Shown here: positions 1 to 37,292 of the stretch, one piece after another
How the letters are laid out: each line of letters begins with the position of its first letter
Position numbering within the stretch: the stretch's first letter is position 1
Source: a virus
Lineage: Duplodnaviria; Heunggongvirae; Uroviricota; Caudoviricetes
Length of the DNA: 37,292 nucleotides
Virus record (IMG/VR): IMGVR_UViG_2703718872_000034
Reading direction: 5' to 3' (one strand)
Translations under genes and position numbers: made by a program
Notes under the pieces: generated by a model
What the model saw: only the letters and a program-made list of their open reading frames with translations
Told to the model about the DNA's origin: nothing
Databases searched by the model: none

Positions 1-2091
1 ATGTATGTCATTGCAAAAGAACTGATTGGCGCGCCCGGAATGCCTGCTACAACAAAAGGTATTCGCCAGGCATTACAACGTTACGTACAAGGGAAAAGCT
101 GTTGTTCCCGTCGTCGCTCAGGCTCTAAAGCAACTGAATACAGCATCGACTGTTTACCTGAAGTGACGCAGCAGGCATTACGTGAACGCTATGCCCTGCA
201 ACTGATGACGCAAAAAGCCGATGAATCACCGGCTCCGGTGGTGACAAAGGCCAGGCGCTCACCTGCCGTGGTTGATGCGGTGGAGGCATATCGCGGATCA
301 CCCCAACTGATGGTCGAACGCCTCAATGCCCTGACTGAAAATCAGCGCCAGGTGGCTGATGCACGAATCGCGATCGTCAGCGAAGTTCTGAAAGTCGCGC
401 AACAACCTGGTTTCAGCTGTGCGAAGGCTATCCGGTTTATCGTTGACAACCTGGCACGTTCGCAGCTGGACGAGCGCATTGTGGCAATGGTTGAGACGGC
501 GAACGCCAAAAAGGGAAACAGCCGCGCGTTGAGTGAAATCACGCTGAAACGCTGGATTGCAGCCTTTAACAAGGCGCAGAACGCCGCTGAACGCCTGCTT
601 TTGCTGGCACCGGGTAAACGCCAGGAAATAAAAGCCGAAGATATTAACTGGCTGCCCGAATTTCTGGCGCAGTATCGCCAGTCAAACGGCCGACCAATGA
701 CCGAGGCTTACGAGGATTTTGTTGCTGAATGGCAGCACCGGCACGCTGATGAGCCTTATATGCTCGATATCATGCCGTCTTATGACACCATTCGCCGCGC
801 AATGAAGAAACTGCCGGAAGTGGTGAAACAAAAAGGCCGGGTGACAGGCAGTGAATACCGTCAGCTTGAGGGATTCACGCGCCGCGACTGGTCCAGAATG
901 CCGGTGAATTATGTCTGGATTGGTGACGGTCACGGCATGAAGATGAAATGCAGGCACCCGGTTCACGGTCGGCCATTTGCACCGGAAGTGACCTTTGTTA
1001 TCGACGGTGGCACGCGCTTTGTGGTGGGCTGGAGCCTTGACCTGGCTGAAAATGTTTTCGCCGTAGCCGGTGCCATACAGCACGGCATTCGCCATCACGG
1101 CAAACCGTTTCTGTATTACTCGGATAACGGCTCCGGGGAAACCGCCGACATCCTGGATAAGGAGGTTGTGGGGATCCTGCCGCGACTGGGGATTAATCAC
1201 CCAACCGGGATTGCCGGTAACCCGCAGGGACGGGGCATTATCGAACGGCTTAACCGCACGTTACCGATGCGCATAGCCCGTAAATACCGCACCTATATCG
1301 GGAAAGGTGCAGATCGCGAGACGTTACGCAAAACCAACCGCGATTTACGCTCGGCATTTACTGCCCTGCAACAGGGCAAACGGCTGAACGCCCGGCAGCA
1401 GTCAGCGATGCGTGATTTACCGTCCTGGTCTGAACTGATTGATGCCATTCGTGACGGTGTTGAGTGGTACAACAACCGGCCGCACGATGAATTACCCATG
1501 AAGCCGAACGGGAAACATTACAGCCCGGCGGAGTTCAGAAAAAAACGCCTGGCGGAAGAGGACACTGAAATTGAATGGCTGTCCGATGTTGAGCTGCGGG
1601 ATATGTTCCGGCCGATGGTGGAACGCCCTGTAAGACGCTGTGAAATACGCTGGCTGAATAATATTTACTACGCGCCCGAGCTGCGTGATGAGCATGGCCG
1701 CAAGGTGCTTATCAGCTATGACATTCATGATGCCGAACGAATTACCGTACGTCGCCTGGATGGCAGCGTGATTTGCGAGGCGGTATGGGACGGTAATAAA
1801 CGCGAAGCCTTCCCGGTCAGCGCGGAATACTACAAACAGCAGCAACGCCTTAAAGGCATGCGTAAACGCGCAGAGGAAAAAATCCGCGATGCTGAGGATG
1901 AAGTGGTTAACGTGCTGGAGCACAAGCCGCAGGAGCCATGGCTGGAAAACATCTACCGCCCGGTGGGTAATACGGTGACCGTTCAGCGACCAGCCGTTGA
2001 TGATGAACCTGATGAAGAATACGAGCGTAATTTCCAGCGGGGATTGCAGTTGCTGGAAGCGAAATTAAAAGAAAATGACCCGCTGGCCTGA
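1..2091 (+). CDS. A: Mu-type transposase A
   Basis: 696-aa ORF; N-terminus resembles the MuA N-terminal DNA-binding region; WIGDGHG segment matches the region of the first catalytic Asp of MuA; followed by a MuB-like gene; start coincides with window edge so the true start could lie upstream. Confidence 0.88.
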   Translation: MYVIAKELIGAPGMPATTKGIRQALQRYVQGKSCCSRRRSGSKATEYSIDCLPEVTQQALRERYALQLMTQKADESPAPVVTKARRSPAVVDAVEAYRGSPQLMVERLNALTENQRQVADARIAIVSEVLKVAQQPGFSCAKAIRFIVDNLARSQLDERIVAMVETANAKKGNSRALSEITLKRWIAAFNKAQNAAERLLLLAPGKRQEIKAEDINWLPEFLAQYRQSNGRPMTEAYEDFVAEWQHRHADEPYMLDIMPSYDTIRRAMKKLPEVVKQKGRVTGSEYRQLEGFTRRDWSRMPVNYVWIGDGHGMKMKCRHPVHGRPFAPEVTFVIDGGTRFVVGWSLDLAENVFAVAGAIQHGIRHHGKPFLYYSDNGSGETADILDKEVVGILPRLGINHPTGIAGNPQGRGIIERLNRTLPMRIARKYRTYIGKGADRETLRKTNRDLRSAFTALQQGKRLNARQQSAMRDLPSWSELIDAIRDGVEWYNNRPHDELPMKPNGKHYSPAEFRKKRLAEEDTEIEWLSDVELRDMFRPMVERPVRRCEIRWLNNIYYAPELRDEHGRKVLISYDIHDAERITVRRLDGSVICEAVWDGNKREAFPVSAEYYKQQQRLKGMRKRAEEKIRDAEDEVVNVLEHKPQEPWLENIYRPVGNTVTVQRPAVDDEPDEEYERNFQRGLQLLEAKLKENDPLA

Positions 2092-2167
2092 AATAAAAAA
2101 ATAACCCGAGCGGCGACTCAGGTTATTTGATTAAACAAAGGTATCTATATAAACGCGAGGTAATAAT

Positions 2168-3100
2168 ATGACCGATATTAACGATGTAATCAAGACCATT
2201 GATGAACTTATTGATGGCGGCGTACTGACGCAGTATGTCATCGCCAGAGAGGCGGGAATTTCCGACGGCACATTATCGGCTTTCCGCAAAGGGAAATATA
2301 AAGGAGACAATGATGCTATAGCAGCGACTATGCTCTCCTGGTACAAAGACTGGAAAAAGCGGCCTTCCCTGCCGGAACCGCCGCAGTTTGTGGAGACACC
2401 GACGGTACGGGAACTGCGGGCGGTGTTTCAGGCGGCACGCCTGATGGGCTGTATTAACATCATTGTGGGCGTACCAGGTGTGGGTAAAACAGTCACCGCC
2501 AGCAATTATTGTCAGGAGCAACCGAACACCTGGATGATCACCCTGTCTCCCGCGCATTCCAGCGTCACTGAGTGTCTGCTGGAGCTGGCAGAGGAGCTGG
2601 GGATTGATTACACCCGCGCGAACAAGGGGGCGTTATCCCGCGCCATCCGCCGTCGCCTGATGGGAACGCGTGGACTGGTGATTGTGGATGAGGCGGATCA
2701 TCTTGGTATTGACGGTCTGGAGCAGATCCGGGCAATCCAGGACGCCACGAGTGTAGGGATGGTGCTTATCGGTAACCCGAAAGGACTGTTCTCAGAATCG
2801 CGTAGTGACACGAATAATTTAGCACGCCTGTTCAGCCGTATTGCCAGGGTTAAACAGTTGCATGAGGCCAAAAAAGAGGATGTGCTGGATATTGCCGGAG
2901 CATGGGGTATCAGTGGAGAGGAAGAGCTGGACGCCATGCAGGCTATCGCTGAAAAACCGGGAGCATTACGCGTTCTGACACATACGCTTAACCAGGCATG
3001 GATCGCTGCCAGCGGTGAAGGTACGACGCTGACAAAAAAACACATTAATACGGCCTTTAAAGAGGTTTATACAGAACCCGATTCGCTATTAAAGGTGTGA
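2168..3100 (+). CDS. B: transposition ATPase MuB-like
   Basis: 310 aa, Walker A GVPGVGKT, size and position immediately after A as in Mu; RBS GAGG upstream of ATG. Confidence 0.88.
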   Translation: MTDINDVIKTIDELIDGGVLTQYVIAREAGISDGTLSAFRKGKYKGDNDAIAATMLSWYKDWKKRPSLPEPPQFVETPTVRELRAVFQAARLMGCINIIVGVPGVGKTVTASNYCQEQPNTWMITLSPAHSSVTECLLELAEELGIDYTRANKGALSRAIRRRLMGTRGLVIVDEADHLGIDGLEQIRAIQDATSVGMVLIGNPKGLFSESRSDTNNLARLFSRIARVKQLHEAKKEDVLDIAGAWGISGEEELDAMQAIAEKPGALRVLTHTLNQAWIAASGEGTTLTKKHINTAFKEVYTEPDSLLKV

Positions 3101-3102
3101 TT

Positions 3103-3324
3103 ATGGTTGTATTTAATATTCCTGATATTTACGGACGCTTTTACCTGATTAATTTCGATAACGTGAAGGTGATTTCACTGGCCGAAAATAAAGAATGTGG
3201 CGATTTACTTTTTGAATTTAATGACCGCACACGAATGGTGATATCTGCCGGACTTGATCGCGAAGGTGCGACAGAAGTTTACAGCGGAATATGCCGTTCT
3301 GTTGGTGCGAAACAAGTCAGCTAA
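3103..3324 (+). CDS. small early protein, possible Kil-like by position and size (73 aa)
   Basis: ORF overlapping B stop; first gene after B as kil is in Mu; no motif recognised. Confidence 0.35.
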   Translation: MVVFNIPDIYGRFYLINFDNVKVISLAENKECGDLLFEFNDRTRMVISAGLDREGATEVYSGICRSVGAKQVS

Positions 3325-3336
3325 ATGAGGTGTTAT

Positions 3337-3594
3337 ATGAATATGCAATCCTGCGGTAACAAAATGAATTTATTCGACTCCCTGAACAGCGCGCGCCGTC
3401 TGACCGAACTTGCCGGTGCGGTACTGGAACGCAGCAAACGCTACCCACAGCGCTTTGCACTGAAAACCACGCCGCCGGTAGGTGAGGTTCAGGGGAGTGG
3501 TGAGGAAATTGAAATCACCGTTAAGACCAACGGCCTGCGCCGCCGTGTGAAGGCCACCCGTATAAGCGGATGCACGGTTTACTGGGAAGTATGA
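3337..3594 (+). CDS. hypothetical early protein
   Basis: ORF with GAGG RBS before ATG at 3337; longer ORF from 3325 possible. Confidence 0.35.
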   Translation: MNMQSCGNKMNLFDSLNSARRLTELAGAVLERSKRYPQRFALKTTPPVGEVQGSGEEIEITVKTNGLRRRVKATRISGCTVYWEV

Positions 3595-3668
3595 AGTTGC
3601 TTCATGGTTCGGCTCTGTCATCAGGTCAGACGCCGGGTCAGTTATCCGAACAAAACGAGGACCAGAGG

Positions 3669-3941
3669 ATGAGTAAAGTCGTACGCATTATTTTCGAATA
3701 CAAGGAGCACGTTATCCATAAAAACGCGGATGGAACAGTGCACATGGGGGTAAGTCTGGACATACGTTCAACCGGGATAAAGCAGAAAGGTGATGGACCT
3801 GCCATGATTTTTGGGGTGGTTATGCTCGCGGAAAGCAGAGACTTTGCTGAACTTGTGGCAATGAAAGCCAGTGCGCTCATGAAAGATATGAACATGAGTT
3901 CCGGGGTTATTAAAGGTAATGAATTTAATCAGCAGGGGTAA
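3669..3941 (+). CDS. hypothetical early protein, paralogue 1 (MSKVVRIIFEY...)
   Basis: ORF with internal ATG preceded by GAGGA; N-terminus homologous to next gene. Confidence 0.45.
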   Translation: MSKVVRIIFEYKEHVIHKNADGTVHMGVSLDIRSTGIKQKGDGPAMIFGVVMLAESRDFAELVAMKASALMKDMNMSSGVIKGNEFNQQG

Positions 3942-3945
3942 TTCC

Positions 3946-4239
3946 ATGAGCAAAGTACGCGTTATTTTTGAATTTGACCACGTAATGCATGAAGTAAAGC
4001 CAGCCGGTAATGATAGTAAGGAAATCACGGAGGGGGTTACTGCCACGGTAAAAATCGAACGTAATACAGAGAACAGACCGGCAGGACCCTGTGATGTTTA
4101 TGCACAAATTCTTAAATATCACAGCCCCACAATTATTCAGTTTCTGACAGATGAACTACAGGGTTCCATGCAGGCTATGGGGGTGAAAAGCAGCATTGAG
4201 CGCCGTTCTTTGCAGAACGCACCAGATACATTGCAATAA
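3946..4239 (+). CDS. hypothetical early protein, paralogue 2 (MSKVRVIFEF...)
   Basis: ORF starting 5 nt after previous stop; shared N-terminal motif MSKV-R-IFE with preceding gene. Confidence 0.45.
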   Translation: MSKVRVIFEFDHVMHEVKPAGNDSKEITEGVTATVKIERNTENRPAGPCDVYAQILKYHSPTIIQFLTDELQGSMQAMGVKSSIERRSLQNAPDTLQ

Positions 4240-4250
4240 GGAAAAACAAA

Positions 4251-4781
4251 ATGGCTAAACGCGTTACAAAATTAAAGGCCGCAGCCGAGGCTGCACCACA
4301 GACCCGTGAAGAGGTTAGCCGCGATATCCGCACCCTGGGCGATATTCAGCGAGAGGCGCTGCGCCTGGAAACGGCAATGAATGATGAAGTGGCAGAAATC
4401 ACCGCCCGTTATACGCCGCAGATTGAAAACCTTAAAAAAGAAATCAAAGTGCTTTTTAAGGGGATTCAGGACTGGTGTAAAACCAACCGCGATGAGCTGA
4501 CGAACGGCGGCAAAACAAAAACTGCCAATCTGACCACCGGAACGGTGTCATGGCGGCTGGGAACGCCATCATGCAGCGTCAGCCGTGATGTGGAAGGTGT
4601 GATTGAAATGCTGCGCCGTATGGGCCTTGAGCGTTTCATCCGCACGAAAGAGGAAGTGAATAAGGAAGCGGTCCTGGCGGAGCCGGATGCGGTGAAAGGG
4701 ATTGCCGGTATTAAGGTGAATAAAGGTGCTGAAAGTTTTTATGTCGAGCCTTTTGAACAGGATGCCGGACTGAATAAATAA
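4251..4781 (+). CDS. gam: host-nuclease inhibitor Gam (Mu Gam family, Ku-like)
   Basis: 176 aa; strong similarity by recall to Mu Gam (RLETAMNDE..., ANRDELTNGGKTKTANL, RFIRTK-E-NKEA); RBS AAGGA. Confidence 0.85.
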   Translation: MAKRVTKLKAAAEAAPQTREEVSRDIRTLGDIQREALRLETAMNDEVAEITARYTPQIENLKKEIKVLFKGIQDWCKTNRDELTNGGKTKTANLTTGTVSWRLGTPSCSVSRDVEGVIEMLRRMGLERFIRTKEEVNKEAVLAEPDAVKGIAGIKVNKGAESFYVEPFEQDAGLNK

Positions 4782-4865
4782 CACTGCATTAATCAATTAA
4801 ATATCACTTCATTTTAATTATGGCGCTTGCGTCAGGGGACTGCTCGCGCCTGAATGAGGCATATC

Positions 4866-5444
4866 ATGAGTATAAAATATCGTTATTTTAAAATGAATGA
4901 GCGCGATTCCCGTCATTATCACAGGGAATGGCTTGATTGCGCTGGCAGGGAGCGCCAGAAATTGATTGATGATTTTCTCAGTAATCATAGAGCTAAAGGA
5001 TACCTTTACTTCTGGTGTTGTGGGCATATTTTTGTCACATCAATACTGGTTCATGAGGATGTTGATGTCGGAAGAAATAAGCGGGTGCTGTCTGATAAAT
5101 TTGATGAAGATGGCCGCGTTTTATTTTCAGTTAAGCCCGACCGCAGATTCAGAGAGGGAAAAAAACTGAACAAAGCACTGAATATCTTAAACGAGAAGTT
5201 AAAACAGCTTCCGTCATTCAGTACCTGGATGGTTAATAAACTGGACTGCTATTTTGAGGTTTTTGGTGTCAGCAACGGCCGCACAGTTATGGCGTGCTCT
5301 TCTGCCGGGTTCTATGGCGACAAAGGGGCTGTTGTGGTTCGTATTCCTGTCGGTGAATCAGATAATGCCTTTTCACCTGAAAAGCTGCATCCGTCATTGA
5401 TGGCAATCAAGCATTCCGAATTCATCGCAATAACGGAGGAATAA
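4866..5444 (+). CDS. hypothetical protein
   Basis: ORF preceded by AT-rich intergenic region; GAGG RBS before ATG at 4866 (alternative ATG 4854). Confidence 0.45.
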   Translation: MSIKYRYFKMNERDSRHYHREWLDCAGRERQKLIDDFLSNHRAKGYLYFWCCGHIFVTSILVHEDVDVGRNKRVLSDKFDEDGRVLFSVKPDRRFREGKKLNKALNILNEKLKQLPSFSTWMVNKLDCYFEVFGVSNGRTVMACSSAGFYGDKGAVVVRIPVGESDNAFSPEKLHPSLMAIKHSEFIAITEE

Positions 5445-5447
5445 TTC

Positions 5448-5981
5448 ATGATTGATGCAAAAGTGCTTGAAGGGGTTAAAAACTGGCTGCGTATTTACGG
5501 ACGTCTGACCTGCGGTGTTCTGGCTGAAAAAATGAATATGCCGCCATCCTCGATGGTTTATTTTCTGCGTGATGCGGTTGATGCCGGGGTGCTGACGGAA
5601 TGTAACGGTTTTTATGATATTCCGCGTCCCCGCCCGGTGCAGCCGGTTCGTCGCAAATGCAGCCAGGAAGGTGCGGCTGATGATGTTCAGTGGTGCAGCT
5701 TCAGAAAATCCCTGCCGTGGATTGAGGGGCATGATATTCCGTCGATGGCGTGGGAATTTGCTCAGGGCGTACTGACCTGCGAAACCGTTTATGTGGTGGC
5801 TGAAGTTGATGAGCAGGCCATGAAAGAAGGCGTGCCCCAGTTTGTGATGGCGTATATCGACATCCGCCTGGGCGTCATTATCTGCGGTTTAAGCGGCTGG
5901 AATATCACCTCGCGCGTTCTGCGTTACCTGATTGTTGACCGGACAGCGGCACCGGCCGCGATTTCTGCGGAGGTGGCGTAA
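5448..5981 (+). CDS. hypothetical protein, possible N-terminal winged-helix
   Basis: ORF tightly packed after previous gene; no family recognised. Confidence 0.45.
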   Translation: MIDAKVLEGVKNWLRIYGRLTCGVLAEKMNMPPSSMVYFLRDAVDAGVLTECNGFYDIPRPRPVQPVRRKCSQEGAADDVQWCSFRKSLPWIEGHDIPSMAWEFAQGVLTCETVYVVAEVDEQAMKEGVPQFVMAYIDIRLGVIICGLSGWNITSRVLRYLIVDRTAAPAAISAEVA

Positions 5982-6496
5982 TGTTCTTTAAAACTTCAAA
6001 CCCTTCCGCGCTGGCTGCGTGGCAAAAATACCAGCAGGACTGCCAGACGGTAAAAGATGAGGCAAAACGCCTTGAGGCTGTGCTGAATGTTGCGTGCCGC
6101 CCGGTATTTGTATCCGGTATCAGTGGATTTTGTTTTAAGGGGCTGCGCTTTATGGATGACAAATATCCTTTTCATCGCGACTTATGGAGAAAACCGACTG
6201 CGTCGAATGGCTGGAGCTGCACGCCGCGCACATCACGTATACCTAAAACCCTGCGTGTTGCCTCTGATGAACTGAACAGTCTGTGGCGTGAATATTCGCC
6301 CGTCACGTATGCCAGAACCGATGCGCTGTTGTTCTGGCTGGGCATTGACTTCTCGGCAATACTGTTTGGCCCCGTTAAGTGGTTCTGCGTTGACAATGTT
6401 ATTTACCTTCAGTGCGAAGATGATTCCGCAAAACGGAAAATGACCGAAATTCTGTCTGATGAGTTTTATGCTGCTGAAAAGCGAGTCAGGGGGTGA
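5981..6496 (+). CDS. hypothetical protein
   Basis: ORF with ATGA overlap to previous gene. Confidence 0.45.
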   Translation: MFFKTSNPSALAAWQKYQQDCQTVKDEAKRLEAVLNVACRPVFVSGISGFCFKGLRFMDDKYPFHRDLWRKPTASNGWSCTPRTSRIPKTLRVASDELNSLWREYSPVTYARTDALLFWLGIDFSAILFGPVKWFCVDNVIYLQCEDDSAKRKMTEILSDEFYAAEKRVRG

Positions 6497-6499
6497 TGT

Positions 6500-7051
6500 A
6501 TGATGATATTACAACCCATGGGACGAAAAGGTCGGGCACCCGCTCATGTCCGCGCATGGACACCTGAAGAAGATGCACTGCTGATTGCGCTTTATCCATC
6601 CACCCCGGTTAAGGATATTGCTGTCAGAGTAAAAAGAAGTTACTGGGGAGTATATAACCGGATTGTTTTATTACGCGGTACTTACCCGGAGTTGCTCAAA
6701 TGCAAACGTCCCAGATTTAAACATGATGAAGATAAATTTATCCGAAAAAATGCCAGAACAATGACCGGTAAGCAAATAGGAGAATATCTGGAGCGAGACC
6801 GGGATTCTGTCCACAATCGGGCGCGATATATTGGCGTAAGCATGAAAAAATACGGAGAATTACTGCCTTTTACCCGCATACCTGACGATGATGTTCATCT
6901 TATTCGTGAATTACGGGATGCTGAATCACCACGACGTCTTACCTTCCGGGAAATAGGCGAGAAATTTGAATTATCCGAGAGTACGGTGAATTTTATTTAT
7001 CACCATCGCCGGACTGCCGGGGATGTTGTATTACGGGAGTTAACGCCATGA
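6500..7051 (+). CDS. hypothetical protein with three internally repeated helix-turn-helix-like segments
   Basis: 183 aa; repeated segments PVKDIAVRVKRSYWGVYNRI / MTGKQIGEYLERDRDSVHNRARYIG / LTFREIGEKFELSESTVNFIYHHRR. Confidence 0.45.
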   Translation: MMILQPMGRKGRAPAHVRAWTPEEDALLIALYPSTPVKDIAVRVKRSYWGVYNRIVLLRGTYPELLKCKRPRFKHDEDKFIRKNARTMTGKQIGEYLERDRDSVHNRARYIGVSMKKYGELLPFTRIPDDDVHLIRELRDAESPRRLTFREIGEKFELSESTVNFIYHHRRTAGDVVLRELTP

Positions 7052-7380
7052 TAACGACCTTATTTGTTGAATCAGACGAACCTCTGGTATGTGCCGCCGG
7101 GATGCCGGTCTGTGGCGGAACCCTGACTGGGGTTTATTTCGGGGATTTGCGCGGTTATCCCTGGCATTCACTGAATGATGCTTTCCCGCCTGATATGGAG
7201 GCTGTTGTACTGATTGTTCAGTACGGTCACCGACAGGAGCTGCGCATCGGCCATATCGGGTATGAAGGTTTTTTTGTTGATGAAGAAACCGGAGCCTGCC
7301 TTGAAGATGAGGACGGACAGGTGACGCACTGGTGTCATATTTCGGCCTTACCGGAATTACAGGGGATACATAATGGATGA
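7048..7380 (+). CDS. hypothetical protein
   Basis: ORF overlapping previous stop by 4 nt. Confidence 0.4.
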   Translation: MITTLFVESDEPLVCAAGMPVCGGTLTGVYFGDLRGYPWHSLNDAFPPDMEAVVLIVQYGHRQELRIGHIGYEGFFVDEETGACLEDEDGQVTHWCHISALPELQGIHNG

Positions 7381-7513
7381 GCAAATTGTTGAATGTCCCA
7401 CCTGTGGAAATGAGGCTCCGGAGTATCTGAAAGAGTGCCCACATTGTGGTGAGGTAAAATGTAATCACTGCGATATGGGCGACGACACTGCATGTATGAA
7501 TTGTGAGGATTAA
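7373..7513 (+). CDS. small Cys-rich protein (46 aa) with four CxxC pairs, zinc-ribbon-like
   Basis: Not in ORF track (<60 aa); ATG at 7373 overlaps previous gene end; translation MDEQIVECPTCGNEAPEYLKECPHCGEVKCNHCDMGDDTACMNCED. Confidence 0.4.
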   Translation: MDEQIVECPTCGNEAPEYLKECPHCGEVKCNHCDMGDDTACMNCED

Positions 7514-7517
7514 TAAT

Positions 7518-7805
7518 ATGGAAAAAGAAATCAAATTTGCTCCTAAAGATATCGACGAAGAACTGGCTAAAATCGGCATGCTTGAACGTATGCGGGACAT
7601 TATCGAATATGCGATAAAAGAAAATCTTGCAGCCAGAGAAGCCCTTTTGATAATGGAGCGGGAGATTAACCTGATTAAGGATGCTGTATCTCTGGATAAT
7701 AAAATAGCCCGCGAGGAATACGTTCGCCGCAGGCTCGGTGTTGATGGTTCAGCAATTCTTACATCTGAACATTATGCAAAAATTTTTAATCTTTTTCAGC
7801 GGTAA
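7518..7805 (+). CDS. hypothetical helical protein
   Basis: ORF, ATG at 7518 just after previous stop; 3' end overlaps convergent minus-strand ORF. Confidence 0.4.
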   Translation: MEKEIKFAPKDIDEELAKIGMLERMRDIIEYAIKENLAAREALLIMEREINLIKDAVSLDNKIAREEYVRRRLGVDGSAILTSEHYAKIFNLFQR

Positions 7806-8025
7806 TCCCCATGCAGGCCCGGAGATTGTCGAAATGCCAGTCGGTATTAATATATGAGCCATCCTGGATCTCTTCTGCATTTTCCGGGGTAGAGTTTTTT
7901 TGAGCGAGATTGATAATATGTATTGCCTCCTCACGGGAAATAACCCCCTTATCGAACAGGGTTACCATAAGATTTCCAGCCATTGTGAATGCGGCAACAT
8001 CAAGGGCATTTTTTATATCTGACAT
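7786..8025 (-). CDS. hypothetical protein (79 aa) encoded antisense to the early operon
   Basis: Minus-strand ORF with AAGGAA RBS about 8 nt upstream of ATG; only minus-strand gene in the early region. Confidence 0.4.
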   Translation of the reverse strand: MSDIKNALDVAAFTMAGNLMVTLFDKGVISREEAIHIINLAQKNSTPENAEEIQDGSYINTDWHFDNLRACMGITAEKD

Positions 8026-8053
8026 AGATTTTTCCTTTTATGTTAATTGACAT

Positions 8054-8081
8054 GGCGGTGCGGTAACACCGCCCATTTTTT
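8054..8081 (+). terminator. intrinsic-terminator-like hairpin (GGCGGTG / CACCGCC, loop CGGTAA) followed by T6
   Basis: Perfect 7-bp GC-rich inverted repeat plus TTTTTT read directly from sequence, 15 bp upstream of the GemA-like start. Confidence 0.45.
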
Positions 8082-8095
8082 ATGGAGCCACGATA

Positions 8096-8608
8096 ATGAA
8101 TCGCGCTTCCCTGATTACCTTAATACATGTCGCAAAACGCGATCTACAGCTTGACCGGGAGACCTATACATCCGCGCTGCTGGCAGCCACCGGCAAAACC
8201 AGCTGCCGGGATATGTCACCGGATGAGTTATCCCGCGTGCTGGATGTTTTCAAAAAACGCGGTTTTAAAGTGCGTCAGAACCCGGTTAACCGGGCCTTAA
8301 AACCGGGTACAGTGACCGCTAAAATTCGCGCCATCTGGAAGGTGATGCACCGGCAGGGCTTTATCTCTGATGGTGCGGAAACCGCTCTTAACCGCTGGGT
8401 GAAATCGCAGACGGCCGCGCAGAACGGCGGCGAAGGTGTGGCAAACTGGCAGTGGCTGGAGCAACACCCCGCCCTGGCCTCAGATGTGCTGGAGCGTCTC
8501 AAGCGATGGCACCGCCGCAAAATGCTGGCCGCGATGGGAATGCCCGAACGCACGCTGATGGGGTATGACGCCGTTTGCAGGCAGTATGAAAAATCACTTC
8601 CCCGTTAA
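8096..8608 (+). CDS. GemA-like protein (Mu gp16 family)
   Basis: 170-aa ORF in the position of Mu gemA, before the Mor/C gene; GGAG RBS; family assignment by recall only. Confidence 0.55.
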   Translation: MNRASLITLIHVAKRDLQLDRETYTSALLAATGKTSCRDMSPDELSRVLDVFKKRGFKVRQNPVNRALKPGTVTAKIRAIWKVMHRQGFISDGAETALNRWVKSQTAAQNGGEGVANWQWLEQHPALASDVLERLKRWHRRKMLAAMGMPERTLMGYDAVCRQYEKSLPR

Positions 8609-8612
8609 CCCC

Positions 8613-8644
8613 AAATCCCGCCACAACGCGGGATTTTTATTTTA
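8613..8644 (+). terminator. rho-independent terminator (9-bp stem AAATCCCGC / GCGGGATTT, loop CACAAC, T-rich tail)
   Basis: Perfect inverted repeat followed by TTTATTTT, immediately after GemA-like stop. Confidence 0.7.
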
Positions 8645-8677
8645 AACTTACCGGGAACGCGAGAACCGGAGGCTGAT

Positions 8678-9103
8678 ATGGCAGAAACTCAGATGAGCAT
8701 GTTTGGTGGTGACAGTGAGCAACTGCACGCCCTTATCGACCGCCTTGATGACATCCCTGATGATGTTCTCAAAAAGAACTGGCCGCGGACCCTGTCTGAA
8801 CTGGTTGAAGTCACCGGCGCAGAACTTCAGCGTCAGGGGATTGAGCCGGTACTGGCCGGTAAACTGGCACGCAAGGTGGCTGCGGCTCAGGCAGCCTATA
8901 TGGGCGGACGGGGTTATTACCTGCCGGTCGGGGAATCTCTCTTTGCCGAGCTGCGAAACAATGAGATATTTTCGCGCTGGGACCGGGGCGAGAAGATTGA
9001 ATCCCTTCGCCGCCATTACCGGATGTCAGAAACCCAGATTTATACCGTCATACGTGAACAGCGCCGTCTGCATCTGGCAAGAACGCAACCGCCACTTTTC
9101 TGA
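8678..9103 (+). CDS. Mor/C-family transcriptional activator of middle/late genes
   Basis: 141 aa; C-terminal HTH-like segment SLRRHYRMSETQIYTVIREQRR typical of Mor/C family; located just upstream of lys; GGAGG RBS; cannot decide between Mor and C. Confidence 0.7.
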   Translation: MAETQMSMFGGDSEQLHALIDRLDDIPDDVLKKNWPRTLSELVEVTGAELQRQGIEPVLAGKLARKVAAAQAAYMGGRGYYLPVGESLFAELRNNEIFSRWDRGEKIESLRRHYRMSETQIYTVIREQRRLHLARTQPPLF

Positions 9104-9174
9104 TATTCCGCAAAGCCTGCCGCCTTTCCTTCACCGTTACGCTGACTCAGAGAACATCATGAGACAGCGTAACA

Positions 9175-9675
9175 ATGCCAAAACTCCCCGCACCACTGCG
9201 TAAAAAGCTGATTGCCCTTGTTCTGGCCGGTGCCGGGACGTTCACGATTGCCACGCATTACACCGGTTACTGGGAAGGGAAAGAAAACTCCACGTATATC
9301 GATCCCACCGGTACACCCACCATCTGTTACGGCCATACCGGCCCGGATGTGAAACCGGGTATGACCCTGACGGATGAAGAATGTCTGAAACTGCTGGAAA
9401 AGGACATGAAATGGGCCTTTGCGGCCATTGATCGGCGTGTTCAGGTGCCGCTTACCCGTGGTCAGACGGTGGCGCTGGCTTCGTGGATCTTCTGGGCCGG
9501 TGAAACGAACTTTCGCAACTCCACGCTTCTGCGCCTGATCAATGCCGGACAGATGCCCGCGTCCTGTAAGCAGTATATCCGCTGGATTTATTCAAAGGGG
9601 GTGAAACTTCCCGGCCTTGAGGCCCGCCGTTCGGCGGATGAATGGTTATGTCGCTACGACTTGCCGAAAGTCTGA
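9175..9675 (+). CDS. lys: SAR endolysin (phage lysozyme, T4-lysozyme-like fold)
   Basis: 166 aa; N-terminal hydrophobic signal-anchor LIALVLAGAGTFTIA then E...D...T catalytic spacing (WEGKE, YID, TGTPT). Confidence 0.85.
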   Translation: MPKLPAPLRKKLIALVLAGAGTFTIATHYTGYWEGKENSTYIDPTGTPTICYGHTGPDVKPGMTLTDEECLKLLEKDMKWAFAAIDRRVQVPLTRGQTVALASWIFWAGETNFRNSTLLRLINAGQMPASCKQYIRWIYSKGVKLPGLEARRSADEWLCRYDLPKV

Positions 9676-9748
9676 ACCGCTTCTGGCGACCGCTCATGAT
9701 AGCGCTGCTGTGTGCGGTACTGCTGTTACGGGGTGTCCTGTGGCTGCG

Positions 9749-10138
9749 GTGAATAACGCCTTACCGGCCCTGATTGCCGGGGCGTGCATGGCGGCGCTGG
9801 GGACTATCGCTGTACTGGTTGCCGCGATATGGGGAATGCACCAGAAGACGCAGCGCCTTGAAGACAATAATCAGGTGCTTGTGCGTGAGCGGGATGAGGC
9901 GCGTCAGGTGCTGGCAAATCAGCAGCACACCCTGCAACTCATTTCACAAATCAGTGAGGCGGCCACGAATGAAAAACAACAGAACATTCAGCACAGCGAG
10001 GGGCAGCAGAGCGTTGTCCGCCGGTCGCTGGCAGCAGTGCCTGCGGCCTCTGCCCCTGTTCCTGATGATGTGGCTGATCGGGTGCGCCGGGCCGTCTGTG
10101 AAATACGTGCCTGTGAAGCCGGTGCCGATCCCCGCTGA
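9749..10138 (+). CDS. i-spanin (Rz-like), start uncertain
   Basis: N-terminal TM segment ALIAGACMAALGTIAVLVAAIW followed by Q/E/R-rich helical region; GTG at 9749 proposed, ATG at 9617 is the alternative. Confidence 0.45.
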   Translation: MNNALPALIAGACMAALGTIAVLVAAIWGMHQKTQRLEDNNQVLVRERDEARQVLANQQHTLQLISQISEAATNEKQQNIQHSEGQQSVVRRSLAAVPAASAPVPDDVADRVRRAVCEIRACEAGADPR

Positions 10139-10340
10139 ATGGCTGGCTGACTGCCTGGTCCCTCCTGCGCCGGAGCCGTTCACGTTTGGGGCATCGGTCA
10201 CTTACAACCTGCAACTGCTGGCGGTGATCAAGAACTGCAACGTGGACAAGGCCAGTATTCGTCGTCTGGAGGCGCGGCGACAACATGAATTTACTGATAT
10301 GGCCGGAACGCCTGCTGTTCCGGCAGGAAAGACGAAGTAA
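9969..10340 (+). CDS. o-spanin (Rz1-like outer-membrane lipoprotein), overlapping i-spanin in another frame
   Basis: Signal peptide ending in lipobox-like LIGC, Pro-rich mature region; overlapped spanin architecture. Confidence 0.55.
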   Translation: MKNNRTFSTARGSRALSAGRWQQCLRPLPLFLMMWLIGCAGPSVKYVPVKPVPIPAEWLADCLVPPAPEPFTFGASVTYNLQLLAVIKNCNVDKASIRRLEARRQHEFTDMAGTPAVPAGKTK

Positions 10341-10350
10341 GGAAAAAGGT

Positions 10351-10578
10351 ATGGATGATTCAGATCGTGCTCAGGCTGTGATGGAGCGGGGATCAGAACG
10401 CGCCCTTTGTAACCGGCTGACACGTAAGCGCCAGGCAATGGATGCTCCGGGCAGACGTGTCTGCGCGGACTGTGGCGGAGAGATCCCCGCCGCACGTCTT
10501 GTTGCTGTGCCGGATGCCATCCGTTGTGTGAACTGCCAGAACATCATGGAGGCCCGTCATGTGGGTCAGCATCGTTAA
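10351..10578 (+). CDS. TraR/DksA-family C4 zinc-finger protein
   Basis: 75 aa with CADCGGEIP...RCVNCQ (CxxC-x17-CxxC); RBS AAGGAAAAAGG before ATG 10351. Confidence 0.65.
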   Translation: MDDSDRAQAVMERGSERALCNRLTRKRQAMDAPGRRVCADCGGEIPAARLVAVPDAIRCVNCQNIMEARHVGQHR

Positions 10579-10867
10579 AGATTATGTTGTGCCGATCCTT
10601 TCGGCGACGGCAACCGCTGGCGGGATATTCATGGCGCTGATGCGCAAAACGTTTGTCCCCCGCGAGGCCTTTGAAAAACTCTCCGACCGCGTTGAGAAGG
10701 TGGAAACCCGCCTGTCGTCACTGCCGACAGAAGCCGAGGTCAACCGTCTGAATGTGGAAATCGTGACCCTGCGGGGTGAACTGAAAACCACGAACGCCAC
10801 GCTCCGCTCTGTCTCCTATCAGAACGAACTGCTGCTGGAGCAGGCTGTAAGGAAAAAAACACAATGA
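10559..10867 (+). CDS. membrane protein with N-terminal TM helix and C-terminal coiled coil (Mu gp25-like position)
   Basis: 102 aa; hydrophobic N-terminus VVPILSATATAGGIFMALM; follows TraR-like gene as in Mu. Confidence 0.5.
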   Translation: MWVSIVKDYVVPILSATATAGGIFMALMRKTFVPREAFEKLSDRVEKVETRLSSLPTEAEVNRLNVEIVTLRGELKTTNATLRSVSYQNELLLEQAVRKKTQ

Positions 10868-11154
10868 GTGATTTCATTACTGAAGATCAGCGTCTTGTCA
10901 TTCTGCGGTCGCTGGCGGATTACAACGGCGAACTGGGTGAATCCGTGCTCCAGGACTGTCTGGATGATTACGGTCACCGCGTGTCCCGCGACACCGTTCA
11001 TACTCATATTGCCTGGCTTGCCGAGCAGGGGCTGGTGCGTAAGCGCACGCTCGTTAATGGTTATTTCATCGCTGAACTGACCGGCCGGGGTCAGGATGTG
11101 GCGGAAGGCCGCGCCACCGTTCCGGGTGTGAAGAAACCACGCGCAAGGGGGTAA
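10864..11154 (+). CDS. hypothetical protein (Mu gp26-like position)
   Basis: 96-aa ORF with ATGA overlap to previous gene. Confidence 0.5.
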   Translation: MSDFITEDQRLVILRSLADYNGELGESVLQDCLDDYGHRVSRDTVHTHIAWLAEQGLVRKRTLVNGYFIAELTGRGQDVAEGRATVPGVKKPRARG

Positions 11155-11156
11155 CG

Positions 11157-11738
11157 ATGGATAAGCCAACGCGTGGCCGTGTACGCAAGGTGGACTTGCT
11201 CCCCGACAGCATCCGTAAGCCACTGCTGGAAATGCTGCGTGAAAAACGTCTGACGCAGGTCCAGATACGCGAGGAAATCAACCGTCTGATCCGTGAGGCG
11301 GGCCTGCCGGAAGAGCAGCAGCTTTCACCGGCGGCCATCAGCCGGGAAGCCTCCCGTAATGAGCTGATTGCCCGTAACCTGCGTGATTTACGCGAGCAGA
11401 CAAAAGCCATGATGGCCGAACTGGGGGACAAGCCGACCGGTGAAACCACTGCACTGATTCTGGAAATGTCCCGCGCCCTGATGTACCGCCGTCTGCGTGC
11501 CGCAACCGAATCCCTGAACAGTGACAGCGACGTGGATATGCGTCTTATTAAGGACATCCTCCTGTCAGCACAGCGTGCGGAAAGTGCCGCCGAGCGCAGC
11601 ATTAAGCGTGAAAAAGAAATCCGGGCCGCATTTGCTGAAGAGATGGCAAACGCGGTCACCGACGAGCTGCGCGGCGTGGACGGGATGAGTGAACAGCTTG
11701 AGTCCCGTATTAAGGGAATTCTGTTGGGTAAAGCCTGA
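11157..11738 (+). CDS. terminase small subunit-like protein (Mu gp27-like)
   Basis: 193 aa, highly charged, immediately upstream of large terminase with overlapping stop/start. Confidence 0.6.
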   Translation: MDKPTRGRVRKVDLLPDSIRKPLLEMLREKRLTQVQIREEINRLIREAGLPEEQQLSPAAISREASRNELIARNLRDLREQTKAMMAELGDKPTGETTALILEMSRALMYRRLRAATESLNSDSDVDMRLIKDILLSAQRAESAAERSIKREKEIRAAFAEEMANAVTDELRGVDGMSEQLESRIKGILLGKA

Positions 11739-13402
11739 TGAATAACGCCGAAGAACTCTCCCCCTTACTGACGAATACCGTCTCCACCCGCAAAATTGAT
11801 CTGGCCGGTGAAAAAGCCCTGCTGGGCGTGGATGTGCCGGACAGCCTTGATTTGCCCGGTGATATGCCGGTGTTTCTGGATTATCAGGCCCGCTGGTTTG
11901 AGGATGAAAGCGAAGTCTGCATCGCGGAAAAATCCCGACGCACCGGGCTTACCTGGGCGGAAGCCGGGCGTAACGTCATTACCGCTGCAAAACCGAAGCG
12001 GCGTGGTGGCCGCAATGTGTTTTATGTGGGGTCAAAGCAGGAGATGGCACTGGAATATATTTCTGCCTGCGCACTGTTCTCCCGTGCCTTTAACCAGCTG
12101 GCCGATGCTGATGTGTATGAGCAGACCTTCTGGGATCGGGATAAAAAAGAAGAAATTCTGACCTACATGATCCGCTTTCCGAACAGTGGATTCAAAATTC
12201 AGGCACTGTCTTCCCGTCCGTCAAACCTGCGCGGCCTTCAGGGGGATGTGGTGATTGATGAAGCCGCGTTCCACGAGTCACTGGATGAGCTTCTCAAGGC
12301 GGCAATGGCGCTCACCATGTGGGGCGCGCGCGTGCGTATTATCTCCACGCATAACGGCGTCGATAATCTGTTTAATCAGTACATTCAGGAAGCCCGCGAG
12401 GGACGCAAGGATTACAGTGTCCACCGCATAACCCTGGATGATGCCATTGCGGACGGGCTGTACCGTCGTATCTGTTATGTCACCGGCCGCGAATGGTCAC
12501 CGGAAAGCGAGCAGAAGTGGCGTGATGATCTCTACAAAAACGCCCCGACCCGTGAGGATGCCGACGAGGAATACGGCTGTATCCCGAAAAAATCCGGCGG
12601 TGCCTATATTCCTCACGCGCTTATTGAAATGGCGATGATCCGCGACATCCCGATTCTGACGTTTGAAGCCCCGGACGACTTCATCAGCCGTGCCGCATGG
12701 CTGCGTGAATCGGAGGTTTTAACCTGGTGTGAAGAACATTTAAAACCGCTTTTAGAGGCGTTAAATCCCCGTTCCCGCTTCAGCTTCGGGGAAGACTTTG
12801 CCCGCACCGGTGACCTCTCCTGCTTTGTGCTGCTGGAAATCACTGAATCCCTGGCAAAACGCGAGGTGTTTCGCGTGGAGCTGCGTAACCTGCCATATGC
12901 CCAGCAGGAGCAGGTGATGATGTACATCCTGACCCGCGTTCCGGCGCTGGTCGGTGCGGCGTTCGACGCCACCGGTAACGGCGGCTATCTGGCCGAAGCC
13001 GCGCTGCTGGCCTTTGGCCCGGACATCATCGACTGCGTGATGTTATCGCCGAAGTGGTACGGCGAGTGGATGCCAAAACTGAAGGCCGAGTTTGAGGATC
13101 AGAATATCCTCGTCGCCCGCCATCAGACCACGCTTGATGATTTGCGCCATGTGAAGGTGGTGAACGGTATCCCGCAAATCGACAAGGGGCGTACGAAGGA
13201 CCAGAACGCAACGGCTGTGAACGCCCGCCGCCATGGTGATTTTGCCGTGGCGCTCTGTATGGCAAACCGGGCGTCATACATGGAGGGCTTCATCCTGGAT
13301 GAATCAGCCTGTCAGGCGCTGCCGGAGCGGTCGCGGGCAATGGAGGGCGGTTATCGTGATGACGATGAGGCATATCATGAATTTGATCGGGGGTGCTGGT
13401 AG
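11738..13402 (+). CDS. terminase large subunit
   Basis: 554 aa; position and size as Mu gp28; ATPase/nuclease-type layout, e.g. VVIDEAAFH segment. Confidence 0.85.
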   Translation: MNNAEELSPLLTNTVSTRKIDLAGEKALLGVDVPDSLDLPGDMPVFLDYQARWFEDESEVCIAEKSRRTGLTWAEAGRNVITAAKPKRRGGRNVFYVGSKQEMALEYISACALFSRAFNQLADADVYEQTFWDRDKKEEILTYMIRFPNSGFKIQALSSRPSNLRGLQGDVVIDEAAFHESLDELLKAAMALTMWGARVRIISTHNGVDNLFNQYIQEAREGRKDYSVHRITLDDAIADGLYRRICYVTGREWSPESEQKWRDDLYKNAPTREDADEEYGCIPKKSGGAYIPHALIEMAMIRDIPILTFEAPDDFISRAAWLRESEVLTWCEEHLKPLLEALNPRSRFSFGEDFARTGDLSCFVLLEITESLAKREVFRVELRNLPYAQQEQVMMYILTRVPALVGAAFDATGNGGYLAEAALLAFGPDIIDCVMLSPKWYGEWMPKLKAEFEDQNILVARHQTTLDDLRHVKVVNGIPQIDKGRTKDQNATAVNARRHGDFAVALCMANRASYMEGFILDESACQALPERSRAMEGGYRDDDEAYHEFDRGCW

Positions 13403-14991
13403 TGGGACGCATAATTGATCTTGACGGAAAACCTTTCTCCTTTGACCCGGAGATGCAGAGTGCCGTGCTGGATATTCCGCAGATTGCCAGCCGTTATATT
13501 GAACATCCGGCCTCGGGTATCACCCCGAACCGGGCGGCACAGTGCCTTCGCGGGGCTGAACGTGGCGATCTGATTGCCCAGTCCGATCTGGCCGCTGACA
13601 TTGAAGAAAAGGATACCCACCTTTTTGCAGAGCTGGGCAAGCGACGTCTTTCCATTCAGGGCGTGCCCTGGAGTATTGAGCCGCCACCGAACGCCAGCGC
13701 GAATGAGAAAAAGGACGCGGAAATGCTCGACGAATATCTGCATTCCGCCGACTGGTTTGATGCCATGCTGTTTGATGCCACCGATGCCATCCTGAAGGGC
13801 TATTCCTGCATGGAGATTGAGCACGGGATGCTCGGTAAAATGCACATCATCCGCGCCATCCGCTGGCGTGACAGCGGGCATTTCTGCCTAAACCCGGATG
13901 ATTTGAGCGAACTGCGGCTGCGTGACGGCAGCCATGCCGGGGTGGCGTTTCAGCCCTTTGGCTGGATAGTGCATCAGTCACGTTCACGCACCGGCTACGG
14001 TGGTGCGACGGGGCTTGTCAGAACGCTTATCTGGCCGTTCATTTTCAAAAACTATTCCGTGCGCGATCTGGCTGAATTTCTGGAGGTGTACGGCCTGCCG
14101 ATGAAGGTCGGTAAATACCCGTCCGGGGCAACGCCGGAGCAGAAAAGCGCCCTGATGCGGGCGGTGATGGATATCGGGCGACGTACAGGCGGGATCATCC
14201 CGGCCGGGATGTCGCTGGAGTTTCAGGCGGCAGCGAACGGTCAGGCTGATCCGTTTGAAACCATGATTTCGTGGGGGGAGCGTTCCATCTCTAAAGCTAT
14301 CCTCGGCGGCACGCTGACCACGGAAGCCGGAGACAAAGGCGCGCGCTCGCTGGGTGAAGTGCATAACGAGGTGCGCCGGGAAATCAGGGATTCTGATTTA
14401 CGTCAGCTGGCCGCCACGCTGAACCGCGATCTGGTGTATCCGCTGTATGCCCTGAACACCGCCCACGCCATAGATATCCGTCGCCTGCCGCGTATCTGTT
14501 TCCAGACAAAAGAGCCAGGGGATATCACCAAAATCACCAGTGCGGTGATGCAGCTCAGTACGGGGATGGATATTCCTGATCCCTGGGTACGGGACCAGAC
14601 CGGTATTCCACAGCCTGCCCCCGGTGAAGCCATCTTCCGTGTCCGGCAGAGTGGCAATGAACCTGCTCAGACAGACAAAGAGATGCCACCGGGAAAACAG
14701 GAGAAGACAGAGCAGACAGCGCTGGCTGCCAGACTGCCGGAAGCAAAAAGCACGCCCCGTGATGAACTGGACGACATGGGGGATGCGGTGCCTGCCCGCC
14801 TGTTACAGGAGGCCATAGACCCGGTGCTTGAGCCGGTCATTGATGCCATCAGAACGCGGGGGCTGGCGGAGGCACTGGCAGACCTGCCTGCCCTTTACCG
14901 TGAAATGGATGATTCCCGCCTGATGACGCTGCTCAGTGATGCCATGTTCGCTGCGGAAATGAAGGGGATGCTGGATGGCACAGGGGATTGA
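13393..14991 (+). CDS. portal protein (Mu gp29-like)
   Basis: 532 aa ORF after terminase; GTG start at 13393 inferred from track. Confidence 0.8.
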   Translation: MLVVGRIIDLDGKPFSFDPEMQSAVLDIPQIASRYIEHPASGITPNRAAQCLRGAERGDLIAQSDLAADIEEKDTHLFAELGKRRLSIQGVPWSIEPPPNASANEKKDAEMLDEYLHSADWFDAMLFDATDAILKGYSCMEIEHGMLGKMHIIRAIRWRDSGHFCLNPDDLSELRLRDGSHAGVAFQPFGWIVHQSRSRTGYGGATGLVRTLIWPFIFKNYSVRDLAEFLEVYGLPMKVGKYPSGATPEQKSALMRAVMDIGRRTGGIIPAGMSLEFQAAANGQADPFETMISWGERSISKAILGGTLTTEAGDKGARSLGEVHNEVRREIRDSDLRQLAATLNRDLVYPLYALNTAHAIDIRRLPRICFQTKEPGDITKITSAVMQLSTGMDIPDPWVRDQTGIPQPAPGEAIFRVRQSGNEPAQTDKEMPPGKQEKTEQTALAARLPEAKSTPRDELDDMGDAVPARLLQEAIDPVLEPVIDAIRTRGLAEALADLPALYREMDDSRLMTLLSDAMFAAEMKGMLDGTGD

Positions 14992-16306
14992 TTTAGGTTA
15001 TGCCGCCACCCTTCCCTCAAAAGAGGCGGTGGCATACTTCCGCGCCAAAGGGGCGCATATCAGCTGGAACTGGTTCGAAACAAACGCAGATGTTCATGCC
15101 CGTTCGTTCACGGCGGCAAAAGCGGCACGCCTGGACGTACTGACCACACTACAGGCGGAAGTGCAACGGGGCATTGATGAGGGGATTTCACAGAAAGCAT
15201 TTATCCGCACACTGACCCCCCGCCTGCAAAAGCTGGGATGGTGGGGAAAGCAGATTGTGGTGGACAGCGCCGGTAACGCAGAAGAAGTGCAGCTGGGCAG
15301 TCCCCGCCGTCTGGCGCTGATTTACAACGTGAACACCCGCGTGGCTTACAATGCCGGGCGTTACACGCAGATTATGAACAACACGGACACGCATCCGTTC
15401 TGGCAGTATGTGGCGGTGATGGACAGCCGCACCCGCCCGGCGCATTCCGCCCTTAACGGTCTGGTATTCCGCTATGACGATCCGTTCTGGAATACACACT
15501 ACCCGCCCAATGGCTGGAACTGTCGCTGCCGTGTCCGGCCATTGTCTCAGGCCCGTCTGGATGCGATGGGACTGTCTGTTTCATCCGGTCAGGATCATCT
15601 ATCCACCCGCAATGTTGAGGCTGGCGTGGATAAGCAGACCGGGGAAGTCAGAGAAATGCCGGTGACCACATATTCAGATGGCACCAGAACCATGACACCG
15701 GATGTGGGCTGGTCATATAACCCCGGTTCGGCGGCGTTCGGCACAGACCAGGCGCTGATCCGTAAACTGATCGAGGTGAAAAGCCCGGCGTTACGGGAAA
15801 TGGTGGTTCAGGAGATGAACAACAGCCCGGAGCGGCAGCTGGCGTTCCGCATCTGGGCAAAAAACATCATGAAAACCCGGCGAGGCGGTAACGATATCCG
15901 CACGCTGGGCTTTATGACCGAAAGTATTGCGCAGGCGGTGGAAAGCCGGACAGGAACGCCACCGGCCCGCCTGCTGGCGATGAGCGGTAAAAATGTGCTC
16001 CATGCGGACAGCATGAAACATCAGAATGACGGTATCGCCCTGACGCCGGAGGATTTCGGGCGATTACCGGCAATGCTGGCAACGCCAAAAGCGGTACTGT
16101 GGGATAAACGCCACAACAATCTGATGTATATCGTGGAAAGTAAGGATGGCAGTGTGCAGATTGCCGTTAATGCGCCGTACAGCCTGAAGCGTCAGCCGGA
16201 TAAACTGGATGTGATTGTGAATGCTTACCGGGTTATCAATATGGATAAGCTGAAATCGGATATCCGGGGCGGAATGCTTGAGGTACTGGAAGGCGATATT
16301 GATTAA
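14975..16306 (+). CDS. head morphogenesis protein, Mu F-like
   Basis: 443 aa; conserved F-family region ...YNAGRYTQI...WQYVAVMDSRTRPAH...GWNCRCR... Confidence 0.85.
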   Translation: MAQGIDLGYAATLPSKEAVAYFRAKGAHISWNWFETNADVHARSFTAAKAARLDVLTTLQAEVQRGIDEGISQKAFIRTLTPRLQKLGWWGKQIVVDSAGNAEEVQLGSPRRLALIYNVNTRVAYNAGRYTQIMNNTDTHPFWQYVAVMDSRTRPAHSALNGLVFRYDDPFWNTHYPPNGWNCRCRVRPLSQARLDAMGLSVSSGQDHLSTRNVEAGVDKQTGEVREMPVTTYSDGTRTMTPDVGWSYNPGSAAFGTDQALIRKLIEVKSPALREMVVQEMNNSPERQLAFRIWAKNIMKTRRGGNDIRTLGFMTESIAQAVESRTGTPPARLLAMSGKNVLHADSMKHQNDGIALTPEDFGRLPAMLATPKAVLWDKRHNNLMYIVESKDGSVQIAVNAPYSLKRQPDKLDVIVNAYRVINMDKLKSDIRGGMLEVLEGDID

Positions 16307-16427
16307 CGGTCAGTGGCGGGGGTCGAACCCGCATACATGATCCACCCGGAGGCAGGCACCGACTTTACCAGTTAAGCGTACACTGACCGCCTGTTTATTT
16401 TATATTCATCCTTTATGCGGAGGCAAT

Positions 16428-16901
16428 ATGTCATCCATTGATGCCGCTGTCGTTGTTGACGTTACGCGTCTCCAGCGGGTCTTTGCCCGGCTTCAGTTTG
16501 TGGGTGGCGGGAAAGACCTGGCCCGCAGTGTGGCGTCCAGCCTTCTGTCATCCTCAGAAATGGCGTTTGAACAGGAAAAAGAGCCGGACGGCGAACGCTG
16601 GCATGACTGGTCAGATCCTTACCGCAAGTGGCGTACCCGTAAGGGATACATGCCCGGCAAAATCCTGACGCTGAACGGCGATCTGGCCCGACGCCTGACC
16701 ACGGATTATGGCGATACCTGGGCGCTGATTGGATCAAATGAGCCTTATGCGGCCATTCATCAGTGGGGTGGCCTGCCAGGTATGCCGCCTGGACCGGCGG
16801 CCATTGGTGCACGTCCGTATATGGGTTTTGATCAGGTGGCAGAGCAGGAGATCATGGACGAAATCAGAAAACGCTTTAAAAAGGCCACAGAAACACCTTA
16901 A
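16428..16901 (+). CDS. virion morphogenesis protein, Mu G-like (gp31)
   Basis: 157 aa; position after F; GGAGG RBS. Confidence 0.7.
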   Translation: MSSIDAAVVVDVTRLQRVFARLQFVGGGKDLARSVASSLLSSSEMAFEQEKEPDGERWHDWSDPYRKWRTRKGYMPGKILTLNGDLARRLTTDYGDTWALIGSNEPYAAIHQWGGLPGMPPGPAAIGARPYMGFDQVAEQEIMDEIRKRFKKATETP

Positions 16902-17076
16902 TTGTTTAAGGTATGCAAATGCATTACCTTACCCCCTTCAGGCGCGTGTCGTGATTTTCTAACCTGTATTTAACGGGCTTTAAAATCTGCGTGAAGCGCC
17001 TTTGCATTTTTCCCTGAAAATACTTCCTGAAATCCCGCAAAACCCGCCCTGAAAATTCCCGGCTTATGCTGCCGGT
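16902..17076. promoter_or_regulatory. G-I intergenic region: candidate late promoter region and candidate central strong gyrase site
   Basis: 175-bp non-coding gap with three CCTGAAA(A)T direct repeats; Mu has its strong gyrase site and the I-operon late promoter in the G-I intergenic region near the genome centre. Confidence 0.4.
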
Positions 17077-18210
17077 ATGAAGACAGAAAATCACCCAAAA
17101 GACGCAAATCGCCCCTCTGGTTTAGCCGTGCTTTCAGCTTCGCTGACTGCATCCGGCGACGGATGGTGTCAGTTACTGCCAGCAGGCAGGGTAAAGGCCC
17201 GTGACGGTCGCCCGGAAAAACCGGCTGAAGGCTGGCTGATTAACGAATCCGCCTGTAACCGGATGAAAGCCGGGCTTTCCGCCCTGAATCAGCCGTTACT
17301 GATTGATTATGACCATCACTCCATGAATGCGCAGAAAAACGGATTCAAGGCCATTGCCGCAGGTTGGGTTAAGCCGGAAAACATCGAATGGCGTGAGGGG
17401 CAGGGGATTTTCATTAAACCTGAATGGACGCCGCAGGCCCAAAAACATATTGATGACCGTGAATATGCCTATCTGTCTGCGTATATGCATTATTTCGCTG
17501 ACACCGGGGAACCCTACCTGTTGCGCATGGCTTCCCTGACGAATGATCCAGGTATTACGGGTATGAACCCTGTCGCAGCACTCAGTGCTGACGATCTCTA
17601 TGTAGTTTCCCCTTCTCAGGAGCAACACCCCATGAATGAGCAATTACGCCAGTTGCTGACGGCGCTCGGTCTGACCGTGGCTGACGGTGACGAATTTACG
17701 CCGGAGCTGGGCACGGCGGCGCTGTCTGCCCTCACCGGGATCAAAACCCGTGCGGATGCACACGACAACCTGAAAACACAGGTCGCCAGTCTGTCGGCAG
17801 AGCTGGAAACCGCAAAAGGCACACCGGCTGGCGGCAGTATTGATCTGACGAAATACGTGCCCGTTGAAACGTATAACGCCCTGCGTACCGAATACGTTGC
17901 ACTGTCGGCGCAGCACGGCAGCACCACGCTGGAGCAGGTGCTGGACAAGGCTGAATCCGAAGGGCGCATCTTCAAAAGCGAACGCGGCTATCTGGAACAA
18001 CTGGGTGGGCAGATTGGTGTTGCTGCACTTTCTGCACAGCTTGACGCCCGACAGCCGGTTGCGGCCCTGACCGGCCTTCAAACCGACACCGTAACCGTGC
18101 CGGATAAAAAGACTGCCACCGCTGTGCTGTCGGCTGAAGATATCGCGGCCGCCAAACTGCTGGGTAAAACCGAAGCCGAGTTCCTGAAAATGAAAGAGGA
18201 AATGCAATAA
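17077..18210 (+). CDS. head protease/scaffold protein, Mu I-like
   Basis: 377 aa; position between G and major head protein; Ala-rich helical C-terminal half consistent with scaffold; start uncertain. Confidence 0.65.
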   Translation: MKTENHPKDANRPSGLAVLSASLTASGDGWCQLLPAGRVKARDGRPEKPAEGWLINESACNRMKAGLSALNQPLLIDYDHHSMNAQKNGFKAIAAGWVKPENIEWREGQGIFIKPEWTPQAQKHIDDREYAYLSAYMHYFADTGEPYLLRMASLTNDPGITGMNPVAALSADDLYVVSPSQEQHPMNEQLRQLLTALGLTVADGDEFTPELGTAALSALTGIKTRADAHDNLKTQVASLSAELETAKGTPAGGSIDLTKYVPVETYNALRTEYVALSAQHGSTTLEQVLDKAESEGRIFKSERGYLEQLGGQIGVAALSAQLDARQPVAALTGLQTDTVTVPDKKTATAVLSAEDIAAAKLLGKTEAEFLKMKEEMQ

Positions 18211-19157
18211 TGCCTACCCCGATTACACCGGCGATGATCACCGCCCTGATGACGGGCTACCGTTCTGATTTTCAGGCCGGGATGTCCATGGCCCCGTCGC
18301 AGTACAAAAAAATTGCGATGACCGTGCCCTCCACATCGAAATCCAACACCTACGGCTGGCTGGGGCATGCGCCTCATTTTCGTGAGTGGATTGGTTCTCG
18401 TGTGATCCAGAAAATGAAAGCGCACGGTTATTCCATTGTAAACAAGACCTGGGAAGATACCGTCCCTGTTAATCGTGATGATTTTGAGGACGATAATCTC
18501 GGTATTTACTCGCCTTTATTTCAGGAGCTTGGTCGTGCCGCTGCTGTTCAGCCGGATGAGCTTGTATTTGCTGCTCTGCGTGATGGTCTGAAAAGTGCGT
18601 GTTACGACGGTCAGAACTTCTTTGATACCGAACACCCCGTCTACCCAAATGTGGATGGTACCGGTGATGTGGCGCTGGTCAGCAACATGTTTGTGGCAAA
18701 AACCGGCTCTGTCGGTGCACAGGCGGATTACAGCGGACCGGCCTGGTATCTGCTCGACTGCTCCCGTGCAATAAAACCCATCATCTATCAGAGCCGCCGC
18801 AAGGTTGAACTGGTTGCACAGACCAAAATTGATGAAGGTCGCGCATTCACTGATAACGAGTTTGTGTTCGGTGCATCCGTTCGTCACAACGTGGGCTACG
18901 GCTTCTGGCAGATGGCCTACATGATGCAGTCACCGCTGACGCTGGATGCGCTGTGGCATGGCTGGTCCGCCATGCGTGAGTTTACCGCTGACGGTGGCCG
19001 CAAACTCGGCATCAAACCTACCCATATTGTTGTCCCCACCTCGCTGGAAAAACAGGCGGTGCAGCTGCTGGAGCGTGAACTGTTCGCAGACGGTAACGCC
19101 ACCGTCTCTAACGAGATGAAGGGCAAGCTGGAGCTGGTTGTCGCGGATTATCTGTAA
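18210..19157 (+). CDS. major head subunit, Mu T-like
   Basis: 315 aa; TAATG overlap with I; size and position as Mu gp34. Confidence 0.8.
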   Translation: MPTPITPAMITALMTGYRSDFQAGMSMAPSQYKKIAMTVPSTSKSNTYGWLGHAPHFREWIGSRVIQKMKAHGYSIVNKTWEDTVPVNRDDFEDDNLGIYSPLFQELGRAAAVQPDELVFAALRDGLKSACYDGQNFFDTEHPVYPNVDGTGDVALVSNMFVAKTGSVGAQADYSGPAWYLLDCSRAIKPIIYQSRRKVELVAQTKIDEGRAFTDNEFVFGASVRHNVGYGFWQMAYMMQSPLTLDALWHGWSAMREFTADGGRKLGIKPTHIVVPTSLEKQAVQLLERELFADGNATVSNEMKGKLELVVADYL

Positions 19158-19164
19158 ACGGTGA

Positions 19165-19183
19165 GCCGGGCTTACGGCCCGGC
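19165..19183 (+). terminator. GC-rich hairpin after major head gene (GCCGGGC / GCCCGGC), no U-tract
   Basis: 7-bp perfect inverted repeat read from sequence; may be a stability or attenuation element rather than a full terminator. Confidence 0.3.
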
Positions 19184-19200
19184 CCCTGCGGAGGGCAAAT

Positions 19201-19590
19201 ATGAATGAACATCACACTGTGGCAGCAACAGATGATTCAGGTCTTCAGGTCAGTGGTGACAATTCTGTCACGGTGCTGGCAGAAGTGCGTTGCAGTCGTT
19301 CGGCGTTTCGTCGTGCGGGGTTCCTGTTCACGCGTGGACGTCAGCAGGTTGAGGTCACCCCGGAGCAGCTTGCCCGACTGGAGGCGGAGCCATGCCTCAC
19401 TGTGCGAATACTACAGACGCCTGCTGATGATGCGGGGAGCGTGGCGGGTGTGGTTCATGCAGTGGCCGGTACAGATTTAGCCGAAGCCGAAGCCGAAGCC
19501 GAAGCCGAAGCCGAAGCCGAAGCCGGACAGGATGCTCCCCGGAAAAAGACCGGTAACAAAGCGAAACAGGCGAAAAAGGCCCGCGCATGA
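19201..19590 (+). CDS. head-associated protein with (Glu-Ala)7 linker and Lys-rich tail (Mu gp35 position)
   Basis: 129 aa; GGAGGG RBS; contains in-frame GCCGAA tandem repeat. Confidence 0.5.
   Translation: MNEHHTVAATDDSGLQVSGDNSVTVLAEVRCSRSAFRRAGFLFTRGRQQVEVTPEQLARLEAEPCLTVRILQTPADDAGSVAGVVHAVAGTDLAEAEAEAEAEAEAEAGQDAPRKKTGNKAKQAKKARA
19480..19521 (+). repeat. tandem hexanucleotide repeat (GCCGAA)x7, in-frame, encoding (AE)7
   Basis: Seven perfect consecutive GCCGAA units read directly, followed by degenerate GCCGGA. Confidence 0.9.
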
Positions 19591-20006
19591 ATTACGCCAC
19601 TGAAACCGATATGCGGGCGCGTTACCGCGAGGATTTGCTCAGGCCGTTACTGGCTGTGCCCCGTTCGGATGAGCCGGACACGCGCAAGCTGAACCGGGCG
19701 CTGACAGATGCGTCAGCTCTTATCGACAGCTATCTGTCCGCCCGTTACACGCTGCCGCTGGAGGTTATTCCGGCCGTTCTTGTTCAGCACTGTTGCGCGA
19801 TTGCCTTTTATTACCTGTGCGATCAGCGAGCCTCCGATCAGGCGCGTGACCGTTACCGTGAAGCGCTGGCCTGGCTGAAAGATGTCATGAACGGCAATGT
19901 GCCGGTCGGTGTGGATACGAACGGTGCGGCCCCTGAATCCGGGGATTTACCGCAGGTTCAGTCTGATGCAGCGGTATTCGGGCGCAACCAGAAGGGCTTC
20001 GTATGA
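19587..20006 (+). CDS. head-tail joining protein (Mu gp36-like)
   Basis: 139 aa; ATGA overlap with previous gene; position. Confidence 0.55.
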   Translation: MNYATETDMRARYREDLLRPLLAVPRSDEPDTRKLNRALTDASALIDSYLSARYTLPLEVIPAVLVQHCCAIAFYYLCDQRASDQARDRYREALAWLKDVMNGNVPVGVDTNGAAPESGDLPQVQSDAAVFGRNQKGFV

Positions 20007-20566
20007 TTACGGAAACCGAACAGGCATACATCGCCCGTATCCGTGAGTATTTCGGGAATGAACTGGTGTCTGTTGACACGCATCCCGGCGACTGGAGCGA
20101 CAGCGTACTGCGCACCATGCTGATTAACGCCCCGGCGATCTACGTTGCCTGGCTGGGTGCCGGTGAAGGCCGTACCCGTGGTCGCCTGGTCAGTCACTGG
20201 GTGTTCTACGTCATCGGCGACATGCTCAACGGGCGTGAGGCCAGCCGTCCCGGACTGTATCAGATTGTGGCCCGGCTGATTGCCGTGCTTAACGGCTTCA
20301 GAACAGAAAAAACCTCACCGCTTTACTTTGAAAAGGCGGTCAACGGTTACACCGAAACCCAGGCAGACAGTGGTGCGGTGATGTATGCGCTTTATTTCTC
20401 CTGCGAGGAAATGATCGCACCGCTGACCGATATCAGCTCGCTGGATGATTTCCTGCGCCATTACGAAACCTTCACCGAACCGGAAGGTACACCGGTATTT
20501 GAGGCACACATCAGCCTGCCTGGTGCAACCGCCGCCGGTGAAAAAGCCGGACCGTCAGAGGAATAA
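20003..20566 (+). CDS. head-tail joining / tail completion protein (Mu gp37-like)
   Basis: 187 aa; overlapping start; position. Confidence 0.55.
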   Translation: MITETEQAYIARIREYFGNELVSVDTHPGDWSDSVLRTMLINAPAIYVAWLGAGEGRTRGRLVSHWVFYVIGDMLNGREASRPGLYQIVARLIAVLNGFRTEKTSPLYFEKAVNGYTETQADSGAVMYALYFSCEEMIAPLTDISSLDDFLRHYETFTEPEGTPVFEAHISLPGATAAGEKAGPSEE

Positions 20567-20569
20567 CAG

Positions 20570-20800
20570 ATGACAACCATTTTTATCAAACCCGCGCCGG
20601 GATGCCTGATTCGTGATCCCGACACAATGCGCCCGCTGGCACAGGAGGGGGAGGAAAAGCCCTTCACGCCGTTCTGGTGTCGGCGTCTTGATGACGGCGA
20701 TGTGATTGAGATTGAAAAAACGGTCGGTTCTGCGGATGCACCGGCAGAAAAACCCGCAGCGACTGTAAAACCCGTGGCATCTGACAAGGAGGCTTCCTGA
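20570..20800 (+). CDS. small protein (Mu gp38-like)
   Basis: 76 aa; position directly before sheath gene. Confidence 0.45.
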   Translation: MTTIFIKPAPGCLIRDPDTMRPLAQEGEEKPFTPFWCRRLDDGDVIEIEKTVGSADAPAEKPAATVKPVASDKEAS

Positions 20801-22215
20801 TGATCAACTTTGATTCCATCAGTAATACAAACCGTATTCCGCTTTTTCAGGCGGAATTCAATAACTCCATGGCGGTAACCGGTACTCCGCCGCAGCGTCA
20901 GTGTGTCCTGTTGTTCGGACAGAGAAGTTCTTCTGTTGGTGGTGTTATTAACGTTCCGTACCGTATCACAAGGGCAGAACAGGCCGCCGAGCGCTGGGGA
21001 AGAGGCTCCATGATTGCCCGCATGGTGGCTGAATTTATTGCCATCAATCCTGATACAGAACTGTATGCCATCGCACAGGATAACGGGACAGGCAAAAACG
21101 ACGCCGGAACGATTACGATGAGCGGAACATCCGTTGTTGACGGTGTGCTCAGTATTTATATCGCCGGTAAGGGGTATCCGGTGGCTGTCAGCAAAGGAGA
21201 AAAAGCGGCGGATGTTGCCGGAAAACTGGCTCTGCTCATAAATCAGGATCTGGATGCGCCTGTTGCTGCTGTGGCAAACGCCCCGTCAGACAATAGTGAT
21301 GCCACAAAAAAAGTCATCGCACTGTCAGCAAAGTTCGTCAGCGAGTGTGACCATGATGTCCGGCTGAATTATTACCCGGAGGATGTTACTCCGCTGGGGA
21401 TTACCGTGATCATCTCCGGTCGCTCAGCCGTCCCCAAAAACCCGGATATCACCCGCAGCGTGGCTGCGATGGGGGATCGGCAGTACAACTATATCGTCAT
21501 GCCGTATAAAGATGCAGCCAATCTGAAGATTCTGGCGAACGAACTGCTGACGCGCTGGGGACCGGAAAAAATGAATGATGGTATGGTCTGGATGGCGCAT
21601 ACCGGTACGTTTGGTAATGTGTCCAGCTTCGGGGAGTCCAGAAATGATTTTCTGTTTACCTGTACCGCGATCCCAAAAGCACCGGAGCCGGATTATATCT
21701 GGGCAGCCACCCTGTGCGCCACCTGTGCGCCGTCTTTATCAGTCGATCCGGCACGACCTCTGCAATCTCTGGCATTGCCTTCCCGACTGGCTCCGGCATT
21801 GTCTGCCCGCCTTACAAATGAGGAACGAAACAGTCTGTTGTATACGGGGATTTCCACGGTAACGGTGGGAGCCGGTGATGTGATGCAGATTGAGCGTCAG
21901 GTGACCATGTATCGCCAGAACGCATACGGCGAAAGCGATCCCAGCTATCTGGATGTGGAAACCATCTACACCCTGTCATATCTGCGTTACTCCCTGCGGG
22001 TATTCATTACACAGCGTTTCCCCCGCCATAAACTGGCAGATGACGGAACGCCAGTTGGTCCCGGACAGTTCATTGTGACACCGCAGATCATGAAGCTCCA
22101 GTTGATTGCTCTGGGTGAAGAGTGGATTGAACAGGGGCTGGTCGAGAATATGGAGGTTATCGATAAAGGTTCCTTTGTCCGGGATATCCGCGCCATTCTG
22201 GTCCCTGCGCAGGTA
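20800..22215 (+). pseudogene. tail sheath gene, N-terminal fragment (about 472 codons), disrupted by inversion
   Basis: ORF 20800..22485 is chimeric: protein-like up to about 22215, then runs antisense through the fibre gene; the in-frame continuation is found on the minus strand at 30977..30850 ending just before the tube gene RBS. Confidence 0.7.
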
Positions 22216-22683
22216 ACGGTTATCACCTTCGCTCTTGCTGTAAACATCCAGATTATTACGGGCGGTTCCCTTATTCTCCAGGTCGGCGAGATTCTGATCC
22301 TTCGCCAGGGCATTAACGTCACCGGGACCAAGACTGTTTTTTGTGGCAAGCGTCCCCAGACCAAGATAACCACGGGCCAGACGCTGGGCCTCCGCACCGG
22401 CATCAGCAATTTCTTTCAGGTTATTTTTCCGGGAAAAAGCATTCGCAGCGATAATGGCTTTAATAGACAGCGTAAGCTGGTTTAACTGCGCCTTATCCGG
22501 CTGAATACTGGCTTCAGCCAGAATATTCAGCAGTTCGGCCTGGAGAATATTCAGCCAGTCCTGACCAATCCAGCTGATACCTTTTTGTCCGTCACCTTCG
22601 GTAAACCAGGTGGTGGTATTACTCTGCGCCGGTGCCAGCGCAGGCATATTCGCCACGCCGGAATTATTATCAACATGAAACAT
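22211..22683 (-). pseudogene. tail fibre gene constant (N-terminal) part Sc, separated from its variable part by inversion
   Basis: Minus ORF with GAGGAGGAGAA RBS and TAATG overlap with upstream gene; fibre-like NLGLG/GDNRY-type sequence up to codon 157, then read-through into antisense sheath sequence; rejoins in frame with Sv at the gix site. Confidence 0.65.
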
Positions 22684-23243
22684 TAAATATTCTCCTCCTC
22701 GTGACTGTTTGCATACACGTAAATAAACGTCTGCCATGCAGGCTTATAACGGTTCAGAATACATTCCAGCGCACCGCCCTCATAAATACGCAGCGGCGTG
22801 AGAATATCATCCAGCACATTCATATTCCGGTAGCCGGTTTCACTGTTTATCGTGACAATACTGACCCACTGTGAATCCGGTGATGGCTGAATATCTATTT
22901 CATAACCAAACTCTGCCGCAAACCGGATATAAAATTCACGGTTCAGCGAAGGCTTCATCCGGTATTTATTCCCGGCATAACGCTGTCGTTCTGTGATGGT
23001 GGCTCCGGCCATATCACACTCGGGAAGGCCGAGATAACGCTCCCAGTCTTCCAGAAGCAGACGGGAACTGTCAGGGAAACGTTCTGCCAGCAGTTGTTTT
23101 CCCGTCCATGCAACACGTTCGGTGGAATGGCTGAGGCCAAGGCATAACGCAGCCAGTACGGATGACGGCCGCTTGTCCCAGGCCAGTCCGTCAGGCAGCA
23201 ACTGCAACAGGGCGCGCTGATGCGGAGTGAGGGTTACAGCCAT
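22683..23243 (-). CDS. baseplate/tail protein (Mu gp48-like, P2 gpI-like)
   Basis: 186 aa; position upstream of fibre gene; overlapping stop/start. Confidence 0.7.
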   Translation of the reverse strand: MAVTLTPHQRALLQLLPDGLAWDKRPSSVLAALCLGLSHSTERVAWTGKQLLAERFPDSSRLLLEDWERYLGLPECDMAGATITERQRYAGNKYRMKPSLNREFYIRFAAEFGYEIDIQPSPDSQWVSIVTINSETGYRNMNVLDDILTPLRIYEGGALECILNRYKPAWQTFIYVYANSHEEENI

Positions 23244-24319
23244 GTGATTTCCCCCACTGTCAGCAGCTCACTGTCCCCCGCCTGAACCGACGTCAGCGGG
23301 CTGCGCACTTCAAAATCCTCCAGATTTTTCACCCCCGCCACGGCACGCCAGAAAGACGACGCCAGAACCAGACCGCCGGGCCGGGATTCGTTGTATAACA
23401 GGTCAGTCAGTGCCTGTTTTACGGCCGCCTGATTCTCCGGTGTTTTCGGGATGATCCTGATACTGAAGGGCACTGGCTTATTGGTCAGTTTAAACACGGT
23501 CACCGTCGGCCCCAGCGGCTGACCGACAGGCTGACCGGTCGCCGGATCATCATGACTGCGGATATAATCCGCCACACGTTTCACATCACCTTCACCGGGA
23601 AAAATGTCCGGGTTGTTGTCCTGAACGAACGTCACCCCCACGCTGCCCGCCTGCGGCCATTCCGGGCGGCACCATGCCCGCGTCACCCCCGGCACTTCAC
23701 GCGCCCAGCGTTCAAAATCGTACTGCGTGCCGCCGGACGGCGGATTCTGCACCCGGAAAACCAGGCGGGAAAGCAGCTCCGGCACCGTTTCCACATCCGC
23801 ACCACCGGTGATCCCTGTTCCGGTCACCGTGGCCGTCTGGTTGATCCCCGCCTGCGGAGTGACAAACGTCAGTTTCGTCCCTGCCGGGGCATTTCCCGCA
23901 CGACCGGCACTTTCGGCCTCCACACTGACATTCAGCGTACCGGCTTTACCGGTCAGTGAGGAGGTGATGCGGTAAACCACGCCGTCACTGCGCTGGAGAA
24001 GCACACCTTCCGTGATCCCCGCATCCGTGGTCAGCATCAGCTGAACCGGCCCGTCACCCCGTGAGGCGGGTTTACGCATGACACCCCAGAAAGCGCAGTG
24101 CTTCAGCAACTCGGCTTCATCGGCTTCTGTCGGGATGATCTGACGTGCAATCCAGGCCAGATGTTCATGCTCCTGTGCAGACAATCCTGCCTGAGCATAC
24201 GCAATGGCATTCAGGGTGGTTTCATTCACGCCCGGCTGCGAACCGGGAAGACGCTGGCTGATATCCTGCTGTGTCTGCGTGATTAATTGTGCCAGCGGTA
24301 AAGGCTGATAAGGCATCAC
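23234..24319 (-). CDS. baseplate J-like protein (Mu gp47-like)
   Basis: 361 aa; position and size. Confidence 0.75.
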   Translation of the reverse strand: MMPYQPLPLAQLITQTQQDISQRLPGSQPGVNETTLNAIAYAQAGLSAQEHEHLAWIARQIIPTEADEAELLKHCAFWGVMRKPASRGDGPVQLMLTTDAGITEGVLLQRSDGVVYRITSSLTGKAGTLNVSVEAESAGRAGNAPAGTKLTFVTPQAGINQTATVTGTGITGGADVETVPELLSRLVFRVQNPPSGGTQYDFERWAREVPGVTRAWCRPEWPQAGSVGVTFVQDNNPDIFPGEGDVKRVADYIRSHDDPATGQPVGQPLGPTVTVFKLTNKPVPFSIRIIPKTPENQAAVKQALTDLLYNESRPGGLVLASSFWRAVAGVKNLEDFEVRSPLTSVQAGDSELLTVGEITWL

Positions 24320-24753
24320 TCCCCCTTAAGATCAGCATAAAAAATCATGGGTCTTACCGAACCATCAGGCAGGGTTATGCGCACCGAAAGCGCCAGCCGC
24401 GCGTGTCCCACACGTTCTGCATGACAGACCACGGATGACGCCACGCCATCCTGACTGAGCCAGCCCAGCGCCTCATCCGCGTAGGCACGGGCACGGCTTA
24501 TCACGGAGACCAGCGTTTTTTCCCGGCTGAGAAGCCACAGACGGGAGCCAATGGGGCGCGGGCGAAAACTGTCTCCCCACCATCCCCGGCGGTCACGTGT
24601 GCCATCAGGGATTTCATCCGATGCCAGTGCCCGGCGGTCAGTAAACAGTGAAATCAGAACCGCTGTCAGCAGGCTGTCATCTGTCAGCAGGTCTGCACCG
24701 TTCAGTTGCAGCGAACCGCATCCCTGATCCCACACAATTGCAATATCAGCCAT
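24316..24753 (-). CDS. baseplate wedge protein (Mu gp46-like)
   Basis: Start placed at internal ATG 24753 with AGGAG RBS, 145 aa; longer ORF to 24876 lacks RBS. Confidence 0.65.
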   Translation of the reverse strand: MADIAIVWDQGCGSLQLNGADLLTDDSLLTAVLISLFTDRRALASDEIPDGTRDRRGWWGDSFRPRPIGSRLWLLSREKTLVSVISRARAYADEALGWLSQDGVASSVVCHAERVGHARLALSVRITLPDGSVRPMIFYADLKGE

Positions 24754-25360
24754 TCTCCGGCGCTCCTGTCTTACTGCCTTCACCGTTATCATGATGTACA
24801 TGGCCGGAATAGGTGATTCCCGCAATAACAGCCTCGGACATCGTGAACGTACCCTGTGATTTTCCTGTGCCGTCAATGGTCAGATTACCTTTGATATGCA
24901 GGTTTTTATCCACCGTGACATTGCCTGTAAAGGTGGCTTCCGGTGTATCCACCTGAACACCTTCATCGGCGTAAATTTCCAGCGTCTTACAGGTCACAAT
25001 GATCCGACCGTTCTTTGTCAGACGTATACGGTGCCCCTCATGGTGATACACGCCGGTATCTCCGGCAGTGAGTCCGGTCGGGCGACTGCGGCGGTCTTCC
25101 ACCACAAGCACCACGGTCTGATCACGCTGCCCGCCCAGACAGGCAAAAAAGGTTTCCGCACCCGGCAGGGGAACACTGATCTGCCCGTACTGCTGGGGAC
25201 GCTCCACATCATCAAAGGTTTCGCCGTCCATGCCGGTGAGCTGCACATTCTGCATTTTCAGTTCGTCATGTGTGCCGGTCAGAACGCCCCGGCCAAACAG
25301 CAGGCGAATGCCGCGCGTTACCGGGGCAATCAGGCGGCTGAACACTTCATCATTCATCAA
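24746..25360 (-). CDS. baseplate spike/assembly protein (Mu gp45-like, gpV-like)
   Basis: 204 aa; position between P-like and wedge genes. Confidence 0.7.
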   Translation of the reverse strand: MMNDEVFSRLIAPVTRGIRLLFGRGVLTGTHDELKMQNVQLTGMDGETFDDVERPQQYGQISVPLPGAETFFACLGGQRDQTVVLVVEDRRSRPTGLTAGDTGVYHHEGHRIRLTKNGRIIVTCKTLEIYADEGVQVDTPEATFTGNVTVDKNLHIKGNLTIDGTGKSQGTFTMSEAVIAGITYSGHVHHDNGEGSKTGAPENG

Positions 25361-26474
25361 AGCTAATCCCCTGTTTTTTCATCTGCTGGCGAATAAAGGC
25401 ATCAACATCATCACCGGAACCACCACGGCCCTTACTGTCCGGCTCTGCCGGAACGATAAAGCCGTCACGCGGTGCCAGTACCAGCCGGGTGACTTCCCCG
25501 TTCTGCTCATCCAGTAAAAACTCCACCTGGCAGACCAGCAGTTCAGTCTGTTCGATACCGAAACGCAGGGCTGAAACACCGGTCAGCAGATTGACATCCC
25601 ATAACCGGCCATCATCCCGGAACCAGCCACGCACGGTGGCGGAAAACCGTTCTGAACGGGCAACCGCACGGCGCATCTCCCGCAGGGCGCGCTGCCGTGC
25701 ACCGGTGGAGTCTGTCTGCTGATCGGCGAGGATGATTTTCGGCCGGTAGCGACCGATCTGCTCATCACTGATGATGCCCACTGGGGCCGCCAGCCGGGCG
25801 GCAGATTCGCTGTCTCCCCGTTTGCCACCACCGCGTCCATGCCCCCGGACACGGTATTCGCTGTATCGTCCTCGCCAGTCCGTGTTGTAATCGGCATCAA
25901 GCAGGTTTTCCCCCAGCACCAGTCTGTCCGTCTGCTGATTTCCTGCCTGGGTGAACACCAGATCACCGTCAGCATTACTGGTCACCAGCACCCCACGATG
26001 CCGGGCCGCACGGGTCAGCGCATCCGCCACGGTTTCTGAGTTTTCCAGGGTAAAAGAGCTGAAGGGGCGTGCAGCCGTGTCGTCGTTAACCTGCCAGCGC
26101 ACGGCTATTCCGAAGGGCGCACATAAATCTGCGGCAATCTGTGCCAGCGTCCGGTTTCGCCACTGGCTGCCGGGATGGATGGCGGCACAGTCCACCAGGT
26201 CGCCGGTTTTATCCCGACCGTTAATGCTGATCTGATGACGGGTTGCACTGATCCGCTGACTGACCTGATCCAGCCAGCCACTGATGACAGTCTGCCCGTT
26301 AATTCTGAGCGTCAGGGACTGACCGGTCCGCAGGGCTGAGGGGATGCGCTCACCGGGCAGCATCAGCCCCAGTTCAAACGACCCGGCCAGATGCTCCAGA
26401 GAACGACGGACGCTTACCGTCAGCCAGCCGGAAAAAATACTGCCGCCAATATACAGCTCAATCCTGCTGCTCAC
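25350..26474 (-). CDS. tail protein P-like (Mu gp44, P2 gpD-like)
   Basis: 374 aa; position after N-like gene. Confidence 0.75.
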   Translation of the reverse strand: MSSRIELYIGGSIFSGWLTVSVRRSLEHLAGSFELGLMLPGERIPSALRTGQSLTLRINGQTVISGWLDQVSQRISATRHQISINGRDKTGDLVDCAAIHPGSQWRNRTLAQIAADLCAPFGIAVRWQVNDDTAARPFSSFTLENSETVADALTRAARHRGVLVTSNADGDLVFTQAGNQQTDRLVLGENLLDADYNTDWRGRYSEYRVRGHGRGGGKRGDSESAARLAAPVGIISDEQIGRYRPKIILADQQTDSTGARQRALREMRRAVARSERFSATVRGWFRDDGRLWDVNLLTGVSALRFGIEQTELLVCQVEFLLDEQNGEVTRLVLAPRDGFIVPAEPDSKGRGGSGDDVDAFIRQQMKKQGISFDE

Positions 26475-27816
26475 TAATCACCTCCACACTGCGACCACCA
26501 GGAACAAAAACCGGATCAGGGATGTTGTTCCTGCGGACAAAATACTGCCAGCGACGGCTGTTGCCGGTGGCACGGTACAGCGTGACCAGTGCCGGTTCGG
26601 TGGTTCTCACCATGACCAGAGAAGCACCGGGAAGATGCACGCTACGCGTTGTTAAATCCTCTGTCAGCGCAAGCCTGGCATCACGTAATGCAAGGGCGGT
26701 TCCGGTATGGCCCTGTGCGGACAAATCCAGCACCTGTTGTTCCAGGGCATCACTCAAATCCCGGTTGATCCGCTGCACATCGGCAGAACTTTCCAGCCAG
26801 GCCAGTCCGCCCTCCCGGTCTGTATCCTGAACGTGCGTCGCACTCTGCCGGACGACCTGATCCAGCAGTTTTCCTACCGTCTGCGCCTGTGACACCAGGG
26901 TTGCGCTCTGCATGACTGTCCGCAGCAGACGGATATTTTTCTGTGCCGCAGGCGTCAGACCAATCAGGATCTGCGGATCATCCTGCCCGCTGAGGGTATA
27001 ACGCAGGGAAGAAAGTGTGCGGTACAGTTGCGGCATTGCCTGCTCTGTCATGCTGTCACGATTTGTGGTCAGGCTGCCGGACGGCGTTGCGGCCTTCCCG
27101 GTCAGTGACAGGGAAGGATCGCCGGGCAGTCCCGTCAGCACCGCAAACATTCCGGCCAGAGATTCAGCCATGCGACGGGGCGAATTAATCAGGGCGGCAG
27201 CATTCCCTTTCAGGGCAGTGAAACTGGCCGTAAAGGCACTGATATCCTGCACAATCCCCATTCCCGAAACGGCATTCTCCAGCGCATCAATTTTATCGCT
27301 GATGGTGTCGGTCATGGCCTGCACATCATGCAGGCCGTCTGAAATCACTGTCCAGCCGTCTGAAAGCGTGTTAAACAACTGATTCATTGCTGAACCGCTT
27401 TTCTGCTCCAGAACGGCAGCCGTGTCTTCAGCCACCGCCGGTGCGGTATCGTCACTGGCGGGGATCACGTTGATCGTGAACTCAACCGTTCCCTGTTCGC
27501 TGGCGTTATAACGGCTTTCAAAGCTGTTTATCAGCACGTTTAAGGTGCCATAATCCGGGTGCATCAGTTCACCGGCACCGGGTGCCCGCAGCGCATCCCG
27601 CAGGCGGCTTCGCTGCGTCTGAAGATCATCGCCGATCACAAGAGCCGTGAATGTAAACTCCGGGAGTTTTGGCCCCAAATCATCCGCGCCGCCGCTTTCC
27701 CGCAGAGGATATTCACGGCGCACAATGTTACGTCCGCCCCGTTCCCGTTGTTCCTGATAAATCAGAAACGGCACACCACGAAAGGAGCCACGCCCCGGCG
27801 TGTCAGTAGAGGCCAT
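26458..27816 (-). CDS. DNA circularisation protein N-like (Mu gp43)
   Basis: 452 aa; position directly after tape measure. Confidence 0.75.
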   Translation of the reverse strand: MASTDTPGRGSFRGVPFLIYQEQRERGGRNIVRREYPLRESGGADDLGPKLPEFTFTALVIGDDLQTQRSRLRDALRAPGAGELMHPDYGTLNVLINSFESRYNASEQGTVEFTINVIPASDDTAPAVAEDTAAVLEQKSGSAMNQLFNTLSDGWTVISDGLHDVQAMTDTISDKIDALENAVSGMGIVQDISAFTASFTALKGNAAALINSPRRMAESLAGMFAVLTGLPGDPSLSLTGKAATPSGSLTTNRDSMTEQAMPQLYRTLSSLRYTLSGQDDPQILIGLTPAAQKNIRLLRTVMQSATLVSQAQTVGKLLDQVVRQSATHVQDTDREGGLAWLESSADVQRINRDLSDALEQQVLDLSAQGHTGTALALRDARLALTEDLTTRSVHLPGASLVMVRTTEPALVTLYRATGNSRRWQYFVRRNNIPDPVFVPGGRSVEVISEQQD

Positions 27817-29857
27817 AGTTCCCTCCGTTCCAGACGTTCACATCAAGGCCATGCTGTGCGGTATCATCCACATCAATACTGCGTGCCCGCCAGCCTTCAG
27901 GGGCCACAAGCTCCACCCGTGCGGCGGTTTTCGCGGTGGCCTGTCCGCCATTTTCATCACTGCCCCGTAATTTCTGCCAGGCTTCGGTCAGCCATCCCCC
28001 CAGATAATCACCGAGATAACTGCCCACCGTGGAGCCAATGGCAACCCCGACCGGACCGGCGGCAGCCCCCAGCGCGCCACCGGCGATACTTCCGGCAAGG
28101 GAACCCATGGCACCGGCTTTATCAGCTGCACTGGCGCTGTTGTCCAGCAGTACAGGAGCCGCCATGGCACCGGCCCACAGGGCACCACCGCCCAGCCGAC
28201 CGGCACCACGGAACAACCCGGCAAAACGCCCCAGCCCCATGCGGTTTCCGGCAGCCGAAAGCAGACCACCTGCACGGCTCATCATACGACCGAAGAAGCC
28301 CTGTTTACCGGCGCTCTCTGCCAGTTGTTCGCCTGCGGTCACAACGGTCGGGACACCCCGCCCACGTCCGGGGCCGCGTTTTTTACGGCCGCGCACGGTT
28401 CTGCCGTCACCGCTGACCACCACATCCCCGCCACCTGATGCCAGACCACCCGCAGGCCAGTTGGTGACCAGTACGGGCTGAACGGCAGCAGGATTTACCC
28501 CGGTAAGAAAGTTCATAAAACGCTGGCCGCGTCCTGGCTGCGTGCCCGGAACGGTGGTCTGCGGTTTACGAAAAGGCGAGGTCAGCACAGCGGCCGTGGA
28601 TAACCCGTACCCCAACAATGCCGCCCCCGGTCGCAGTGCCCCAAGACCTATGGCGCGGACAGCCTTCAGCGCACGGGTGGCGAGATACATATACAGGAGA
28701 TATTTCGCGGCGGTCTGTGCGCCCTGAGCAATGCGATCCAGCGCATCGCCATAACCGGCGTCACGCAATGCCTGAAGCGTTTCCCTGACTTTCTGAATGG
28801 CCCGGTAAAAACCCGTCGCTGCGTCTCTGGCATACTCAAACCCCTGATTCAGGGCTGAGGCTGTTTGTGTGGCCAGCTTGTCCTGTAAGCCGCTTTTCTG
28901 TGCCGCATCGGCATAATCCAGGAAGCCTTTCAGGCTCTTTTTCAGGCTGTCAAATGGCCCTTTTGCCATTACTTCACGGGCAAATCCGTCCCAGACGTCG
29001 CCCATCATGGATGTCATCCCTGTCCATGAGTTCATGGCGTTTTTCTGGGCACCTTTTGCCTGTTCGGCCATCACCTGAAATAACAGCCGAATGCTGTCCG
29101 ATCCCAGTTTTCCTTTCTCGCCTTTCTCACGGATGATCTTCTGGTTTACACCCAGTTTATCGGCCAGCAACTGGTAAACGTTTATCCCGTATCCGGTCAG
29201 AATATTGGCGTCTGCGGCCTGGATACTCTGGCGGGCAAACATCTGTTTGAGTTGCAGGGACGCACCCTGTGCATCTGACAGTGACCAGCCGTGATAGCCG
29301 CCCTGATCCTGAAGCATGGTAATAAAGCGGCGGGCTTCCCTGTCACTCATACCGAACCCGCGACTGGAGGCGTATTCCTGCATAACCCCCGCCAGCCCCC
29401 AGGTGGTTTCCTTTGCGTTCTGTACCGCCCAGGCTTTCACTGCTTCCGTTTTTGCCGTATCGCCATGATTAATGGCATTGAGACGCAGAATATAGTTCTC
29501 CATCTCTGCGGCCGGGCGGATAAAGGCTTTATTAAAACCGTAGACCGCAGCCCCTCCTGCCAGCATCCCGTAAAGGTTGCTGAGACGTCCCAGTGTGCCG
29601 GTAATACTGCCCTGAAGACGGTCAAAATCCGACGTTACCGTGCGGATACTGCCACGGACACCGGCAAGCGTACGCTGCATACGGGAGCCGACAAGCTCTG
29701 TCTCCTGACCGGCACGGCGGGCTGCATTTCCAATACCACCCAGCCCCGTCCTGCCGACGCGGGAGAACGCTCCCAGCTCCTGTGACCACTGGCGGGATTT
29801 GGCGGAAACATTGCCGAGTAAATCGACAATCAGGGAGGCTTTCAGGTTTTTTGCCAT
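27803..29857 (-). CDS. tail tape measure protein
   Basis: 684 aa, Ala/Gly-rich, helical N-terminal half, located between chaperone and N-like genes. Confidence 0.85.
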   Translation of the reverse strand: MAKNLKASLIVDLLGNVSAKSRQWSQELGAFSRVGRTGLGGIGNAARRAGQETELVGSRMQRTLAGVRGSIRTVTSDFDRLQGSITGTLGRLSNLYGMLAGGAAVYGFNKAFIRPAAEMENYILRLNAINHGDTAKTEAVKAWAVQNAKETTWGLAGVMQEYASSRGFGMSDREARRFITMLQDQGGYHGWSLSDAQGASLQLKQMFARQSIQAADANILTGYGINVYQLLADKLGVNQKIIREKGEKGKLGSDSIRLLFQVMAEQAKGAQKNAMNSWTGMTSMMGDVWDGFAREVMAKGPFDSLKKSLKGFLDYADAAQKSGLQDKLATQTASALNQGFEYARDAATGFYRAIQKVRETLQALRDAGYGDALDRIAQGAQTAAKYLLYMYLATRALKAVRAIGLGALRPGAALLGYGLSTAAVLTSPFRKPQTTVPGTQPGRGQRFMNFLTGVNPAAVQPVLVTNWPAGGLASGGGDVVVSGDGRTVRGRKKRGPGRGRGVPTVVTAGEQLAESAGKQGFFGRMMSRAGGLLSAAGNRMGLGRFAGLFRGAGRLGGGALWAGAMAAPVLLDNSASAADKAGAMGSLAGSIAGGALGAAAGPVGVAIGSTVGSYLGDYLGGWLTEAWQKLRGSDENGGQATAKTAARVELVAPEGWRARSIDVDDTAQHGLDVNVWNGGNYGLY

Positions 29858-29984
29858 GGATTACTGCTTCGTTCTGAGAATTTTTTCCGTTTGTTGGCAG
29901 TGCCGGTAAAGTTGCGATAAGGGGAGGTTAAGTGCCCATTCCGGGCCGCTTCTGGTCACCATCCCCAGCACTATTGCCGCTTCT

Positions 29985-30461
29985 TCAATCTGCGCCCGAC
30001 ACTGCGCCTGCTCGCCCCCGATCAGCCGCCAGCTTTCCGGCAAGCGCTGTATCCAGCAGGCTGACCGCTGCCATCAGACGGGAGAGATCGCGCTCGCTTA
30101 ACTGTCCAATCTGGCGTTGTGACAACGGCCCCTGAATGTCACCGACAGCGGCAATCTGGCGACGCAGCAGCGCAATACCGCGCAGGGCCGGTGATGCCAC
30201 CAGAACCGGGCCATTTCGGGTTTCCATAAGACGTTCAGCATCGGTTTCCGCATCAATGCTGTCTTTCGCCGTCAGTTCACGGAAGGTGACGCGGTATTCA
30301 CGGGATTCCCCGAACGGCAGACCGTCGAGCAGATCCACATAGCCTTTCGCCAGTTGTTCAGCCAGACCGGCGGTGCGTGGATCGCCGTCCTCAAGTGCAT
30401 CACGGATAGCCTCAATAACGGCTTCGTCAGAAACCGCTGTTTTTTTCTTACGTGTGGTCAT
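29985..30461 (-). CDS. tail assembly chaperone (Mu gp41-like)
   Basis: 158 aa acidic protein between tube and tape measure; overlapping alternative-frame ORF 29861..30043 at its 3' end. Confidence 0.6.
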   Translation of the reverse strand: MTTRKKKTAVSDEAVIEAIRDALEDGDPRTAGLAEQLAKGYVDLLDGLPFGESREYRVTFRELTAKDSIDAETDAERLMETRNGPVLVASPALRGIALLRRQIAAVGDIQGPLSQRQIGQLSERDLSRLMAAVSLLDTALAGKLAADRGRAGAVSGAD

Positions 30462-30475
30462 TTTATTTTTCCTGA

Positions 30476-30841
30476 TTACTGGACACGGGTACTGGTGGCA
30501 CTGGCGAACTTCGCGGAGATCTCCCCGCCACCGTCAAGTGAGGCCGGTTCACTGCTCCAGGCCTTCGTCATCATGTGGACTTCGCCGGTGTCCGCCACAA
30601 ACTCGATAGTGACCGCAGTCCAGGTGTTGATTTCATCAGCGGCCGGTGAACCGTCTCCGCCTGCCGGAAATTTGCAGTCCAGCGTCGCTTCACGTGGTTT
30701 CTCGCGATAGCCATAGACTTTTGCGCCTTTCACCACTTCACGCTCAAAGCCGGACGGGGAGAACGTGGCCCCCTCAAGGGTGGAGTATTCCTGACCGTTC
30801 ACACGGATAGTGGCCGTGCCCTGATACTGTTTTCCGCTCAT
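30476..30841 (-). CDS. tail tube protein (Mu gp40-like)
   Basis: 121 aa; RBS GAGGTAAG before ATG; follows sheath C-terminal fragment. Confidence 0.75.
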   Translation of the reverse strand: MSGKQYQGTATIRVNGQEYSTLEGATFSPSGFEREVVKGAKVYGYREKPREATLDCKFPAGGDGSPAADEINTWTAVTIEFVADTGEVHMMTKAWSSEPASLDGGGEISAKFASATSTRVQ

Positions 30842-30849
30842 GTCTTACC

Positions 30850-30977
30850 TCACAAAATGAAACGGATCTGCGCTGCCATGAAGCGGAACTGGTTAACCAG
30901 ATCCGGTGTACACATCACATCCAGACGGTTACGATCAGTTGTGTTACGCTCCACAAGCAGATTGTTTTTAAATACCT
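30850..30977 (-). pseudogene. tail sheath gene, C-terminal fragment (about 42 codons plus stop)
   Basis: Minus-strand frame ...VFKNNLLVERNTTDRNRLDVMCTPDLVNQFRFMAAQIRFIL-stop ending 9 nt before tube start; in frame with sheath N-terminal fragment across shared AGGTA. Confidence 0.6.
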
Positions 30978-30990
30978 CGGTTTACGGGAA
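30965..30990. other. gix-like recombination site, hybrid (degenerate left half, consensus-like right half GGTTTACGGGAA, centre TC)
   Basis: Right half nearly identical to the reverse complement of the left half of the site next to gin; resembles the Mu gix consensus core AAACC-NN-GGTTT. Confidence 0.6.
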
Positions 30991-31359
30991 ACGGTAAACA
31001 GGGCTGCAAATGCCCTGCCATCGAATGGTACAGCCGTAGCGGCAAACAAGCTGTCTGCGGCACGTAAAATTAACGGTGTTGCGTTCGATGGCACAAAGGA
31101 CATCACTATTACATCCGGGATGACCCAGGCTACAGCAGACGGCAGATATGTTCGTAATGTGCAACTTGGTGCTCAGAGCCGCCACTCTCCTGCGGGTAAT
31201 GAAGTCACCTGGGATTATAAAACGCCAGCAGGTTGTATGCTTTCCGGTATTCATGTACAGGATACCGGCTCCCGGTCTGCGGATAATATCGGTGGGGTCT
31301 ATTATCGCCCGGTTCAGATTTATATTAATAATGCCTGGAGAACGGTGAGTTCAGTGTAA
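30978..31359 (+). CDS. tail fibre variable C-terminal part Sv (no own start; fuses to Sc)
   Basis: Frame open from the gix site: GLRETVNRAANALPSNGTAVAANKLSAARKINGVAFDG...GVYYRPVQIYINNAWRTV; typical fibre repeat and C-terminus. Confidence 0.7.
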
Positions 31360-31366
31360 ACCACAG

Positions 31367-31387
31367 AAAAGGGTGCTGAATGCACCC
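31367..31387 (-). terminator. hairpin (GGGTGC / GCACCC) with A/T-rich flanks between convergent Sv and tfa
   Basis: 6-bp perfect inverted repeat; a U-tract follows the stem on the minus-strand transcript. Confidence 0.45.
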
Positions 31388-31393
31388 TCTGAA

Positions 31394-31966
31394 TTATTCC
31401 GGTTTTTCCGGCCAGGGAATCGCCTGGTAATGCCCCTCACTGGCAATATCATTAAAGTGCATTTCTTTAAGCTGTCGGATATACGCCATCCAGCGCGTCA
31501 GCTTTAATTTATTTTCATCGCTAATCATGTCCAGTTTTAATTCTGTTTTCCAGTCATCCACGGTTCCGTTGGCCTCCTGGAGCAGCGATGAGCGGCGATT
31601 TTCAGCAACCGTCTTCCAGTTTACCGGCACCTTTGATATCAGGCCATCAGAAAACTGCCAGTTACCGTCAATATTCACACCTTCCGGCAGTTCGTCCACT
31701 TCAACAACAGTAAAACCTGCCGGATATAAAGCAGAGACATCTTCAGCAACAGAGCAGATAATGCCCGTTACAGGCGAAATACAGAGTTTGTATTTCTTTG
31801 TGAAAAGCGGGATAGATTCATAAAAATCCCTTCCGTCCTCACTCTGGAAATACTGAACATCCTCACCATAGGGTTTGTCTTTCGGGTAATATCGTTTGAC
31901 ATTAATCAGTTGCATAAACATCACCATGTAAATCAATGATAAAAACAGGAATAATACTATCGCCAT
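31394..31966 (-). CDS. tail fibre assembly protein (Mu U / P2 G family)
   Basis: C-terminal ...HYQAIPWPEKPE motif typical of tail fibre assembly proteins; start at 31966 or internal ATG 31915. Confidence 0.7.
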   Translation of the reverse strand: MAIVLFLFLSLIYMVMFMQLINVKRYYPKDKPYGEDVQYFQSEDGRDFYESIPLFTKKYKLCISPVTGIICSVAEDVSALYPAGFTVVEVDELPEGVNIDGNWQFSDGLISKVPVNWKTVAENRRSSLLQEANGTVDDWKTELKLDMISDENKLKLTRWMAYIRQLKEMHFNDIASEGHYQAIPWPEKPE

Positions 31967-32036
31967 ATACAGGCAATGCTTGTCTGAAATAACGCATATT
32001 TCAGATGCTGGCTGCTGTGTGCTATGCCCCCGTTAA

Positions 32037-32404
32037 TTAAATACTTGCAGCGGATACCCAATGCCCATTAATACAATATTGTATCTGTCTGTAATAAACA
32101 CGCTCATCACCACCACGCATTTCCCAGTCTCCGTTAGTCTTAAAACCGGTAATCACATTTCCTGATGACAGGGAGTAATTATATTCCAGTCCGCCGCTTA
32201 ATGCCTGCGCTCCCAGTCTTACCCCTGTAACATAACGCTGATTGGCCGTTGATTCCGGCATTCCTGACGTAATGTTTATATCCTGCGTGCCGTCAAAGGC
32301 GACACCATTGATTCTGCGGGCATTTGCCAGCCTGCTTGCTGCAACAGCCGTACCGTTTGATGGCAGGGCATTCGCGGCCCTGTTTACAGTATCCCGTAAA
32401 CCGA
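32037..32404 (-). CDS. alternative tail fibre variable C-terminal part Sv' (no own start)
   Basis: Minus-strand frame open from gix site: GLRDTVNRAANALPSNGTAVAASRLANARRINGVAFDG...RVYYRQIQYCINGHWV; N-terminal 20 aa nearly identical to Sv. Confidence 0.7.
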
Positions 32405-32416
32405 GGTTTCAGGGAT
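32391..32416. other. gix-like recombination site (ATCCCGTAAACC-GA-GGTTTCAGGGAT), near-palindromic
   Basis: 12-2-12 inverted repeat read directly; resembles Mu gix/hix family; 55 bp upstream of gin. Confidence 0.7.
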
Positions 32417-32470
32417 GCCGTATATCTGCTTTAAAAGGCCTTTCCACCTCTTTTTAAGGAAGGTAAATAC

Positions 32471-33031
32471 ATGCTGATTGGCTATATACGCGTATCAACA
32501 AATGACCAGAACACAGGTTTACAAAGAAATGCGCTGGAATGTGCAGGATGTGAGCAGATTTTTGAAGATAAAATGAGCGGAAAAACAACGCAGCGGCCGG
32601 GACTGAAGCGGGCACTGAAGAAACTAAAACCCGGTGACACGCTGATGGTATGGAAACTGGACAGGCTGGGGCGCAGTATGCGCCACCTTGTTGCGCTGAC
32701 AGATGAATTACAGCAACAGGGGATAAATTTTCGTAGTCTTACTGACAACATTGATACGTCAACCCCTATGGGGCGCTTCTTTTTTCACATAATGGGTGCG
32801 CTGGCAGAAATGGAGCGTGAACTGATTGTCGAACGGACACGGGCTGGTCTTGCAGCTGCCCGTGAAAGGGGACGAACCGGCGGCAGACCCCGTCGTCTCA
32901 CGCAGGAACAATACGAGCAGGTCGGGCGTTTACTGGCCGGGGGTGTCAGCCGAAGACAGGTGGCACTTATTTTTGATATCGGCCTTTCAACCCTTTATCG
33001 TTATTATCCTGCGAGCGTTTCGGAAAAATAA
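32471..33031 (+). CDS. gin: serine DNA invertase Gin (Gin/Hin/Pin/Cin family)
   Basis: 186 aa; N-terminus MLIGYIRVSTNDQNTGLQ with catalytic Ser in YIRVST, C-terminal HTH; near identity by recall to Mu Gin; RBS AAGGAAGG. Confidence 0.92.
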   Translation: MLIGYIRVSTNDQNTGLQRNALECAGCEQIFEDKMSGKTTQRPGLKRALKKLKPGDTLMVWKLDRLGRSMRHLVALTDELQQQGINFRSLTDNIDTSTPMGRFFFHIMGALAEMERELIVERTRAGLAAARERGRTGGRPRRLTQEQYEQVGRLLAGGVSRRQVALIFDIGLSTLYRYYPASVSEK

Positions 33032-33130
33032 GACGCTCTCTTTGTTGGGCCTTTACTGAATTAACGCAAAATGGCGTTTATCGGTCTGTGGATATGATAA
33101 TTCTGTTTATTCAGGAACAGGCTGATTATT

Positions 33131-35173
33131 ATGACGTCCAAATGGGTTCAACTATCATCAATGCCCGGAAACTTTACCGTTAAAGTTTCCGGTGGTACAG
33201 CGGCATTTCTTGAGGCTCCCTTTCCTCCGGTCGAAACAAAAGGAGGAATGACATTTGCTGACTGTCTCATCAGTTTTAATACACGGGATTGCCTGTGGGT
33301 AAGGCCAGTATCCGGTAATCCGAGTGTGGAAATTACCGGAGCAGGTATCGGTGCGGTCATTCCGTTAAGTGCTGATGTTGCCGGTACTGCTGAACCGTCA
33401 GACTGGGATAATGCTGAAACACATACCCGTCCGTCAGGAAATGAAACTGCTTCCAGCTCCCCTTCCTGGTATTACGTGGTGGTTCTTGCTGGTCAGTCAA
33501 ACGGTATGGCTTACGGTGAAGGTCTGCCACTGCCGGAGACATATGATCGCCCCGAACCGCGTATTATGCAGTTAGCCCGTCGCAGTACAGTCACGCCGGG
33601 AGGTAAAGCCTGTCAGTATAACGACATCATTCTGGCCGACCACTGTCTGCATGATGTGCAGGATATGAGTGGAAAAAATCACCCGAAAGCGGATGTGGCT
33701 AAAGGGCAATATGGCACCGTGGGTCAGGGGCTTCACATTGCCAAAAAACTGCTGCCGTTTATTCCGGCAGATGCGGGGATTCTGCTGGTTCCCTGCTGCC
33801 GTGGTGGTTCTGCATTCACGGCGGGTGCTGACGGCACGTACAGTGACAGCGCGGGTGCTTCAGAGAACTCAGCCCGCTGGGGTGTGGATAAGCCGTTGTA
33901 TAAGGATTTAATCAGCCGGACAAAAGCGGCGCTGGCGAAGAACCCGAAAAACCGCCTGCTTGCCGTGGTGTGGATGCAGGGTGAGTTTGATATTGATGCG
34001 AAGCCGACGGAGCATTCCGCGCTGTTTCTGGCGATGGTGGAAAAATTCCGCACAGACCTGGCTGAAAAAGCAGAGCAGTGTATTGGTGGTCGAACTGAAA
34101 CTGTGCCGTGGATTTGTGGCGATACCACGTATTTCTGGAAAAAGAAAAATGAACCGGCATATCAGGCAATCTATGGCGGCTACAAAAATAAAACAGATAA
34201 AAACATTCATTTCGTCCCATTAATGACAGATGAAAATGGCGCGAATGTACCCACCAACAATCCGGCAGAGGACCCGGATATTGAATCCATTGGTTATTAC
34301 GGCTCAACGTGGCGTAACAATGCTGCCACCTGGACATCTGCGGACCGGGCCAGTCATTTCAGTGCCTGGGCGCGCCGTGGGATTGTTTCCGACCGTCTGG
34401 CCACGGCTGTTCTGACTCACGCAGGGCGAACCACAGTAAAAGCCGATGTTCCATCTTCTGAAACTGATGCGCCAACGCCGTCACCTTCAGAAGCTGAAAC
34501 AGTAACCACAACAACACTGCTGTCTTACCGTGCCAGTGAGTCTGAAGGGAAGCTGACCGAACAGGGCTGGAGTGCAGGTGGAGGTAAAGCGGAAATTGTT
34601 GCCGATGAAGGTGCAACTGGTGGAACCGCGATGAAGCTGAGCAAGGAGACGGGTAAAGGATCATGGCATCTGGAGCATGATGCCGGTACTGGCGCTGAAC
34701 TGCTGAAAAATGGCGGCTTAATCAGTTGCCGCTTTAAGGCATCCAGTGAACTGGTGGCAAATCAGTATGTCATTGCACTTTACTGGCCGGTTTCCTCTCT
34801 GCCGCAGGGTGTCACCCTGACAGGGGAAGCAGGGAATAATCTGCTGGCAGCGTTCTACATCCAGACAGACGCAAAAGACCTGAATGTGATGTACCACAAT
34901 GCAAAAGTGGCGACAAATAACCTGAAGCTGGGAACCTTTGGCGCATTTGATAATGAGTGGCATACGCTGGCCTTCCGCTTTGCCGGGAATAACAGCCTTC
35001 AGGTGACGCCGGTTATTGATGGTCAGGACAGTACACCGTTCACGCTGACGCAGTCACCGGTCAGTGCATTTGCGGCGGATAAACTGCATGTGACAGACAT
35101 TACCAAAAATGCGACTTACCCGGTGCTGATTGACAGCATTGTGGTGGAAGTGAAAAAAGCGGTAACAGAATAA
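33131..35173 (+). CDS. SGNH/SASA-type carbohydrate esterase, prophage NanS-like sialate O-acetylesterase candidate
   Basis: 680 aa; VVLAGQSNGMAYGEG motif (GQSN catalytic block of the SASA family); N-terminal non-catalytic region, central esterase region, C-terminal Thr/Ser-rich linker and about 220-aa possible carbohydrate-binding domain. Confidence 0.65.
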   Translation: MTSKWVQLSSMPGNFTVKVSGGTAAFLEAPFPPVETKGGMTFADCLISFNTRDCLWVRPVSGNPSVEITGAGIGAVIPLSADVAGTAEPSDWDNAETHTRPSGNETASSSPSWYYVVVLAGQSNGMAYGEGLPLPETYDRPEPRIMQLARRSTVTPGGKACQYNDIILADHCLHDVQDMSGKNHPKADVAKGQYGTVGQGLHIAKKLLPFIPADAGILLVPCCRGGSAFTAGADGTYSDSAGASENSARWGVDKPLYKDLISRTKAALAKNPKNRLLAVVWMQGEFDIDAKPTEHSALFLAMVEKFRTDLAEKAEQCIGGRTETVPWICGDTTYFWKKKNEPAYQAIYGGYKNKTDKNIHFVPLMTDENGANVPTNNPAEDPDIESIGYYGSTWRNNAATWTSADRASHFSAWARRGIVSDRLATAVLTHAGRTTVKADVPSSETDAPTPSPSEAETVTTTTLLSYRASESEGKLTEQGWSAGGGKAEIVADEGATGGTAMKLSKETGKGSWHLEHDAGTGAELLKNGGLISCRFKASSELVANQYVIALYWPVSSLPQGVTLTGEAGNNLLAAFYIQTDAKDLNVMYHNAKVATNNLKLGTFGAFDNEWHTLAFRFAGNNSLQVTPVIDGQDSTPFTLTQSPVSAFAADKLHVTDITKNATYPVLIDSIVVEVKKAVTE

Positions 35174-35207
35174 AAAAAATCCCGCCGGTCATGATATGGC
35201 TGGCGGG
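35172..35207 (-). terminator. hairpin (CCCGCCGG / CTGGCGGG) adjacent to an A8/T8 tract; terminator-like for minus-strand transcription
   Basis: Imperfect 8-bp GC stem followed on the minus strand by TTTTTTTT; sits right after the esterase stop codon. Confidence 0.45.
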
Positions 35208-35320
35208 AGCTACCTAACCCATAAAGGAAAATAAAAATACTACCGAAGGAGTAGTTATCAGTCACTTCGATGTTTTTACCCGATAACGAATTATGTAGTC
35301 AATATCAAAGGTAAGGTTAT

Positions 35321-35503
35321 ATGACATTCGTTCATACAATGCTGCTTTATTTCTGCGCTGTGGTCAGTGCGTTATATCTGGTGAGCGGCGGTTATAAGGT
35401 CATCAGAAATTATATTCGCCGTAAAATTGATGATGCGGCAGCTGAAAAACTCAGTAAAACAGCACAGGCACCGTCATCCCCAAACGACCCGACCCCGCTC
35501 TGA
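35321..35503 (+). CDS. small putative membrane protein (60 aa)
   Basis: ORF with AAGGTAAGG-like RBS; single hydrophobic helix LLYFCAVVSALYLVSGG. Confidence 0.3.
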   Translation: MTFVHTMLLYFCAVVSALYLVSGGYKVIRNYIRRKIDDAAAEKLSKTAQAPSSPNDPTPL

Positions 35504-35538
35504 TAACGGGGCAATATACCTGCAAAAGGAGAATATTC

Positions 35539-35784
35539 ATGCCAGAGATTAAAGGCACGGTTACTGAAGAGCTTGTCAAACAGGCACTTTATTCTGAAGA
35601 AGTGAACCGCGTGCTGAAGGCGCAGGTTCGCAAGGATTTTGAGGCACAAATTGACGCATATGTTGATGAAGTGCTGGCCCGAATGGTTGGTCGTTCTCCG
35701 GCTGAAAACAGCACGGAAAATGAGCCTCAACCCGTAGAGCAACCAGAGCCGGTCCAGCCCGGAACTGACGGTACTATGATGTAA
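35539..35784 (+). CDS. small acidic hypothetical protein (81 aa)
   Basis: Strong RBS AAAGGAGAA 7 nt before ATG; helical N-terminus and Pro/Glu-rich tail. Confidence 0.4.
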   Translation: MPEIKGTVTEELVKQALYSEEVNRVLKAQVRKDFEAQIDAYVDEVLARMVGRSPAENSTENEPQPVEQPEPVQPGTDGTMM

Positions 35785-35822
35785 CAATACCGACCGGCAG
35801 GTTTCCCTGCCGGGTGAATTTG

Positions 35823-35993
35823 TTAATGCACGTTTTGTGTATTTTCCCTCCGGGGAGAACAGGCAGGACATATCAGCATCCTGAAACAGGAAGCATTTTT
35901 TGGTTTGTATGTCTTGCCATTTTGAGATCGAGAACGGCGATAGATGAGCTGTAAGGGAGTCTTACAGGCAGGGCAAACAGGCTCTTTATCCAT
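35823..35993 (-). CDS. small Cys-rich zinc-finger-like protein (56 aa), divergent from com
   Basis: Minus-strand ORF with AAAAGGAG RBS before ATG at 35993; CPAC...C...CPAC arrangement. Confidence 0.35.
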   Translation of the reverse strand: MDKEPVCPACKTPLQLIYRRSRSQNGKTYKPKNASCFRMLICPACSPRRENTQNVH

Positions 35994-36179
35994 GATAAAG
36001 ATCTCCTTTTTATGCATCTCTGCTTTACAGGAGACCGGGGAATATCATAGGATACGCCACGAGCTCGAAGTAAAGCATTGATGCAAGTTTTTACAGATTG
36101 ACCCAGCATAGTTCCAGCTATGCTGGGTTTCCCTTTTATGTAGTATCCTGTTGATTTGAAACATACTACATATACGCGC

Positions 36180-36357
36180 GATCCTACCTTCACTGGATAA
36201 AAAGTCAATAAAATGATCATTTTATGATCGTTTTCACTCGCTAACTCTTCGTTTTCTTTAAGTAAATAATCACCTCCCTGAATCATTGTTGATGACTTTT
36301 CAATCTATTTGTTGTATCAATTAAACAAATCGAATCGATCGTTTTTGTCGATCGATT
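36180..36357. promoter_or_regulatory. com/mom upstream regulatory region with five GATC (Dam) sites and a perfect 9-bp inverted repeat AATCGATCG-N7-CGATCGATT
   Basis: GATC at 36180, 36215, 36226, 36337, 36350; palindrome at 36333..36357 about 45 bp upstream of com start; Mu mom is known to be controlled by Dam-methylated GATC sites upstream of its promoter. Confidence 0.5.
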
Positions 36358-36400
36358 GCATGAGAAAGGCATCAACAACAAAGCAGGAGGTTATGCGGCC

Positions 36401-36601
36401 ATGTATCGAAACATACGGTGCCGACACTGCAATAAGCTACTGGCACGGGCCAGTTTCAGTTATCTGGAAGTAAAATGTCCGCGCTGTAAAACCCTCAATC
36501 AAATCACATCTCCGAGCGCCACAGAGCACCCCACATACACAAGGAAATCCTGTCGTGGGGAACAGAAAGCAAGTCACATCCCGAATCATCAGCACGCCTG
36601 A
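36401..36601 (+). CDS. com: Com, zinc-finger translational activator of mom
   Basis: 66 aa from ATG 36401 with AGGAGG RBS; [27 protein letters not shown] closely resembles Mu Com; overlaps mom start. Confidence 0.8.
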
Positions 36602-37292
36602 ACTTATTCGCTATAACGACAATATCGTTGGTTATGGCTCCCGTGAGTTGCGGGTTGAGACAATAAGTTGCTGGCTGGCCAGACTGGTCATCGTCAATAA
36701 ACATTACAGCCACCGTTTCGTAAATAACTCCTACCTTCATCTGGGCATATTTTCAGAACGGGAACTTGTTGGCGTAATGCAATGGGGCTACGCCCTTAAC
36801 CCAAACAGTGGTGCACGCGTCGTAACGGGTACGCAGAACCGAGAATATATGGAGCTTAACCGGCTATGGCTGCATGACTGTATGCCGAGAAACTCCGAAT
36901 CAAGGGCAATCAGTTACGCGCTCAAGCTAATCAGACAGCTTTATCCGCAGGTACAGTGGGTTCAGTCGTTTGCAGATGAGCGTTGTGGCTGTCTTGGTGT
37001 CGTGTATCAGGCAAGCAATTTTGATTATGTAGGCAGCCATGAATCAACATTCTATGAACTTGATGGCGAGTGGTATCACGAGATTTGCAGGAATGCCATT
37101 AAACGAGGCGGACAACGAGGTGAACATCTGAGGGCTAATATCGACAGGGCCAGTGTTCATAAGTTCCGACAGTTTCGTTACATCCGGTTTCTGAACAAGA
37201 GGGCCAGAAAACGCCTCAACACAAAGCTATTCAAAGTCCAGCCTTACCCAAAACCACAAACTGTTAAAACCGGTTTGAAAGAGATTGGGTGA
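36555..37292 (+). CDS. mom: DNA modification protein Mom
   Basis: 245 aa from GTG at 36555 overlapping com 3' end, as in the Mu com-mom operon; position as last gene after gin; stop at window end. Confidence 0.75.

What the first reader, a model, noticed from the sequence alone, without database searches (positions are those of the whole stretch)
4866..6496. Block of three unrecognised early genes after gam
Three tightly packed genes of 193, 177 and 171 aa follow gam, preceded by an AT-rich stretch (4782..4865), and none match families I can recognise. In Mu the corresponding semi-essential region carries host-takeover functions, and such early accessory slots are where anti-defence or host-modulating genes typically sit. 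These are reasonable candidates for uncharacterised anti-restriction or anti-defence proteins.
Basis: inference. Interest (0 to 1): 0.5.

Follow-up and report, generated by a model that had tools for sequence, protein, structure and literature searches.

The report
Mu early genes with swappable cassette
The three genes after gam are real early genes of a Mu-like E. coli prophage: two are the counterparts of phage Mu's still-uncharacterised gp11 and gp12, and the first is a DUF5420-family gene in a slot that otherwise near-identical prophages fill with very different versions or leave empty, so it is a fair but unproven candidate for a host-interaction or counter-defence gene.

Summary
Three tightly packed, probably translationally coupled + strand genes follow gam: ORF-A 4866-5444 (192 aa), ORF-B 5448-5981 (177 aa) and ORF-C 5981-6496 (171 aa). 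All are under purifying selection. They do match curated families, though none has a known function.

- **ORF-B** is the orthologue of Mu gp11 (69% identity, Pfam Gp11_C).
- **ORF-C** is the orthologue of Mu gp12 (51% identity). Both keep Mu's synteny.
- **ORF-A** is a DUF5420/phrog_2260 protein. Mu lacks it and SfMu has it.

ORF-A occupies a polymorphic slot. Of 232 complete E. coli genomes carrying this region, 9 have the window's allele. Another 214 have an allele only 23% identical in protein, with flanks about 95% identical in DNA. Others have a deletion.

Profile-profile comparison and two independent AlphaFold models suggest ORF-A and gp12 are distant paralogues. Their fold has no match in the PDB. 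gp11 was present in every locus examined, while ORF-A and gp12 come and go independently.

No tool result shows an anti-defence activity. That idea stays plausible for ORF-A, less so for gp12, and is unsupported for gp11. A conserved hairpin-containing element (4812-4853) marks the 5' edge of the slot.

Overall these are new members of known, uncharacterised families, of modest interest.

The parts
4251..4781 (+). gam (Mu Gam-like DNA-end-binding protein). This is the upstream neighbour, given for context.
   Evidence: PF07352 at 5.4e-42 and phrog_491 at 2.4e-70. It is 57% identical to Mu Gam by tblastn.
4812..4853 (+). Conserved leader element TTTTAATTATGGCGC..GCGTCAGGGGACTGC..GCGCCTGA with a predicted hairpin (outer stem 4822-4826 / 4846-4850). 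It marks the 5' boundary of the variable slot.
   Evidence: Fifty unique versions occur across the enterobacterial Mu-like loci fetched. It is better conserved than the flanking coding DNA. RNAalifold predicts 10 pairs, with one compensatory pair and three G-U changes. It is not a terminator or promoter by consensus scan and has no Rfam hit. Homology with the alternative allele ends at 4852.
4866..5444 (+). ORF-A: a DUF5420 / phrog_2260 protein of 192 aa, and the variable cassette gene. The exchanged segment is about 4853-5401.
   Evidence: PF17457 scores 51.4 bits against a cut-off of 26, and phrog_2260 scores 1.5e-36 over the full length. The exhaustive representative search found 91 relatives with E-value up to 0.001. 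Only 9 of 5426 E. coli genomes carry this allele, while 214 carry an allele 23% identical in protein. G+C is 42.5% against 53.7% for ORF-B. dN/dS is 0.28.
5448..5981 (+). ORF-B: orthologue of Mu gp11 (Mup11). It has a probable N-terminal winged-helix domain, a Pro/Arg-rich linker and a Gp11_C domain.
   Evidence: It is 69% identical to Mu gp11 over 177 aa (E 2e-83). PF25754 scores 135.5 bits and phrog_1949 scores 7e-106. Winged-helix hits are sub-threshold only. It was present in every Mu-like locus examined, which were retrieved via ORF-A or via gp11 itself. dN/dS is 0.17.
5981..6496 (+). ORF-C: orthologue of Mu gp12 (Mup12, formerly E13), and a probable distant paralogue of ORF-A.
   Evidence: It is 51% identical to Mu gp12 over 169 aa (E 4e-63). 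phrog_2314 scores 1.3e-81, and its homologues carry PF26885. hhalign against DUF5420 gives P of 6e-5 to 1.6e-4 over 158 columns end to end, while controls score 18 or less. The order of secondary-structure elements in its AlphaFold model (pLDDT 84.4) broadly matches the ORF-A model. dN/dS is 0.20.
6500..7051 (+). ORF-D: an HTH protein (phrog_323, 'D5-like transcriptional regulator'). It is the next tightly packed gene and is not part of the finding. Mu has no counterpart at this position.
   Evidence: phrog_323 scores 2.8e-56, with sub-threshold HTH Pfam hits. It has two allele classes, about 70% and at least 90% identity, among otherwise similar prophages.

Best explanation
**What it is (shown).** The block is the gam-distal part of the Mu-type semi-essential early operon in an E. 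coli Mu-like prophage. Its parts, in order, are:
- a conserved leader element with a hairpin;
- a slot that holds an exchangeable DUF5420-family gene (ORF-A);
- the orthologue of Mu gp11 (ORF-B);
- the orthologue of Mu gp12 (ORF-C).

**How it is expressed (inferred from layout).** The genes are probably read from the early promoter as one transcript. Their spacing suggests translational coupling.

**How it most likely works (inference).**
- gp11 is the constant component. It probably binds DNA through a very conserved N-terminal winged helix.
- ORF-A and gp12 are two diverged copies of one alpha+beta fold with no known relative. I read them as non-enzymatic binding proteins that act early, alongside Gam, on a host factor or a DNA transaction.
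- Both are dispensable, and they are gained, lost and swapped between otherwise near-identical prophages. That is the behaviour of host-interaction genes, whether takeover or counter-defence, rather than core replication genes.

**Confidence split.** The identity assignments are near certain. The functional reading is about one in three.
For: **Identity and synteny.** Mu's order is gam-gp11-gp12. ORF-B is 69% identical to Mu gp11 and ORF-C is 51% identical to Mu gp12. PGAP labels in identical or similar genomes read 'DUF5420 family protein' and 'Mu-Gp12 family protein'.

**One operon, probable translational coupling.** Gaps are 3, -1 and 3 nt, each gene has a Shine-Dalgarno motif, and no internal promoter or terminator match was found.

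**The slot is a cassette.**
- 232 E. coli genomes carry the region. Nine have this allele and 214 have one 23% identical in protein. Homology breaks at 4852 and resumes at 5402.
- At least four allele classes appear in IMG/VR loci.
- Empty slots are deletion derivatives. One keeps a 14-codon relic, and Mu keeps the terminal GAGGAATAA.

**gp11 constant, ORF-A and gp12 optional.** Among 71 gp11-centred loci with both flanks visible, counts are A+/gp12+ 29, A-/gp12+ 22, A-/gp12- 14 and A+/gp12- 6. In SfMu, gp12 is a frameshifted pseudogene.

**Paralogy of ORF-A and gp12.**
- hhalign scores 32-33 over 158 collinear columns, against 18 or less for reversed, shuffled and gp11 controls.
- The order of secondary-structure elements in the two AlphaFold models broadly matches, apart from an extra beta hairpin in ORF-A.
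- One Vibrio phage protein matches the gp12 profile over its whole length and the DUF5420 profile at its N-terminus.
- The SfMu authors had already raised this possibility (PMC4406740).

**Both families occur outside Mu-like phages.** They sit in early gene arrays, often near recombination, replication or nucleotide-metabolism genes.

**All three are functional genes.** dN/dS is 0.17-0.28.
Against: **No function shown.** No tool result demonstrates a function for any of the three.

**Weak points in specific claims.**
- The winged-helix call for gp11 rests on sub-threshold Pfam hits, best E 0.012.
- The ORF-A model is only moderate (pLDDT 72.6, C-terminal third poor, 6-sequence alignment).
- The paralogy rests on an hhalign probability of 36-64%, which is not conclusive.

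**Limits of the comparative evidence.**
- Mosaicism is general in this early region. The gene upstream of gam and ORF-D also have two allele classes. So the slot is the extreme of a trend, not a unique feature.
- Gene neighbourhoods of distant family members show no single theme.
- Net charge is not conserved in the DUF5420 family (pI 4.5-9.7), so no general nucleic-acid-binding or DNA-mimic property can be claimed.
- 'gp11 constant' is partly by construction, because the loci were retrieved through ORF-A or gp11.
Confidence: 0.5

Rival explanations
1. All three proteins are dedicated anti-restriction or anti-defence proteins, each inhibiting a host immune system early in infection.
For: **Timing and position.** They are expressed early and sit next to gam, which itself protects DNA ends from host nucleases.

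**ORF-A population pattern.** ORF-A shows allele replacement and presence/absence polymorphism in near-identical prophages. Its G+C is lower than its neighbours'.

**Distribution.** The family is spread over unrelated phages in arrays of small early genes. One such array also carries a Lar restriction-alleviation gene and a DNA methylase.

Against: **gp11 does not fit.** It was present in every locus examined, and its N-terminal domain is almost invariant between E. coli and Salmonella lineages.

**No mimic or diversifying signal.** ORF-A and gp12 are basic (pI 8.9), so they are not acidic DNA mimics. dN/dS within an allele class is below 0.3, so there is no sign of positive selection within a class.
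Confidence: 0.2
2. The genes encode the classical but unassigned Mu function 'arm' (amplified replication of Mu), or a similar accessory factor for replicative transposition. gp11 would bind DNA, and gp12 and ORF-A would assist it.
For: [quoted passage not shown] Functions between B and C amplify Mu replication and were ascribed to arm (PMC10052514, refs 19-20). From my own memory, not verified here, the classical genetic map places arm after gam/sot.

**Sequence and context.**
- gp11 has a probable winged helix.
- One DUF5420 member lies between an O-like replication initiator and a DnaB-like helicase.
- Others lie beside Erf-YqaJ-SSB, a helicase and exonucleases, a ligase, or a weak clamp-like ORF.
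Against: **No assignment found.** The searchable literature does not assign arm to any ORF.

**Behaviour does not fit a replication factor.**
- ORF-A and gp12 are absent from many apparently intact Mu-like prophages.
- ORF-A alleles differ by 77% of residues between near-identical phages.
- Both families also occur in phages that do not transpose.
Confidence: 0.2
3. The genes are prophage-expressed lysogenic-conversion or superinfection-exclusion genes that benefit the host.
For: **Polymorphic gene.** ORF-A is an accessory gene of low G+C in a polymorphic slot.

**Host background.** The prophage lineage is common in EHEC/STEC genomes.
Against: **No independent expression signal.** The genes sit inside the early lytic operon, with no promoter-like site of their own and no terminator isolating them. 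In Mu this operon is repressed in lysogens, which is established Mu biology (Repc).

**No envelope targeting.** By eye I saw no signal peptide or membrane segment in the translations; no predictor was run.
Confidence: 0.05

Closest known systems
Bacteriophage Mu gp11 (Mup11; formerly E10+E11+E12; Pfam PF25754 Gp11_C; phrog_1949)
   Same: ORF-B is 69% identical over its full length. It occupies the same position downstream of gam and upstream of gp12, and has the same two-domain layout.
   Different: In the window it is preceded by ORF-A, not directly by the gam leader. Neither protein has a known function.
Bacteriophage Mu gp12 (Mup12; formerly E13; phrog_2314; PF26885, 'Mu-Gp12 family')
   Same: ORF-C is 51% identical over 169 aa. 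It keeps the same position and the same TAATG start/stop overlap with gp11.
   Different: It is more diverged than gp11. The gene is missing or decayed in many relatives. Function is unknown.
DUF5420 (PF17457) / phrog_2260, for example SfMu ORF11 and homologues in Haemophilus phage SuMu and Mannheimia phage 3927AP2. One member, in Vibrio phage H188, is labelled 'EaC protein' by its depositor.
   Same: ORF-A scores above the Pfam cut-off and matches phrog_2260 end to end. It has the family motifs: N-terminal Y-F, PDRRxKxGK, and C-terminal IKxSEFIALTEE.
   Different: The Pfam match covers only residues 81-189. The window allele is rare, found in 9 of 5426 E. coli genomes. I did not verify the 'EaC' label against P22 EaC. 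Function is unknown.
Early accessory regions of temperate phages, such as the P22 ea genes and lambda early-left non-essential genes, and anti-defence 'accessory slots' in general
   Same: These are small early genes of unknown function beside recombination or end-protection genes. They vary between close relatives. DUF5420 members sit in such regions in lambdoid/P22-like contigs.
   Different: This is a resemblance in genome behaviour only. No shared sequence or demonstrated activity links ORF-A to a known anti-defence protein.

Membership tests
Pfam DUF5420 (PF17457) / phrog_2260 - ORF-A | Profile score above the curated cut-off | tested here: met
   PF17457 scores 51.4 bits against a cut-off of 26, but only over residues 81-189. 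phrog_2260 scores 1.5e-36 over residues 1-192. All 60 aligned relatives hit phrog_2260 and 52 hit PF17457.
Pfam DUF5420 (PF17457) / phrog_2260 - ORF-A | Family motifs and length (about 180-195 aa, single domain, conserved C-terminus IKxSEFIALTEE) | tested here: met
   See the alignments. Column frequencies are, and hit lengths are.
Mu gp11 family (PF25754 Gp11_C) - ORF-B | Full-length similarity to Mu gp11 and a Gp11_C domain above the cut-off | tested here: met
   69% identity, E 2e-83. PF25754 scores 135.5 bits against a cut-off of 27.
Mu gp11 family (PF25754 Gp11_C) - ORF-B | Synteny: in the early operon, between gam and gp12 | tested here: met
   Mu annotation and locus tables.
Mu gp12 family (phrog_2314 / PF26885) - ORF-C | Full-length similarity to Mu gp12 and a profile match | tested here: met
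   51% identity over 169 aa, E 4e-63. phrog_2314 scores 1.3e-81. PF26885 is precomputed on all 46 homologues, but the local Pfam copy lacks it, so ORF-C itself was not scored against it.
Winged-helix DNA-binding domain - N-terminus of ORF-B | Significant match to a winged-helix/HTH profile or fold | tested here: inconclusive
   Only sub-threshold hits were found, all over residues about 17-49: HTH_20 (best E 0.012, 4 of 24 members), HTH_CodY, PCI and WH4_Lhr.
Known anti-defence / anti-restriction proteins (Ocr, ArdA, KlcA, Gam, Abc2, Acb, Tad, Gad, Had, Acr and others) | Sequence or fold similarity to a characterised member | tested here: not met
Known anti-defence / anti-restriction proteins | DNA-mimic character (strongly acidic surface) | tested here: not met
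   pI is 8.9 for ORF-A, 5.2 for ORF-B and 8.9 for ORF-C. Family pI ranges from 4.5 to 9.7.
Known anti-defence / anti-restriction proteins | Demonstrated inhibition of a host defence system | not testable with these tools
   This needs plating or efficiency-of-plating assays with defence-carrying hosts.
PD-(D/E)xK nucleases (considered because ORF-A has PDRRFREGK) | PD and (D/E)xK on adjacent beta strands, conserved across the family | tested here: not met
   Only 4 residues separate D92 from E97-x-K99. The model places them at a strand end and a helix start. By my reading of the alignments, the acidic residues are not conserved in DUF5420 and are absent from gp12, which has PRxSRIP.
Mu 'arm' function (amplified replication of Mu) | Genetic assignment of arm to these ORFs | not testable with these tools
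   The literature places arm in the semi-essential region but gives no ORF assignment in the papers I could read.

The most novel reading that the evidence does not exclude
DUF5420 and Mu-gp12 form one previously unrecognised superfamily of phage early proteins with a new alpha+beta fold. They would act as exchangeable counter-defence or host-takeover modules. In Mu-like prophages, the cassette beside gam would be swapped by recombination between the conserved hairpin leader and the conserved 3' end. This would match the phage to the nuclease or defence repertoire of its host, with gp11 as the fixed DNA-binding partner.
Probability: 0.2. Interest if true: 0.6.

Novelty: new member of a known kind. 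Interest (0 to 1): 0.3.

Why it matters
Phage Mu is a textbook model, yet most of its semi-essential early genes still have no function. Two genetically defined functions, arm and cim, have no ORF assignment in the papers I could read.

This analysis gives three concrete starting points for experiments:
- gp11 is the constant component of the block.
- gp12 and the DUF5420 gene are probably two copies of one fold.
- The DUF5420 slot is a natural allele-replacement site. There are at least four allele classes, and two dominate in EHEC/STEC E. coli.

These natural variants make isogenic comparisons possible. If the cassette proved to be a counter-defence or takeover module, it would add a widespread new family and a simple example of cassette exchange in a transposable phage. 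If not, the genes remain ordinary uncharacterised Mu early genes.

Tried and rejected
**Searches that found nothing useful**
- PDB sequence and profile searches for all three families were empty. The 'Gawi_09' hit (E 0.13) is probably a de novo designed protein, since the only paper found that uses that name is on de novo cysteine proteases. The MIF hits are a chance 20-residue match.
- NCBIfam and PADLOC returned nothing.
- Rfam at E up to 1 over 3000-9500 returned nothing.
- Eight literature searches for DUF5420, the Pfam/PHROG accessions, Mu gp11/gp12, and anti-defence in Mu found no functional study. The PhiKMV ligase preprint only matched 'phage mutants'.
- The single genome-contig scan with one protein returned only one locus, from Citrobacter braakii.
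- The first search for related loci attempt with the 60-sequence alignment failed for lack of a conserved stretch.

**Ideas tested and rejected**
- *gp11 always needs ORF-A or gp12.* Rejected, because 14 loci have gp11 with neither.
- *DUF5420 always travels with gp11/gp12.* Rejected, because distant members have no gp11 or gp12 nearby.
- *The PDRRFREGK motif marks a PD-(D/E)xK nuclease.* Rejected on spacing and lack of conservation.
- *The conserved C-terminal TEE is only the gp11 ribosome-binding site.* Rejected, because it is kept in non-Mu contexts.
- *The leader hairpin is a terminator or promoter.* No T-run follows it and no promoter match was found. Its single-sequence fold z-score is only -1.08.
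Full report
**1. What is in the sequence**

The window is a Mu-like prophage. MuA is at 1-2091, MuB at 2168-3100 and gam at 4251-4781 (PF07352, 5.4e-42). GemA is at 8096-8608, followed by a Mor-like ORF.

The region 4251-7051 is 100% identical to a prophage in STEC strain 2012EL-2448. It is 95% identical to a Mu-like element inserted in an Stx1a phage.

After gam come three + strand genes:
- ORF-A, 4866-5444, 192 aa.
- ORF-B, 5448-5981, 177 aa.
- ORF-C, 5981-6496, 171 aa.

A fourth tightly packed gene follows at 6500-7051. The spacings are 3 nt, a 1-nt overlap (TAATG) and 3 nt. Each gene has a Shine-Dalgarno motif.

No promoter-like or terminator-like site lies within the block on the + strand. 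The next terminator-like hairpin is at 8054-8073. The genes are therefore most simply read as part of the early transcript, with probable translational coupling (inference from layout).

Pairwise dN/dS over natural alleles is 0.28 for A, 0.17 for B and 0.20 for C. For comparison it is 0.09 for gam and 0.12 for MuB. All three are real genes under selection.

**2. Two of the three are Mu gp11 and gp12**

The RefSeq Mu record has gam (Mup10), then gp11 (176 aa, formerly E10+E11+E12), then gp12 (176 aa, formerly E13).
- ORF-B is 69% identical to Mu gp11 over its whole length (E 2e-83). It carries Pfam Gp11_C (135.5 bits) and phrog_1949.
- ORF-C is 51% identical to Mu gp12 over 169 residues (E 4e-63). 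It matches phrog_2314. Its homologues carry PF26885, and PGAP names some of them 'Mu-Gp12 family protein'.

Orthology and synteny are therefore clear. Function is not: every source name is 'hypothetical', and eight full-text searches found no functional study.

The gp11 alignment shows three parts:
- an almost invariant N-terminal domain of about 58 residues;
- a variable Pro/Arg-rich linker;
- a conserved C-terminal domain.

The N-terminal domain gives only sub-threshold hits, all to winged-helix families: HTH_20 (best E 0.012), HTH_CodY, PCI and WH4_Lhr. A winged helix is therefore probable but not shown.

**3. ORF-A is a DUF5420 gene in a polymorphic slot**

*Family membership.* ORF-A passes the Pfam cut-off for DUF5420 (51.4 bits, residues 81-189). 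It matches phrog_2260 end to end. Mu has no such gene. SfMu does, as its ORF11.

An exhaustive profile search found only 91 relatives with E up to 0.001. Nearly all are 170-210 aa and single-domain.

*Two alleles in E. coli.* Among 5426 complete E. coli genomes, 232 carry the gam-to-ORF-D region at 89-100% DNA identity. Only 9 carry the window's ORF-A. Another 214 carry a different 180-aa gene in the same place.

That protein is only 23% identical to ORF-A (BLASTP 3e-9). It shares the N-terminal Y-x-Y-F-K and the C-terminal IKHSE(F/Y)(I/V)A(I/L)TEE.

DNA homology between the two prophage types runs at about 95% up to window position 4852. It resumes at 5402.

*Further alleles and empty slots.* IMG/VR loci show at least four allele classes relative to the window allele:
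- 91-100% identity;
- 47-52% identity (one such locus is from Citrobacter braakii);
- 26-27% identity (SfMu-like);
- 23-24% identity (EHEC-like).

Empty slots are deletion derivatives. One type keeps a 14-codon relic, MKYVYIVINNVVGK, with a family-like start. Mu itself keeps ...GAGGAATAA just before the gp11 ATG, which is the last codons and stop of a lost DUF5420 gene.

ORF-A has 42.5% G+C against 53.7% for ORF-B.

*Caveat.* Mosaicism is not confined to this slot. The gene before gam and ORF-D each have two allele classes as well. ORF-A is the extreme case.

**4. gp11 is constant; ORF-A and gp12 are optional**

Eighty gp11-centred IMG/VR loci were retrieved, of which 71 have both flanks visible. 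Their gene content is:

| ORF-A | gp12 | Loci |
|---|---|---|
| present | present | 29 |
| absent | present | 22 |
| absent | absent | 14 |
| present | absent | 6 |

So gp11 does not need either neighbour, and there is no either/or pattern. 'gp11 constant' is partly by construction, since these loci were retrieved through gp11.

SfMu has an intact DUF5420 gene and a frameshifted, unannotated gp12.

Distant DUF5420 members have no gp11 or gp12 nearby.

**5. ORF-A and gp12 are probably distant paralogues**

Several lines of evidence point the same way.
- *Profile comparison.* hhalign of the DUF5420 family (60 sequences) against the gp12 family gives scores of 30-33. Probability is 36-64% and P is 6e-5 to 4e-4, over 156-158 collinear columns from N- to C-terminus.
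- *Controls.* A reversed profile, 20 column-shuffled profiles and gp11 all score 9.8-18.0 over short stretches.
- *Matching motifs.* Y-F-K aligns with F-F-K at the first strand. PDRRxKxGKxL aligns with PRxSRIPxxL. EIKKSEFIAL aligns with EILSDEFYAA at the end.
- *Independent models.* Two AlphaFold models broadly share the order of elements: strand, long helix, two strands, two or three helices, further strands, C-terminal helix. ORF-A has an extra beta hairpin (pLDDT 72.6). gp12 has pLDDT 84.4.
- *A bridging protein.* A Vibrio phage protein matches the gp12 profile over its full length (41 bits) and the DUF5420 profile at its N-terminus (13 bits).

The SfMu authors had speculated that SfMu ORF11 and Mu gp12 might be divergent homologues (PMC4406740). 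I rate the paralogy at about 75%. It is not proven.

**6. No known fold, no known activity**

The PDRRFREGK motif is not a PD-(D/E)xK nuclease signature. The spacing is wrong, it falls on a strand end and a helix start, and gp12 lacks it.

Net charge is not conserved in the family (pI 4.5-9.7). That argues against both a general DNA-mimic role and a general nucleic-acid-binding role.

The most striking conserved feature is the extreme C-terminus ...IKxSEFIALTEE. It is kept in 78-90% of members at 26% mean identity, including outside Mu-like phages. It remains unexplained.

**7. Context in other phages**

DUF5420 members occur in these settings:
- P22/lambda-like early operons beside Erf-YqaJ-SSB, one of which also has Lar and a DNA methylase;
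- between an O-like replication initiator and a DnaB-like helicase;
- after a CII-like activator and before TraR and Q;
- next to a dNMP phosphatase and near an RNase T-type exonuclease;
- in a 113-kb contig near endonuclease V and dCTP deaminase;
- after exonuclease VIII, a Cas4-like exonuclease, a helicase and an RNase H-like gene in Vibrio phage H188, where the depositor calls it 'EaC protein'.

gp12-like proteins (26-30% identity, full length) occur in Klebsiella, Vibrio and Acinetobacter phages that do not appear Mu-like. Some lie near a DNA ligase or a dUTPase.

The recurring setting is the early, DNA-centred part of phage genomes. Phage early regions are full of such genes, so this is weak evidence.

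**8. How it most likely works**

*Shown.* The identities, the orthology, the operon layout, the cassette behaviour and purifying selection.

*Inferred.*
- gp11 is a DNA-binding core component.
- ORF-A and gp12 are non-enzymatic binding proteins of one fold. They act early beside Gam on a host factor or a DNA transaction.
- Their gain, loss and replacement between near-identical prophages fits host-interaction genes better than core replication genes.

*Rivals.*
- Dedicated anti-defence proteins. This is plausible for ORF-A, has no direct support, and does not fit gp11.
- The unassigned Mu function arm, which amplifies Mu replication and lies in this region (PMC4553209; PMC10052514, refs 19-20). 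The optional, fast-changing nature of ORF-A and gp12, and their presence in non-transposing phages, argue against this.
- Lysogenic conversion. This is unlikely inside the repressed early operon.

**9. Verdict**

These are new members of known but uncharacterised families: Mu gp11, Mu gp12 and DUF5420. What is new here:
- the sharply bounded allele-replacement slot;
- the probable DUF5420-gp12 relationship;
- the conserved leader element.

These points make the genes more tractable for experiment, but they do not reveal a function. Interest is modest.

Noticed in passing
window 4812-4853 (hairpin stems 4822-4826 / 4846-4850): A leader element, TTTTAATTATGGCGC..GCGTCAGGGGACTGC..GCGCCTGA, is conserved in the enterobacterial Mu-like loci fetched (50 unique versions). 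It is better conserved than the coding DNA around it. In loci where no gam-like gene was detected directly upstream (including one from Citrobacter braakii), the element is still present. The predicted hairpin has one compensatory pair and three wobble changes. It is not a terminator, promoter or Rfam family. Function is unknown, and it coincides with the 5' recombination boundary of the cassette.
   Followed up: partly
window 5402-5444; alignment A4: The extreme C-terminus of the DUF5420 family (...EIKxSEFIALTEE-COOH) is nearly invariant. The rest of the protein averages 26% identity, and net charge ranges from pI 4.5 to 9.7. In Mu-like phages the same codons also supply the gp11 Shine-Dalgarno (GGAGGAATAA). 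The motif is kept where gp11 is absent, so it is constrained at the protein level.
   Followed up: partly
window 6500-7051: The next gene, ORF-D (183 aa, pI 9.9), matches phrog_323 'D5-like transcriptional regulator'. PGAP labels it variously as DNA-binding, AsnC family or SANT/Myb-like. Mu has no counterpart at this position. It has two allele classes, about 70% and at least 90% identity, among otherwise similar prophages.
   Followed up: no
L008 9828-10525 (E. coli 2012EL-2448; corresponds to window about 7806-8095): The otherwise 100% identical prophage copy in strain 2012EL-2448 carries an IS1A insertion between the gp14-like gene and gemA. The window lacks it.
   Followed up: no
L003 5591-5722 and 5790-6158 (Shigella phage SfMu, NC_027382): SfMu has an unannotated, frameshifted gp12 pseudogene downstream of its gp11 homologue. 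The published description says Mu gp12 has no SfMu homologue.
   Followed up: yes
L007 929-973 (E. coli CP55_Sichuan) and at least ten IMG/VR loci with a 146-nt gam-gp11 spacer: The 'empty slot' variant keeps a 14-codon mini-ORF, MKYVYIVINNVVGK. Its start resembles the DUF5420 N-terminus, and it ends just before the gp11 ATG. It is probably a deletion scar that preserves translational coupling.
   Followed up: partly
window 8054-8073: This is the only strong intrinsic-terminator-like hairpin in 4000-8200 on the + strand: GGCGGTGCGGTAACACCGCC followed by a T-run. It sits just upstream of gemA.
   Followed up: no
window 7048-7380: ORF-E (110 aa, pI 4.3, net charge -14) is a strongly acidic small early protein (phrog_6925, unknown function). 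It is present in some relatives and absent in others. By charge alone it looks more like a DNA-mimic candidate than the three flagged genes.
   Followed up: no

What the first reader, a model, noticed from the sequence alone, without database searches (positions are those of the whole stretch)
7373..7513. Unannotated 46-aa four-CxxC zinc-ribbon gene translationally coupled to the preceding gene
An ORF below the 60-aa track cutoff encodes CPTC, CPHC, CNHC and CMNC pairs in 46 residues and overlaps the upstream gene stop by 8 nt. Such tiny zinc-ribbon proteins in phage early regions are often regulators or inhibitors of host proteins and are systematically missed by annotation.
Basis: seen in the sequence. 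Interest (0 to 1): 0.4.

Follow-up and report, generated by a model that had tools for sequence, protein, structure and literature searches.

The report
Missed phage Mu gp13 zinc mini-protein gene
The 46-codon ORF is a real gene under strong purifying selection, a short-headed copy of phage Mu gene 13 (function unknown) that genome annotation skips in this E. coli prophage; it encodes a tiny, very acidic protein with eight invariant cysteines that most likely hold two zinc ions.

Summary
ORF 7373-7513 (+) encodes 46 aa with four CxxC pairs. Its ATG overlaps the upstream stop by 8 nt (ATGGATGA), and an AGGGGA Shine-Dalgarno sits 6 nt upstream.

The window is a Mu-like prophage of E. coli STEC 2015C-3121, and RefSeq leaves this ORF unannotated. 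It is not a new gene family. It is the orthologue of phage Mu gp13 (Mup13, formerly E14; PHROG 5584, unknown function), with 92% identity over the Cys core and a different, shorter N-terminus.

It is clearly coding:
- pN/pS is 0.14 in this frame only.
- 35 of 37 third codon positions vary.
- All eight Cys codons switch between TGC and TGT but always remain Cys.
- All eight Cys plus D34 are invariant across 49 diverse relatives.

The family signature is C-x2-C-x9-20-C-x2-C-x4-C-x2-C-D-M-G-D-D-x2-C-x2-C. It has no Pfam or NCBIfam model and no solved or significant structural match. It occurs in early or accessory regions of several kinds of mobile elements.

The protein is strongly acidic (net -10, pI 4.1), which argues against nucleic-acid binding. 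The most likely role, by inference only, is a two-zinc protein-binding accessory factor of the non-essential early region. Function remains untested.

Verdict: a new member of a known but uncharacterised kind, of modest interest.

The parts
7373..7513 (+). Coding sequence of the 46-aa, 8-Cys protein, the orthologue of phage Mu gp13 (Mup13/E14) with a short N-terminus
   Evidence: Searches give the ORF. One search gives 92% identity to Mu gp13 over residues 7-45. One search gives phrog_5584 at E=2.8e-27. One search gives pN/pS 0.14 in this frame.
7361..7366 (+). Shine-Dalgarno-like AGGGGA, 6 nt upstream of the ATG and inside the 3' end of the upstream gene
   Evidence: Read. Purine-rich motifs lie 5-11 nt before the start in all other upstream contexts examined.
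7373..7380 (+). 8-nt start/stop overlap ATGGATGA with the upstream gene, a putative translational coupling site
   Evidence: Equivalent overlaps occur in relatives: GTGAGTGA, GTGACTGA, ATGAATAA, ATGA, and 14 nt in Mu.
7394..7504 (+). Conserved 37-residue core, from the first Cys (C8) to the last (C44): C-x2-C-x10-C-x2-C-x4-C-x2-C-D-M-G-D-D-x2-C-x2-C
   Evidence: All 8 Cys and D34 are invariant in 49 sequences. Spacings x4 and x7 are fixed and the first loop varies from 9 to 20 residues. Cys codons switch between TGC and TGT.
7394..7447 (+). First two CxxC pairs (C8/C11, C22/C25), the zinc-ribbon-like half; the predicted beta-hairpin 19-21/28-30 carries C22-C25 at its tip
   Evidence: Sub-threshold Pfam hits to Zn_Ribbon_1, Zn_ribbon_LapB and UPF0547 over residues 7-27. 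AF2 secondary structure.
7460..7504 (+). Second two CxxC pairs (C30/C33, C41/C44) flanking the family-specific CDMGDD motif
7048..7380 (+). Upstream 110-aa gene (phrog_6925, unknown function) whose stop lies inside the start of the small gene
7518..7805 (+). Downstream gp14-like gene (phrog_6075). Its ATG is 4 nt after the small gene's stop and its GAGGA Shine-Dalgarno (7505-7509) lies inside the small gene.

Best explanation
Shown:
- 7373-7513 is a genuine protein-coding gene, the orthologue of phage Mu gene 13.
- It lies in the semi-essential early region of a Mu-like prophage, between the gp12-like, HTH and 110-aa genes and the gp14-like, GemA and Mor genes.
- It has no promoter-like site of its own. 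Its start codon overlaps the stop of the preceding gene behind a Shine-Dalgarno motif.

Inferred from anatomy:
- It is translated from the polycistronic early transcript by ribosomes coupled to, or re-initiating after, the upstream gene.
- The 46-residue product folds around two tetrahedral Zn(Cys)4 sites formed by the four invariant CxxC pairs. The likely split is C8/C11+C22/C25 as a zinc-ribbon-like knuckle pair and C30/C33+C41/C44 as a second site, although a cross-braced arrangement is not excluded.

Inferred function, which is the weakest step:
- The protein has a net charge near -10, only two lysines, and an invariant acidic CDMGDD loop. In relatives it is often followed by an acidic tail.
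- It therefore most likely acts stoichiometrically as a small protein-binding module. It would dock onto a basic surface of a host (or phage) protein early in lytic growth, as a dispensable host-takeover or counter-defence accessory factor. A nucleic-acid-binding regulator is less likely.
For: Gene reality:
- pN/pS is 0.14 in the ORF frame, against 0.30-2.1 in the other five frames. Variable sites by codon position are 18/13/35 of 37 codons.
- Window versus Mu core: 20 nt differences, with 15 codons changed synonymously and 3 non-synonymously.
- Each Cys codon switches between TGC and TGT.
- All 8 Cys and D34 are invariant in 49 sequences down to 42% identity.
- A profile search found 218 library representatives at E<=1e-3. 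At least 66 small proteins (100 aa or fewer) among those retrieved carry the full 8-Cys pattern.

Orthology and context:
- establish the match to Mu gp13 and the shared position.
- The core is 92% identical between Mu and this prophage. The neighbouring proteins are only 51% (gp12), 49% (gp14), 44% (GemA) and 27% (Mor) identical.

Expression signals:
- The start/stop overlap plus a Shine-Dalgarno motif is conserved behind six different upstream genes.
- No promoter-like or terminator-like site lies next to the ORF.

Fold:
- The AF2 model has mean pLDDT 82 and one beta-hairpin with C22-C25 at its tip.
- The first half resembles zinc-ribbon profiles.

Acidity:
- Net charge is -10 and pI 4.1. The family medians are -8 and pI 4.3.

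Accessory character:
- The slot is occupied by unrelated cassettes in sister prophages.
- Only 49 of 5426 complete E. coli genomes carry the gene.
- Distant relatives sit in arrays of small ORFs alongside orphan methyltransferases, RlaP, RadC, RdgC and DUF1173, in phages and other mobile elements.
- The Mu semi-essential early region still holds genetically defined functions (PMC4553209). That arm and cim have never been tied to a specific ORF is my own recollection and was not checked here.
Against: - No experiment or publication on gp13 function was found.
- Metal binding is inferred from the sequence pattern only.
- No interaction partner could be tested with these tools.
- The very high conservation could partly reflect how few free positions a 37-residue, 8-Cys domain has, rather than a conserved target.
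- The recurrent fusion to a ProQ C-terminal-like domain hints at an RNA-related context, which would not fit a pure protein-decoy model.
Confidence: 0.5

Rival explanations
1. It is a dedicated small subunit or regulatory partner of another phage early protein, such as the product of the gene it is coupled to or the gp14-like protein. Coupled translation would deliver it in fixed stoichiometry.
For: - The start/stop overlap with the upstream gene is conserved.
- In L016-L019 the core is fused in frame to the C-terminus of a ~230-aa upstream protein (phrog_6418).
- Other relatives carry the domain at the C-terminus of 100-316-aa proteins, including four with a ProQ_C-like domain.
- A gp14-like gene usually follows directly.
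Against: - The upstream partner differs in six lineages. The fusion partners are unrelated to each other and to the 110-aa protein here.
- gp14 is absent from many loci that keep the zinc gene (L016-19, L033-37, L039, L042-43).
- The core is far more conserved than any neighbour, which is unexpected if it co-evolved with a fast-diverging phage partner.
Confidence: 0.2
2. It is a nucleic-acid-binding zinc-finger regulator of phage gene expression. The model would be Mu Com (translational activator of mom) or the P2 Ogr class of late activators.
For: - Small Cys4 zinc fingers of phages often bind RNA, DNA or RNA polymerase (general knowledge; Com: PMC6483171, listed).
- The gene lies among regulators: an HTH protein at 6500-7051, GemA and Mor.
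- Some relatives are fused to a ProQ C-terminal-like domain.
Against: - Net charge is -10 with only two Lys and no Arg. The family median is -8, and only 4 of 66 small members are non-acidic.
- There is no meaningful similarity to the Com-like protein of the same prophage.
- No match to TraR/DksA-type or other regulator families appeared among the Pfam or NCBIfam hits listed.
Confidence: 0.15
3. The cysteines bind iron (rubredoxin-like Fe(Cys)4) or buffer or deliver metal, giving a redox or metal-handling function rather than a structural zinc scaffold.
For: - CxxC...CxxC pairs are also the rubredoxin signature.
- There is a sub-threshold hit to the LapB rubredoxin-type metal-binding domain and to rubrerythrin and nigerythrin C-terminal domains.
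Against: - All hits are below family cut-offs.
- No redox partner genes lie nearby.
- The aromatic core residues typical of rubredoxins are missing. This point is my own reading of the sequence and was not formally tested.
Confidence: 0.05
4. It is not an independent gene. It would be a chance ORF, the shadow of the long antisense ORF 7040-7600 (-), or a segment reached only by frameshifting from the upstream gene.
For: - The antisense frames across the core are mostly free of stops.
- The reading frame stays open for 16 codons upstream of the ATG.
- An in-frame fusion exists in L016-L019.
Against: - pN/pS is lowest by far in the sense frame, and third-position variation fits only that frame.
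- A start codon plus Shine-Dalgarno motif is conserved in every context.
- 0 of 200 shuffles give four CxxC.
- The early Mu annotation of antisense ORFs (E-82 in M64097) was dropped in the reference genome.
Confidence: 0.03

Closest known systems
Bacteriophage Mu gp13 (Mup13, NP_050617.1; formerly E14; also D108 gene 13, SfMu, and Yersinia Mu-like phages); PHROG phrog_5584
   Same: - 92% amino-acid identity over residues 7-45, with all eight Cys and the CDMGDD motif shared.
- Same position in the early operon, between the gp12 region and gp14, gemA and mor.
- The start overlaps the upstream gene's stop.
- Function is unknown in both.
   Different: - The N-terminal leader is 6 residues here against 20 in Mu (46 aa against 60 aa), because a mosaic junction lies inside the 5' end of the gene.
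- The upstream neighbour is a 110-aa phrog_6925 protein instead of gp12.
- This short allele is not called by PGAP, whereas the 60-aa allele is.
Generic zinc-ribbon and double zinc-ribbon domains (Pfam PF13240 Zn_Ribbon_1, PF12773 DZR, PF18073 Zn_ribbon_LapB; ribosomal bL32 and eL40)
   Same: Two CxxC knuckles separated by about 10 residues, with the second knuckle at the tip of a beta-hairpin. Weak profile similarity exists over residues 7-27.
   Different: - All scores are below the curated cut-offs (about 18 bits against 25 or more).
- The second half (KCxxCDMGDDxxCxxC, with fixed x4 and x7 spacing) is family-specific and unmatched.
- Only one hairpin is predicted.
Cross-braced two-zinc modules (AN1-type zinc finger, RING, PHD, FYVE)
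   Same: - Small domains binding two zinc ions through eight ligands.
- The ligand spacing of the first six ligands resembles the AN1 pattern (C-x2-C-x9-12-C-x1-2-C-x4-C-x2-H...). This pattern is recalled from memory and is a lead only.
- The best full-length Foldseek alignment is to the Cuz1 AN1 finger 5ij4, with TM 0.53 over 45 columns. An AN1-like giant-virus protein appears in BFVD.
   Different: - None of these matches is significant (E 0.4-1, probability 0.35 or less).
- No zf-AN1 or RING hit was found for this protein. One family member hit Prok-RING_2.
- All ligands here are Cys.
Mu Com, the other tiny zinc protein of the same phage (Com-like ORF at 36356-36601 here)
   Same: A Cys4 zinc protein of about 60 aa encoded by a Mu-type phage, whose gene overlaps its neighbour (PMC6483171).
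   Different: - Com has one zinc site, is basic and binds mom mRNA.
- gp13 has eight Cys and is strongly acidic.
- BLASTP finds only trivial CxxC matches.
Lar/Ral-type restriction-alleviation proteins (Pfam PF14354 Lar_restr_allev)
   Same: A small Cys-rich prophage-encoded accessory protein. There is a faint profile hit at E=0.28 over residues 19-45.
   Different: The score is 11.9 bits against a cut-off of 28.6, so it is not a member. No functional evidence exists.

Membership tests
Phage Mu gp13 family (PHROG phrog_5584) | Significant full-domain match to the family profile or to Mu gp13 | tested here: met
   phrog_5584 at E=2.8e-27, matching residues 7-45 to profile positions 20-58 of 60. 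tblastn to Mu gives 92% identity at E=5e-17.
Phage Mu gp13 family (PHROG phrog_5584) | Eight cysteines with spacing C-x2-C-x(9-20)-C-x2-C-x4-C-x2-C-x7-C-x2-C and the CDMGDD motif | tested here: met
   Invariant columns are C8, C11, C22, C25, C30, C33, D34, C41 and C44 in 49 sequences.
Phage Mu gp13 family (PHROG phrog_5584) | Conserved position in the Mu-type early operon upstream of gp14, gemA and mor | tested here: met
   The gene order gp12-like ... zinc gene, gp14-like, gp15-like (antisense), GemA, Mor is found in the window, in Mu and in most of the ~40 related viral loci.
Zinc ribbon (Pfam PF13240 / PF12773 and relatives) | Score at or above the Pfam gathering threshold | tested here: not met
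   Best scores are 18.2 bits against 25 (Zn_Ribbon_1), 17.9 against 25.7 (LapB) and 15 against 27.3 (DZR). Only 10 of 49 family members reach E<=0.01.
Zinc ribbon (Pfam PF13240 / PF12773 and relatives) | Two zinc knuckles contributed by beta-hairpins, forming a three-stranded sheet around one Zn | tested here: inconclusive
Zinc-binding protein (any class) | Stoichiometric metal binding by the cysteines | not testable with these tools
   Needs ICP-MS or a PAR assay on purified protein. Only the invariant Cys pattern supports it.
Translationally coupled gene pair | Start codon overlapping or abutting the upstream stop, with a Shine-Dalgarno motif inside the upstream gene | tested here: met
   ATGGATGA overlap with AGGGGA 6 nt upstream. 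The arrangement is conserved in six other contexts.
Translationally coupled gene pair | Downstream translation depends on translation of the upstream gene | not testable with these tools
   Needs reporter fusions with an upstream premature stop codon.
AN1 / RING-type cross-braced zinc fingers | Profile match, or a significant structural match with cross-braced ligand pairing | tested here: not met
   No zf-AN1 or RING profile hit for the window protein. Foldseek to 5ij4 gives E=0.72, probability 0.35.
Known anti-phage defence or annotated bacterial protein families (PADLOC, NCBIfam) | Any profile hit | tested here: not met
   PADLOC gave no hits. NCBIfam gave only a 14.9-bit hit against a cut-off of 130.

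The most novel reading that the evidence does not exclude
The gp13 family would be a widespread, so far unrecognised class of mobile-element mini-proteins: about 40-residue, two-zinc, strongly acidic domains with an invariant CDMGDD loop. They would neutralise a conserved host DNA-binding protein or defence nuclease, acting as a zinc-stabilised decoy or DNA mimic. In Mu this could correspond to one of the genetically defined early functions (arm or cim) that, to my recollection, have never been assigned to an ORF. The exceptional conservation of the core would then reflect a conserved host target: 92% identity across phages whose neighbouring proteins are only 27-51% identical.
Probability: 0.15. 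Interest if true: 0.6.

Novelty: new member of a known kind. Interest (0 to 1): 0.3.

Why it matters
Practical value:
- The finding documents a systematic annotation gap. The 46-aa allele of a conserved phage gene is skipped by PGAP in every RefSeq genome checked, while the 60-aa allele is called.
- No Pfam or NCBIfam model exists for the family. The alignment made here could seed one.

Biological value:
- Mu is a classic model phage, yet gene 13 is still a blank.
- It is the most conserved protein of an otherwise fast-diverging early region.
- Its domain recurs in early or leading regions of unrelated mobile elements, and in fusions.
- This makes it a cheap, well-defined candidate for screens for host-takeover or counter-defence factors.

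As it stands, this is a known uncharacterised gene, not a new kind of system.

Tried and rejected
- Sequence search of solved structures with the family profile. Only generic zinc-ribbon matches to the first half appeared, at E>=0.017.
- Pfam, NCBIfam and PADLOC. No family reached its threshold.
- Literature. Five full-text searches and four papers opened found nothing on Mu gp13/E14 function. Several hits were false (T7 gp13, JBD30 gp13 which is Gam, and 'phage mutagenesis').
- Species-representative genomes. Only one locus was found, in Buttiauxella, so genome-level taxonomic spread is poorly sampled. Viral contigs were more useful.
- Antisense ORFs 7335-7493 (-) and 7040-7600 (-) as the real gene. 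Rejected on pN/pS and codon-position pattern. Their openness is a by-product of the Cys-rich and Asp/Glu-rich sense codons.
- Ligand topology (sequential, cross-braced or nested). It could not be resolved, because model coordinates are not returned and the Cys are invariant, so they give no covariation. The predicted hairpin argues against a nested C22/C25+C30/C33 site, but this is inference only.
- Similarity to Com of the same prophage. None was found.

Full report
**1. The observation**

Reading the window directly confirms an ORF from ATG 7373 to TAA 7511-7513. It translates to MDEQIVECPTCGNEAPEYLKECPHCGEVKCNHCDMGDDTACMNCED: 46 residues, eight cysteines, arranged as CPTC, CPHC, CNHC and CMNC.

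The upstream ORF 7048-7380 ends with TGA at 7378-7380, so the two genes share the 8 nt ATGGATGA. An AGGGGA Shine-Dalgarno-like motif lies at 7361-7366, 6 nt before the ATG. The next gene starts at ATG 7518, 4 nt after the stop, and its own GAGGA (7505-7509) lies inside the small ORF.

Among 695 stop-free frames of 30 codons or more in the window, this is the only one with four CxxC. None of 200 shuffles of the window produced four CxxC within 46 residues.

**2. Where the window comes from, and whether the ORF is annotated**

The region is 100% identical to the chromosome of E. coli STEC strain 2015C-3121, NZ_CP027340.1. The annotation there shows a Mu-like prophage with this order:
- Mu transposase, the AAA ATPase B and Gam;
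- a DUF5420 protein and a Gp11-type protein;
- several hypothetical proteins;
- a gp16/GemA family protein, Mor and lysozyme;
- the late genes.

The window itself runs from the MuA gene to a Com-like and Mom-like pair at its right end.

In that RefSeq record nothing is annotated between the 110-aa gene and the gp14-like gene. The same gap is present in two other RefSeq genomes with this allele. So 'unannotated' is correct for this allele.

**3. What it is**

A tblastn search of phage records shows that the ORF is the counterpart of gene 13 of bacteriophage Mu. That gene is Mup13, NP_050617.1, 60 aa, 'previously called E14'. The match is 92% identical over residues 7-45. The same gene is present in D108, SfMu and Yersinia Mu-like phages.

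PHROGs places it in phrog_5584, function unknown, at E=2.8e-27. The family is therefore known and annotated in the reference phage, but uncharacterised.

What differs here is the head of the protein: 6 residues before the first Cys, against 20 in Mu. DNA alignment shows that mosaic junctions fall inside the 5' end of the gene. Many E. coli prophages stop matching the window at about 7364-7386.

At least seven N-terminal versions exist, each behind a different upstream gene. In nearly all of them the start codon overlaps or abuts the upstream stop and is preceded by a purine-rich motif. The overlaps are ATGGATGA, GTGAGTGA, GTGACTGA, ATGAATAA, ATGA, TAAATG, and 14 nt in Mu.

In four viral contigs (L016-L019) the core is instead fused in frame to the C-terminus of a ~230-aa upstream protein. 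That fusion corresponds to phrog_6418.

**4. Is it under selection as a protein?**

I extracted the 111-nt Cys core from 47 loci, which gave 22 distinct DNA sequences.
- Variable sites by codon position are 18/13/35 of 37 codons.
- Pooled pN/pS is 0.14 in the ORF frame, against 0.30 to 2.1 in the five other frames.
- Window versus Mu: 20 nucleotide differences, with 15 codons changed synonymously and 3 non-synonymously.
- Each of the eight Cys codons occurs as both TGC and TGT among homologues, while always encoding Cys.

The cysteines are conserved and synonymous change dominates. The antisense ORFs over this stretch (7335-7493 and 7040-7600, minus strand) stay open only because of the sense codon composition, and they fail the selection test.

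**5. The wider family**

A profile of 11 close relatives was searched against 1.84 billion cluster representatives. It returned 218 proteins at E<=1e-3. Of the proteins retrieved, at least 66 of 100 aa or fewer carry the full 8-Cys pattern. The remainder includes multi-repeat zinc-ribbon proteins that match only the first half.

In an alignment of 49 diverse members (identity to the query down to 42%), the invariant columns are exactly the eight Cys plus D34. G12, K29 and G36 are nearly invariant.

The signature is C-x2-C-G-x(9-20)-C-P-x-C-G-x2-K-C-x2-C-D-M-G-D-D-x2-C-x2-C. The x4 and x7 spacers are fixed and the first loop is variable. In some members that loop holds insertions of about 30 residues.

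No Pfam, NCBIfam or PADLOC model reaches threshold. All names attached by sources are 'hypothetical protein'.

**6. Genomic context**

In Mu-type phages the gene always lies between the gp12 region and gemA/mor, usually followed by a gp14-like gene.

The core is 92% identical between Mu and this prophage. The flanking proteins are only 51% (gp12), 49% (gp14), 44% (GemA) and 27% (Mor) identical. It is therefore the most conserved product of this region.

The gene is nevertheless dispensable at the population level:
- Sister prophages with near-identical left flanks carry unrelated cassettes in the same slot.
- Only 49 of 5426 complete E. coli genomes have the gene, 14 with this allele and 35 with the Mu-type allele.

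More distant members are not confined to Mu-like phages:
- One sits beside a Q-like antiterminator and an exonuclease (L044).
- Others lie in long one-directional arrays of small ORFs, with orphan DNA methyltransferases, RlaP and an HD domain (L063).
- Others lie with RadC, a resolvase and DUF4031 (L065).
- Others lie with RdgC, DUF3268, DUF1173 and an H-NS-like gene in a Thauera element (L061/L062).

These neighbourhoods are typical of early or establishment regions of mobile elements. That statement is an association, not a test.

Four relatives carry the domain at the C-terminus of a Phage_ProQ_C_like domain (PF24203). The score is 26.6 bits against a cut-off of 27, so the match is marginal.

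**7. Structure**

AlphaFold2 with the 49-sequence alignment gives mean pLDDT 82 and pTM 0.53. It predicts a single beta-hairpin (19-21/28-30) with the C22-P-H-C25-G knuckle at its tip.

Search results were as follows:
- Foldseek against PDB and BFVD found nothing better than E about 0.3-0.5.
- The non-significant top hits are small two-zinc or treble-clef modules: the AN1 finger 5ij4 at TM 0.53 over 45 columns, plus GATA, FYVE, RING and PHD.
- Sequence search of PDB chains gives only weak zinc-ribbon matches to residues 7-27, from bL32, eL40, RadA, LapB and rubrerythrin.

My reading is two Zn(Cys)4 sites. The first half is zinc-ribbon-like, which favours a C8/C11+C22/C25 site and a C30/C33+C41/C44 site.

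**8. How it most likely works**

Shown:
- It is a real, conserved, early-region gene.
- Its start overlaps the upstream stop.
- It has no promoter-like or terminator-like site of its own.

Inferred:
- It is made from the early polycistronic transcript by coupled translation.
- It folds around two zinc ions.

The protein has a net charge near -10 (pI 4.1), two Lys and no Arg. The family median is -8, often with an extra acidic tail. That composition argues against direct nucleic-acid binding. It favours a small protein-binding module that docks onto a basic surface.

The gene lies in Mu's semi-essential early region. [quoted passage not shown] My recollection, not checked here, is that arm and cim have never been tied to a specific ORF. 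Relatives sit in accessory or early regions of other elements.

I therefore favour a dispensable host-takeover or counter-defence factor that binds a host protein, at roughly 0.4-0.5. The rivals are:
- a subunit or partner of another phage early protein, suggested by the fusions and the coupling, at about 0.2;
- a nucleic-acid-binding regulator, suggested by the ProQ_C-like fusions and the regulatory neighbourhood, at about 0.15;
- a rubredoxin-like iron or metal-handling role, at about 0.05.

Non-coding or frameshift-only readings are effectively excluded.

**9. Comparison with known things, and novelty**

It is a member of the Mu gp13/PHROG 5584 family by sequence, motif and synteny. It is not a member of any curated zinc-ribbon, AN1, RING, Lar or Com family by the tests available.

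It is a new, short-headed allele of a known but functionally blank gene. The novelty class is therefore 'new member of a known kind'.

Points a specialist might find mildly notable:
- the systematic PGAP miss of the 46-aa allele;
- the absence of any Pfam or NCBIfam model for a well-defined 8-Cys domain;
- the outlier conservation of the core relative to its neighbours;
- the spread of the domain, and of its fusions, across unrelated mobile elements.

None of this yet gives a function. Interest is modest at 0.3.

Noticed in passing
window 7786-8025 (-), 7518-7805 (+), 8054-8073: A gp15-like gene lies antisense inside the early operon and overlaps the 3' end of the gp14-like gene by 20 nt, as Mup15 overlaps Mup14 in Mu. 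A G+C-rich terminator-like hairpin followed by a T run sits just before gemA. How convergent transcription is handled inside the early operon is unclear.
   Followed up: partly
window ~7364-8095; L056 2974-3285; L057 2975-4149: The slot between the 110-aa gene and gemA is a swap cassette in E. coli Mu-like prophages. This window has the zinc gene plus gp14-like and gp15-like genes. STEC1587 has a single 103-aa ORF, and STEC1585 has four other small ORFs. Of 233 E. coli records matching the 1.2-kb query, only 14 cover 80% or more of it. Many listed hits stop at query positions 465-487, which is window 7364-7386.
   Followed up: partly
L016-L019 (e.g. L017 3302-4126): In four viral contigs the 8-Cys core is fused in frame to the C-terminus of an unrelated ~230-aa upstream protein with no Pfam hit. 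This corresponds to phrog_6418. An internal GTG three codons before the first Cys could still give a free mini-protein.
   Followed up: partly
proteins P0029, P0051, P0086, P0093; L054 2685-3149: There is a recurrent architecture of an N-terminal Phage_ProQ_C_like domain (PF24203) followed by the 8-Cys domain at the C-terminus. The PF24203 score is 26.6 bits against a cut-off of 27. It occurs in a metagenomic phage contig full of small unknown ORFs.
   Followed up: partly
window 36356-36601 (+) and 36555-37292 (+): A Com-like zinc-finger ORF (…[10 protein letters not shown]…VKCPRCKT…) overlaps the start of a Mom-like ORF at the right end of the window. This is the Mu com/mom arrangement. The Mom-like ORF runs to the last base of the window.
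   Followed up: no
window ~11157-11738 (L001 12258-12839): RefSeq marks the Gp27-family gene of this prophage as a pseudogene with an internal stop. The prophage may therefore be defective for morphogenesis.
   Followed up: no
NZ_CP027586.1 3282459-3284436 (hit H5): In strain 2012EL-2448 the otherwise 99.9% identical region is split into two pieces by an IS1A insertion somewhere within the equivalent of window 6900-8100. The exact insertion point was not examined.
   Followed up: no
protein P0010 (metagenome), equivalent to window 7376 onward: One metagenomic variant starts at the overlapping ATG in the +1 frame (MSKLLNVPPVEMR…) and rejoins the family frame after the first CxxC. It therefore lacks the first Cys pair. 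It is probably a frameshifted or mis-sequenced copy.
   Followed up: no
L061/L062 (Thauera sp. 63 element), L063, L065: Distant homologues sit in long arrays of small same-strand ORFs. Their neighbours include RdgC, DUF3268, DUF1173, an H-NS-like protein, orphan Dam/N6-N4 methyltransferases, RlaP, an HD domain, RadC and DUF4031. These look like leading or establishment regions of mobile elements that are not Mu-like.
   Followed up: partly

Follow-up and report, generated by a model that had tools for sequence, protein, structure and literature searches.

The gp14/gp15/gemA junction of a Mu-like prophage of Escherichia coli holds an antisense gp15-family gene and a conserved hairpin before gemA

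The antisense gene and the hairpin in front of gemA described here are real, and together they form the gp14/gp15/gemA junction that is standard in phage Mu and its relatives. The stretch of DNA analysed (the window, 37,292 nt) is a Mu-like prophage of E. coli. It is 100% identical to a stretch of the E. coli 2015C-3121 chromosome, and the PGAP annotation of that identical sequence shows a Mu-type prophage adjoining guaC. The full reading of the locus, as the gp14/gp15/gemA junction of a Mu-type transposable prophage at which two transcription units converge and the hairpin at 8054 is a terminator or attenuator, has in our estimate about an even chance of being correct. Since the locus is a conserved operon boundary in Mu and its relatives, it is no new kind of element or system.

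Organization of the Junction

The block order gp13-gp14-gp15 (antisense)-hairpin-gemA (Table 1) is the canonical arrangement in Mu and D108, and the DNA from 7391 to 7738 is 72% identical to both phages. The left part of this Mu-type block is the 46-aa gp13-like ORF, which carries no PGAP annotation. The gp14-like protein is 49% identical to Mu gp14 (94 aa aligned, E 1e-30). Its gene is the last + strand gene before the boundary, and the 3′ part of that gene holds the terminator of the antisense gene; the start is GTG 7503 in the mechanical ORF list (7503..7805) and ATG 7518 in PGAP. The window GemA is 46% identical to GemA of Mu and D108, and the single Mor/C-family protein is 27% identical to Mu Mor (E 3e-14).

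Much of the initial annotation holds at this level. The minus-strand ORF with a good ribosome site lies where it was placed, and PGAP annotates no other minus-strand CDS from the transposase to the late genes. The comparison with Mu and D108 that had been proposed returned the same gene order, an antisense gp15 and a GGCGGTG/CACCGCC hairpin in those phages. The suggestion that the segment is an inserted module had to be dropped: there is no foreign insertion and the order is that of Mu and D108, although the stretch is nonetheless mosaic and exchangeable. Two features were absent from that annotation, namely the terminator of the antisense gene within the gp14-like gene and a second hairpin (T2, 8613..8636) after gemA.

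Table 1. Features at and around the gp14/gp15/gemA junction, in window coordinates.
Feature	Position	Strand	Description and evidence
gp13 homologue, 46-aa zinc-ribbon ORF	7373..7513	+	phrog_5584 E 2.8e-27; weak zinc-ribbon Pfam matches
gp14 (E15) homologue	7518..7805	+	ATG, 95 aa; PGAP WP_000409990.1; phrog_6075 E 3.7e-44
Terminator-like hairpin of the antisense gene	7706..7735, U-rich tail 7698..7705	-	fold -15.7 kcal/mol and U-rich tail
Antisense gene, gp15-like	7786..8025	-	ATG, 79 aa; PGAP WP_001280089.1 (hypothetical); phrog_32893 E 2.2e-45
Antisense gene Shine-Dalgarno AAGGA	8033..8037	-	sequence; 7 nt before ATG
Boundary hairpin T1	8054..8081	+	GGCGGTG-cggtaa-CACCGCC (8054..8073), then CA, then T6 (8076..8081)
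gemA Shine-Dalgarno GGAG	8084..8087	+	sequence; 2 nt past the T-run; GGAG(G) kept here across loci
gemA (gp16 family)	8096..8608	+	Pfam PF06252 GemA E 2.5e-28
Second terminator-like hairpin T2	8613..8646 (stem-loop 8613..8636)	+	AAATCCCGC-cacaac-GCGGGATTT, then TTATTTTAAA
Single Mor/C-family activator gene	8678..9103	+	Pfam PF08765 Mor E 2.8e-32
Lysozyme gene	from 9175		after the Mor/C-family gene; PF00959

The Antisense Gene

Profile comparison identifies the 79-aa minus-strand ORF as a gp15-family accessory gene, divergent from its homologue Mu gp15 (Mup15, NP_050619.1; NC_000929 7896..8162, minus strand). It matches its Mu counterpart in place and direction: both are minus-strand genes flanked by gp14 (here its homologue) and gemA, and both converge on gp14 and overlap it. 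The overlap is 20 bp here (7786..7805), as first annotated, and 62 bp in Mu, where Mup15 lies 70 nt from gemA. The Mu gp15 locus also shares with the window the downstream terminator hairpin and the upstream GGCGGTG/CACCGCC hairpin. Pairwise BLASTP of the 79-aa protein against Mu gp15 is not significant (E 0.36), and the homology is visible via profiles only: profile-profile comparison with the Mu gp15 group (hhalign) gives a probability of 96.5% (E 7.9e-10), and hmmsearch (Z=1) gives E-values of 1e-6 to 1e-10, with E 1.3e-9 for the Mu-group HMM against the window protein. The match covers the N-terminal ~40 residues. Mu gp15 has 88 aa vs 79 aa for the window protein, whose C-terminal half is very divergent from it. 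D108 carries an unannotated 119-aa gp15 homologue and has in common with the window the block TTCCTTTTATGTTA at the antisense-gene ribosome site; the two proteins are just 39% identical over 33 aa.

Comparison among relatives indicates that the antisense ORF is a real, conserved gene. The homologue in a related locus (L038) keeps the same ORF length at 52% aa identity, and the substitutions between them show a third-position bias (28/20/43 by codon position). Intact gp15-like forms account for 33+32 member sequences vs 1-2 for each frameshifted form. We considered phase variation at an A7 run (7895..7901) and judged it unlikely, because the frameshifted forms are rare singletons at several different sites. 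The family is tiny: searching with the single sequence gave 10 matches and with the profile 23, and it has 34 representatives among 1.84 billion. An AlphaFold2 model (pLDDT 75; helices 2-25, 31-44, and 62-71) predicts a small three-helix protein. The protein has no match in Pfam or among the PADLOC defence models, nothing better than E 0.1 among PDB sequences and nothing better than E 5 by Foldseek against the PDB. The Pfam, PDB sequence and Foldseek searches gave no recognisable DNA-binding domain, and a literature search found no paper on gp15.

As far as its signals can be read, the antisense gene is a separate transcription unit with its own Shine-Dalgarno sequence and a conserved minus-strand terminator-like hairpin. 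The minus-strand stem AGCCUGCG..CGCGGGCU (7735..7728 paired with 7713..7706) is followed by the tail AUUUUAUU (7705..7698), and the hairpin starts 53 nt into the 110 nt read from the antisense stop codon. All gp15 types examined (9/9) have a hairpin and a U-rich tail 14-56 nt into the sequence past the stop codon. Read as minus-strand RNA, the outer 8 bp of the stem pair in 71/72 cells, vs 62/72 when read as + strand RNA, and two positions carry compensatory changes; the hairpin pairs in full on the minus strand only. The GenBank record AF083977 of Mu annotates a TransTermHP terminator at the homologous position (7839..7873).

The slot that holds this gene varies among relatives. A DUF2513 gene replaces the gp15-like gene in loci L023 and L005, so that at least two unrelated antisense gene families are found there; kinship between gp15 and DUF2513 was rejected (hhalign probability 7.8%). 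DUF2513 genes too have hairpins downstream, with weakly U-rich tails. The antisense region has a G+C content of 40-43% vs 50-61% in the flanks, and homology with relatives that carry another cassette resumes at or just past the hairpin before gemA, at 8077 (L023) or 8123 (L022). Four independent deletion derivatives (L046, L087, L094, and L104) have lost the antisense gene and kept the hairpin with a short upstream spacer. A closely related O157-type prophage has another + strand gene block here, with neither the antisense gene nor the hairpin; as such relatives do without both, the element is dispensable.

Morons are independently transcribed accessory genes inserted in phage operons, described for lambdoid phages. 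The antisense gene resembles them in its own terminator-like hairpin, its lower G+C content, its variable presence among relatives and its orientation opposite to that of the operon. Unlike a recently inserted moron, it occupies a slot that is ancestral to the Mu/D108 lineage; the scans gave only weak, non-conserved promoter matches for it.

The Hairpin Preceding gemA

The hairpin and T-run that the initial annotation noted close before the gemA ATG (8096) are present at 8054..8081. The T1 stem has 7 bp, six of them G-C pairs, and a 6-nt loop (-12.4 kcal/mol), and qualifies as the stem of an intrinsic terminator; in the window the U-tract follows as CA and then T6 directly 3′ of the stem. The exact motif occurs once in the window. 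T1 alone is not beyond chance, with 16 terminator-like matches in 1..12000 vs 13.0 +/- 4.2 in shuffles and a local folding z-score of just -1.1, and Rfam covariance models gave nothing at gathering score across the whole window. We take T1 as real because many related phages have it in the same place, with compensatory changes.

The stem is conserved in 18 distinct upstream sequences. It recurs some 10-15 nt ahead of the gemA ribosome site in Mu, D108, a Citrobacter braakii prophage and many viral contigs. Pairing is complete (100% of cells) in 11 representative variants. Two pairs show compensatory changes (T-A to C-G and G-C to U-A), and all one-sided changes (3/3) give G.U on the + strand only, a sample of three compensatory and three wobble cells in 11 sequences that reflects few independent events. 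The loop varies freely. A GGCGG-type hairpin is absent from 31/31 distinct loci in which a + strand gene abuts gemA, and scanning viral contigs with the conserved block at the gemA ribosome site as a DNA pattern returned no further hairpin variants. On these comparisons T1 is a conserved structure whose variation fits + strand RNA, and the earlier statement that read-through into gemA must cross the hairpin is borne out by its placement. Pairing of the tail with the gemA Shine-Dalgarno sequence, which would sequester the latter, was tried as a function and set aside; it appears in some folds, but is weak and inconsistent.

The tail of T1 is always pyrimidine- or T-rich and differs in strength, with T3 in Mu, T6 here and T8 in the Citrobacter prophage. 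Locus L005 has T8; the tails CCCTTTCC of Mu, TCTTTCC of D108 and TTTAACC of L090 are weak tracts, and the U-tract is therefore not conserved across the T1 hairpin family.

T2 lies between gemA and the Mor/C-family gene and is stronger than T1 (-12.9 kcal/mol). It is kept, with stem changes, in L043 and L046 and is absent from Mu-type phages, where gemA and mor overlap. The sole Rfam match in 7000..9400, Trp_leader at E 4.8, falls over the T2 hairpin.

Promoters and Proposed Function

An independent promoter for gemA and the Mor/C gene, as suggested in the initial annotation, has a precedent in Mu. In AF083977 a "semi-early promoter" of the gem operon is annotated right before gemA, at 8151..8217 over the intergenic region, and spans the equivalent hairpin (8193..8212). 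Promoter prediction in 8026..8095 gave no convincing sigma-70 promoter on either strand. A consensus scan found none on the minus strand in 8026..8140 and none for the + strand in 8026..8095, a PWM scan of either strand before gemA and gp15 gave weak matches only, non-conserved ones in the case of gp15, and a TTGACA at 8047..8052 lacks a usable -10 element 16-19 bp away. Constitutive expression of the gem operon in lysogens is reported in the title of a paper.

AF083977 also annotates a Mor-activated middle promoter (9163..9233) that contains a terminator (9179..9200); termination followed by a restart is thus an annotated pattern at another Mu operon boundary. Like T1, this Pm terminator is a G+C-rich hairpin with a T-run that ends one temporal unit where the next one starts. 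Its sequence (AAAGCCGG/CCGGCTTT) differs from that of T1, and it is positioned after mor, not before gemA.

Most likely, T1 marks the boundary from the early operon to gemA as a terminator or attenuator that acts on the + strand. We infer termination from the sequence only. T1 and its U6 tail would act as an intrinsic terminator or attenuator and stop part of the early (Pe-type) transcripts once they have passed the antisense gp15, and this stop would uncouple gemA, and the Mor/C activator behind it, from the early operon. Expression of gemA could then come from read-through, from a local promoter like the "semi-early" one of Mu, or from both. Because different phages have U-tails of T3 to T8, the strength of the stop appears to be tunable from one phage to another. 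While Pe is repressed in the lysogen, transcription of gp15 would run leftward; once the prophage is induced, strong early transcription through gp15 in antisense would be expected to silence it.

A more elaborate version, which we think improbable, makes the convergent pair a two-way lock on the lytic cascade and the slot a site for interchangeable small effectors expressed from the prophage. Early transcripts would run antisense through gp15 before they reach T1, and those of gp15 would end inside gp14. In the lysogen, leftward gp15 transcription together with T1 would block leaky early transcripts from gemA and Mor/C, early transcription would silence gp15 on induction, and the slot effectors (the gp15 family, DUF2513) would act on the host or on other phages.

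Alternative Explanations

The T1 stem may have a conserved role other than termination, since the tails of Mu and D108 are poor U-tracts and descriptions of the Mu early transcript have it extend to about 9.2 kb. T1 could mainly be an element of RNA stability or processing, its U-tail incidental, either as a 5′-terminal stem-loop on a gem mRNA made from a promoter over the gp15 start or as a 3′ protective stem on a processed early mRNA. We regard this as rather unlikely. The strictly conserved stem beside the weak tails of Mu and D108 speaks for it, as do the four deletion derivatives that kept the hairpin and spacer and the end of the Mu "semi-early promoter" annotation 5 nt past the hairpin. 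Weak + strand promoter-like matches with a -10 ending 44-53 nt before the gemA ATG, immediately upstream of T1, occur in 6/13 loci, and the one in the window (CTGACA-17-GTTAAT) would put a candidate start near 8054. These matches, however, are low-scoring and lie in AT-rich sequence where the consensus scan gives nothing. A transcript that holds the whole of T1 should, moreover, terminate if the tail is T6 (here) or T8 (L005), so a promoter just upstream would be defeated. It is less likely again, and in our view quite unlikely, that T1 is a DNA operator, bound by a dimeric protein of the phage or the host that controls divergent promoters for gp15 and gemA, the covariation being symmetric change in half-sites. 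In favour of this, the 70-bp intergenic region between the divergent genes contains the stem as a perfect palindrome of 7 bp, and the symmetric changes seen in the two arms would also be expected of a palindromic operator that co-evolves. A dyad in the Mu middle promoter is reported to be the Mor binding site, and the Mu terminator dyad (9179..9200) sits inside the Mor-activated promoter. A palindromic-operator test tells against it, as 3/11 variants (L005, L023, and L059) break the symmetry and keep G.U pairing on the + strand only. The same stem stands beside unrelated antisense genes (Mu-, D108-, and L052-type gp15) or none at all, and with one G.U change beside the DUF2513 gene in L005, which argues against a cargo-specific operator; the gp15-like protein itself has no recognisable DNA-binding domain.

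The exchangeability of the slot allows a reading with no regulatory role, in which T1 is a conserved junction for the recombinational swapping of accessory-gene cassettes between Mu-like phages. The points at which homology resumes and the unrelated antisense families agree with it, but a mere joint for recombination would not stay 100% paired across compensatory and wobble changes as its loop drifts, or remain at a fixed distance from the gemA ribosome site, and we hold this reading to be very unlikely. Lastly, the 79-aa ORF might be no gene and the true feature might be on the + strand, as is implied by AF083977, where a + strand Mu_54 (7960..8127) is annotated instead of gp15. The opposite frame is open for 66-71 codons in Mu-type loci, and codon-position counts and ORF openness do not discriminate the frames; a few database variants of the antisense ORF are also frameshifted. 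Against this, intact forms greatly outnumber each frameshifted one, + strand ORFs of the window in this region reach 46 aa at most, the counterpart of Mu_54 in L048 has neither ATG nor stop, and the minus-strand proteins of distant types share a significant profile match with their ORFs kept. The Shine-Dalgarno sequence and conserved minus-strand terminator of the antisense gene point the same way. A + strand feature in place of the antisense gene is thus extremely unlikely, and the comparison favours the minus-strand gp15 of the RefSeq Mu record over the + strand Mu_54 of the revised GenBank record.

Implications

The value of these results lies mainly in annotation and in the experiments that they make possible. 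The "odd" antisense gene of this E. coli prophage can be named as the counterpart of Mu gp15. The layout of the gemA boundary is defined and conserved, an antisense unit with its own putative terminator followed by a + strand hairpin whose U-tail varies from phage to phage. It would allow a direct approach to the question of how expression of gemA and the Mor-type activator is uncoupled from the early operon in Mu-like phages.

The junction upstream of gemA and its antisense gene

The junction in front of gemA belongs to the known Mu gp14/gp15/gemA arrangement. As the initial annotation described, a + strand gene, an antisense open reading frame (ORF) overlapping its 3′ end by 20 bp, a ribosome site and a hairpin followed by T6 are all present, and the antisense gene is the sole minus-strand gene in the early region; from A to the late genes, PGAP places every other CDS on the + strand. 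RefSeq Mu (NC_000929) has exactly the same arrangement: its minus-strand Mup15 (gp15; 7896..8162, 88 aa) shares 62 bp with Mup14 (7655..7957) and stands 70 nt away from gemA. The D108 record (NC_013594, our locus L002) has a 377-bp unannotated gap between gene 14 and gemA. The gap contains a 119-aa gp15-family ORF (L002 2366..2725, minus strand; about 7853..8212 of the record) with its own sequence-predicted hairpin plus T6 terminator.

Features around gemA in the window
Feature	Position	Strand	Remarks
Zinc-ribbon ORF, 46 aa, four-cysteine	7373..7513	+	Mu gp13 homologue; phrog_5584, E 2.8e-27
gp14 homologue, 95 aa	7518..7805	+	PGAP start 7518; mechanical ORF list extends to GTG 7503
Terminator-like hairpin of the antisense gene	7735..7706, then tail	-	Inside the gp14-like CDS, downstream of the antisense stop
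Antisense gene, 79 aa	7786..8025	-	gp15-family ORF
T1 hairpin	8054..8073, CA, T6 8076..8081	+	GGCGGTG-cggtaa-CACCGCC
gemA Shine-Dalgarno GGAG	8084..8087	+	gemA ATG at 8096
T2 terminator-like hairpin	8613..8636, T-rich tail, whole 8613..8646	+	Between gemA and the Mor/C-family gene
Mor/C-family gene, single	8678..9103	+	Immediately upstream of lysozyme, 9175..9675

Window positions 7400..8200 match the chromosome of E. coli 2015C-3121 at 100% identity, and there PGAP annotates a Mu-type prophage adjoining guaC. Its genes include transposase A (the start of the window), B, Gam, GemA ("gp16 family"), one Mor-family activator, lysozyme and morphogenesis genes; Pfam identified GemA (PF06252, E 2.5e-28) and Mor (PF08765, E 2.8e-32) and also confirmed the phage lysozyme. 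The window has one Mor/C-family activator; in Mu, mor and C are distinct genes flanking a middle operon. Three annotation details were noted in passing. PGAP leaves the gp13 homologue unannotated in the E. coli record of identical sequence. The gp27-family gene (11157..11738, +) is a PGAP pseudogene with an internal stop in that record and an uninterrupted 193-aa ORF in the mechanical list. A PGAP 'tRNA-OTHER' at 16308..16387 (-), between head-morphogenesis and virion-morphogenesis genes, has a T-arm-like GCGGGTTCGACCCCCGC and was matched by neither ARAGORN nor Rfam (gathering threshold).

The 95-aa + strand protein shares 49% identity with Mu gp14 (E 1e-30), and the DNA at 7391..7738 has 72% identity with Mu and D108. 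The antisense gene has an AAGGA ribosome site 7 nt before its ATG. Its 79-aa product has a full-length match to phrog_32893 (E 2.2e-45) and, in pairwise BLASTP, a match to the D108 119-aa ORF (E 6e-7); pairwise BLASTP against Mu gp15 was not significant (E 0.36). The minus-strand ORFs abutting gemA, gathered from about 100 Mu-like loci, form one family in which an N-terminal motif is shared and a second helix is conserved. The window/D108-like and Mu-like profiles align at an hhalign probability of 96.5% (E 7.9e-10), and HMM searches of each group against the other gave E-values of 1e-6 to 1e-10 (Z=1). The family counts 34 representatives among 1.84 billion proteins. For the 79-aa protein, structure prediction gives a small three-helix fold (pLDDT 75), and sequence and fold searches returned no informative match.

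Coding by the antisense ORF is supported by the homologue in the related locus L038, which keeps the ORF length at 52% amino acid identity (substitutions by codon position 28/20/43), and by the dominance of intact database forms (33 and 32 member sequences) over frameshifted singletons or pairs. Rare protein variants (P0005, P0007-P0010; 1-2 member sequences each) are frameshifted at or near the homopolymer at 7895..7901 (T7 on the + strand, A7 on the minus strand) and read on in an alternative frame. These are probably sporadic decay or assembly errors, not phase variation.

Conserved hairpins on both strands

The hairpin of the antisense gene consists of AGCCUGCG..CGCGGGCU followed by AUUUUAUU (-15.7 kcal/mol). 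A hairpin with a U-rich tail follows the stop codon, 14-56 nt into the downstream sequence, in each of the nine gp15 types examined; D108 has one despite a different sequence and different gp14 residues encoded there. In the outer 8 bp, 71/72 cells pair as minus-strand RNA versus 62/72 as + strand RNA, with compensatory changes at positions 4 and 6. The homologous site in the revised Mu record (AF083977), 7839..7873, is annotated as a TransTermHP terminator. Loci with a DUF2513 gene, the other antisense family in this slot, also have a hairpin past the stop codon, with weakly U-rich tails. Because it has its own conserved minus-strand hairpin with a U-rich tail, the antisense gene is best read as an independent transcription unit converging on the early operon.

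T1, the hairpin before gemA, has a stem energy of -12.4 kcal/mol. As a lone sequence it is statistically unremarkable: its local folding z-score is -1.1, and 1..12000 contains 16 terminator-like matches, compared with 13.0 +/- 4.2 after shuffling. We judge it real because of its conservation, which fits a + strand RNA structure. Mu and D108 have GGCGGTG-ttgcag-CACCGCC at an equal distance from the gemA Shine-Dalgarno, and versions occur in 18 distinct upstream sequences. Pairing is kept in 77/77 cells of 11 representative variants, with free variation in the loop and two compensatory pairs (T-A to C-G in L023 and L090; G-C to U-A in L090).

A second, strong terminator-like hairpin, T2 (AAATCCCGC-cacaac-GCGGGATTT, tail TTATTTTAAA), follows gemA and is kept with stem changes in L043 and L046, so that gemA has a terminator-like hairpin on either side in this phage group. 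In Mu-type phages (Mu, D108), by contrast, gemA and mor overlap and T2 is absent.

Distribution and exchange of the segment

We scored 69 distinct gemA-upstream regions for an antisense gene and a G+C-rich hairpin. Twenty have a gp15 or DUF2513 antisense gene together with the hairpin and 31 have neither (Fisher's p = 1.7e-4 for the association, over loci that are not phylogenetically independent). Eight are DUF2513 regions with a 31-nt spacer; in place of a G+C-rich hairpin they show just a short AT-rich inverted repeat, which in L047, L049, L054, L076 and L078 reads TCTCAT-N8-ATGAGA and lies about 31 nt upstream of the gemA ATG. Ten scored as hairpin without antisense gene, seven of them with the same GGCGG-type hairpin: in L035 the antisense gene is intact and was missed by the search pattern, and in L028, L044, L046, L087, L094 and L104 it is truncated or deleted. 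Four of these, L046, L087, L094 and L104, are independent deletion derivatives: little or none of the antisense gene is left in them, and the hairpin with a short left spacer is kept.

The initial annotation suggested that the segment may be an inserted module, which holds only in a limited sense. Compared with the O157-type prophage, window 7058..8122 is replaced, and compared with L023, which has a DUF2513 antisense gene, 7364..8076. G+C is 40-43% across 7320..8040 versus 50-61% in the flanks, and at least two unrelated antisense families occupy the slot (gp15-family versus DUF2513, hhalign probability 7.8%), but the order gp13-gp14-gp15-hairpin-gemA is no foreign insertion: it is the ancestral arrangement of Mu/D108.

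A candidate boundary before gemA

Sequence comparison thus reveals two apparently convergent units, a predicted minus-strand terminator and, 10-15 nt upstream of the gemA ribosome site, a + strand hairpin conserved in the manner of an RNA structure. The proposal of regulated termination or an independent gemA promoter is partly supported. It gains from the conserved + strand hairpin and from a Mu precedent, the "semi-early promoter" of AF083977 (8151..8217), which takes in all of the equivalent hairpin (8193..8212) as well as the start of gp15; promoter scans found no recognisable promoter for gemA or for the antisense gene. In the same record a terminator (9179..9200) sits within the Mor-activated middle promoter (9163..9233), so another Mu temporal boundary is annotated as terminator-plus-restart.

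We consider the chances about even that T1 is a terminator or boundary element. Against this reading stand the negative promoter scans, the poor U-tract in Mu itself and the dispensability of the element in O157-type relatives, where flanks are 95-98% identical, a + strand gene overlaps gemA, and antisense gene and hairpin are absent. The tail is always pyrimidine-rich, of very uneven quality: stronger in the window (CATTTTTT), a Citrobacter braakii prophage (TCTTTTTTTT) and others (TCTTTTT or TCTTTTTC), against CCCTTTCC in Mu, TCTTTCC in D108 and TTTAACC in L090. A role in RNA stability, or as a 5′ stem-loop, is a less probable but serious alternative. A palindromic operator would share the inverted repeat and is unlikely; all three one-sided stem changes give G.U on the + strand and would be A.C on the other. 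That T1 is a mere recombination joint seems improbable. Very improbable is that the antisense ORF is not a gene and that the + strand gene Mu_54 is the real one. Here the two public Mu records conflict: AF083977 has Mu_54 on the + strand (7960..8127), NC_000929 has Mup15 on the minus strand (7896..8162). Codon-position counts within Mu-type phages do not decide between the two; protein homology across the family, the Shine-Dalgarno sequence and the putative minus-strand terminator favour Mup15.

If T1 is a terminator or boundary, it would, with its U6 tail, act on early transcripts as an intrinsic terminator or attenuator once they have passed through gp15 in antisense, and gemA and, past T2, the Mor/C activator would depend on read-through, a local promoter, or both. 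gp15 may be made while the early promoter is repressed and, after induction, be silenced by antisense transcription. The conserved, strand-specific hairpins flanking gp15 on both sides and the variable U-tail are, as far as we found, undescribed elsewhere.

What the first reader, a model, noticed from the sequence alone, without database searches (positions are those of the whole stretch)
8613..9103. Only one Mor/C-family activator, preceded by a strong terminator
Mu uses two homologous activators in a cascade: Mor, the last early gene, turns on C, which turns on the late genes. Here I find a single Mor/C-type gene (8678..9103) between the GemA-like gene and lys, separated from gemA by a strong terminator. 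Either the cascade is shortened to one step or the second activator is too divergent to recognise (see the triple-HTH protein).
Basis: partly seen in the sequence, partly recalled or inferred. Interest (0 to 1): 0.4.

Follow-up and report, generated by a model that had tools for sequence, protein, structure and literature searches.

The report
Single C-type late activator behind terminator
This Mu-like E. coli prophage has one Mor/C-family activator, a counterpart of Mu's late activator C placed behind a terminator and just upstream of the lysis genes, so its cascade has one activator step instead of Mu's two, a layout already reported in other Mu-like phages.

Summary
Observation confirmed. 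Gene 8678..9103 matches Pfam Mor (E 2.8e-32). An intrinsic terminator (8613..8636 plus a U-tract, -13.5 kcal/mol) starts 5 nt after the gemA stop. No second Mor/C gene exists in the window: Pfam on about 60 ORFs, a custom HMM on the six-frame translation and hhalign all found one hit. The same HMM finds both Mor and C in Mu.

The protein resembles C, not Mor: 39% vs 27% identity, and PDB matches of 1e-26 vs 2e-9. It has both beta-clamp motifs described for MuC, and it sits directly upstream of lys. mor and Mu's gp18-20 are missing.

All 40 related loci (44-100% identity) and a complete sister prophage also carry a single copy. The gemA-activator-lys block is in 231 of 5,426 complete E. coli genomes. 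Niu et al. 2015 already described Mu-like phages with one activator next to lys.

Two C-type late promoters are recognisable, upstream of lys and of I.

A -10-like hexamer with no -35 abuts the terminator's T-tract and is conserved in relatives. I infer, without proof, that terminator read-through ignites a promoter activated by the gene's own product.

The "triple-HTH" protein is not a hidden second activator.

Ordinary overall; modest interest.

The parts
8054..8073 (+). First hairpin, GGCGGTG-CGGTAA-CACCGCC followed by CATTTTTTAT, just upstream of gemA. It is terminator-like. The dyad sequence is conserved in relatives and in Mu.
   Evidence: Terminator scan; fold -14.8 kcal/mol. GGCGGTG-N6-CACCGCC is also present upstream of gemA in L025, L035, L042 and Mu. 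In Mu it lies within the annotated 'semi-early promoter'.
8096..8608 (+). gemA-like gene, the last gene before the terminator.
   Evidence: Pfam GemA, 2.5e-28; 44% identical to Mu GemA by tblastn.
8613..8643 (+). Intrinsic terminator: stem AAATCCCGC/GCGGGATTT (8613..8621 and 8628..8636), loop CACAAC, then the T-tract TTATTTT.
   Evidence: The arms are invariant in 6 lineages. With the 3' arm in the correct register, 98% of cells pair and there is no covariation (slide -1). The same hairpin word is common in unrelated phage contigs.
8638..8648 (+). Candidate -10 of a promoter for the activator gene: TATTTT (8638..8643) or TAAACT (8643..8648). It overlaps the end of the terminator's T-tract. There is no -35.
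   Evidence: Relatives have TATAAT or TATACT 4-5 nt after GCGGGATTT. Window TAAACTTACC aligns with L041 TATACTTACC. A -10 match of at least 5 of 6 is seen in 4 of 5 Mor/C-linked lineages, against 20 of 155 control hairpin contexts. Function as a promoter is inferred.
8678..9103 (+). The only Mor/C-family gene, C-type, 141 aa.
   Evidence: Pfam Mor, 2.8e-32. BLASTP against Mu C: 39% identity, 105 bits; against Mu Mor: 27%, 51.6 bits. PDB: C 1.1e-26, Mor 2.1e-9. Invariant G76 G77 Y81 P83 G85. N-terminal QMSMF and C-terminal QPPLF match the clamp-binding motifs described for MuC.
9100..9143 (+). Candidate late promoter P_lys: box CTGATATTCCGCAAAGCCTGCC (its CTGA includes the activator's stop codon) and the -10 hexamer TACGCT (9138..9143).
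   Evidence: It aligns column for column with Mu Plys/PI/PP/Pmom and with the P_lys and P_I of five relative lineages. The leader TCAGAGAA is shared with Mu Plys. The composite pattern occurs only twice in the window.
9175..9675 (+). Endolysin gene (lys), the first late gene.
   Evidence: Pfam Phage_lysozyme, 7e-37.
17027..17070 (+). Candidate late promoter P_I: box CTGAAATCCCGCAAAACCCGCC and the -10 hexamer TATGCT (17065..17070), which ends 6 nt before the ATG of gene I (17077).
   Evidence: Relatives have GTAA(A/T)CCC 28 nt upstream of CACACT or GACAAT, the same spacing as Mu PI (ATAACCCC ... CAAACT).
6500..7051 (+). The 'triple-HTH' protein, considered as a hidden second activator and rejected.
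   Evidence: PHROG 323 'transcriptional regulator, D5-like', 2.8e-56. hhalign against the Mor/C family: 6.9%. No similarity to Mu gp12. Not detected (E <= 1e-5) in L035, L036, L037, L039 or L041.

Best explanation
The window is a Mu-like prophage of E. coli whose lytic cascade has one activator tier instead of Mu's two.

The product of 8678..9103 is the counterpart of Mu's late activator C. It is predicted to bind boxes at about -50..-32 of promoters that have a -10 but no -35. Through them it would switch on the lysis/packaging operon (P_lys, 9100..9143) and the head/tail operon (P_I, 17027..17070).

mor and Mu's small middle genes are absent. Early transcription coming from the left end meets two hairpins. 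The second (8613..8643) is a canonical intrinsic terminator placed 5 nt after gemA, so the activator gene is insulated from the early operon.

How the activator gene is ignited is inferred, not shown. A small fraction of early transcripts reads through the terminator and makes a little activator. A -10 hexamer without a -35 abuts the terminator's T-tract. This would be the positional analogue of Mu's terminator/Pm composite. It would then be activated by the only Mor/C protein available, the gene's own product, giving a self-reinforcing switch.

The two beta-clamp-binding motifs suggest that, as for MuC, activity is coupled to replication.

Shown: a single gene, its C-type identity, the terminator, and the clade-wide layout. 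Inferred from sequence: the two late promoters. Hypothesis only (about 0.4): read-through ignition and positive autoregulation.
For: Single copy. Control on Mu. Complete sister prophage. Forty related loci, each with one copy between gemA and lys.

C-type identity:
- tblastn best phage matches are Mu, D108 and SfMu C.
- BLASTP 105 bits against C, 51.6 bits against Mor.
- PDB: C 1.1e-26, Mor 2.1e-9.
- 139 of 144 family representatives, and the window protein by +53 bits, score higher against C than against Mor.
- N-terminal QMSMF and C-terminal QPPLF match the two clamp motifs reported for MuC. Mor has only a partial N-terminal one (PMC12867686).
- The gene lies immediately upstream of lys, as C does in Mu.

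Terminator.

Late promoters:
- The composite CTGA-N6-9-NAA[ATG]CC[CT]-N18-21-[TC]ANNNT occurs exactly twice on both strands, upstream of lys and of I.
- A related composite pattern gave 5 matches (the only two exact ones are these two sites) where shuffles gave a mean of 0.59.
- Both sites align with the four Mu late promoters and with 10 promoters of relatives, in the same register.
- That register agrees with the published C site centred at -43.5 (PMC2582627).

Promoter next to the terminator:
- TATAAT or TATACT lies 4-5 nt after the hairpin in lineages L039, L042, L041, L037 and L062, while the flanks are unconserved.
- It is far less frequent after the same hairpin elsewhere: 20 of 155 contexts.
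- By my reading of the sequences, the -35 positions match TTGACA at only 1-3 of 6 bases.
- In Mu, the predicted terminator lies inside the annotated Mor-dependent Pm.
Against: No experiment bears on this prophage.

The exact hairpin word AAATCCCGC-N4-8-GCGGGATTTTT is found in at least 120 viral contigs. Only 14 of 116 of those loci have a Mor/C gene. Its conservation, and the resemblance of its left arm (AAATCCC) to C boxes (TAATCCC), may therefore mean nothing.

In the window the candidate -10 is weak (4 of 6). It also lies 25 or 30 nt from the AAATCCC element, against 26 nt in the window's own late promoters.

The half-site spacing in the putative self-promoter differs from that of the late promoters.

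A PWM trained on the relatives' late promoters ranks the hairpin arm only 13th in the window and is not specific.

Some relatives (L025, L036, L044) lack the hairpin upstream of the gene.

In the L041 lineage the same hairpin/-10 composite also precedes a moron, which could mean it is an ordinary constitutive promoter.

No PP- or Pmom-type site was found.
Confidence: 0.75

Rival explanations
1. The activator gene has no promoter of its own. It is expressed only by partial read-through of the terminator(s) from the early (or gemA) transcript, and the -10-like hexamer after the hairpin is fortuitous. The terminator simply attenuates and delays activator synthesis.
For: The hairpin is a generic terminator word found in many unrelated phage contexts. 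The window's own hexamers are weak (TATTTT or TAAACT, 4 of 6). Relatives L025, L036 and L044 lack the hairpin. In Shewanella MuM16-1 the single activator gene overlaps gemA, so it is plainly part of the early operon.
Against: Five or six lineages keep a 5-6 of 6 match to TATAAT at a fixed 4-5 nt after the hairpin, while the rest of the spacer has diverged. Only 13% of control hairpin contexts have such a match.
Confidence: 0.3
2. A second, unrecognisably divergent activator exists and plays Mor's role at the promoter of 8678..9103. Candidates are the triple-HTH protein 6500..7051 or another early protein.
For: 6500..7051 falls in a PHROG annotated as a transcriptional regulator. Several early ORFs have no known function.
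Against: No window protein resembles Mor/C by HMM or profile comparison. 6500..7051 has no detectable homologue in relatives L035, L036, L037, L039 or L041, which share the layout and (except L036) the hairpin/-10 composite. A non-homologous regulator cannot be excluded by sequence.
Confidence: 0.1
3. The prophage is a decayed Mu relative that lost mor by deletion, and its late regulation is broken.
For: This particular copy does carry a disruptive 8.8-kb inversion in its tail genes.
Against: The single-gene layout is shared by all relatives at 44-100% identity and by 231 complete E. coli genomes. It is also reported in inducible Mu-like phages of other genera. The gene is intact with a good SD, and the inversion is unrelated to the regulatory region.
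Confidence: 0.03

Closest known systems
[quoted passage not shown]
   Same: Same family and same subtype: 39% identity over 137 aa, and the best PDB matches are 9l0x and 9vw8. Both clamp-binding motifs are present. The gene is immediately upstream of lys. Target promoters have a -10, no -35, and a box at about -50..-32 in the same register. A terminator precedes its transcription unit.
   Different: In Mu, C is the fourth gene of a middle operon driven by Pm, which needs Mor. Here there is no Mor and no gp18-20. The box sequence differs: CTGA-N8-AAA(A/G)CC here, against the published TTAT-N5-6-ATAA. Only two late promoters are recognisable, not four.
Phage Mu Mor and the terminator/Pm composite
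   Same: In both, a terminator hairpin directly after the last early gene overlaps the promoter for the next tier.
   Different: Similarity to Mor is much lower (27%, 51.6 bits). mor overlaps gemA inside the early operon, whereas this gene lies beyond the terminator. In Mu the hairpin itself is the Mor dyad, centred at -43.5. Here the hairpin centre would lie at about -29 to -31 relative to the candidate -10.
Single-activator Mu-like phages 3927AP2, phiMhaMu2 and SuMu (Niu et al. 2015, PMC4553209); also Pasteurella Pmp9 and Shewanella MuM16-1
   Same: One Mor/C gene after gemA, followed in the Pasteurellaceae phages directly by lysis genes and with no second activator. Only one hit was found within +/-1.5 kb in Pmp9 and MuM16-1.
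   Different: Those authors read the gene as mor, with C missing. Here the sequence says C-type with Mor missing. Pmp9 has no hairpin upstream. The MuM16-1 gene overlaps gemA. The enterobacterial clade is terminator-insulated.

Membership tests
[quoted passage not shown] | Full-length match to the family profile above the curated cut-off | tested here: met
   111.3 bits against a cut-off of 24.9, profile positions 2-107 of 107. Custom HMM 1.8e-49.
[quoted passage not shown] | Small protein (about 100-150 aa) with an acidic N-terminal half and a basic C-terminal half (PMC2582627) | tested here: met
   141 aa. Net charge -4 for residues 1-70 and +4 for residues 71-141.
[quoted passage not shown] | Invariant linker/beta-strand residues (C: G70 G71 Y75 P77 G79) followed by a C-terminal HTH | tested here: met
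   G76 G77 Y81 P83 G85 are invariant or nearly so in the alignments. The HTH region aligns with C residues 103-122.
[quoted passage not shown] | Binds a dyad-like box overlapping the -35 region of promoters that have a -10 but no -35, and activates sigma-70 RNA polymerase | not testable with these tools
   Candidate boxes and -10 hexamers are found upstream of lys and I in the register of Mu's late promoters. Binding and activation were not measured.
C subtype (late activator) rather than Mor subtype | Closer in sequence to Mu C than to Mu Mor | tested here: met
   105 against 51.6 bits. PDB 1.1e-26 against 2.1e-9. Mu C against Mu Mor themselves score 76.6 bits.
C subtype (late activator) rather than Mor subtype | Two beta-clamp-binding motifs: N-terminal Qx[DE][LM]F and C-terminal QPDLF. 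Mor has only a partial N-terminal one (PMC12867686). | tested here: met
   N-terminal QMSMF (S in place of D/E, as allowed by the general QL[SD]LF consensus) and C-terminal QPPLF. Clamp binding itself was not tested.
C subtype (late activator) rather than Mor subtype | Gene lies outside the early operon, behind a terminator, directly upstream of lys | tested here: met
   Terminator at 8613..8643; gene at 8678..9103; lys at 9175. Mu map for comparison.
Mu-type three-tier cascade (Mor then C then late genes) | Two paralogous Mor/C genes in one genome | tested here: not met
   One hit only in the window, in the sister prophage and in all relatives. Two hits in the Mu control.

The most novel reading that the evidence does not exclude
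The intrinsic terminator that ends the early operon is at the same time part of a promoter activated by the gene it insulates. A trickle of read-through makes the first C-type activator. That activator, perhaps helped by the replication clamp, then drives its own promoter. A terminator-gated positive-feedback loop would thus replace Mor as the timer between early and late transcription. In some relatives the composite has been copied to drive morons.
Probability: 0.35. Interest if true: 0.55.

Novelty: new member of a known kind. Interest (0 to 1): 0.3.

Why it matters
It shows that Mu's textbook Mor-then-C relay is not needed in this clade. In these enterobacterial relatives, one C-type activator sits at the early/late boundary.

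Because the gene is walled off by a terminator and no Mor is available, how it is first switched on becomes a concrete, testable question. The candidates are read-through, self-activation, or coupling to replication through the clamp.

The prophage family is common in pathogenic E. coli: 231 of 5,426 complete genomes, including O157:H7. Its induction logic therefore has some practical relevance. The basic layout, however, is already published for other Mu-like phages.

Tried and rejected
1. Searching species-representative genomes for relatives. The single protein found nothing, and a narrower alignment found only Edwardsiella. IMG/VR gave the useful set.

2. A PWM of the right half-box, or the whole box, trained on the late promoters of relatives and Mu. 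It was too weak to pick promoters in the window: 18 hits of at least 10 bits, and the window's own P_lys and P_I were not in the top 16. I dropped it in favour of a composite box-plus--10 pattern.

3. My first argument that invariant hairpin arms prove an activator box. The same hairpin is widespread in viral contigs without Mor/C genes. Another invariant hairpin sits upstream of gemA, including in Mu. So I downgraded autoregulation to a hypothesis.

4. The search for PP-type (inside N, minus strand) and Pmom-type (upstream of com) sites found nothing convincing.

5. The structure string was mis-registered by one column. The slide -1 row is the correct hairpin.

6. Triple-HTH protein as a hidden Mor: rejected.

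7. PubMed 9454718, on Mu's 'semi-early promoter', is not held.

Full report
**What the window is.** It is a Mu-like prophage that runs from the ATG of transposase A (1..2091) to mom (36555..37292).
- Early region: B, gam, a gp11-like gene and gemA.
- Late region: lys, spanins, terminase, portal, F, G, I and T.
- Tail and right end: tail genes, gin and com (Pfam).
- Two Stx-converting phage records carry a 97%-identical Mu-like insert.
- The gemA-activator-lys block (8090..9680) is present in 231 of 5,426 complete E. coli genomes. RefSeq annotates it there as 'gp16 family protein | Mor transcription activator family protein | lysozyme'.

- ORF 8678..9103 (141 aa, SD GGAGG 5 nt upstream) matches Pfam Mor end to end, E 2.8e-32.
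- Five bases after the gemA stop lies AAATCCCGC-CACAAC-GCGGGATTT followed by TTATTTT. It folds at -13.5 kcal/mol, z = -4.2.
- A second hairpin with a T-run (8054..8073) precedes gemA, so gemA is bracketed by two terminator-like hairpins.

**There is only one family member.**
- Pfam scans of about 60 ORFs found no other Mor hit.
- I built an HMM from 146 diverse family members taken from an exhaustive search of 1.84 billion representatives, plus Mu Mor and Mu C.
- I ran it with all filters off on every stop-to-stop frame of at least 20 aa. It gave one hit (1.8e-49); the next best was E = 1.5.
- The same HMM finds both C and Mor in Mu.
- It finds one gene in the complete sister prophage, including its c/ner end.
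- It finds one gene in each of 39 IMG/VR loci and an Edwardsiella locus, spanning 44-100% protein identity with up to +/-10 kb of flank (where the contig allows).
- hhalign of 40 window proteins against the family alignment gave 100% for this gene and at most 6.9% for anything else.

**Which activator is it?** It is C-like, on four counts.
- Sequence: 39% identity and 105 bits against Mu C, 27% and 51.6 bits against Mu Mor. Mu C against Mu Mor scores 76.6 bits.
- Solved structures: C 1.1e-26, Mor 2.1e-9.
- Motifs: QMSMF at the N-terminus and QPPLF at the C-terminus. These correspond to the two beta-clamp-binding motifs shown to be needed for MuC function. Mor has only a partial N-terminal one (PMC12867686).
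- Position: it sits directly upstream of lys, as C does in Mu.

In Mu the order is gemA/mor (overlapping), then a terminator inside Pm, then gp18-20, C, a terminator with Plys, then lys. Relative to Mu, this phage therefore lacks mor and gp18-20.

**Targets.** I aligned candidate promoters on their -10 hexamers.
- The regions upstream of lys and I in the window fall into the same columns as Mu Plys, PI, PP and Pmom. The same is true in five relative lineages.
- The alignment shows a left element (CTGA, TTAA or CTAA) at about -50, and a right element (TAA[A/T]CCC; AAA[A/G]CC in the window) at about -39..-32.
- The right element starts 26-28 nt upstream of the -10. This fits the published C site centred at -43.5 (PMC2582627).
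- The window's P_lys shares the leader TCAGAGAA with Mu Plys.
- The composite pattern occurs only at these two places in the whole window.
- I found no PP- or Pmom-type site.

**How is the activator gene itself turned on?** This is the open part.
- Relatives with only 44-57% identical proteins have the same hairpin, followed after 4-5 nt by TATAAT or TATACT. The flanks are unconserved.
- The window has TATTTT and TAAACT at the same place.
- By my reading of the sequences, the -35 positions match TTGACA at only 1-3 of 6 bases. This looks like an activator-dependent promoter abutting the terminator, and it recalls Mu's terminator/Pm composite.
- The only Mor/C protein available is the gene's own product. 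I therefore propose ignition by terminator read-through followed by positive autoregulation.

**A control forced me to weaken this.**
- The exact hairpin word occurs in at least 120 viral contigs. Only 14 of 116 of those loci carry a Mor/C gene.
- So the invariant arms, and the likeness of AAATCCC to C boxes, prove nothing.
- What remains specific is the -10. Four of five Mor/C-linked lineages have a match of at least 5 of 6, against 20 of 155 control contexts.
- The geometry in the window is also imperfect: 25 or 30 nt from AAATCCC to the hexamer, against 26 nt in its late promoters.
- Some relatives lack the hairpin.
- I give autoregulation about 0.4, and read-through alone about 0.3.

**The rival 'hidden second activator'.**
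- 6500..7051 is a PHROG 323 'D5-like transcriptional regulator'.
- It is unrelated to Mu gp12 and is not a Mor/C relative.
- It was not detected in relatives L035, L036, L037, L039 and L041, which keep the same layout.

**Comparison with what is known.**
- Niu et al. 2015 (PMC4553209) already noted that the Mu-like phages 3927AP2, phiMhaMu2 and SuMu have lys immediately after a single activator gene and lack a second one.
- Pasteurella Pmp9 and Shewanella MuM16-1 show one hit within +/-1.5 kb.
- In MuM16-1 the gene overlaps gemA, which is the Mor-like wiring.
- In the enterobacterial clade it lies behind a terminator, which is the C-like wiring.
- The finding is therefore a new member of a known kind, with one testable twist.

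**Verdict.** Interest is modest (0.3).

Noticed in passing
window 22153..30978 (junctions at about 22155 and about 30976); gix site at 32394..32413: An 8.8-kb block carrying tail genes M through R, plus the 5' part of the tail-fibre gene, is inverted relative to the 97-98% identical sister prophage. The crossover lies in the core of a gix site (sister: TTATCGATAACCTC|GGTTTACGGGAA) and in a pseudo-gix inside the sheath gene L. L loses roughly its last 45 codons (now encoded on the minus strand between ~30978 and the tube gene M) and the fibre gene is split. This looks like an aberrant Gin-mediated inversion that should disable tail production. The normal L-M junction is in 40 complete E. coli genomes; the window's junction is in none of 5,426.
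   Followed up: partly
window 17049..17079, and the same place in L029, L035, L038, L041, L042, L039: The -10-like hexamer of P_I (TATGCT; CACACT or GACAAT in relatives) ends exactly 6 nt before the ATG of gene I in seven lineages, and there is no Shine-Dalgarno sequence. The I mRNA would therefore be leaderless. The hexamer sits in the loop of a hairpin whose stem sequence differs between lineages but still pairs (CCGGC/GCCGG, CCGGC/GUCGG, GCUGCC/GGCGGC, CCGCC/GGUGG, CCCCC/GGGGG). Mu instead has a 30-nt leader with an SD. The purpose of the hairpin is unexplained.
   Followed up: partly
window 8054..8073; L025, L035, L042; Mu L001 at about 1694..1713: The dyad GGCGGTG-N6-CACCGCC just upstream of gemA is conserved in sequence between this prophage, distant relatives and Mu itself. 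In Mu it lies inside the annotated 'semi-early promoter'. It may be a protein-binding site as well as, or instead of, a terminator.
   Followed up: no
relatives L025, L019, L036, L041; L154 (reverse strand) 3001..3580: The gap between gemA and the activator gene is a hot spot for inserted cargo (0.65-1.5 kb). In the L041/L154 lineage a 140-aa protein with a signal-peptide-like N-terminus is flanked on both sides by copies of the hairpin + TATACT composite.
   Followed up: partly
window 7786..8025 (-): A 79-aa ORF on the opposite strand fills the 290-bp gap between the gp14-like gene and gemA. It matches PHROG 32893 (unknown function) at 2e-45, so it is probably a real antisense-oriented gene inside the early region.
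   Followed up: no
whole window: The 9-mer AWATYCCGC occurs 12 times against about 2 expected (0 of 100 shuffles reach 12). The exact AAATCCCGC also occurs at 29792..29800 (-), inside the start of the tape-measure gene, and at 35177..35185 (+), in a hairpin right after the 680-aa gene. The enrichment is not explained by the two late promoters and the terminator alone.
   Followed up: no
window 33131..35503: Downstream of gin, where Mu has only com and mom, there is a 680-aa protein with a SASA acetylesterase domain and DUF6645 (possibly a tail spike or receptor-modifying enzyme). There is also a DUF1378 ORF and two minus-strand ORFs of unknown function (35410..36286).
   Followed up: no
window 36356..36601: The listed com ORF starts at a TTG. 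The zinc-ribbon match begins at residue 16, and an AGGAGG precedes the ATG at 36402, so com probably starts there. The upstream region carries clustered GATC sites, as Mu's mom control region does, but no recognisable C-type box.
   Followed up: no

What the first reader, a model, noticed from the sequence alone, without database searches (positions are those of the whole stretch)
22205..30990. About 8.8-kb inversion of the whole tail module, with breakpoints inside the sheath gene and exactly at a gix site
Head genes and gin/com/mom are on the + strand, but tube, chaperone, tape measure, N, P, baseplate genes and the fibre constant region are all on the - strand. The + strand sheath ORF (20800..) is protein-like to about 22215, then continues as antisense of the fibre gene. 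Its missing C-terminus is encoded on the - strand at 30977..30850, ending 9 nt before the tube gene RBS. The fibre constant region (22683..22211, -) rejoins in frame with the variable region Sv that starts at the gix-like site at 30978. Both junctions share TACCT (22211..22215 and 30973..30977) and differ only at the second nucleotide of the presumed crossover centre. This pattern suggests an aberrant Gin-type recombination between the fibre gix site and a weak secondary site in the sheath gene; microhomology-mediated rearrangement is the alternative. The result is a split sheath gene and a fibre gene lacking its tip, so this configuration should be tail-defective unless it can flip back.
Basis: partly seen in the sequence, partly recalled or inferred. 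Interest (0 to 1): 0.85.

Follow-up and report, generated by a model that had tools for sequence, protein, structure and literature searches.

The report
Invertase mis-flip of prophage tail module
In this Mu-like E. coli prophage the 8.8-kb block of tail genes has been flipped by the phage's own type of tail-fibre DNA invertase, which paired its normal site with a weak look-alike site in the sheath gene; this splits two tail genes, and the arrangement is inherited in over a hundred public assemblies.

Summary
Against near-identical un-inverted prophages, window 22158..30973 (8,816 bp) is inverted. The junctions lie at 22153-22157 (GAGGT) and 30974-30978 (ACCTC).

The right junction falls on the 2-bp crossover core (TC) of the fibre-gene gix site. 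The left junction joins the other half of that gix site to sheath-gene sequence, at an identical core. Undoing the inversion in silico restores a 493-aa sheath and a 303-aa fibre. Both are identical to proteins annotated in sister strains.

The best explanation is recombination by a Gin/Cin-type serine invertase between gixL and a weak quasi-gix site in the sheath gene. An intact Gin homologue lies at 32471-33031.

It is not an assembly artefact. The chimeric 561-aa sheath ORF occurs exactly on 107 contigs, including E. coli 99.0741 and several SRA assemblies. None of 5,426 complete E. coli genomes has either junction.

Within the inverted lineage the small G segment occurs in both orientations, always joined at TC. 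The hybrid site therefore appears still to be used.

Quasi-site recombination by these invertases has been known since the 1980s. This is a tidy natural example and, by inference, a tail-defective prophage.

The parts
20800..22157 (+). 5' part of the tail sheath gene (codons 1-452 plus 2 nt). In the window it reads on into antisense fibre sequence, giving a 561-aa chimeric ORF that ends at 22485.
   Evidence: Pfam Phage_sheath_1 and a truncated Phage_sheath_1C. All relatives' alignments break at 22153-22157.
22141..22166 (.). Left junction, a hybrid crossover site: GTCGAGAATATG GA GGTTATCGATAA. It is the sheath-derived half, the core, then the genuine Sc-side gix half (TTATCGATAACC on the - strand).
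   Evidence: Found identically in L005, L006 and L008 and lies inside the unbroken, SNP-free alignment of L007 and L020.
22158..30973 (-). Inverted 8,816-bp tail module. It holds the fibre constant part, Gp48, baseplate J, GP46, Gp45 spike, P, N (DNA circularization), tape measure, Gp41 chaperone, tube and the sheath 3' end.
   Evidence: Reverse-oriented block against L002, L003 and L004. Gene and Pfam lists.
22158..22683 (-). Fibre constant region Sc (175 codons). In the window it is fused to about 60 codons of antisense sheath sequence, giving an ORF that ends at 21976.
   Evidence: The gene start is mapped from the RefSeq annotation of L003.
30476..30841 (-). Tail tube gene, now cut off from the upstream head/sheath operon.
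   Evidence: Pfam Tail_tube. Annotation in L003.
30850..30973 (-). Displaced 3' end of the sheath gene (last 40 codons plus stop).
   Evidence: The reconstruction gives a 493-aa sheath identical to the one annotated in strain 2015C-3121. It is colinear with Mu L to the C-terminus.
30965..30990 (.). Right junction, a hybrid crossover site: TTTTTAAATACC TC GGTTTACGGGAA. It is the sheath-derived quasi half, the core, then the genuine G-side gix half.
   Evidence: In L005, L006, L008 and L013 the inner half is swapped to GGTTTACGGGAT, which shows G inversion at this site.
30974..32408 (.). G-like invertible segment (1.43 kb) with imperfect 81-bp inverted repeats at 30974-31054 and 32328-32408. It carries two alternative fibre C-termini (30973-31359 + and 32408-32037 -) and one Caudo_TAP chaperone gene (31966-31394 -).
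   Evidence: Both orientations occur in un-inverted and in inverted prophages.
32391..32416 (.). gixR: ATCCCGTAAACC GA GGTTTCAGGGAT.
   Evidence: Compare Mu gix, TTATCCAAAACCTCGGTTTACAGGAA.
32471..33031 (+). Gin-type serine DNA invertase gene, intact, 186 aa, with Ser9 present.
   Evidence: E = 2e-91 to the Mu Gin structure 3UJ3. Pfam Resolvase plus HTH_7. The gixR and 5' gin stretch is 82% identical to Mu's, where the enhancer lies by my recollection.

Best explanation
The window is an Sp18/Mu-like transposable prophage. A Din-family serine invertase recombined the normal left crossover site gixL with a weak quasi-gix site inside the sheath gene. The enzyme was most simply the prophage's own Gin homologue, though a related invertase acting in trans cannot be excluded.

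The two partner sites:
- gixL lies at the constant/variable boundary of the tail-fibre gene: TTATCGATAACC-TC-GGTTTACGGGAA.
- The quasi-gix site lies inside the sheath gene: TTTTTAAATACC-TC-CATATTCTCGAC.

The two sites lay in inverted orientation and carry the same 2-bp core. Staggered cleavage at the core, subunit rotation and religation therefore inverted the 8.8 kb between them. This left two hybrid sites.

Shown:
- the breakpoints, the site sequences and the core identity;
- exact restoration of both genes on un-inversion;
- an intact invertase gene;
- inheritance of the arrangement in many assemblies;
- both G-segment orientations within the inverted lineage.

Inferred:
- The sheath lacks its last 41 residues and the fibre lacks its receptor-binding tip.
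- The tube, chaperone, tape-measure and N genes are cut off from the head-operon late promoter.
- The prophage should therefore make no functional tails and survive only by vertical descent.
- Flipping back through the two hybrid sites is mechanistically possible but unproven.
For: - Three-block alignment with the middle block reversed, against L002, L003 and L004. Only 5 bp are shared at each junction.
- The right junction falls on the core of a 26-bp site. That site scores as by far the best gix match in the phage and matches the Mu gix read from AF083977.
- Half-site bookkeeping across 10 loci shows every join exactly at TC. All four states occur: parental or inverted, each with either G orientation.
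- In silico un-inversion gives a sheath and a fibre identical to the annotated proteins of strains 2015C-3121 and 2012EL-2448.
- The Gin homologue is intact, E = 2e-91 to the Mu Gin structure, with Resolvase and HTH_7 domains.
- The quasi-site ranks 6th of 4,350 GA/TC-core 26-mers in the phage, that is 4th among non-genuine sites.
- The chimeric ORF is found exactly on 107 contigs in 121 index blocks. These include EIH46399.1 of E. coli 99.0741, GCA_012556445.1 and Logan SRA assemblies whose contigs cross both junctions.
- An inverted copy (L013) sits in hofC, like the un-inverted sister copies.
- Precedent: Cin recombination at quasi sites depends on the central dinucleotide (Iida & Hiestand-Nauer 1987, cited in PMC4134206).
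Against: - The quasi-site is weak. One half scores modestly (8-9 of 12 matches to real half-sites) and the other has no resemblance. Three or more other sites in the phage score as well or better.
- The 5-bp identity would also fit microhomology-mediated joining.
- No experiment or read-level data show that an invertase did it.
- Nothing shows which invertase acted. STEC genomes carry several prophage invertases.
- Fis-enhancer function is only inferred from 82% identity of the gixR and 5' gin stretch to Mu's.
Confidence: 0.85

Rival explanations
1. Invertase-independent illegitimate recombination: microhomology-mediated break repair or template switching between the 5-bp inverted repeat GAGGT/ACCTC.
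For: Only 5 bp of identity lie at the junctions. The sheath site is a poor gix match. GAGGT and ACCTC occur 26 and 12 times in the phage, so such microhomology is easy to find.
Against: - One breakpoint coincides with the 2-bp core of a genuine gix site. For a random breakpoint in 37 kb that is roughly a 3 in 10,000 coincidence (my estimate).
- The event is perfectly reciprocal and conservative, with no base lost or gained.
- The partner shares the core dinucleotide and the ACC just outside it, as invertase chemistry requires.
Confidence: 0.07
2. Assembly artefact or mixed-population mis-join. The true prophage would be colinear and the inversion was created by the assembler.
For: Invertible phage regions are known to confuse assemblers (PMC4134206). 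None of 5,426 complete genomes shows the junctions.
Against: - The exact chimeric ORF is on 107 contigs from NCBI and Logan assemblies made by different projects and methods.
- Contigs of 20-540 kb cross both junctions.
- There is no long repeat at the junctions that could mislead an assembler, only 5 bp.
- Inverted copies carry private SNPs and different VNTR alleles.
Confidence: 0.02
3. A reversible, invertase-driven ON/OFF switch of the whole tail module. The inversion would recur and revert at low frequency through the hybrid sites, rather than being a one-off dead end.
For: - Each hybrid site keeps one strong half-site and the same core.
- The hybrid right site still supports G inversion.
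- An inverted copy (L013) and an un-inverted copy (L009) have an identical 12.7-kb right flank and sit at identical coordinates in contigs of 257,212 and 257,219 bp.
- No shared SNP separates inverted from un-inverted copies. All differences are private.
Against: - Short-read contigs run through both junctions without breaking, so the isolates are not visibly mixed.
- The quasi-site sequence is not conserved in Mu, and no selective rationale is evident.
- The same data fit a single recent event in a star-like clonal expansion.
Confidence: 0.06

Closest known systems
Quasi-site (cixQ) recombination by the P1 Cin invertase (Iida & Hiestand-Nauer 1986/1987; cited in PMC4134206)
   Same: A Din-family invertase pairs a genuine crossover site with a poorly matching secondary site. 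Selection depends on an identical central dinucleotide. The exchange is conservative and occurs exactly at the core. It produces hybrid sites and an inversion of unintended DNA.
   Different: Those events were, as I recall, recovered experimentally on P1 and plasmid substrates. Here the product is a natural prophage rearrangement of 8.8 kb. It splits two structural genes and is inherited in a pathogenic E. coli lineage. Dependence on the invertase is inferred, not shown.
Mu G-segment / Gin-gix-Fis inversion system
   Same: The Gin homologue matches the Mu Gin structure at E = 2e-91. The 26-bp gix sites closely resemble Mu's. gixL sits at the constant/variable boundary of the fibre gene. The invertible segment carries alternative fibre C-termini, and gin lies immediately downstream.
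   Different: The G segment is only 1.43 kb, against 3 kb in Mu, with one chaperone gene instead of two and 81-bp imperfect repeats. The event of interest uses a non-canonical partner 8.8 kb away and inactivates genes instead of switching host range.
Sp18-type Mu-like prophages of STEC (E. coli O157 Sakai Sp18; CC119 Mu-like phages, PMC10132054)
   Same: Same phage family and gene order. The closest deposited phage-collection sequence is the Mu-like insert in LC727881 (98.4% identity).
   Different: The Mu-like insert I aligned (LC727881/L002) is colinear, and the passages of PMC10132054 I read mention no tail-module inversion.
Prophage tail-fibre invertible regions seen in E. coli long-read assemblies (EC958 Phi1/Phi2/Phi4, PMC4134206)
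   Same: 26-bp crossover sites of the same consensus, for example TTATCGAATACCTCGGTTTACGAGAA, and invertase-driven heterogeneity in prophages.
   Different: Those are canonical 2-3 kb fibre switches between two genuine sites. This one is a mis-targeted inversion across the whole tail module.

Membership tests
Din-family (Gin/Cin/Pin/Hin) serine DNA invertase system | Small serine recombinase with an N-terminal resolvase catalytic domain (catalytic Ser9) and a C-terminal HTH | tested here: met
   ORF 32471-33031: Pfam Resolvase 1.4e-51 and HTH_7 1.7e-14. E = 2.3e-91 over residues 1-182 to Mu Gin 3UJ3, with S at position 9.
Din-family (Gin/Cin/Pin/Hin) serine DNA invertase system | Two 26-bp crossover sites (12-bp imperfect inverted halves around a 2-bp core) in inverted orientation, flanking a segment with alternative fibre C-termini | tested here: met
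   Parental gixL is TTATCGATAACC-TC-GGTTTACGGGAA. gixR lies at 32391-32416. They are the top two PWM scores in the phage and match the Mu gix read from AF083977. The alternative fibres are 303 and 298 aa.
Din-family (Gin/Cin/Pin/Hin) serine DNA invertase system | Both orientations of the invertible segment occur in nature, with exchange at the core | tested here: met
   L003 against L004, L002 and L009, and the window against L005, L006, L008 and L013. The half-site swaps are all joined at TC.
Din-family (Gin/Cin/Pin/Hin) serine DNA invertase system | Fis-bound recombinational enhancer in cis (in Mu, inside the 5' end of gin) | tested here: inconclusive
   The gixR and 5' gin stretch is 82% identical to Mu's. 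No Fis-site model or functional test was available.
Quasi-/pseudo-site recombination by a DNA invertase | One partner is a genuine site and the other a weak look-alike with the same central dinucleotide in the orientation needed for inversion | tested here: met
   The sheath site is TTTTTAAATACC-TC-CATATTCTCGAC. Its half scores are 5.5 and -11 bits, against 12-19 for the genuine halves. It ranks 6th of 4,350 GA/TC-core sites. Its core TC is inverted relative to gixL.
Quasi-/pseudo-site recombination by a DNA invertase | Conservative reciprocal exchange exactly at the core, yielding two hybrid sites | tested here: met
   The junctions are a-TC-f and e-TC-b. No base is gained or lost. Un-inversion restores both proteins exactly. 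Resolution is limited to the shared ACCTC.
Quasi-/pseudo-site recombination by a DNA invertase | The event depends on the invertase (and Fis) | not testable with these tools
   This needs genetics or an in vitro assay.
Mu-like (Sp18-type) transposable prophage | MuA/MuB transposition genes, Mor, Gam, Mu-type portal/F/protease/capsid, Mu tail and baseplate genes, gin-com-mom right end, variable insertion sites | tested here: met
   Pfam lists (Mu-transpos_C, Phage-MuB_C, Mor, Phage_Mu_Gam, Portal_Mu, Phage_Mu_F, Mu-like_gpT, Mom, Zn_ribbon_Com). The sheath is 51% identical to Mu L. Copies occur in hofC and at another locus, L014.
Microhomology-mediated illegitimate inversion | Breakpoints at short inverted microhomology with no relation to a recombinase site | tested here: not met
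   A 5-bp microhomology exists, but one breakpoint lies on the gix core and the partner shares the core.

The most novel reading that the evidence does not exclude
The 8.8-kb tail-module inversion may not be a dead-end accident. It may be a low-frequency, reversible flip that recurs and reverts through the hybrid sites in a clonal E. coli lineage. The fibre invertase would then act as an ON/OFF switch for virion production. As a corollary, a crossover site with only one consensus half-site would be a competent in vivo substrate.
Probability: 0.08. Interest if true: 0.7.

Novelty: new member of a known kind. Interest (0 to 1): 0.4.

Why it matters
- It is a clean natural record of off-target action by a phage DNA invertase. 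A host-range switch enzyme has disabled its own phage's tail.
- It gives a defined in vivo quasi-site, with both hybrid products and evidence that one hybrid site still recombines. That is useful for understanding the site selectivity of Gin-type recombinases, which are also used as genome-engineering scaffolds.
- It explains a mis-annotated 561-aa "sheath protein" present in public databases.
- It provides a simple structural marker for a sub-lineage of pathogenic E. coli.
- It adds an invertase-driven route to the known ways prophages decay. IS insertion, deletion and nonsense mutation are all seen in sister copies of this same prophage.

Tried and rejected
- A search of the 5.8-billion-protein database with the 108-aa antisense tail of the chimeric ORF, meant to find other fusions at gixL, returned nothing. 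The tool searches only one representative per 90% cluster, and the chimera shares cluster 1 with the intact 493-aa sheath, which probably explains this.
Contig counts came from the listing of cluster members instead.
- Exact junction searches in IMG/VR found 0 inverted and 1 parental junction, which is uninformative.
- A look-up with the conserved 554-aa protein encoded at 11738-13402 hit 11,595 blocks and yielded only one more inverted locus, L020.
- SNP and VNTR comparison of 7 inverted and 9 un-inverted copies cannot separate a single origin from recurrence. All differences are private.
- Literature searches for the strain names, for serotype context, gave nothing useful. Full-text searches for quasi-cix or pseudo-gix found only citations and engineering papers.
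- ARAGORN finds no tRNA in the window, although RefSeq annotates a "tRNA-OTHER" in the sister prophage.

Full report
**What the window is.** The ORF layout and the Pfam labels on public copies show an Sp18/Mu-like transposable prophage.
- It starts at the MuA gene at position 1. MuB, Gam, Mor, the lysis genes, the portal, F, protease and capsid genes follow.
- The sheath gene begins at 20800.
- At the right end lie a Gin-type invertase gene (32471-33031), a block of cargo genes, and com and mom, which end at 37292.
- The reconstructed sheath protein is 51% identical to Mu L and colinear with it to the last residue.

**Checking the observation.** BLAST of the window gives three colinear blocks with the middle one reversed in every comparison.
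- The comparisons were with a Mu-like insert in LC727881 (L002, 98.4%) and the same prophage in E. coli 2015C-3121 (L003) and 2012EL-2448 (L004), both 99.9-100% identical.
- The blocks are ..22157, 22153..30978 (reversed) and 30974...
- Each pair of adjacent blocks overlaps by 5 bp: GAGGT at 22153-22157 and ACCTC at 30974-30978.
- The inversion is therefore real and its unique part is 22158..30973 (8,816 bp).
The left one (22211-22215) is 58 nt off.
- Pfam agrees: the sheath C-terminal domain match in the 561-aa ORF stops at residue 453, at profile position 66 of 104.

**Un-inverting in silico.** Replacing 22158..30973 by its reverse complement gives two intact proteins.
- The sheath is 493 aa and identical to the protein annotated in 2015C-3121.
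- The fibre is 303 aa and identical to the protein annotated in 2012EL-2448.
- Flipping the small G segment as well gives the alternative 298-aa fibre of 2015C-3121.

In the window as it stands, two genes are damaged.
- The sheath loses its last 41 residues and gains 109 residues of antisense read-through.
- The fibre keeps 175 constant-region residues and gains about 60 residues of junk.

**Anatomy of the junctions.**
- The right junction (30965-30990) reads TTTTTAAATACC-TC-GGTTTACGGGAA.
- The left junction (22141-22166), read on the minus strand, is TTATCGATAACC-TC-CATATTCTCGAC.
- gixR (32391-32416) is ATCCCTGAAACC-TC-GGTTTACGGGAT on the minus strand.
- The parental gixL is therefore TTATCGATAACC-TC-GGTTTACGGGAA. 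This is a close match to the Mu gix read from AF083977, TTATCCAAAACC-TC-GGTTTACAGGAA, and to the prophage crossover sites tabulated for E. coli EC958 (PMC4134206).
- The partner in the sheath gene was TTTTTAAATACC-TC-CATATTCTCGAC. It has the same TC core in the orientation that gives inversion, one half with 8-9 of 12 matches to real half-sites, and one half with no resemblance.

A position-weight model was built from 14 genuine half-sites.
- The two real gix sites score 35 and 29 bits.
- The sheath site scores -5.5 bits.
- It still ranks 6th of 4,350 26-mers with a GA/TC core in the phage. With a narrower model it ranks 42nd.
- It is thus a weak quasi-site and not the only candidate.
- The equivalent position in Mu's L gene has no such sequence.

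**Mechanism.** The ORF at 32471-33031 is an intact Gin homologue.
- It matches the Mu Gin crystal structure at E = 2e-91 and has Ser9 in place.
- It carries the Resolvase and HTH_7 domains.
- The stretch spanning gixR and the first 250 bp of gin is 82% identical to Mu's. By my recollection Mu's Fis-dependent enhancer lies there. I could not test enhancer function.

By established knowledge of serine invertases, they cut both sites with a 2-nt stagger at the core, and religation needs identical cores.

Four features point to a Din-family invertase acting on gixL and a quasi-site:
- a perfectly conservative, reciprocal exchange;
- localisation to a 5-bp identity that contains the core;
- a genuine gix site as one partner;
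- an identical core in the other partner.

This kind of event was described for P1 Cin, where the central dinucleotide governs which quasi sites are used (Iida & Hiestand-Nauer 1987, cited in PMC4134206). By my estimate, a random breakpoint would land on a gix core about 3 times in 10,000. For that reason I rate plain microhomology-mediated joining as unlikely. These invertases are known to complement one another, so a related invertase from another prophage could have acted in trans.

**Real or artefact?** The arrangement is real.
- Neither junction occurs in any of 5,426 complete RefSeq E. coli genomes. All 229 and 47 genomes with partial matches break at the same points.
- Neither occurs in IMG/VR.
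- The exact 561-aa chimeric ORF is indexed in 121 blocks of public assemblies and seen on 107 contigs. It is deposited as EIH46399.1, "phage tail sheath protein [Escherichia coli 99.0741]".
- The identical intact allele is on at least 1,000 contigs, which is the counting cap.
- The fetched examples are L005 from GCA_012556445.1, L006-L008 from Logan SRA assemblies, L013 from GCA_037453515.1 and L020 from GCA_040021935.2.
- L005, L006 and L008 cross both junctions; L007 and L020 cross the left one and L013 the right one. All match the window exactly across the junctions they cover. They differ from it only by private SNPs and by copy number of a hexanucleotide repeat.
- A 5-bp repeat cannot mislead an assembler. 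The arrangement is therefore real and inherited.

**State of the lineage.**
- L013 (inverted) lies in hofC, next to gspE, ppdD and nadC. The un-inverted copies in 2015C-3121, 2012EL-2448 and L009 lie in the same place.
- Mu-like phages insert almost at random. A shared insertion site therefore indicates that the inversion arose in an established lysogen.
- L009 and L013 have identical sequence over 12.7 kb to the right of gin. They sit at identical coordinates in contigs of 257,219 and 257,212 bp.
- Inverted and un-inverted forms thus coexist among very close relatives.
- The SNPs are all private, so I cannot tell one origin from several, nor exclude reversion.

**The G segment still flips.** Bookkeeping of half-sites over ten loci finds all four combinations:
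- parental with G in state 1 (L002, L004, L009, L014);
- parental with G in state 2 (L003);
- inverted with G in state 1 (the window);
- inverted with G in state 2 (L005, L006, L008, L013).

Every join is at TC. In the inverted lineage the swap occurs within the 16 bp that contain the core of the hybrid right junction. The most economical reading is that the hybrid site, which keeps only one good half-site, is still used together with gixR. The alternative is two independent large inversions, starting from parents in the two G states.

**Consequences (inferred).**
- By established knowledge of contractile sheaths, their terminal strands interlock in the polymer. A sheath lacking 41 C-terminal residues should therefore not assemble.
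- The fibre lacks its receptor-binding end.
- In Mu the late promoter for P through U lies inside N (annotation). The genes from the head operon through N depend on an upstream promoter.
- After the inversion, tube, chaperone, tape measure and N are separated from that upstream promoter.
- The two late transcription units now converge.
- The prophage should be tail-defective and transmitted only vertically.

Sister copies of the same hofC prophage carry other independent lesions: an IS1-associated deletion in L010, a tape-measure deletion in L015 and a nonsense mutation in the Gp27 gene of L003 and L004. The inversion is thus one of several decay routes in this clone.

**Verdict.** The phenomenon, invertase recombination at a quasi-site, is a known kind. 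This is a well-documented natural instance with population data, so it is a new member of a known kind.

My interest score is moderate (0.4). A recombination specialist would find it neat rather than surprising. It would rise if read-level or phylogenetic data showed that the tail module flips back and forth.

Noticed in passing
window 19479-19525 (within the head-tail connector gene 19201-19590): A perfect hexanucleotide tandem repeat, (AGCCGA) x 7.8. Its copy number differs by 1-3 units among otherwise near-identical prophage copies, both inverted and un-inverted. This changes the protein length (123-127 aa in the near-identical copies).
   Followed up: partly
window 30974-32408: The G-like invertible segment is only 1.43 kb and holds a single Caudo_TAP chaperone gene (31966-31394, -) between the two alternative fibre ends. 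Only the 298-aa fibre form has a co-oriented chaperone downstream. The 303-aa form has the chaperone gene on the opposite strand.
   Followed up: partly
window 33131-35173, plus small ORFs up to about 36550: Cargo genes are inserted between gin and com/mom, where Mu has nothing. They are a 680-aa protein with SASA (sialate O-acetylesterase-like) and DUF6645 domains, followed by DUF1378 and DUF826 genes.
   Followed up: no
window 11319 (gene 11157-11738, Phage_Mu_Gp27): The window and the inverted copies covering this position (L005, L007, L020) have C here and an intact 193-aa ORF. The un-inverted sister prophages in 2015C-3121 and 2012EL-2448 have T, and RefSeq flags the gene as a pseudogene with an internal stop.
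   Followed up: partly
L010 (CP075632.1) and L015 (CP075665.1), same hofC prophage: Other independent lesions of the same prophage. L010 has an IS1-associated deletion joining window ~8035 to ~27750. L015 has a 1.3-kb deletion inside the tape-measure gene (window 28072-29393) and an insertion after the chaperone gene.
   Followed up: partly
window ~16308-16387 (- strand); L003 34015-34094: RefSeq annotates a "tRNA-OTHER" here in strain 2015C-3121, between the F-like head morphogenesis gene and the virion morphogenesis gene. ARAGORN finds no tRNA anywhere in the window.
   Followed up: partly
L014 (GCA_020145145.1, JACINM010000010.1): A near-identical un-inverted copy of this prophage sits at a different chromosomal locus, next to gabP, gabT, gabD and csiD, rather than in hofC. 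This indicates that the colinear form is, or recently was, mobile.
   Followed up: no

What the first reader, a model, noticed from the sequence alone, without database searches (positions are those of the whole stretch)
30965..32416. Compact G-like invertible segment with two fibre tips but only one assembly chaperone
Two inverted gix-like sites flank about 1.4 kb containing Sv (+), a single tail fibre assembly gene (-) and Sv' (-). Sv and Sv' share an almost identical first 20 codons (GLR[E/D]TVNRAANALPSNGTAVAA) and then diverge completely, the classic host-range switch layout. Unlike Mu, which has a chaperone gene for each orientation, only the Sv' orientation would place a chaperone downstream of the fibre gene. 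The site at 30965..30990 has a consensus-like right half but a degenerate left half, consistent with it being a recombinant hybrid site.
Basis: partly seen in the sequence, partly recalled or inferred. Interest (0 to 1): 0.6.

Follow-up and report, generated by a model that had tools for sequence, protein, structure and literature searches.

The report
Tail-fibre switch stranded by off-target inversion
The small invertible tail-fibre segment is real and belongs to a known family of Mu-like E. coli prophages, but in this copy its invertase has apparently also flipped 8.8 kb between the switch site and a look-alike site in the tail sheath gene, splitting both the sheath and fibre genes.

Summary
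The described features are present. A 1,424-bp segment (30979..32402) lies between two inverted gix-like sites. It carries Sv (+), one tail fibre assembly gene (-) and Sv' (-), next to a Gin-like serine invertase (32471..33031). No second chaperone gene exists, and the same layout recurs in two diverged relatives examined, including an O157 Sp18-type prophage. Complete E. coli genomes show both orientations: Sc-Sv in 184, Sc-Sv' in 7.

No fibre constant part (Sc) lies upstream of the left site. Sc sits 8.8 kb away on the minus strand (22683..22153), and the sheath gene is split (20800..22154 plus 30976..30850). Compared with a near-identical prophage (E. coli 2012EL-2448), window 22155..30976 is exactly inverted at 100% identity. 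The breakpoints fall on the central GA/TC of gixL and on a GAGGT core inside the sheath gene.

The "degenerate left half" at 30965..30990 is therefore sheath DNA, a true hybrid site. None of 5,426 complete genomes has this arrangement, but the chimeric sheath ORF occurs on 107 public contigs. Four of those, read across the segment, have it flipped relative to the window. The best reading is off-target (quasi-site) recombination by the invertase, which leaves both fibre tips unexpressed.

The parts
20800..22154 (+). 5' part of the tail sheath gene (about codons 1-452). The open frame runs on into antisense Sc to 22485, giving a chimeric 561-aa ORF.
   Evidence: Pfam Phage_sheath_1, and Phage_sheath_1C cut off at profile position 65/104. 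100% identical to the sheath of L001 up to 22157. The chimeric ORF equals EIH46399.1 and is on 107 contigs.
22141..22166 (.). Junction J1: hybrid site GTCGAGAATATG GA GGTTATCGATAA. It combines the poor half of the sheath quasi-site with the Sc-side half of gixL. Central GA at 22153-22154.
   Evidence: Break in collinearity with L001 at 22153-22157, with a 5-nt overlap GAGGT. Site scores (17/26 to Mu gix; halves 10/12 and 5/12).
22155..30976 (.). 8,822-bp segment inverted relative to all complete E. coli genomes. It carries Sc, the baseplate genes, DNA circulation protein, tape measure, tail assembly protein, tail tube and the sheath 3' end, all now on the minus strand.
   Evidence: Window 22153..30978 equals L001 32303..23478 reversed, at 100% over 8,826 nt. 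Gene content.
22153..22683 (-). Sc, the constant N-terminal 177 codons of the tail fibre, ending ...DKGTFIDNL at the crossover.
   Evidence: Matches Mu S residues 1-191 (PDB 5YVQ_A, domain i-E = 1.1e-45). Joined to Sv it restores the 303-aa fibre of L001.
30850..30976 (-). 3' end of the tail sheath gene (...VFKNNLLVERNTTDRNRLDVMCTPDLVNQFRFMAAQIRFIL*), detached from its 5' part.
   Evidence: Read directly from the sequence. Joining it to 20800..22154 restores the 493-aa sheath of L001.
30965..30990 (.). Junction J2: hybrid site TTTTTAAATACC TC GGTTTACGGGAA. It combines the better half of the sheath quasi-site with the Sv-side half of gixL. Central TC at 30977-30978.
   Evidence: 21/26 to Mu gix; halves 8/12 and 11/12.
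30979..32402 (.). Small invertible segment, 1,424 bp between the two central dinucleotides.
   Evidence: Found in the opposite orientation in L006 (normal background) and in L002, L003, L005 and L012 (large-inversion background), with endpoints at these sites.
30979..31359 (+). Sv, alternative fibre tip 1 (126 codons). An orphan in this arrangement.
   Evidence: Kept open in diverged alleles: 79% nt identity, 36 synonymous against 23-24 non-synonymous codon differences, no stops.
31368..31390 (.). G+C-rich hairpin between the convergent ends of Sv and tfa (terminator-like).
31394..31915 (-). The single tail fibre assembly (Tfa) gene, 173 aa, co-oriented with Sv'.
   Evidence: Pfam Caudo_TAP E = 9e-18. 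Matches Mu U over residues 3-147 (PDB 5YVQ_B, E = 4.2e-16). RefSeq annotates the same coordinates in L001.
32037..32402 (-). Sv', alternative fibre tip 2 (121 codons). By eye it is the tip more like the C-terminal domain of Mu S.
   Evidence: Fused to Sc in 7 complete genomes, for example L006.
32391..32416 (.). gixR, the intact right crossover site: ATCCCGTAAACC GA GGTTTCAGGGAT. Central GA at 32403-32404.
   Evidence: Identical in the O157 relative L016.
32471..33031 (+). Gin-family serine DNA invertase, 186 aa, with Ser9 in RVSTNDQ.
   Evidence: Pfam Resolvase 1.4e-51 plus HTH_7 1.7e-14. Matches the Mu Gin structure 3UJ3 at E = 2.3e-91 over residues 1-182.

Best explanation
The window is an Sp18-type Mu-like E. 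coli prophage. Its normal tail-fibre switch works like the Mu G segment. A Gin-family serine invertase cuts the 2-bp centre of two inverted 26-bp sites and flips 1,424 bp. This exchanges the last 126 or 121 codons of the fibre gene, Sv or Sv'. Only Sv' has a Tfa chaperone gene behind it.

In this copy the invertase has, in addition, recombined the left site (gixL, at the end of the fibre's constant part Sc) with a look-alike 'quasi-site' inside the tail sheath gene. That quasi-site shares the central GA, the adjacent GGT and one recognisable half-site with gix. The result is a conservative 8,822-bp inversion (22155..30976).

Consequences of the inversion:
- It splits the sheath gene and separates Sc from both tips.
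- It creates two hybrid sites. J2 (30965..30990) still has a good half on each side, so the small segment can go on flipping against gixR. J1 (22141..22166) keeps only one good half, so reversion should be as rare as the forward event.
- In this state the prophage should make neither sheath nor complete fibres.

Shown: the inversion, its exact endpoints, the restoration of both genes on re-inversion, the family membership of invertase and sites, and the occurrence of all states in public genomes. Inferred: that the invertase catalysed the large inversion, and the phenotype.
For: 1. Collinearity. The window equals the prophage of E. coli 2012EL-2448 (2 SNPs, an IS1, a repeat-number difference and two 1-nt indels) except that 22153..30978 is reversed, at 100% identity over 8,826 nt. 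Each junction has a 5-nt overlap GAGGT/ACCTC and no base is gained or lost.
2. Re-inverting in silico restores a 493-aa sheath and a 303-aa fibre identical to the annotated proteins of L001.
3. The breakpoint in gixL lies at the central dinucleotide. The parental gixL, TTATCGATAACC TC GGTTTACGGGAA, matches Mu gix at 23/26. The quasi-site has the same central TC/GA plus one 8/12 half.
4. The invertase matches Mu Gin at E = 2.3e-91 and lies 1.5 kb from gixL.
5. The arrangement is real and independent of this window. The chimeric 561-aa sheath ORF is on 107 contigs from NCBI and Logan assemblies. An example, L012, sits in the same hofC insertion site as normal copies.
6. On that background the small segment is found in both orientations: the window against L002, L003, L005 and L012.
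7. In the O157 Sp18-type sheath allele the quasi-site core is GACAC, not GAGGT, although invertase, gixL and gixR are the same. None of 5,426 complete genomes shows the inversion.
8. Recombination of Cin with quasi-sites that share the central dinucleotide is established knowledge (Iida & Hiestand-Nauer 1986 and 1987, cited as refs 50-51 in PMC4134206).
Against: - The quasi-site is only a modest match: 15/26 to Mu gix. On a crude half-site score it ranks about 11th of 4,350 TC-centred 26-mers in the prophage, and several better-scoring candidates were not used.
- No experiment or read-level data link the event to the invertase.
- The Fis enhancer was not tested.
- All SNPs among inverted and normal copies are singletons. 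It therefore cannot be said whether the inversion arose once or several times, or whether it reverts.
Confidence: 0.82

Rival explanations
1. One reading: an intact, compact host-range switch operating in place, whose left site is merely degenerate.
For: Both sites, both tips, the tfa gene and the invertase are present and intact. The same module works as a switch in relatives.
Against: No Sc and no start codon lie upstream of Sv in this window. Sc is at 22683..22153 on the other strand, and the sheath gene is split.
Confidence: 0.03
2. The large inversion is an assembly artefact or a chimeric join.
For: None of 5,426 complete E. coli genomes has it. The junction 33-mer is absent from the viral, species-representative and metagenome collections.
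Against: The junction-spanning ORF is on 107 contigs from independent NCBI and Logan assemblies, up to 543 kb long. A 5-bp overlap is unlikely to mislead an assembler (inference). Both junctions are reciprocal and base-perfect.
Confidence: 0.03
3. A real inversion, but produced by illegitimate, microhomology-mediated recombination or by Mu transposition, not by the invertase.
For: Only 5 bp of identity is shared. The quasi-site is not the best-scoring candidate in the prophage.
Against: One endpoint falls exactly on the 2-bp centre of a bona fide crossover site and the exchange is conservative. Mu-type replicative transposition would leave duplicated Mu ends, and none are present. In the one diverged sheath allele examined, which lacks the GGT core, no inversion is recorded.
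Confidence: 0.07
4. The large inversion is a recurrent and reversible third state of a three-site system. It would act as a programmed on/off switch for tail production rather than an accident.
For: The state is frequent: 107 contigs against at least 1,000 with the exact normal sheath allele. It occurs in otherwise near-identical prophages at the same insertion site as normal copies. Both small-segment orientations occur on it.
Against: J1 has one very poor half-site (5/12). No complete genome shows the inversion. Contigs run cleanly through the junctions, which argues against mixed populations. The quasi-site is not conserved in the Sp18 allele. A single clonal origin explains all the data equally well.
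Confidence: 0.07

Closest known systems
Phage Mu G segment with Gin invertase (S-U / U'-S')
   Same: - The invertase matches Gin at E = 2.3e-91 over 182 residues.
- The 26-bp sites match Mu gix at 19-23/26 with the same central dinucleotide.
- Sc matches Mu S residues 1-191. The tip matches the C-terminal domain of Mu S (433-503), and Tfa matches Mu U.
- The invertase gene lies immediately to the right of the segment.
   Different: - The segment is 1.4 kb, against about 3.06 kb in Mu.
- The tips are 121-126 codons, far shorter than in Mu (about 335 codons for S, from the coordinates), and are paralogues of each other (51% identity).
- Only one Tfa gene is present, against U and U' in Mu.
- In this window the left site is a hybrid and Sc is displaced by 8.8 kb.
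Sp18-type Mu-like prophages of STEC (E. coli O157:H7 Sakai Sp18 and relatives)
   Same: - Same gene order and same single-Tfa invertible module.
- The invertase protein is identical and gixL/gixR are identical.
[quoted passage not shown]
- PMC10132054 reports well-conserved Sp18-like Mu-like phages at variable sites in STEC.
   Different: - The Sv allele is only 79% identical.
- The Sp18-type sheath allele lacks the GAGGT core of the quasi-site.
- No Sp18-type complete genome shows the 8.8-kb inversion.
Cin recombination at quasi-cix (secondary crossover) sites of phage P1
   Same: - A bona fide site recombines with a degenerate site that shares the central dinucleotide.
- The products are reciprocal hybrid sites and an inversion.
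- Basis: established knowledge, Iida & Hiestand-Nauer 1986 and 1987, refs 50-51 of PMC4134206.
   Different: - As I recall, those events were recovered in laboratory plasmid assays.
- Here the event lies inside a natural prophage, spans 8.8 kb, cuts two structural genes and is carried by many sequenced isolates.
[quoted passage not shown]
   Same: - 26-bp crossover sites such as TTATCGAATACCTC GGTTTACAGGAA, and in-frame exchange of fibre 3' ends (PMC4134206).
- Inversion creating new chimeric ORFs (PMC12529663).
   Different: - In EC958 each orientation has its own downstream minor fibre gene, in a mirror-image layout.
- In e14 the chimeric product is reported to be functional. Here the chimeras are sense-antisense fusions and are probably inert.

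Membership tests
Gin/Cin/Pin/Hin (Din) DNA inversion systems | Small serine recombinase with an N-terminal catalytic domain (active-site Ser near residue 9-10) and a C-terminal HTH | tested here: met
   Pfam Resolvase 1.4e-51 plus HTH_7 1.7e-14. Matches Gin structure 3UJ3 at E = 2.3e-91, with Ser9 present (the crystallised Gin has Ala at this position).
Gin/Cin/Pin/Hin (Din) DNA inversion systems | Two 26-bp crossover sites, each made of two 12-bp half-sites around a 2-bp core, in inverted orientation around the segment, with identical central dinucleotides | tested here: met
   J2 matches Mu gix at 21/26 and gixR at 19/26. The central dinucleotide is TC on the fibre-sense strand of each.
Gin/Cin/Pin/Hin (Din) DNA inversion systems | The segment is found in both orientations in nature, with endpoints at the sites | tested here: met
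   Sc-Sv in 184 complete genomes and Sc-Sv' in 7. L006 is flipped exactly at the sites. Many public contigs end in 'partial' Sc products of 173-176 aa, that is, at gixL.
Gin/Cin/Pin/Hin (Din) DNA inversion systems | Fis-dependent recombinational enhancer in cis, in the 5' part of the invertase gene for Gin, Cin and Hin | tested here: inconclusive
   The first ~110 nt of the gene are about 80% identical to Mu gin. Fis sites and their function cannot be judged with these tools.
Mu G-type host-range switch | Inversion exchanges, in frame, the 3' end of a fibre gene whose constant 5' part lies just outside the segment | tested here: not met
   Met in relatives L001 and L006. In this window Sc is 8.8 kb away on the other strand and Sv has no start codon.
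Mu G-type host-range switch | Each orientation brings its own fibre assembly chaperone behind the fibre gene (U and U') | tested here: not met
   There is one Caudo_TAP gene, co-oriented with Sv'. The + strand ORFs in the segment hit no family. The layout is the same in L001, L006, L015 and L016.
Mu-like (Sp18-type) transposable prophage | MuA/MuB-type transposition genes, Mor, Mu-type portal, gpF and gpT, Mu-type tail and baseplate genes, com/mom at the right end | tested here: met
   RefSeq annotation of the near-identical L001. Pfam families on called genes. Mom 2.5e-77.
Quasi-site (secondary crossover site) recombination by a DNA invertase | One partner is a bona fide site cut at its centre. 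The other shares the central dinucleotide and partial half-site similarity. The exchange is conservative and reciprocal and leaves two hybrid sites. | tested here: met
   The similarity of the quasi-site is modest (15/26; rank about 11 of 4,350).
Quasi-site (secondary crossover site) recombination by a DNA invertase | The event depends on the invertase | not testable with these tools
   Needs a gin mutant lysogen or an in vitro reaction.

The most novel reading that the evidence does not exclude
The 8.8-kb inversion is not a dead-end accident. It is a recurrent, reversible third state of a three-site inversion system, by which this Mu-like prophage, or its host, toggles between a tail-competent and a tail-less state while the fibre-tip segment keeps flipping. 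A second reading, not excluded either, is that the Sv tip folds without any co-expressed Tfa. That would make it a natural chaperone-independent variant of the Mu S tip domain.
Probability: 0.1. Interest if true: 0.75.

Novelty: new variant of a known kind. Interest (0 to 1): 0.45.

Why it matters
The switch itself is ordinary: a member of the Gin family in Sp18-type Mu-like prophages.

Two things are worth a note.

First, this is a natural, population-level example of a DNA invertase recombining with a quasi-site inside an essential structural gene. The event is base-perfect and breaks two tail genes at once. It is carried by about a hundred sequenced isolates, and the normal small switch apparently keeps working on the hybrid site. 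It shows how 'domesticated' or defective prophages can arise in one step without any loss of sequence. It also shows how genome annotation can be misled, for example by a 561-aa 'sheath protein' and orphan fibre fragments.

Second, the family-wide single-Tfa layout offers a simple test of how specific Tfa chaperones are. It combines paralogous tips with an Sv allele that evolves as a mosaic while Tfa stays constant.

Tried and rejected
- Junction search. The 33-nt J1 junction was searched in viral contigs, genome contigs and metagenome contigs, with no match. The arrangement was found only through the exact chimeric protein.
- SNP analysis of the inverted segment in 6 inverted and 8 normal copies, to count independent origins. 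All 12 variable sites are singletons, so it was uninformative.
- Promoter scan for a tfa promoter inside the segment, which would allow Tfa expression in the Sv orientation. No sigma-70-like site lies upstream of tfa, and the total number of hits was no higher than in shuffles. This does not cover Mu C-dependent late promoters.
- Consensus scoring of all TC-centred 26-mers, to ask whether the sheath quasi-site is the best off-target in the prophage. It is not: it ranks about 11th. Site choice is therefore not explained by my crude score.
- Second tfa gene on the + strand: none found.
- Literature searches for a described large inversion in Sp18-type prophages found nothing relevant.
- Considered and rejected: Mu transposition as the cause (no duplicated ends) and homologous recombination (only 5 bp shared).
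Full report
**1. What is at the coordinates**

The longest inverted repeat of the window is 30974-31122 / 32259-32407: 149 nt, 77% complementary, 1,136 nt apart. The region contains these features:
- Sv, 30979..31359 on the + strand.
- A G+C-rich hairpin, 31368-31390.
- One Caudo_TAP tail fibre assembly gene on the minus strand, 31394..31915, 173 aa, Pfam E = 9e-18.
- Sv' on the minus strand, 32402..32037.
- Just outside, a 186-aa Resolvase+HTH_7 protein, 32471..33031.

That last protein matches the crystallised Mu Gin over residues 1-182 at E = 2.3e-91.

The two crossover sites align with Mu gix (TTATCCAAAACC TC GGTTTACAGGAA, read from the Mu genome):
- 30965..30990 is TTTTTAAATACC TC GGTTTACGGGAA, 21/26.
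- 32391..32416 on the minus strand is ATCCCTGAAACC TC GGTTTACGGGAT, 19/26.

A gix pattern with up to 3 mismatches hits 30965..30990 and nothing in 100 shuffles. No second chaperone gene exists. The Sv stop and the tfa stop are 34 nt apart, and the + strand ORFs inside the segment hit no Pfam family.

**2. Corrections to the observation**

Sv and Sv' do not diverge completely. They are 51% identical over their full length (E = 4e-39). Both end in the same small domain as the C-terminus of the Mu fibre S: residues 227-302 of the reconstructed fibre match Mu S 433-503. By eye, Sv' is the closer of the two to Mu S. Tfa matches Mu U over residues 3-147, E = 4e-16. The module is thus a miniature Mu G segment with paralogous tips, in which only the Sv'-Tfa pair corresponds to Mu S-U.

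**3.

Nothing upstream of the left site encodes a fibre. The genes to the left are tail tube, tail assembly protein, tape measure, DNA circulation protein and baseplate genes. All are on the minus strand and point away from the segment.
- The fibre's constant part, Sc, is at 22683..22153 on the minus strand. It ends '...DKGTFIDNL' and then runs into nonsense.
- The sheath ORF 20800..22485 is sheath-like only up to about 22154. Its Phage_sheath_1C match is cut at profile position 65/104.
- The missing sheath C-terminus (...VFKNNLLVERN...QIRFIL*) is read on the minus strand at 30976..30850.

**4. The large inversion**

Compared with the prophage of E. coli 2012EL-2448 (L001), the window is collinear and almost identical: 2 SNPs, an IS1 in L001, a hexamer-repeat difference and two 1-nt indels. 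The exception is that 22153..30978 equals L001 32303..23478 reversed, at 100% over 8,826 nt. Each end has a 5-nt overlap GAGGT/ACCTC. Re-inverting 22155..30976 in silico restores a 493-aa sheath and a 303-aa Sc-Sv fibre identical to the annotated proteins.

The parental sites were:
- gixL = TTATCGATAACC TC GGTTTACGGGAA, 23/26 to Mu gix.
- A sheath quasi-site = TTTTTAAATACC TC CATATTCTCGAC, 15/26, with halves 8/12 and 5/12.

The exchange is at, or next to, the central dinucleotide of gixL, and it is reciprocal and conservative. These are the signatures of serine-invertase strand exchange and of the 'quasi-site' recombination described for Cin (Iida & Hiestand-Nauer 1986 and 1987, cited in PMC4134206). 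The guess that the site is a recombinant hybrid was right, but for a much larger event than imagined.

**5. Is it real, and how common is it?**

None of 5,426 complete E. coli genomes spans either junction. Every hit breaks at 22153-22157 or at 30974-30977. The J1 33-mer is absent from the viral, species-representative and metagenome collections.

However, the chimeric 561-aa sheath ORF is an existing database protein (EIH46399.1, E. coli 99.0741). It is seen on 107 contigs, against at least 1,000 for the exact normal allele. Contigs from NCBI and Logan assemblies carry the same arrangement. One of them, L012, has the prophage in hofC, the same insertion site as normal-arrangement copies. An artefact is therefore very unlikely.

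Variable sites among 6 inverted and 8 normal copies are all singletons, so one origin cannot be told from several.

**6. The small switch is active, even on the broken background**

- Among complete genomes, Sc-Sv is contiguous in 184 and Sc-Sv' in 7.
- L006, 100% identical to the window over the invertible segment, is flipped exactly at the sites.
- Many public contigs end in 'partial' Sc products of 173-176 aa, that is, at gixL. Mixed orientations in culture would produce this (inference).
- On the large-inversion background, L002, L003, L005 and L012 have the small segment in the orientation opposite to the window.

So either J2 x gixR still recombines, which is plausible because J2 keeps a good half-site on each side, or the large inversion happened at least twice. 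In every such state neither tip is fused to Sc.

**7. Why this allele?**

The O157 Sp18-type relative has an identical invertase protein and identical gixL and gixR. Its sheath gene reads CTG GA CACCTTTAAAAA at the corresponding place and so lacks the GGT next to the centre. This fits site-specific choice, but it is a single comparison. On a crude consensus score the quasi-site ranks only about 11th of 4,350 TC-centred 26-mers.

**8. The single chaperone**

The layout (fibre, convergent tfa, Sv' fragment, invertase) is the same in all five prophages examined, including two diverged relatives, one of them O157 Sp18-type. PMC2669165 already noted that Sp18 has an invertible host-specificity region with genes distinct from Mu, and that Sp18 DNA is packaged.

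Sv is not a decaying remnant. Between this prophage and Sp18-type copies it is only 79% identical, while Sc, tfa, Sv' (in L016) and the invertase are 97-99% identical. Even so, it keeps its length and frame, with 36 synonymous against 23-24 non-synonymous codon differences. Sv is also the orientation found in most assembled lysogens.

I infer that Sv-tipped fibres are functional. How they fold is open. Three possibilities remain:
- They use the single Tfa, which needs transcription not seen in a sigma-70 scan.
- They use a Tfa from another prophage.
- They need none.

**9. Verdict**

The small segment is a new member, or at most a compact variant, of a known kind and is already noted in the literature. 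The added finding is a natural off-target inversion by a Gin-family invertase that strands the switch and breaks the sheath gene. It is a new variant of a known phenomenon and of moderate interest.

Noticed in passing
window 19479-19525 (inside gene 19201..19590): A (GCCGAA)n array encoding an (Ala-Glu)n run in the HI1506-related/FluMu_N head-region protein. Its copy number differs among otherwise identical prophages: L002 has 1 unit fewer, L001 and L004 2 fewer, L003 3 fewer.
   Followed up: partly
window 33131..35173 (+): A 680-aa protein with a sialate O-acetylesterase (SASA) domain and DUF6645. It sits between the invertase and com/mom, where Mu has no gene. It is annotated as sialate O-acetylesterase in one relative. 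It may be a surface-glycan-modifying or virion-associated enzyme.
   Followed up: no
window 30979..31359 versus L015/L016 3401..3781: The Sv allele is a mosaic hot spot. It is 79% nt identical between this prophage and Sp18-type copies, while the flanking Sc, tfa and invertase (and Sv' in L016) are 97-99% identical. In L015, Sv' is partly replaced or deleted.
   Followed up: partly
window about 8054-8066; L001 8638..9335: The otherwise identical prophage of strain 2012EL-2448 carries an IS1A insertion here that the window lacks. Other copies have IS1 elsewhere: L009 and L014 show deletions or insertions in the tape measure region.
   Followed up: no
window 11157..11738 (SNP at 11319): The gp27-family gene is intact in the window but is annotated as a pseudogene with an internal stop in strain 2012EL-2448. 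The C/T difference at 11319 is probably the cause (inference).
   Followed up: no
L013 (GCA_020145145.1) versus L008-L012, L014: The same prophage is inserted in hofC in most genomes, but next to the gabP-csiD region in L013. This shows recent transposition or infection by this phage.
   Followed up: no
window 35410..36286 (-): Two adjacent minus-strand ORFs (153 and 137 aa) correspond to a gene that RefSeq marks as frameshifted in L001. The window differs from L001 by a 1-nt indel at 35896.
   Followed up: no

Follow-up and report, generated by a model that had tools for sequence, protein, structure and literature searches.

A predicted NanS-p-type sialate O-acetylesterase with a distinct N-terminal domain, encoded in an Sp18-type Mu-like prophage between gin and com/mom

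Organisation of the gin to com/mom region

The window, which is the whole stretch of 37,292 nucleotides that was analysed (IMG/VR record IMGVR_UViG_2703718872_000034), is an Sp18-type prophage. It harbours an open reading frame (ORF) of 680 aa with an ATG start in the ORF listing, flanked by a resolvase/invertase gene upstream, and by com and mom downstream, as detected with Pfam (Table 1). Similar to the right end of phage Mu, the window possesses gin (75% aa identity), com (46% aa identity), and mom, in the same order and orientation. However, Mu lacks the insert of about 3.4 kb with four ORFs that separates gin and com in the window, and the spacing between both genes is 94 bp in the Mu genome. 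In the record of the Mu reference genome, the end of gin (35673) and the start of com (35768) have no annotated gene between them, which bears out what the sequence-only reading had stated about Mu.

Besides the esterase gene, the insert contains genes encoding a DUF1378 protein and a DUF826 protein, and one ORF on the minus strand. The transmembrane helix predicted in the DUF1378 protein has a Kyte-Doolittle hydrophobicity of 2.02 across residues 3-21. The minus-strand ORF is truncated or frameshifted in the window; it carries the RefSeq label 'frameshifted' in identical genomes, and is intact in strain Sakai as ECs_4996, with 154 aa.

Table 1. Predicted genes of the gin to mom region and domains of the esterase, with their positions in the window.
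Feature	Position	Strand	Evidence
gin-type DNA invertase, left boundary of insert	32471..33031	+	Pfam Resolvase E 1.4e-51 and HTH_7; 75% aa identity to Mu Gin
Whole esterase ORF, 680 aa	33131..35173	+	phrog_143 E 2.3e-303; 91.9% aa identity to ECs_4993
N-domain, residues 1-88, predicted all-beta and cupin-like, replaces DUF1737	33131..33394	+	Predicted fold
Linker 1, residues 89-111, low complexity, SSSP at end	33395..33463	+	Alignment A1; pLDDT <50
Predicted catalytic SASA/SGNH esterase domain, residues 112-435	33464..34435	+	Pfam SASA E 3.4e-12; 3PT5 alignment
Linker 2, residues 436-459, Ser/Thr/Pro-rich, DVPSSETDAPTPSPSEAETVTTTT	34436..34507	+	Sequence; variable in alignment A1
Predicted C-terminal lectin-like jelly-roll domain (DUF6645), residues 460-675	34508..35155	+	Pfam DUF6645 E 3.3e-72; 6YP6 alignment
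DUF1378 gene, 60 aa, N-terminal transmembrane helix	35321..35503	+	Pfam DUF1378 E 1.2e-38
DUF826 gene, 81 aa	35539..35784	+	Pfam DUF826 E 3.1e-15
ORF of no assigned function, ECs_4996 homologue	35873..36286	-	phrog_26524 E 1.1e-75
com, right boundary of insert	36401..36601	+	Pfam Zn_ribbon_Com E 3.2e-12; RefSeq 'Com family' CDS at equivalent position
mom (DNA modification)	36555..37292	+	Pfam Mom E 2.5e-77; phrog_1384 E 9.9e-84

In the structural region of the window, the gene of the major head protein gpT is located at 18210-19157. A separate observation concerns the tail region. In every reference copy, the segment corresponding to 22153-30978 of the window (8.8 kb, from the 3' end of the tail sheath gene to the tail fibre) has the opposite orientation. 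One junction corresponds exactly to the gix site on the left of the invertible segment, which has its inverted repeats at 30974-31122 and 32259-32407. The other junction falls within the sheath gene, at a site with weak similarity to gix, and GAGGT is common to both junctions at the crossover. The inversion junction was absent from all complete E. coli genomes searched. The arrangement resembles the outcome of Gin acting on a secondary site, an inversion that would inactivate the tail sheath gene; it may instead be an assembly artefact.

Catalytic domain

Residues 116-313 of the 680-aa protein match the Pfam SASA profile with 46.9 bits, above the gathering cut-off of 24.8. Residues 104-428 (325 residues) align to E. 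coli NanS/YjhS (PDB 3PT5, E 1.6e-117); in the paper describing 3PT5, Ser19 and His301 are reportedly the catalytic pair of NanS. The GQSN motif (block I) was found at residues 121-124 with Ser123, as part of VVLAGQSNGMAYGEG at residues 116-130, and is aligned to GQSN of 3PT5, whereas the RASH motif (block IV) at residues 406-409, with His409, is aligned to RSSH. Both motifs, designated according to the SGNH block definitions for NanS-p (PMC10462455), are invariant across the 15 homologues of alignment A1. The full-length AF2 model was too poor for use (pLDDT 53.7, catalytic region mostly <50), and an SGNH fold is predicted for the catalytic domain from the end-to-end alignment with 3PT5 only. 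The PHROGs assignment was phrog_143, a family of unknown function, and no NCBIfam model matched the esterase protein. As judged from these alignments and from the match of the C-terminal domain to PDB 6YP6 (E 1.3e-113), the gene product is predicted to be a NanS-p-type sialate O-acetylesterase with a SASA/SGNH catalytic domain. This is in agreement with the sequence-only reading, which had proposed a NanS-like SASA/SGNH esterase for the 680-aa ORF on the basis of its GQSN block. A signal peptide, also named there as something to look for, was not found, with no N-terminal hydrophobic segment in the 680-aa protein.

Similar to the chromosomal NanS/YjhS, a 9-O-acetyl-N-acetylneuraminate esterase, the window protein possesses the catalytic domain with GQSN and R(S/A)SH blocks. 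However, the chromosomal NanS, a product of the nanCMS operon, has one domain only, whereas the window protein has additional N- and C-terminal domains and is encoded as phage cargo.

The position of the gene, just past the tail-fibre and invertase region, and one weak match to a PHROG 'tail protein' (E 3.2e-05, residues 210-311) could point to a protein of a tail-fibre family or to a decayed remnant instead of an esterase. Nevertheless, the ORF is intact and 91-100% conserved, the matches to the NanS and NanS-p structures are very strong, and the catalytic motifs are invariant in alignment A1. Based on the Pfam SASA match, the 3PT5 and 6YP6 alignments, and the invariant motifs, a tail-fibre or remnant identity was rejected, and we consider its probability negligible.

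C-terminal domain and linkers

Residues 525-643 match the Pfam family DUF6645, and residues 460-675 align to the C-terminal domain of NanS-p in PDB 6YP6. [quoted passage not shown] All four are conserved in the window protein, where they correspond to Y546, Y551, Y576, and F647. Together with the linker at residues 436-459, the 6YP6 and DUF6645 matches agree with the architecture described earlier, that is, a non-catalytic N-terminal region, a Thr/Ser linker, and a C-terminal sugar-binding domain.

N-terminal domain

The sequence-only reading had named DUF1737 as the profile to search for at the N-terminus. No match to DUF1737 (PF08410) was detected at E<=1, neither with the full protein nor with residues 1-115 alone, and the N-terminus is a different, unannotated domain, for which NCBIfam gave no match, and neither did Pfam, even when residues 1-111 were searched by themselves at E<=1.

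Full-length homologues belong to three classes. Class (a) comprises proteins of 669-680 aa that share the N-terminus of the window protein and have about 91% identity to it. Proteins of class (b), with 682-689 aa, were found in E. coli and Shigella; their identity is 64-67% over the whole protein and about 60% for the N-domain. Their genes belong to a second, separate Mu-like prophage lineage, with the gene order baseplate, tail fibre, invertase, esterase, DUF1378, DUF826, com, and a C5 DNA methylase gene replacing mom. Class (c) corresponds to the classical DUF1737-bearing NanS-p of 636-650 aa, whose N-terminus is unrelated (13-19% over aligned columns).

Among 50,697 phage records searched with tblastn, the N-terminal sequence was present in only two Stx-phage records, both with an 'inserted Mu-like phage'. 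An exhaustive HMMER search of 1.84 billion representatives revealed only one further credible relative, P0127, a contig-truncated protein of Salmonella enterica that is 30% identical in the N-domain and continues with a Pro/Thr linker and the start of a GQSN esterase. The P0127 gene, too, follows an invertase gene, where a cluster of Mu-like tail and baseplate genes ends. The search with an N-domain profile built from the three clades found nothing beyond these clades. The N-domain was seen only on esterases encoded after gin in three diverged lineages of Mu-like prophages, twice in E. coli/Shigella and once in Salmonella.

One caveat is the protein P0069, which possesses a DUF1737 N-terminus, yet its contig L011 runs into DUF1378, DUF826, com, and mom genes of the Mu-like type. 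The first about 850 bp of L011 are similar to Stx phages (tRNA-Arg, post-stx spacer), and the remainder is 93.6% identical to the window. L011 is a single draft contig of assembly GCA_012426925.1 that starts 607 bp upstream of the esterase gene. Two prophages may truly have recombined within this gene, or the contig may be a chimera that arose when a repeat was assembled.

The structure of residues 1-92, modelled with the three-clade alignment (pLDDT 76, pTM 0.67), shows six beta strands within residues 6-78 and a disordered tail. According to this model, the N-domain would be a cupin-like beta-barrel of about 85 residues with a fold unlike DUF1737. No histidine is present in residues 1-95, so the domain lacks metal-binding cupin His motifs. 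Fold matches were found with many standalone phage proteins of about 90 aa (TM about 0.6); these matches are weak and without annotation.

Relationship to nanS-p of Stx phages

The Stx-phage NanS-p proteins, such as L0105/z1466 of phage 933W and vb_24B_21 (gp84) of phage phi24B, share with the window esterase the SASA and DUF6645 domains, the Ser/Thr/Pro linkers, the adjacent DUF1378 and DUF826 genes, the location on prophages of STEC, and the lack of a signal peptide, which is shown here for the window protein only. The proteins are 78-84% identical from about residue 100. DNA homology between the window and the Stx-phage loci extends from position 33469 (residue 113, start of the catalytic domain) to 35162, also with 78-84% identity. 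In contrast, the N-terminus of the Stx-phage proteins is DUF1737, a domain with one helix and three strands that is reported as a capsid anchor in phi24B, whereas the window protein possesses the predicted all-beta cupin-like domain of about 85 aa. Both also differ in length (636-657 aa in Stx phages, 680 aa in the window), in the host element (lambdoid phage, and transposable prophage of the Mu-like myovirus type, respectively), and in the position of the gene, which lies between stx/Q and the holin gene in Stx phages and between gin and com/mom in the window.

The gene order in Stx phages is stx2AB, nanS-p, an ORF of about 59 aa, an ORF of 81 aa, and the holin gene (loci L009 and L010), in line with the description of DUF826 and DUF1378 genes between nanS-p and S (PMC10462455). 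The sequence-only reading had let the NanS-p genes of lambdoid prophages follow the tail fibre genes, whereas those of the examined Stx phages are located between stx and the holin gene (PMC10462455). For the DUF1378 protein of the window, the aa identity is 53% to its Stx-phage counterpart and 88% to that of the second Mu-like clade. For the DUF826 protein, the corresponding values are 45% and 73%.

[quoted passage not shown] This closer similarity to a lambdoid allele indicates recombination. The 78-84% identity of protein and DNA, the presence of DUF1378 and DUF826 in the same order, and the mosaic alleles argue for shared ancestry and against the convergent acquisition suggested by the sequence-only reading. 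As judged from these comparisons, the three-gene module (nanS-p, DUF1378, and DUF826) is shared between the two phage types by descent and recombination.

Prevalence and the Sakai Sp18 orthologue

In the record of E. coli Sakai, the orthologue ECs_4993 encodes a 'hypothetical protein' of 679 aa, which is 91.9% identical to the window protein. Similar to the window, the gene order in this record is invertase ECs_4992, ECs_4993, ECs_4994, ECs_4995, ECs_4996 (minus strand), com, and mom. The differences between ECs_4993 and the window allele are located mainly in the C-domain (about 84% identity). The Sp18 prophage of strain Sakai has been reported as intact, with its DNA packaged into particles (PMC2669165).

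The stretch of 4 kb around the esterase gene is 100% identical in the complete genomes of strains 2012EL-2448 and 2015C-3121, and was present with at least 80% coverage in 168 out of 5426 complete E. coli genomes. The N-domain was found in 231 of these 5426 genomes (207 records at ≥95%, 26 at 60-80%). Among the 24 records listed, it always lies under a CDS labelled 'DUF6645 domain-containing protein'. The esterase ORF at 33131-35173 is not a chance ORF, because it is kept at 91-100% identity across many genomes and its N-terminal part is present in 231/5426.

Proposed function and exchange of the N-terminal module

Both Neu5,9Ac2 and acetylated mucin glycans serve as substrates for recombinant NanS-p proteins of EDL933 and O104:H4, which support growth on them (PMC8065619). 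By analogy with these homologues, the window enzyme would remove O-acetyl groups from Neu5,9Ac2, either free or on mucin sialoglycans, and the de-O-acetylated sialic acid could then become usable by the lysogen or its neighbours. Without a signal peptide, the protein would presumably be released by phage-mediated lysis, or reach the substrate attached to particles. The same enzyme would be fitted to a different phage chassis by the exchange of DUF1737 for the cupin-like domain, with the exchange point inside the linker ending in SSSP, directly before the catalytic domain. We regard it as very probable that the gene encodes a NanS-p-type sialate 9-O-acetylesterase, carried as cargo of an Sp18-type prophage, whose N-terminal module was swapped to suit the phage chassis. 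The pattern is consistent with an N-terminus adapted to its phage, such as a virion anchor; a role in oligomerisation or additional binding is equally compatible with it.

In phage phi24B, gp84 (NanS-p) has been described in a preprint as a capsid-decoration protein, with hexamers of DUF1737 on the central hexons, and with the enzyme part cleaved off near SSP motifs (bioRxiv 10.64898/2026.04.10.717836). By extension, the N-domain of the window protein might anchor the esterase to the Mu-like capsid or another part of the virion, and Sp18-type particles would carry a mucin-sialate de-O-acetylase. Several observations are consistent with virion display, which we propose only tentatively. The swap concerns exactly the DUF1737 module, and the DNA homology to Stx phages begins at the catalytic domain. 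The type of N-domain tracks the type of phage in three diverged Mu-like lineages, and the remainder of the gene recombines freely with lambdoid alleles. Furthermore, the predicted fold resembles that of the many standalone phage proteins of about 90 aa mentioned above, and Sp18 DNA is packaged into particles (PMC2669165). However, these fold matches are weak and unannotated, the phi24B precedent is itself a preprint, and the L011 hybrid, if real, would be a DUF1737 anchor in a Mu-like phage.

The esterase could also be a pure lysogenic-conversion cargo, that is, a soluble enzyme freed by the lysis of some cells, with an N-domain that oligomerises or binds carbohydrates and has no role in the virion. 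We give this possibility a little under an even chance. It leaves unexplained why the N-terminal module is strictly tied to the type of phage, although the catalytic and C-terminal domains are swapped between types. Moreover, the phi24B gene is likewise located apart from the structural genes, and nevertheless its product has been reported on the virion (bioRxiv 10.64898/2026.04.10.717836).

The gene adjoins the host-range region with the invertible tail fibres, and a review has raised the possibility that NanS-p modifies receptors (PMC8065619). Such an enzyme would de-O-acetylate a polysaccharide of the bacterial surface, for instance an O-acetylated O-antigen or a polysialic capsule, thereby aiding adsorption or blocking superinfection. 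Nonetheless, the close homologues assayed act on free and mucin-bound Neu5,9Ac2 (PMC8065619), no homology to tail fibres or tailspikes was found besides the weak PHROG match (E 3.2e-05), and the protein lacks a secretion signal. A receptor-modifying function is thus considered improbable.

Returning to the exchange of the N-terminal module, a more specific possibility, to which we attach limited confidence, is that the N-domain is a virion anchor, probably of the capsid, specific to Mu-like particles, so that one de-O-acetylase would be carried on two unrelated virion types. If true, a lambdoid podovirus and a transposable Mu-like myovirus would display the same esterase by exchanging only a small anchor module, which would imply that phage particles decorated with the esterase are strongly selected for in the mucosal niche of STEC.

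Novelty and implications

The enzyme family is well known, and many copies are already annotated as 'sialate O-acetylesterase' at NCBI. The current labels of the gene described here are 'hypothetical protein' in the Sakai record and 'DUF6645 domain-containing protein' in RefSeq (PGAP). In the searchable literature, we found no paper that ties nanS-p to a Mu-like prophage or names ECs4993; the key primary NanS-p papers may contain an earlier mention. Two features appear to be undescribed, namely that a distinct domain confined to Mu-like prophages stands in for DUF1737, and that the gin-proximal position is conserved in three lineages. The N-domain represents a small new domain family without a Pfam entry.

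NanS-p esterases are thought to aid the growth of STEC on acetylated mucin sialic acids, and are counted per strain as genes of lambdoid prophages. About 4% of the complete E. coli genomes, mostly STEC including O157 Sakai, possess an extra nanS-p-type copy on a Mu-like prophage. This copy belongs in the nanS-p gene counts and in multiple-deletion experiments. If the role of DUF1737 as capsid anchor holds, the clean replacement of this module would be a natural test of whether virion display is the selected function.

Prophage boundaries and insertion sites

The window starts exactly at the start codon of the transposase A gene and ends at position 37292 with the stop codon of mom; it thus includes neither the two ends of the prophage nor the repressor/ner region. 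In the reference genomes (strains 2012EL-2448 and 2015C-3121), the prophage interrupts hofC (2054-2338 and 41745-42665 of L002, the locus of 2012EL-2448), whereas Sp18 of E. coli Sakai interrupts sorM. This difference fits transposition into different sites. The prophage of 2012EL-2448 also harbours an IS1A element (L002 11638-12335), at a site that matches about 8054-8066 of the window, which lacks it.

Rearrangements in the tail region

Besides a tail-fibre assembly gene, the invertible G-like segment contains short alternative C-terminal exons of the tail fibre. Its orientation is opposite between the two reference genomes, which match the window at 100% identity over the 4 kb around the esterase gene. 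A further 8.8 kb of the window (22153-30978), from the 3′ end of the tail sheath gene to the constant part of the tail fibre, are inverted in comparison with the identical prophage of complete genomes. The right junction of this inversion falls exactly on the G-like segment's left gix site, and the left junction on a weak gix-like site within the sheath gene; GAGGT is common to both. The inversion yields a fused sheath ORF of 561 aa (20800-22485), and its junction is absent from all 5426 complete E. coli genomes searched. An aberrant Gin event at a secondary site, or else an assembly artefact, is the likely origin.

Features of the window and of the hybrid locus L011
Feature	Coordinates	Strand	Remarks
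Left inversion junction	22153-22157
Right inversion junction	30974-30978
Invertible G-like segment	30974-32407		149-nt inverted repeats, 77% complementary
Tail-fibre assembly gene	31394-31966	minus	inside G-like segment
phrog_26524 ORF	35873-36286	minus	homologue of ECs_4996
Terminator-like hairpin	36100-36129	plus	13-bp stem; within phrog_26524 ORF, between DUF826 and com
L011 hybrid locus	AASMET010000054.1, 1-4658		draft assembly GCA_012426925.1

The com and DNA-modification region

The phrog_26524 ORF is truncated or frameshifted in the window and intact in Sakai. In the second E. coli/Shigella Mu-like lineage (loci L003-L006; for example L005 4367-5573), the gene after com, at the mom position, encodes a C5 cytosine DNA methylase (PF00145). 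In this lineage, the modification gene under com control seems to have been exchanged for another.

Probable exchange between esterase alleles

Locus L011 possesses Stx-phage-like tRNA and post-stx sequence and DUF1737 coding sequence, fused within the esterase gene to a Mu-like catalytic domain, and downstream of the join follow Mu-like DUF1378, DUF826, com and mom. It represents either genuine recombination between lambdoid and Mu-like prophages or a chimera of the draft assembly. [quoted passage not shown] The alleles are thus mosaic, which indicates that nanS-p copies of different prophage types have exchanged sequence.
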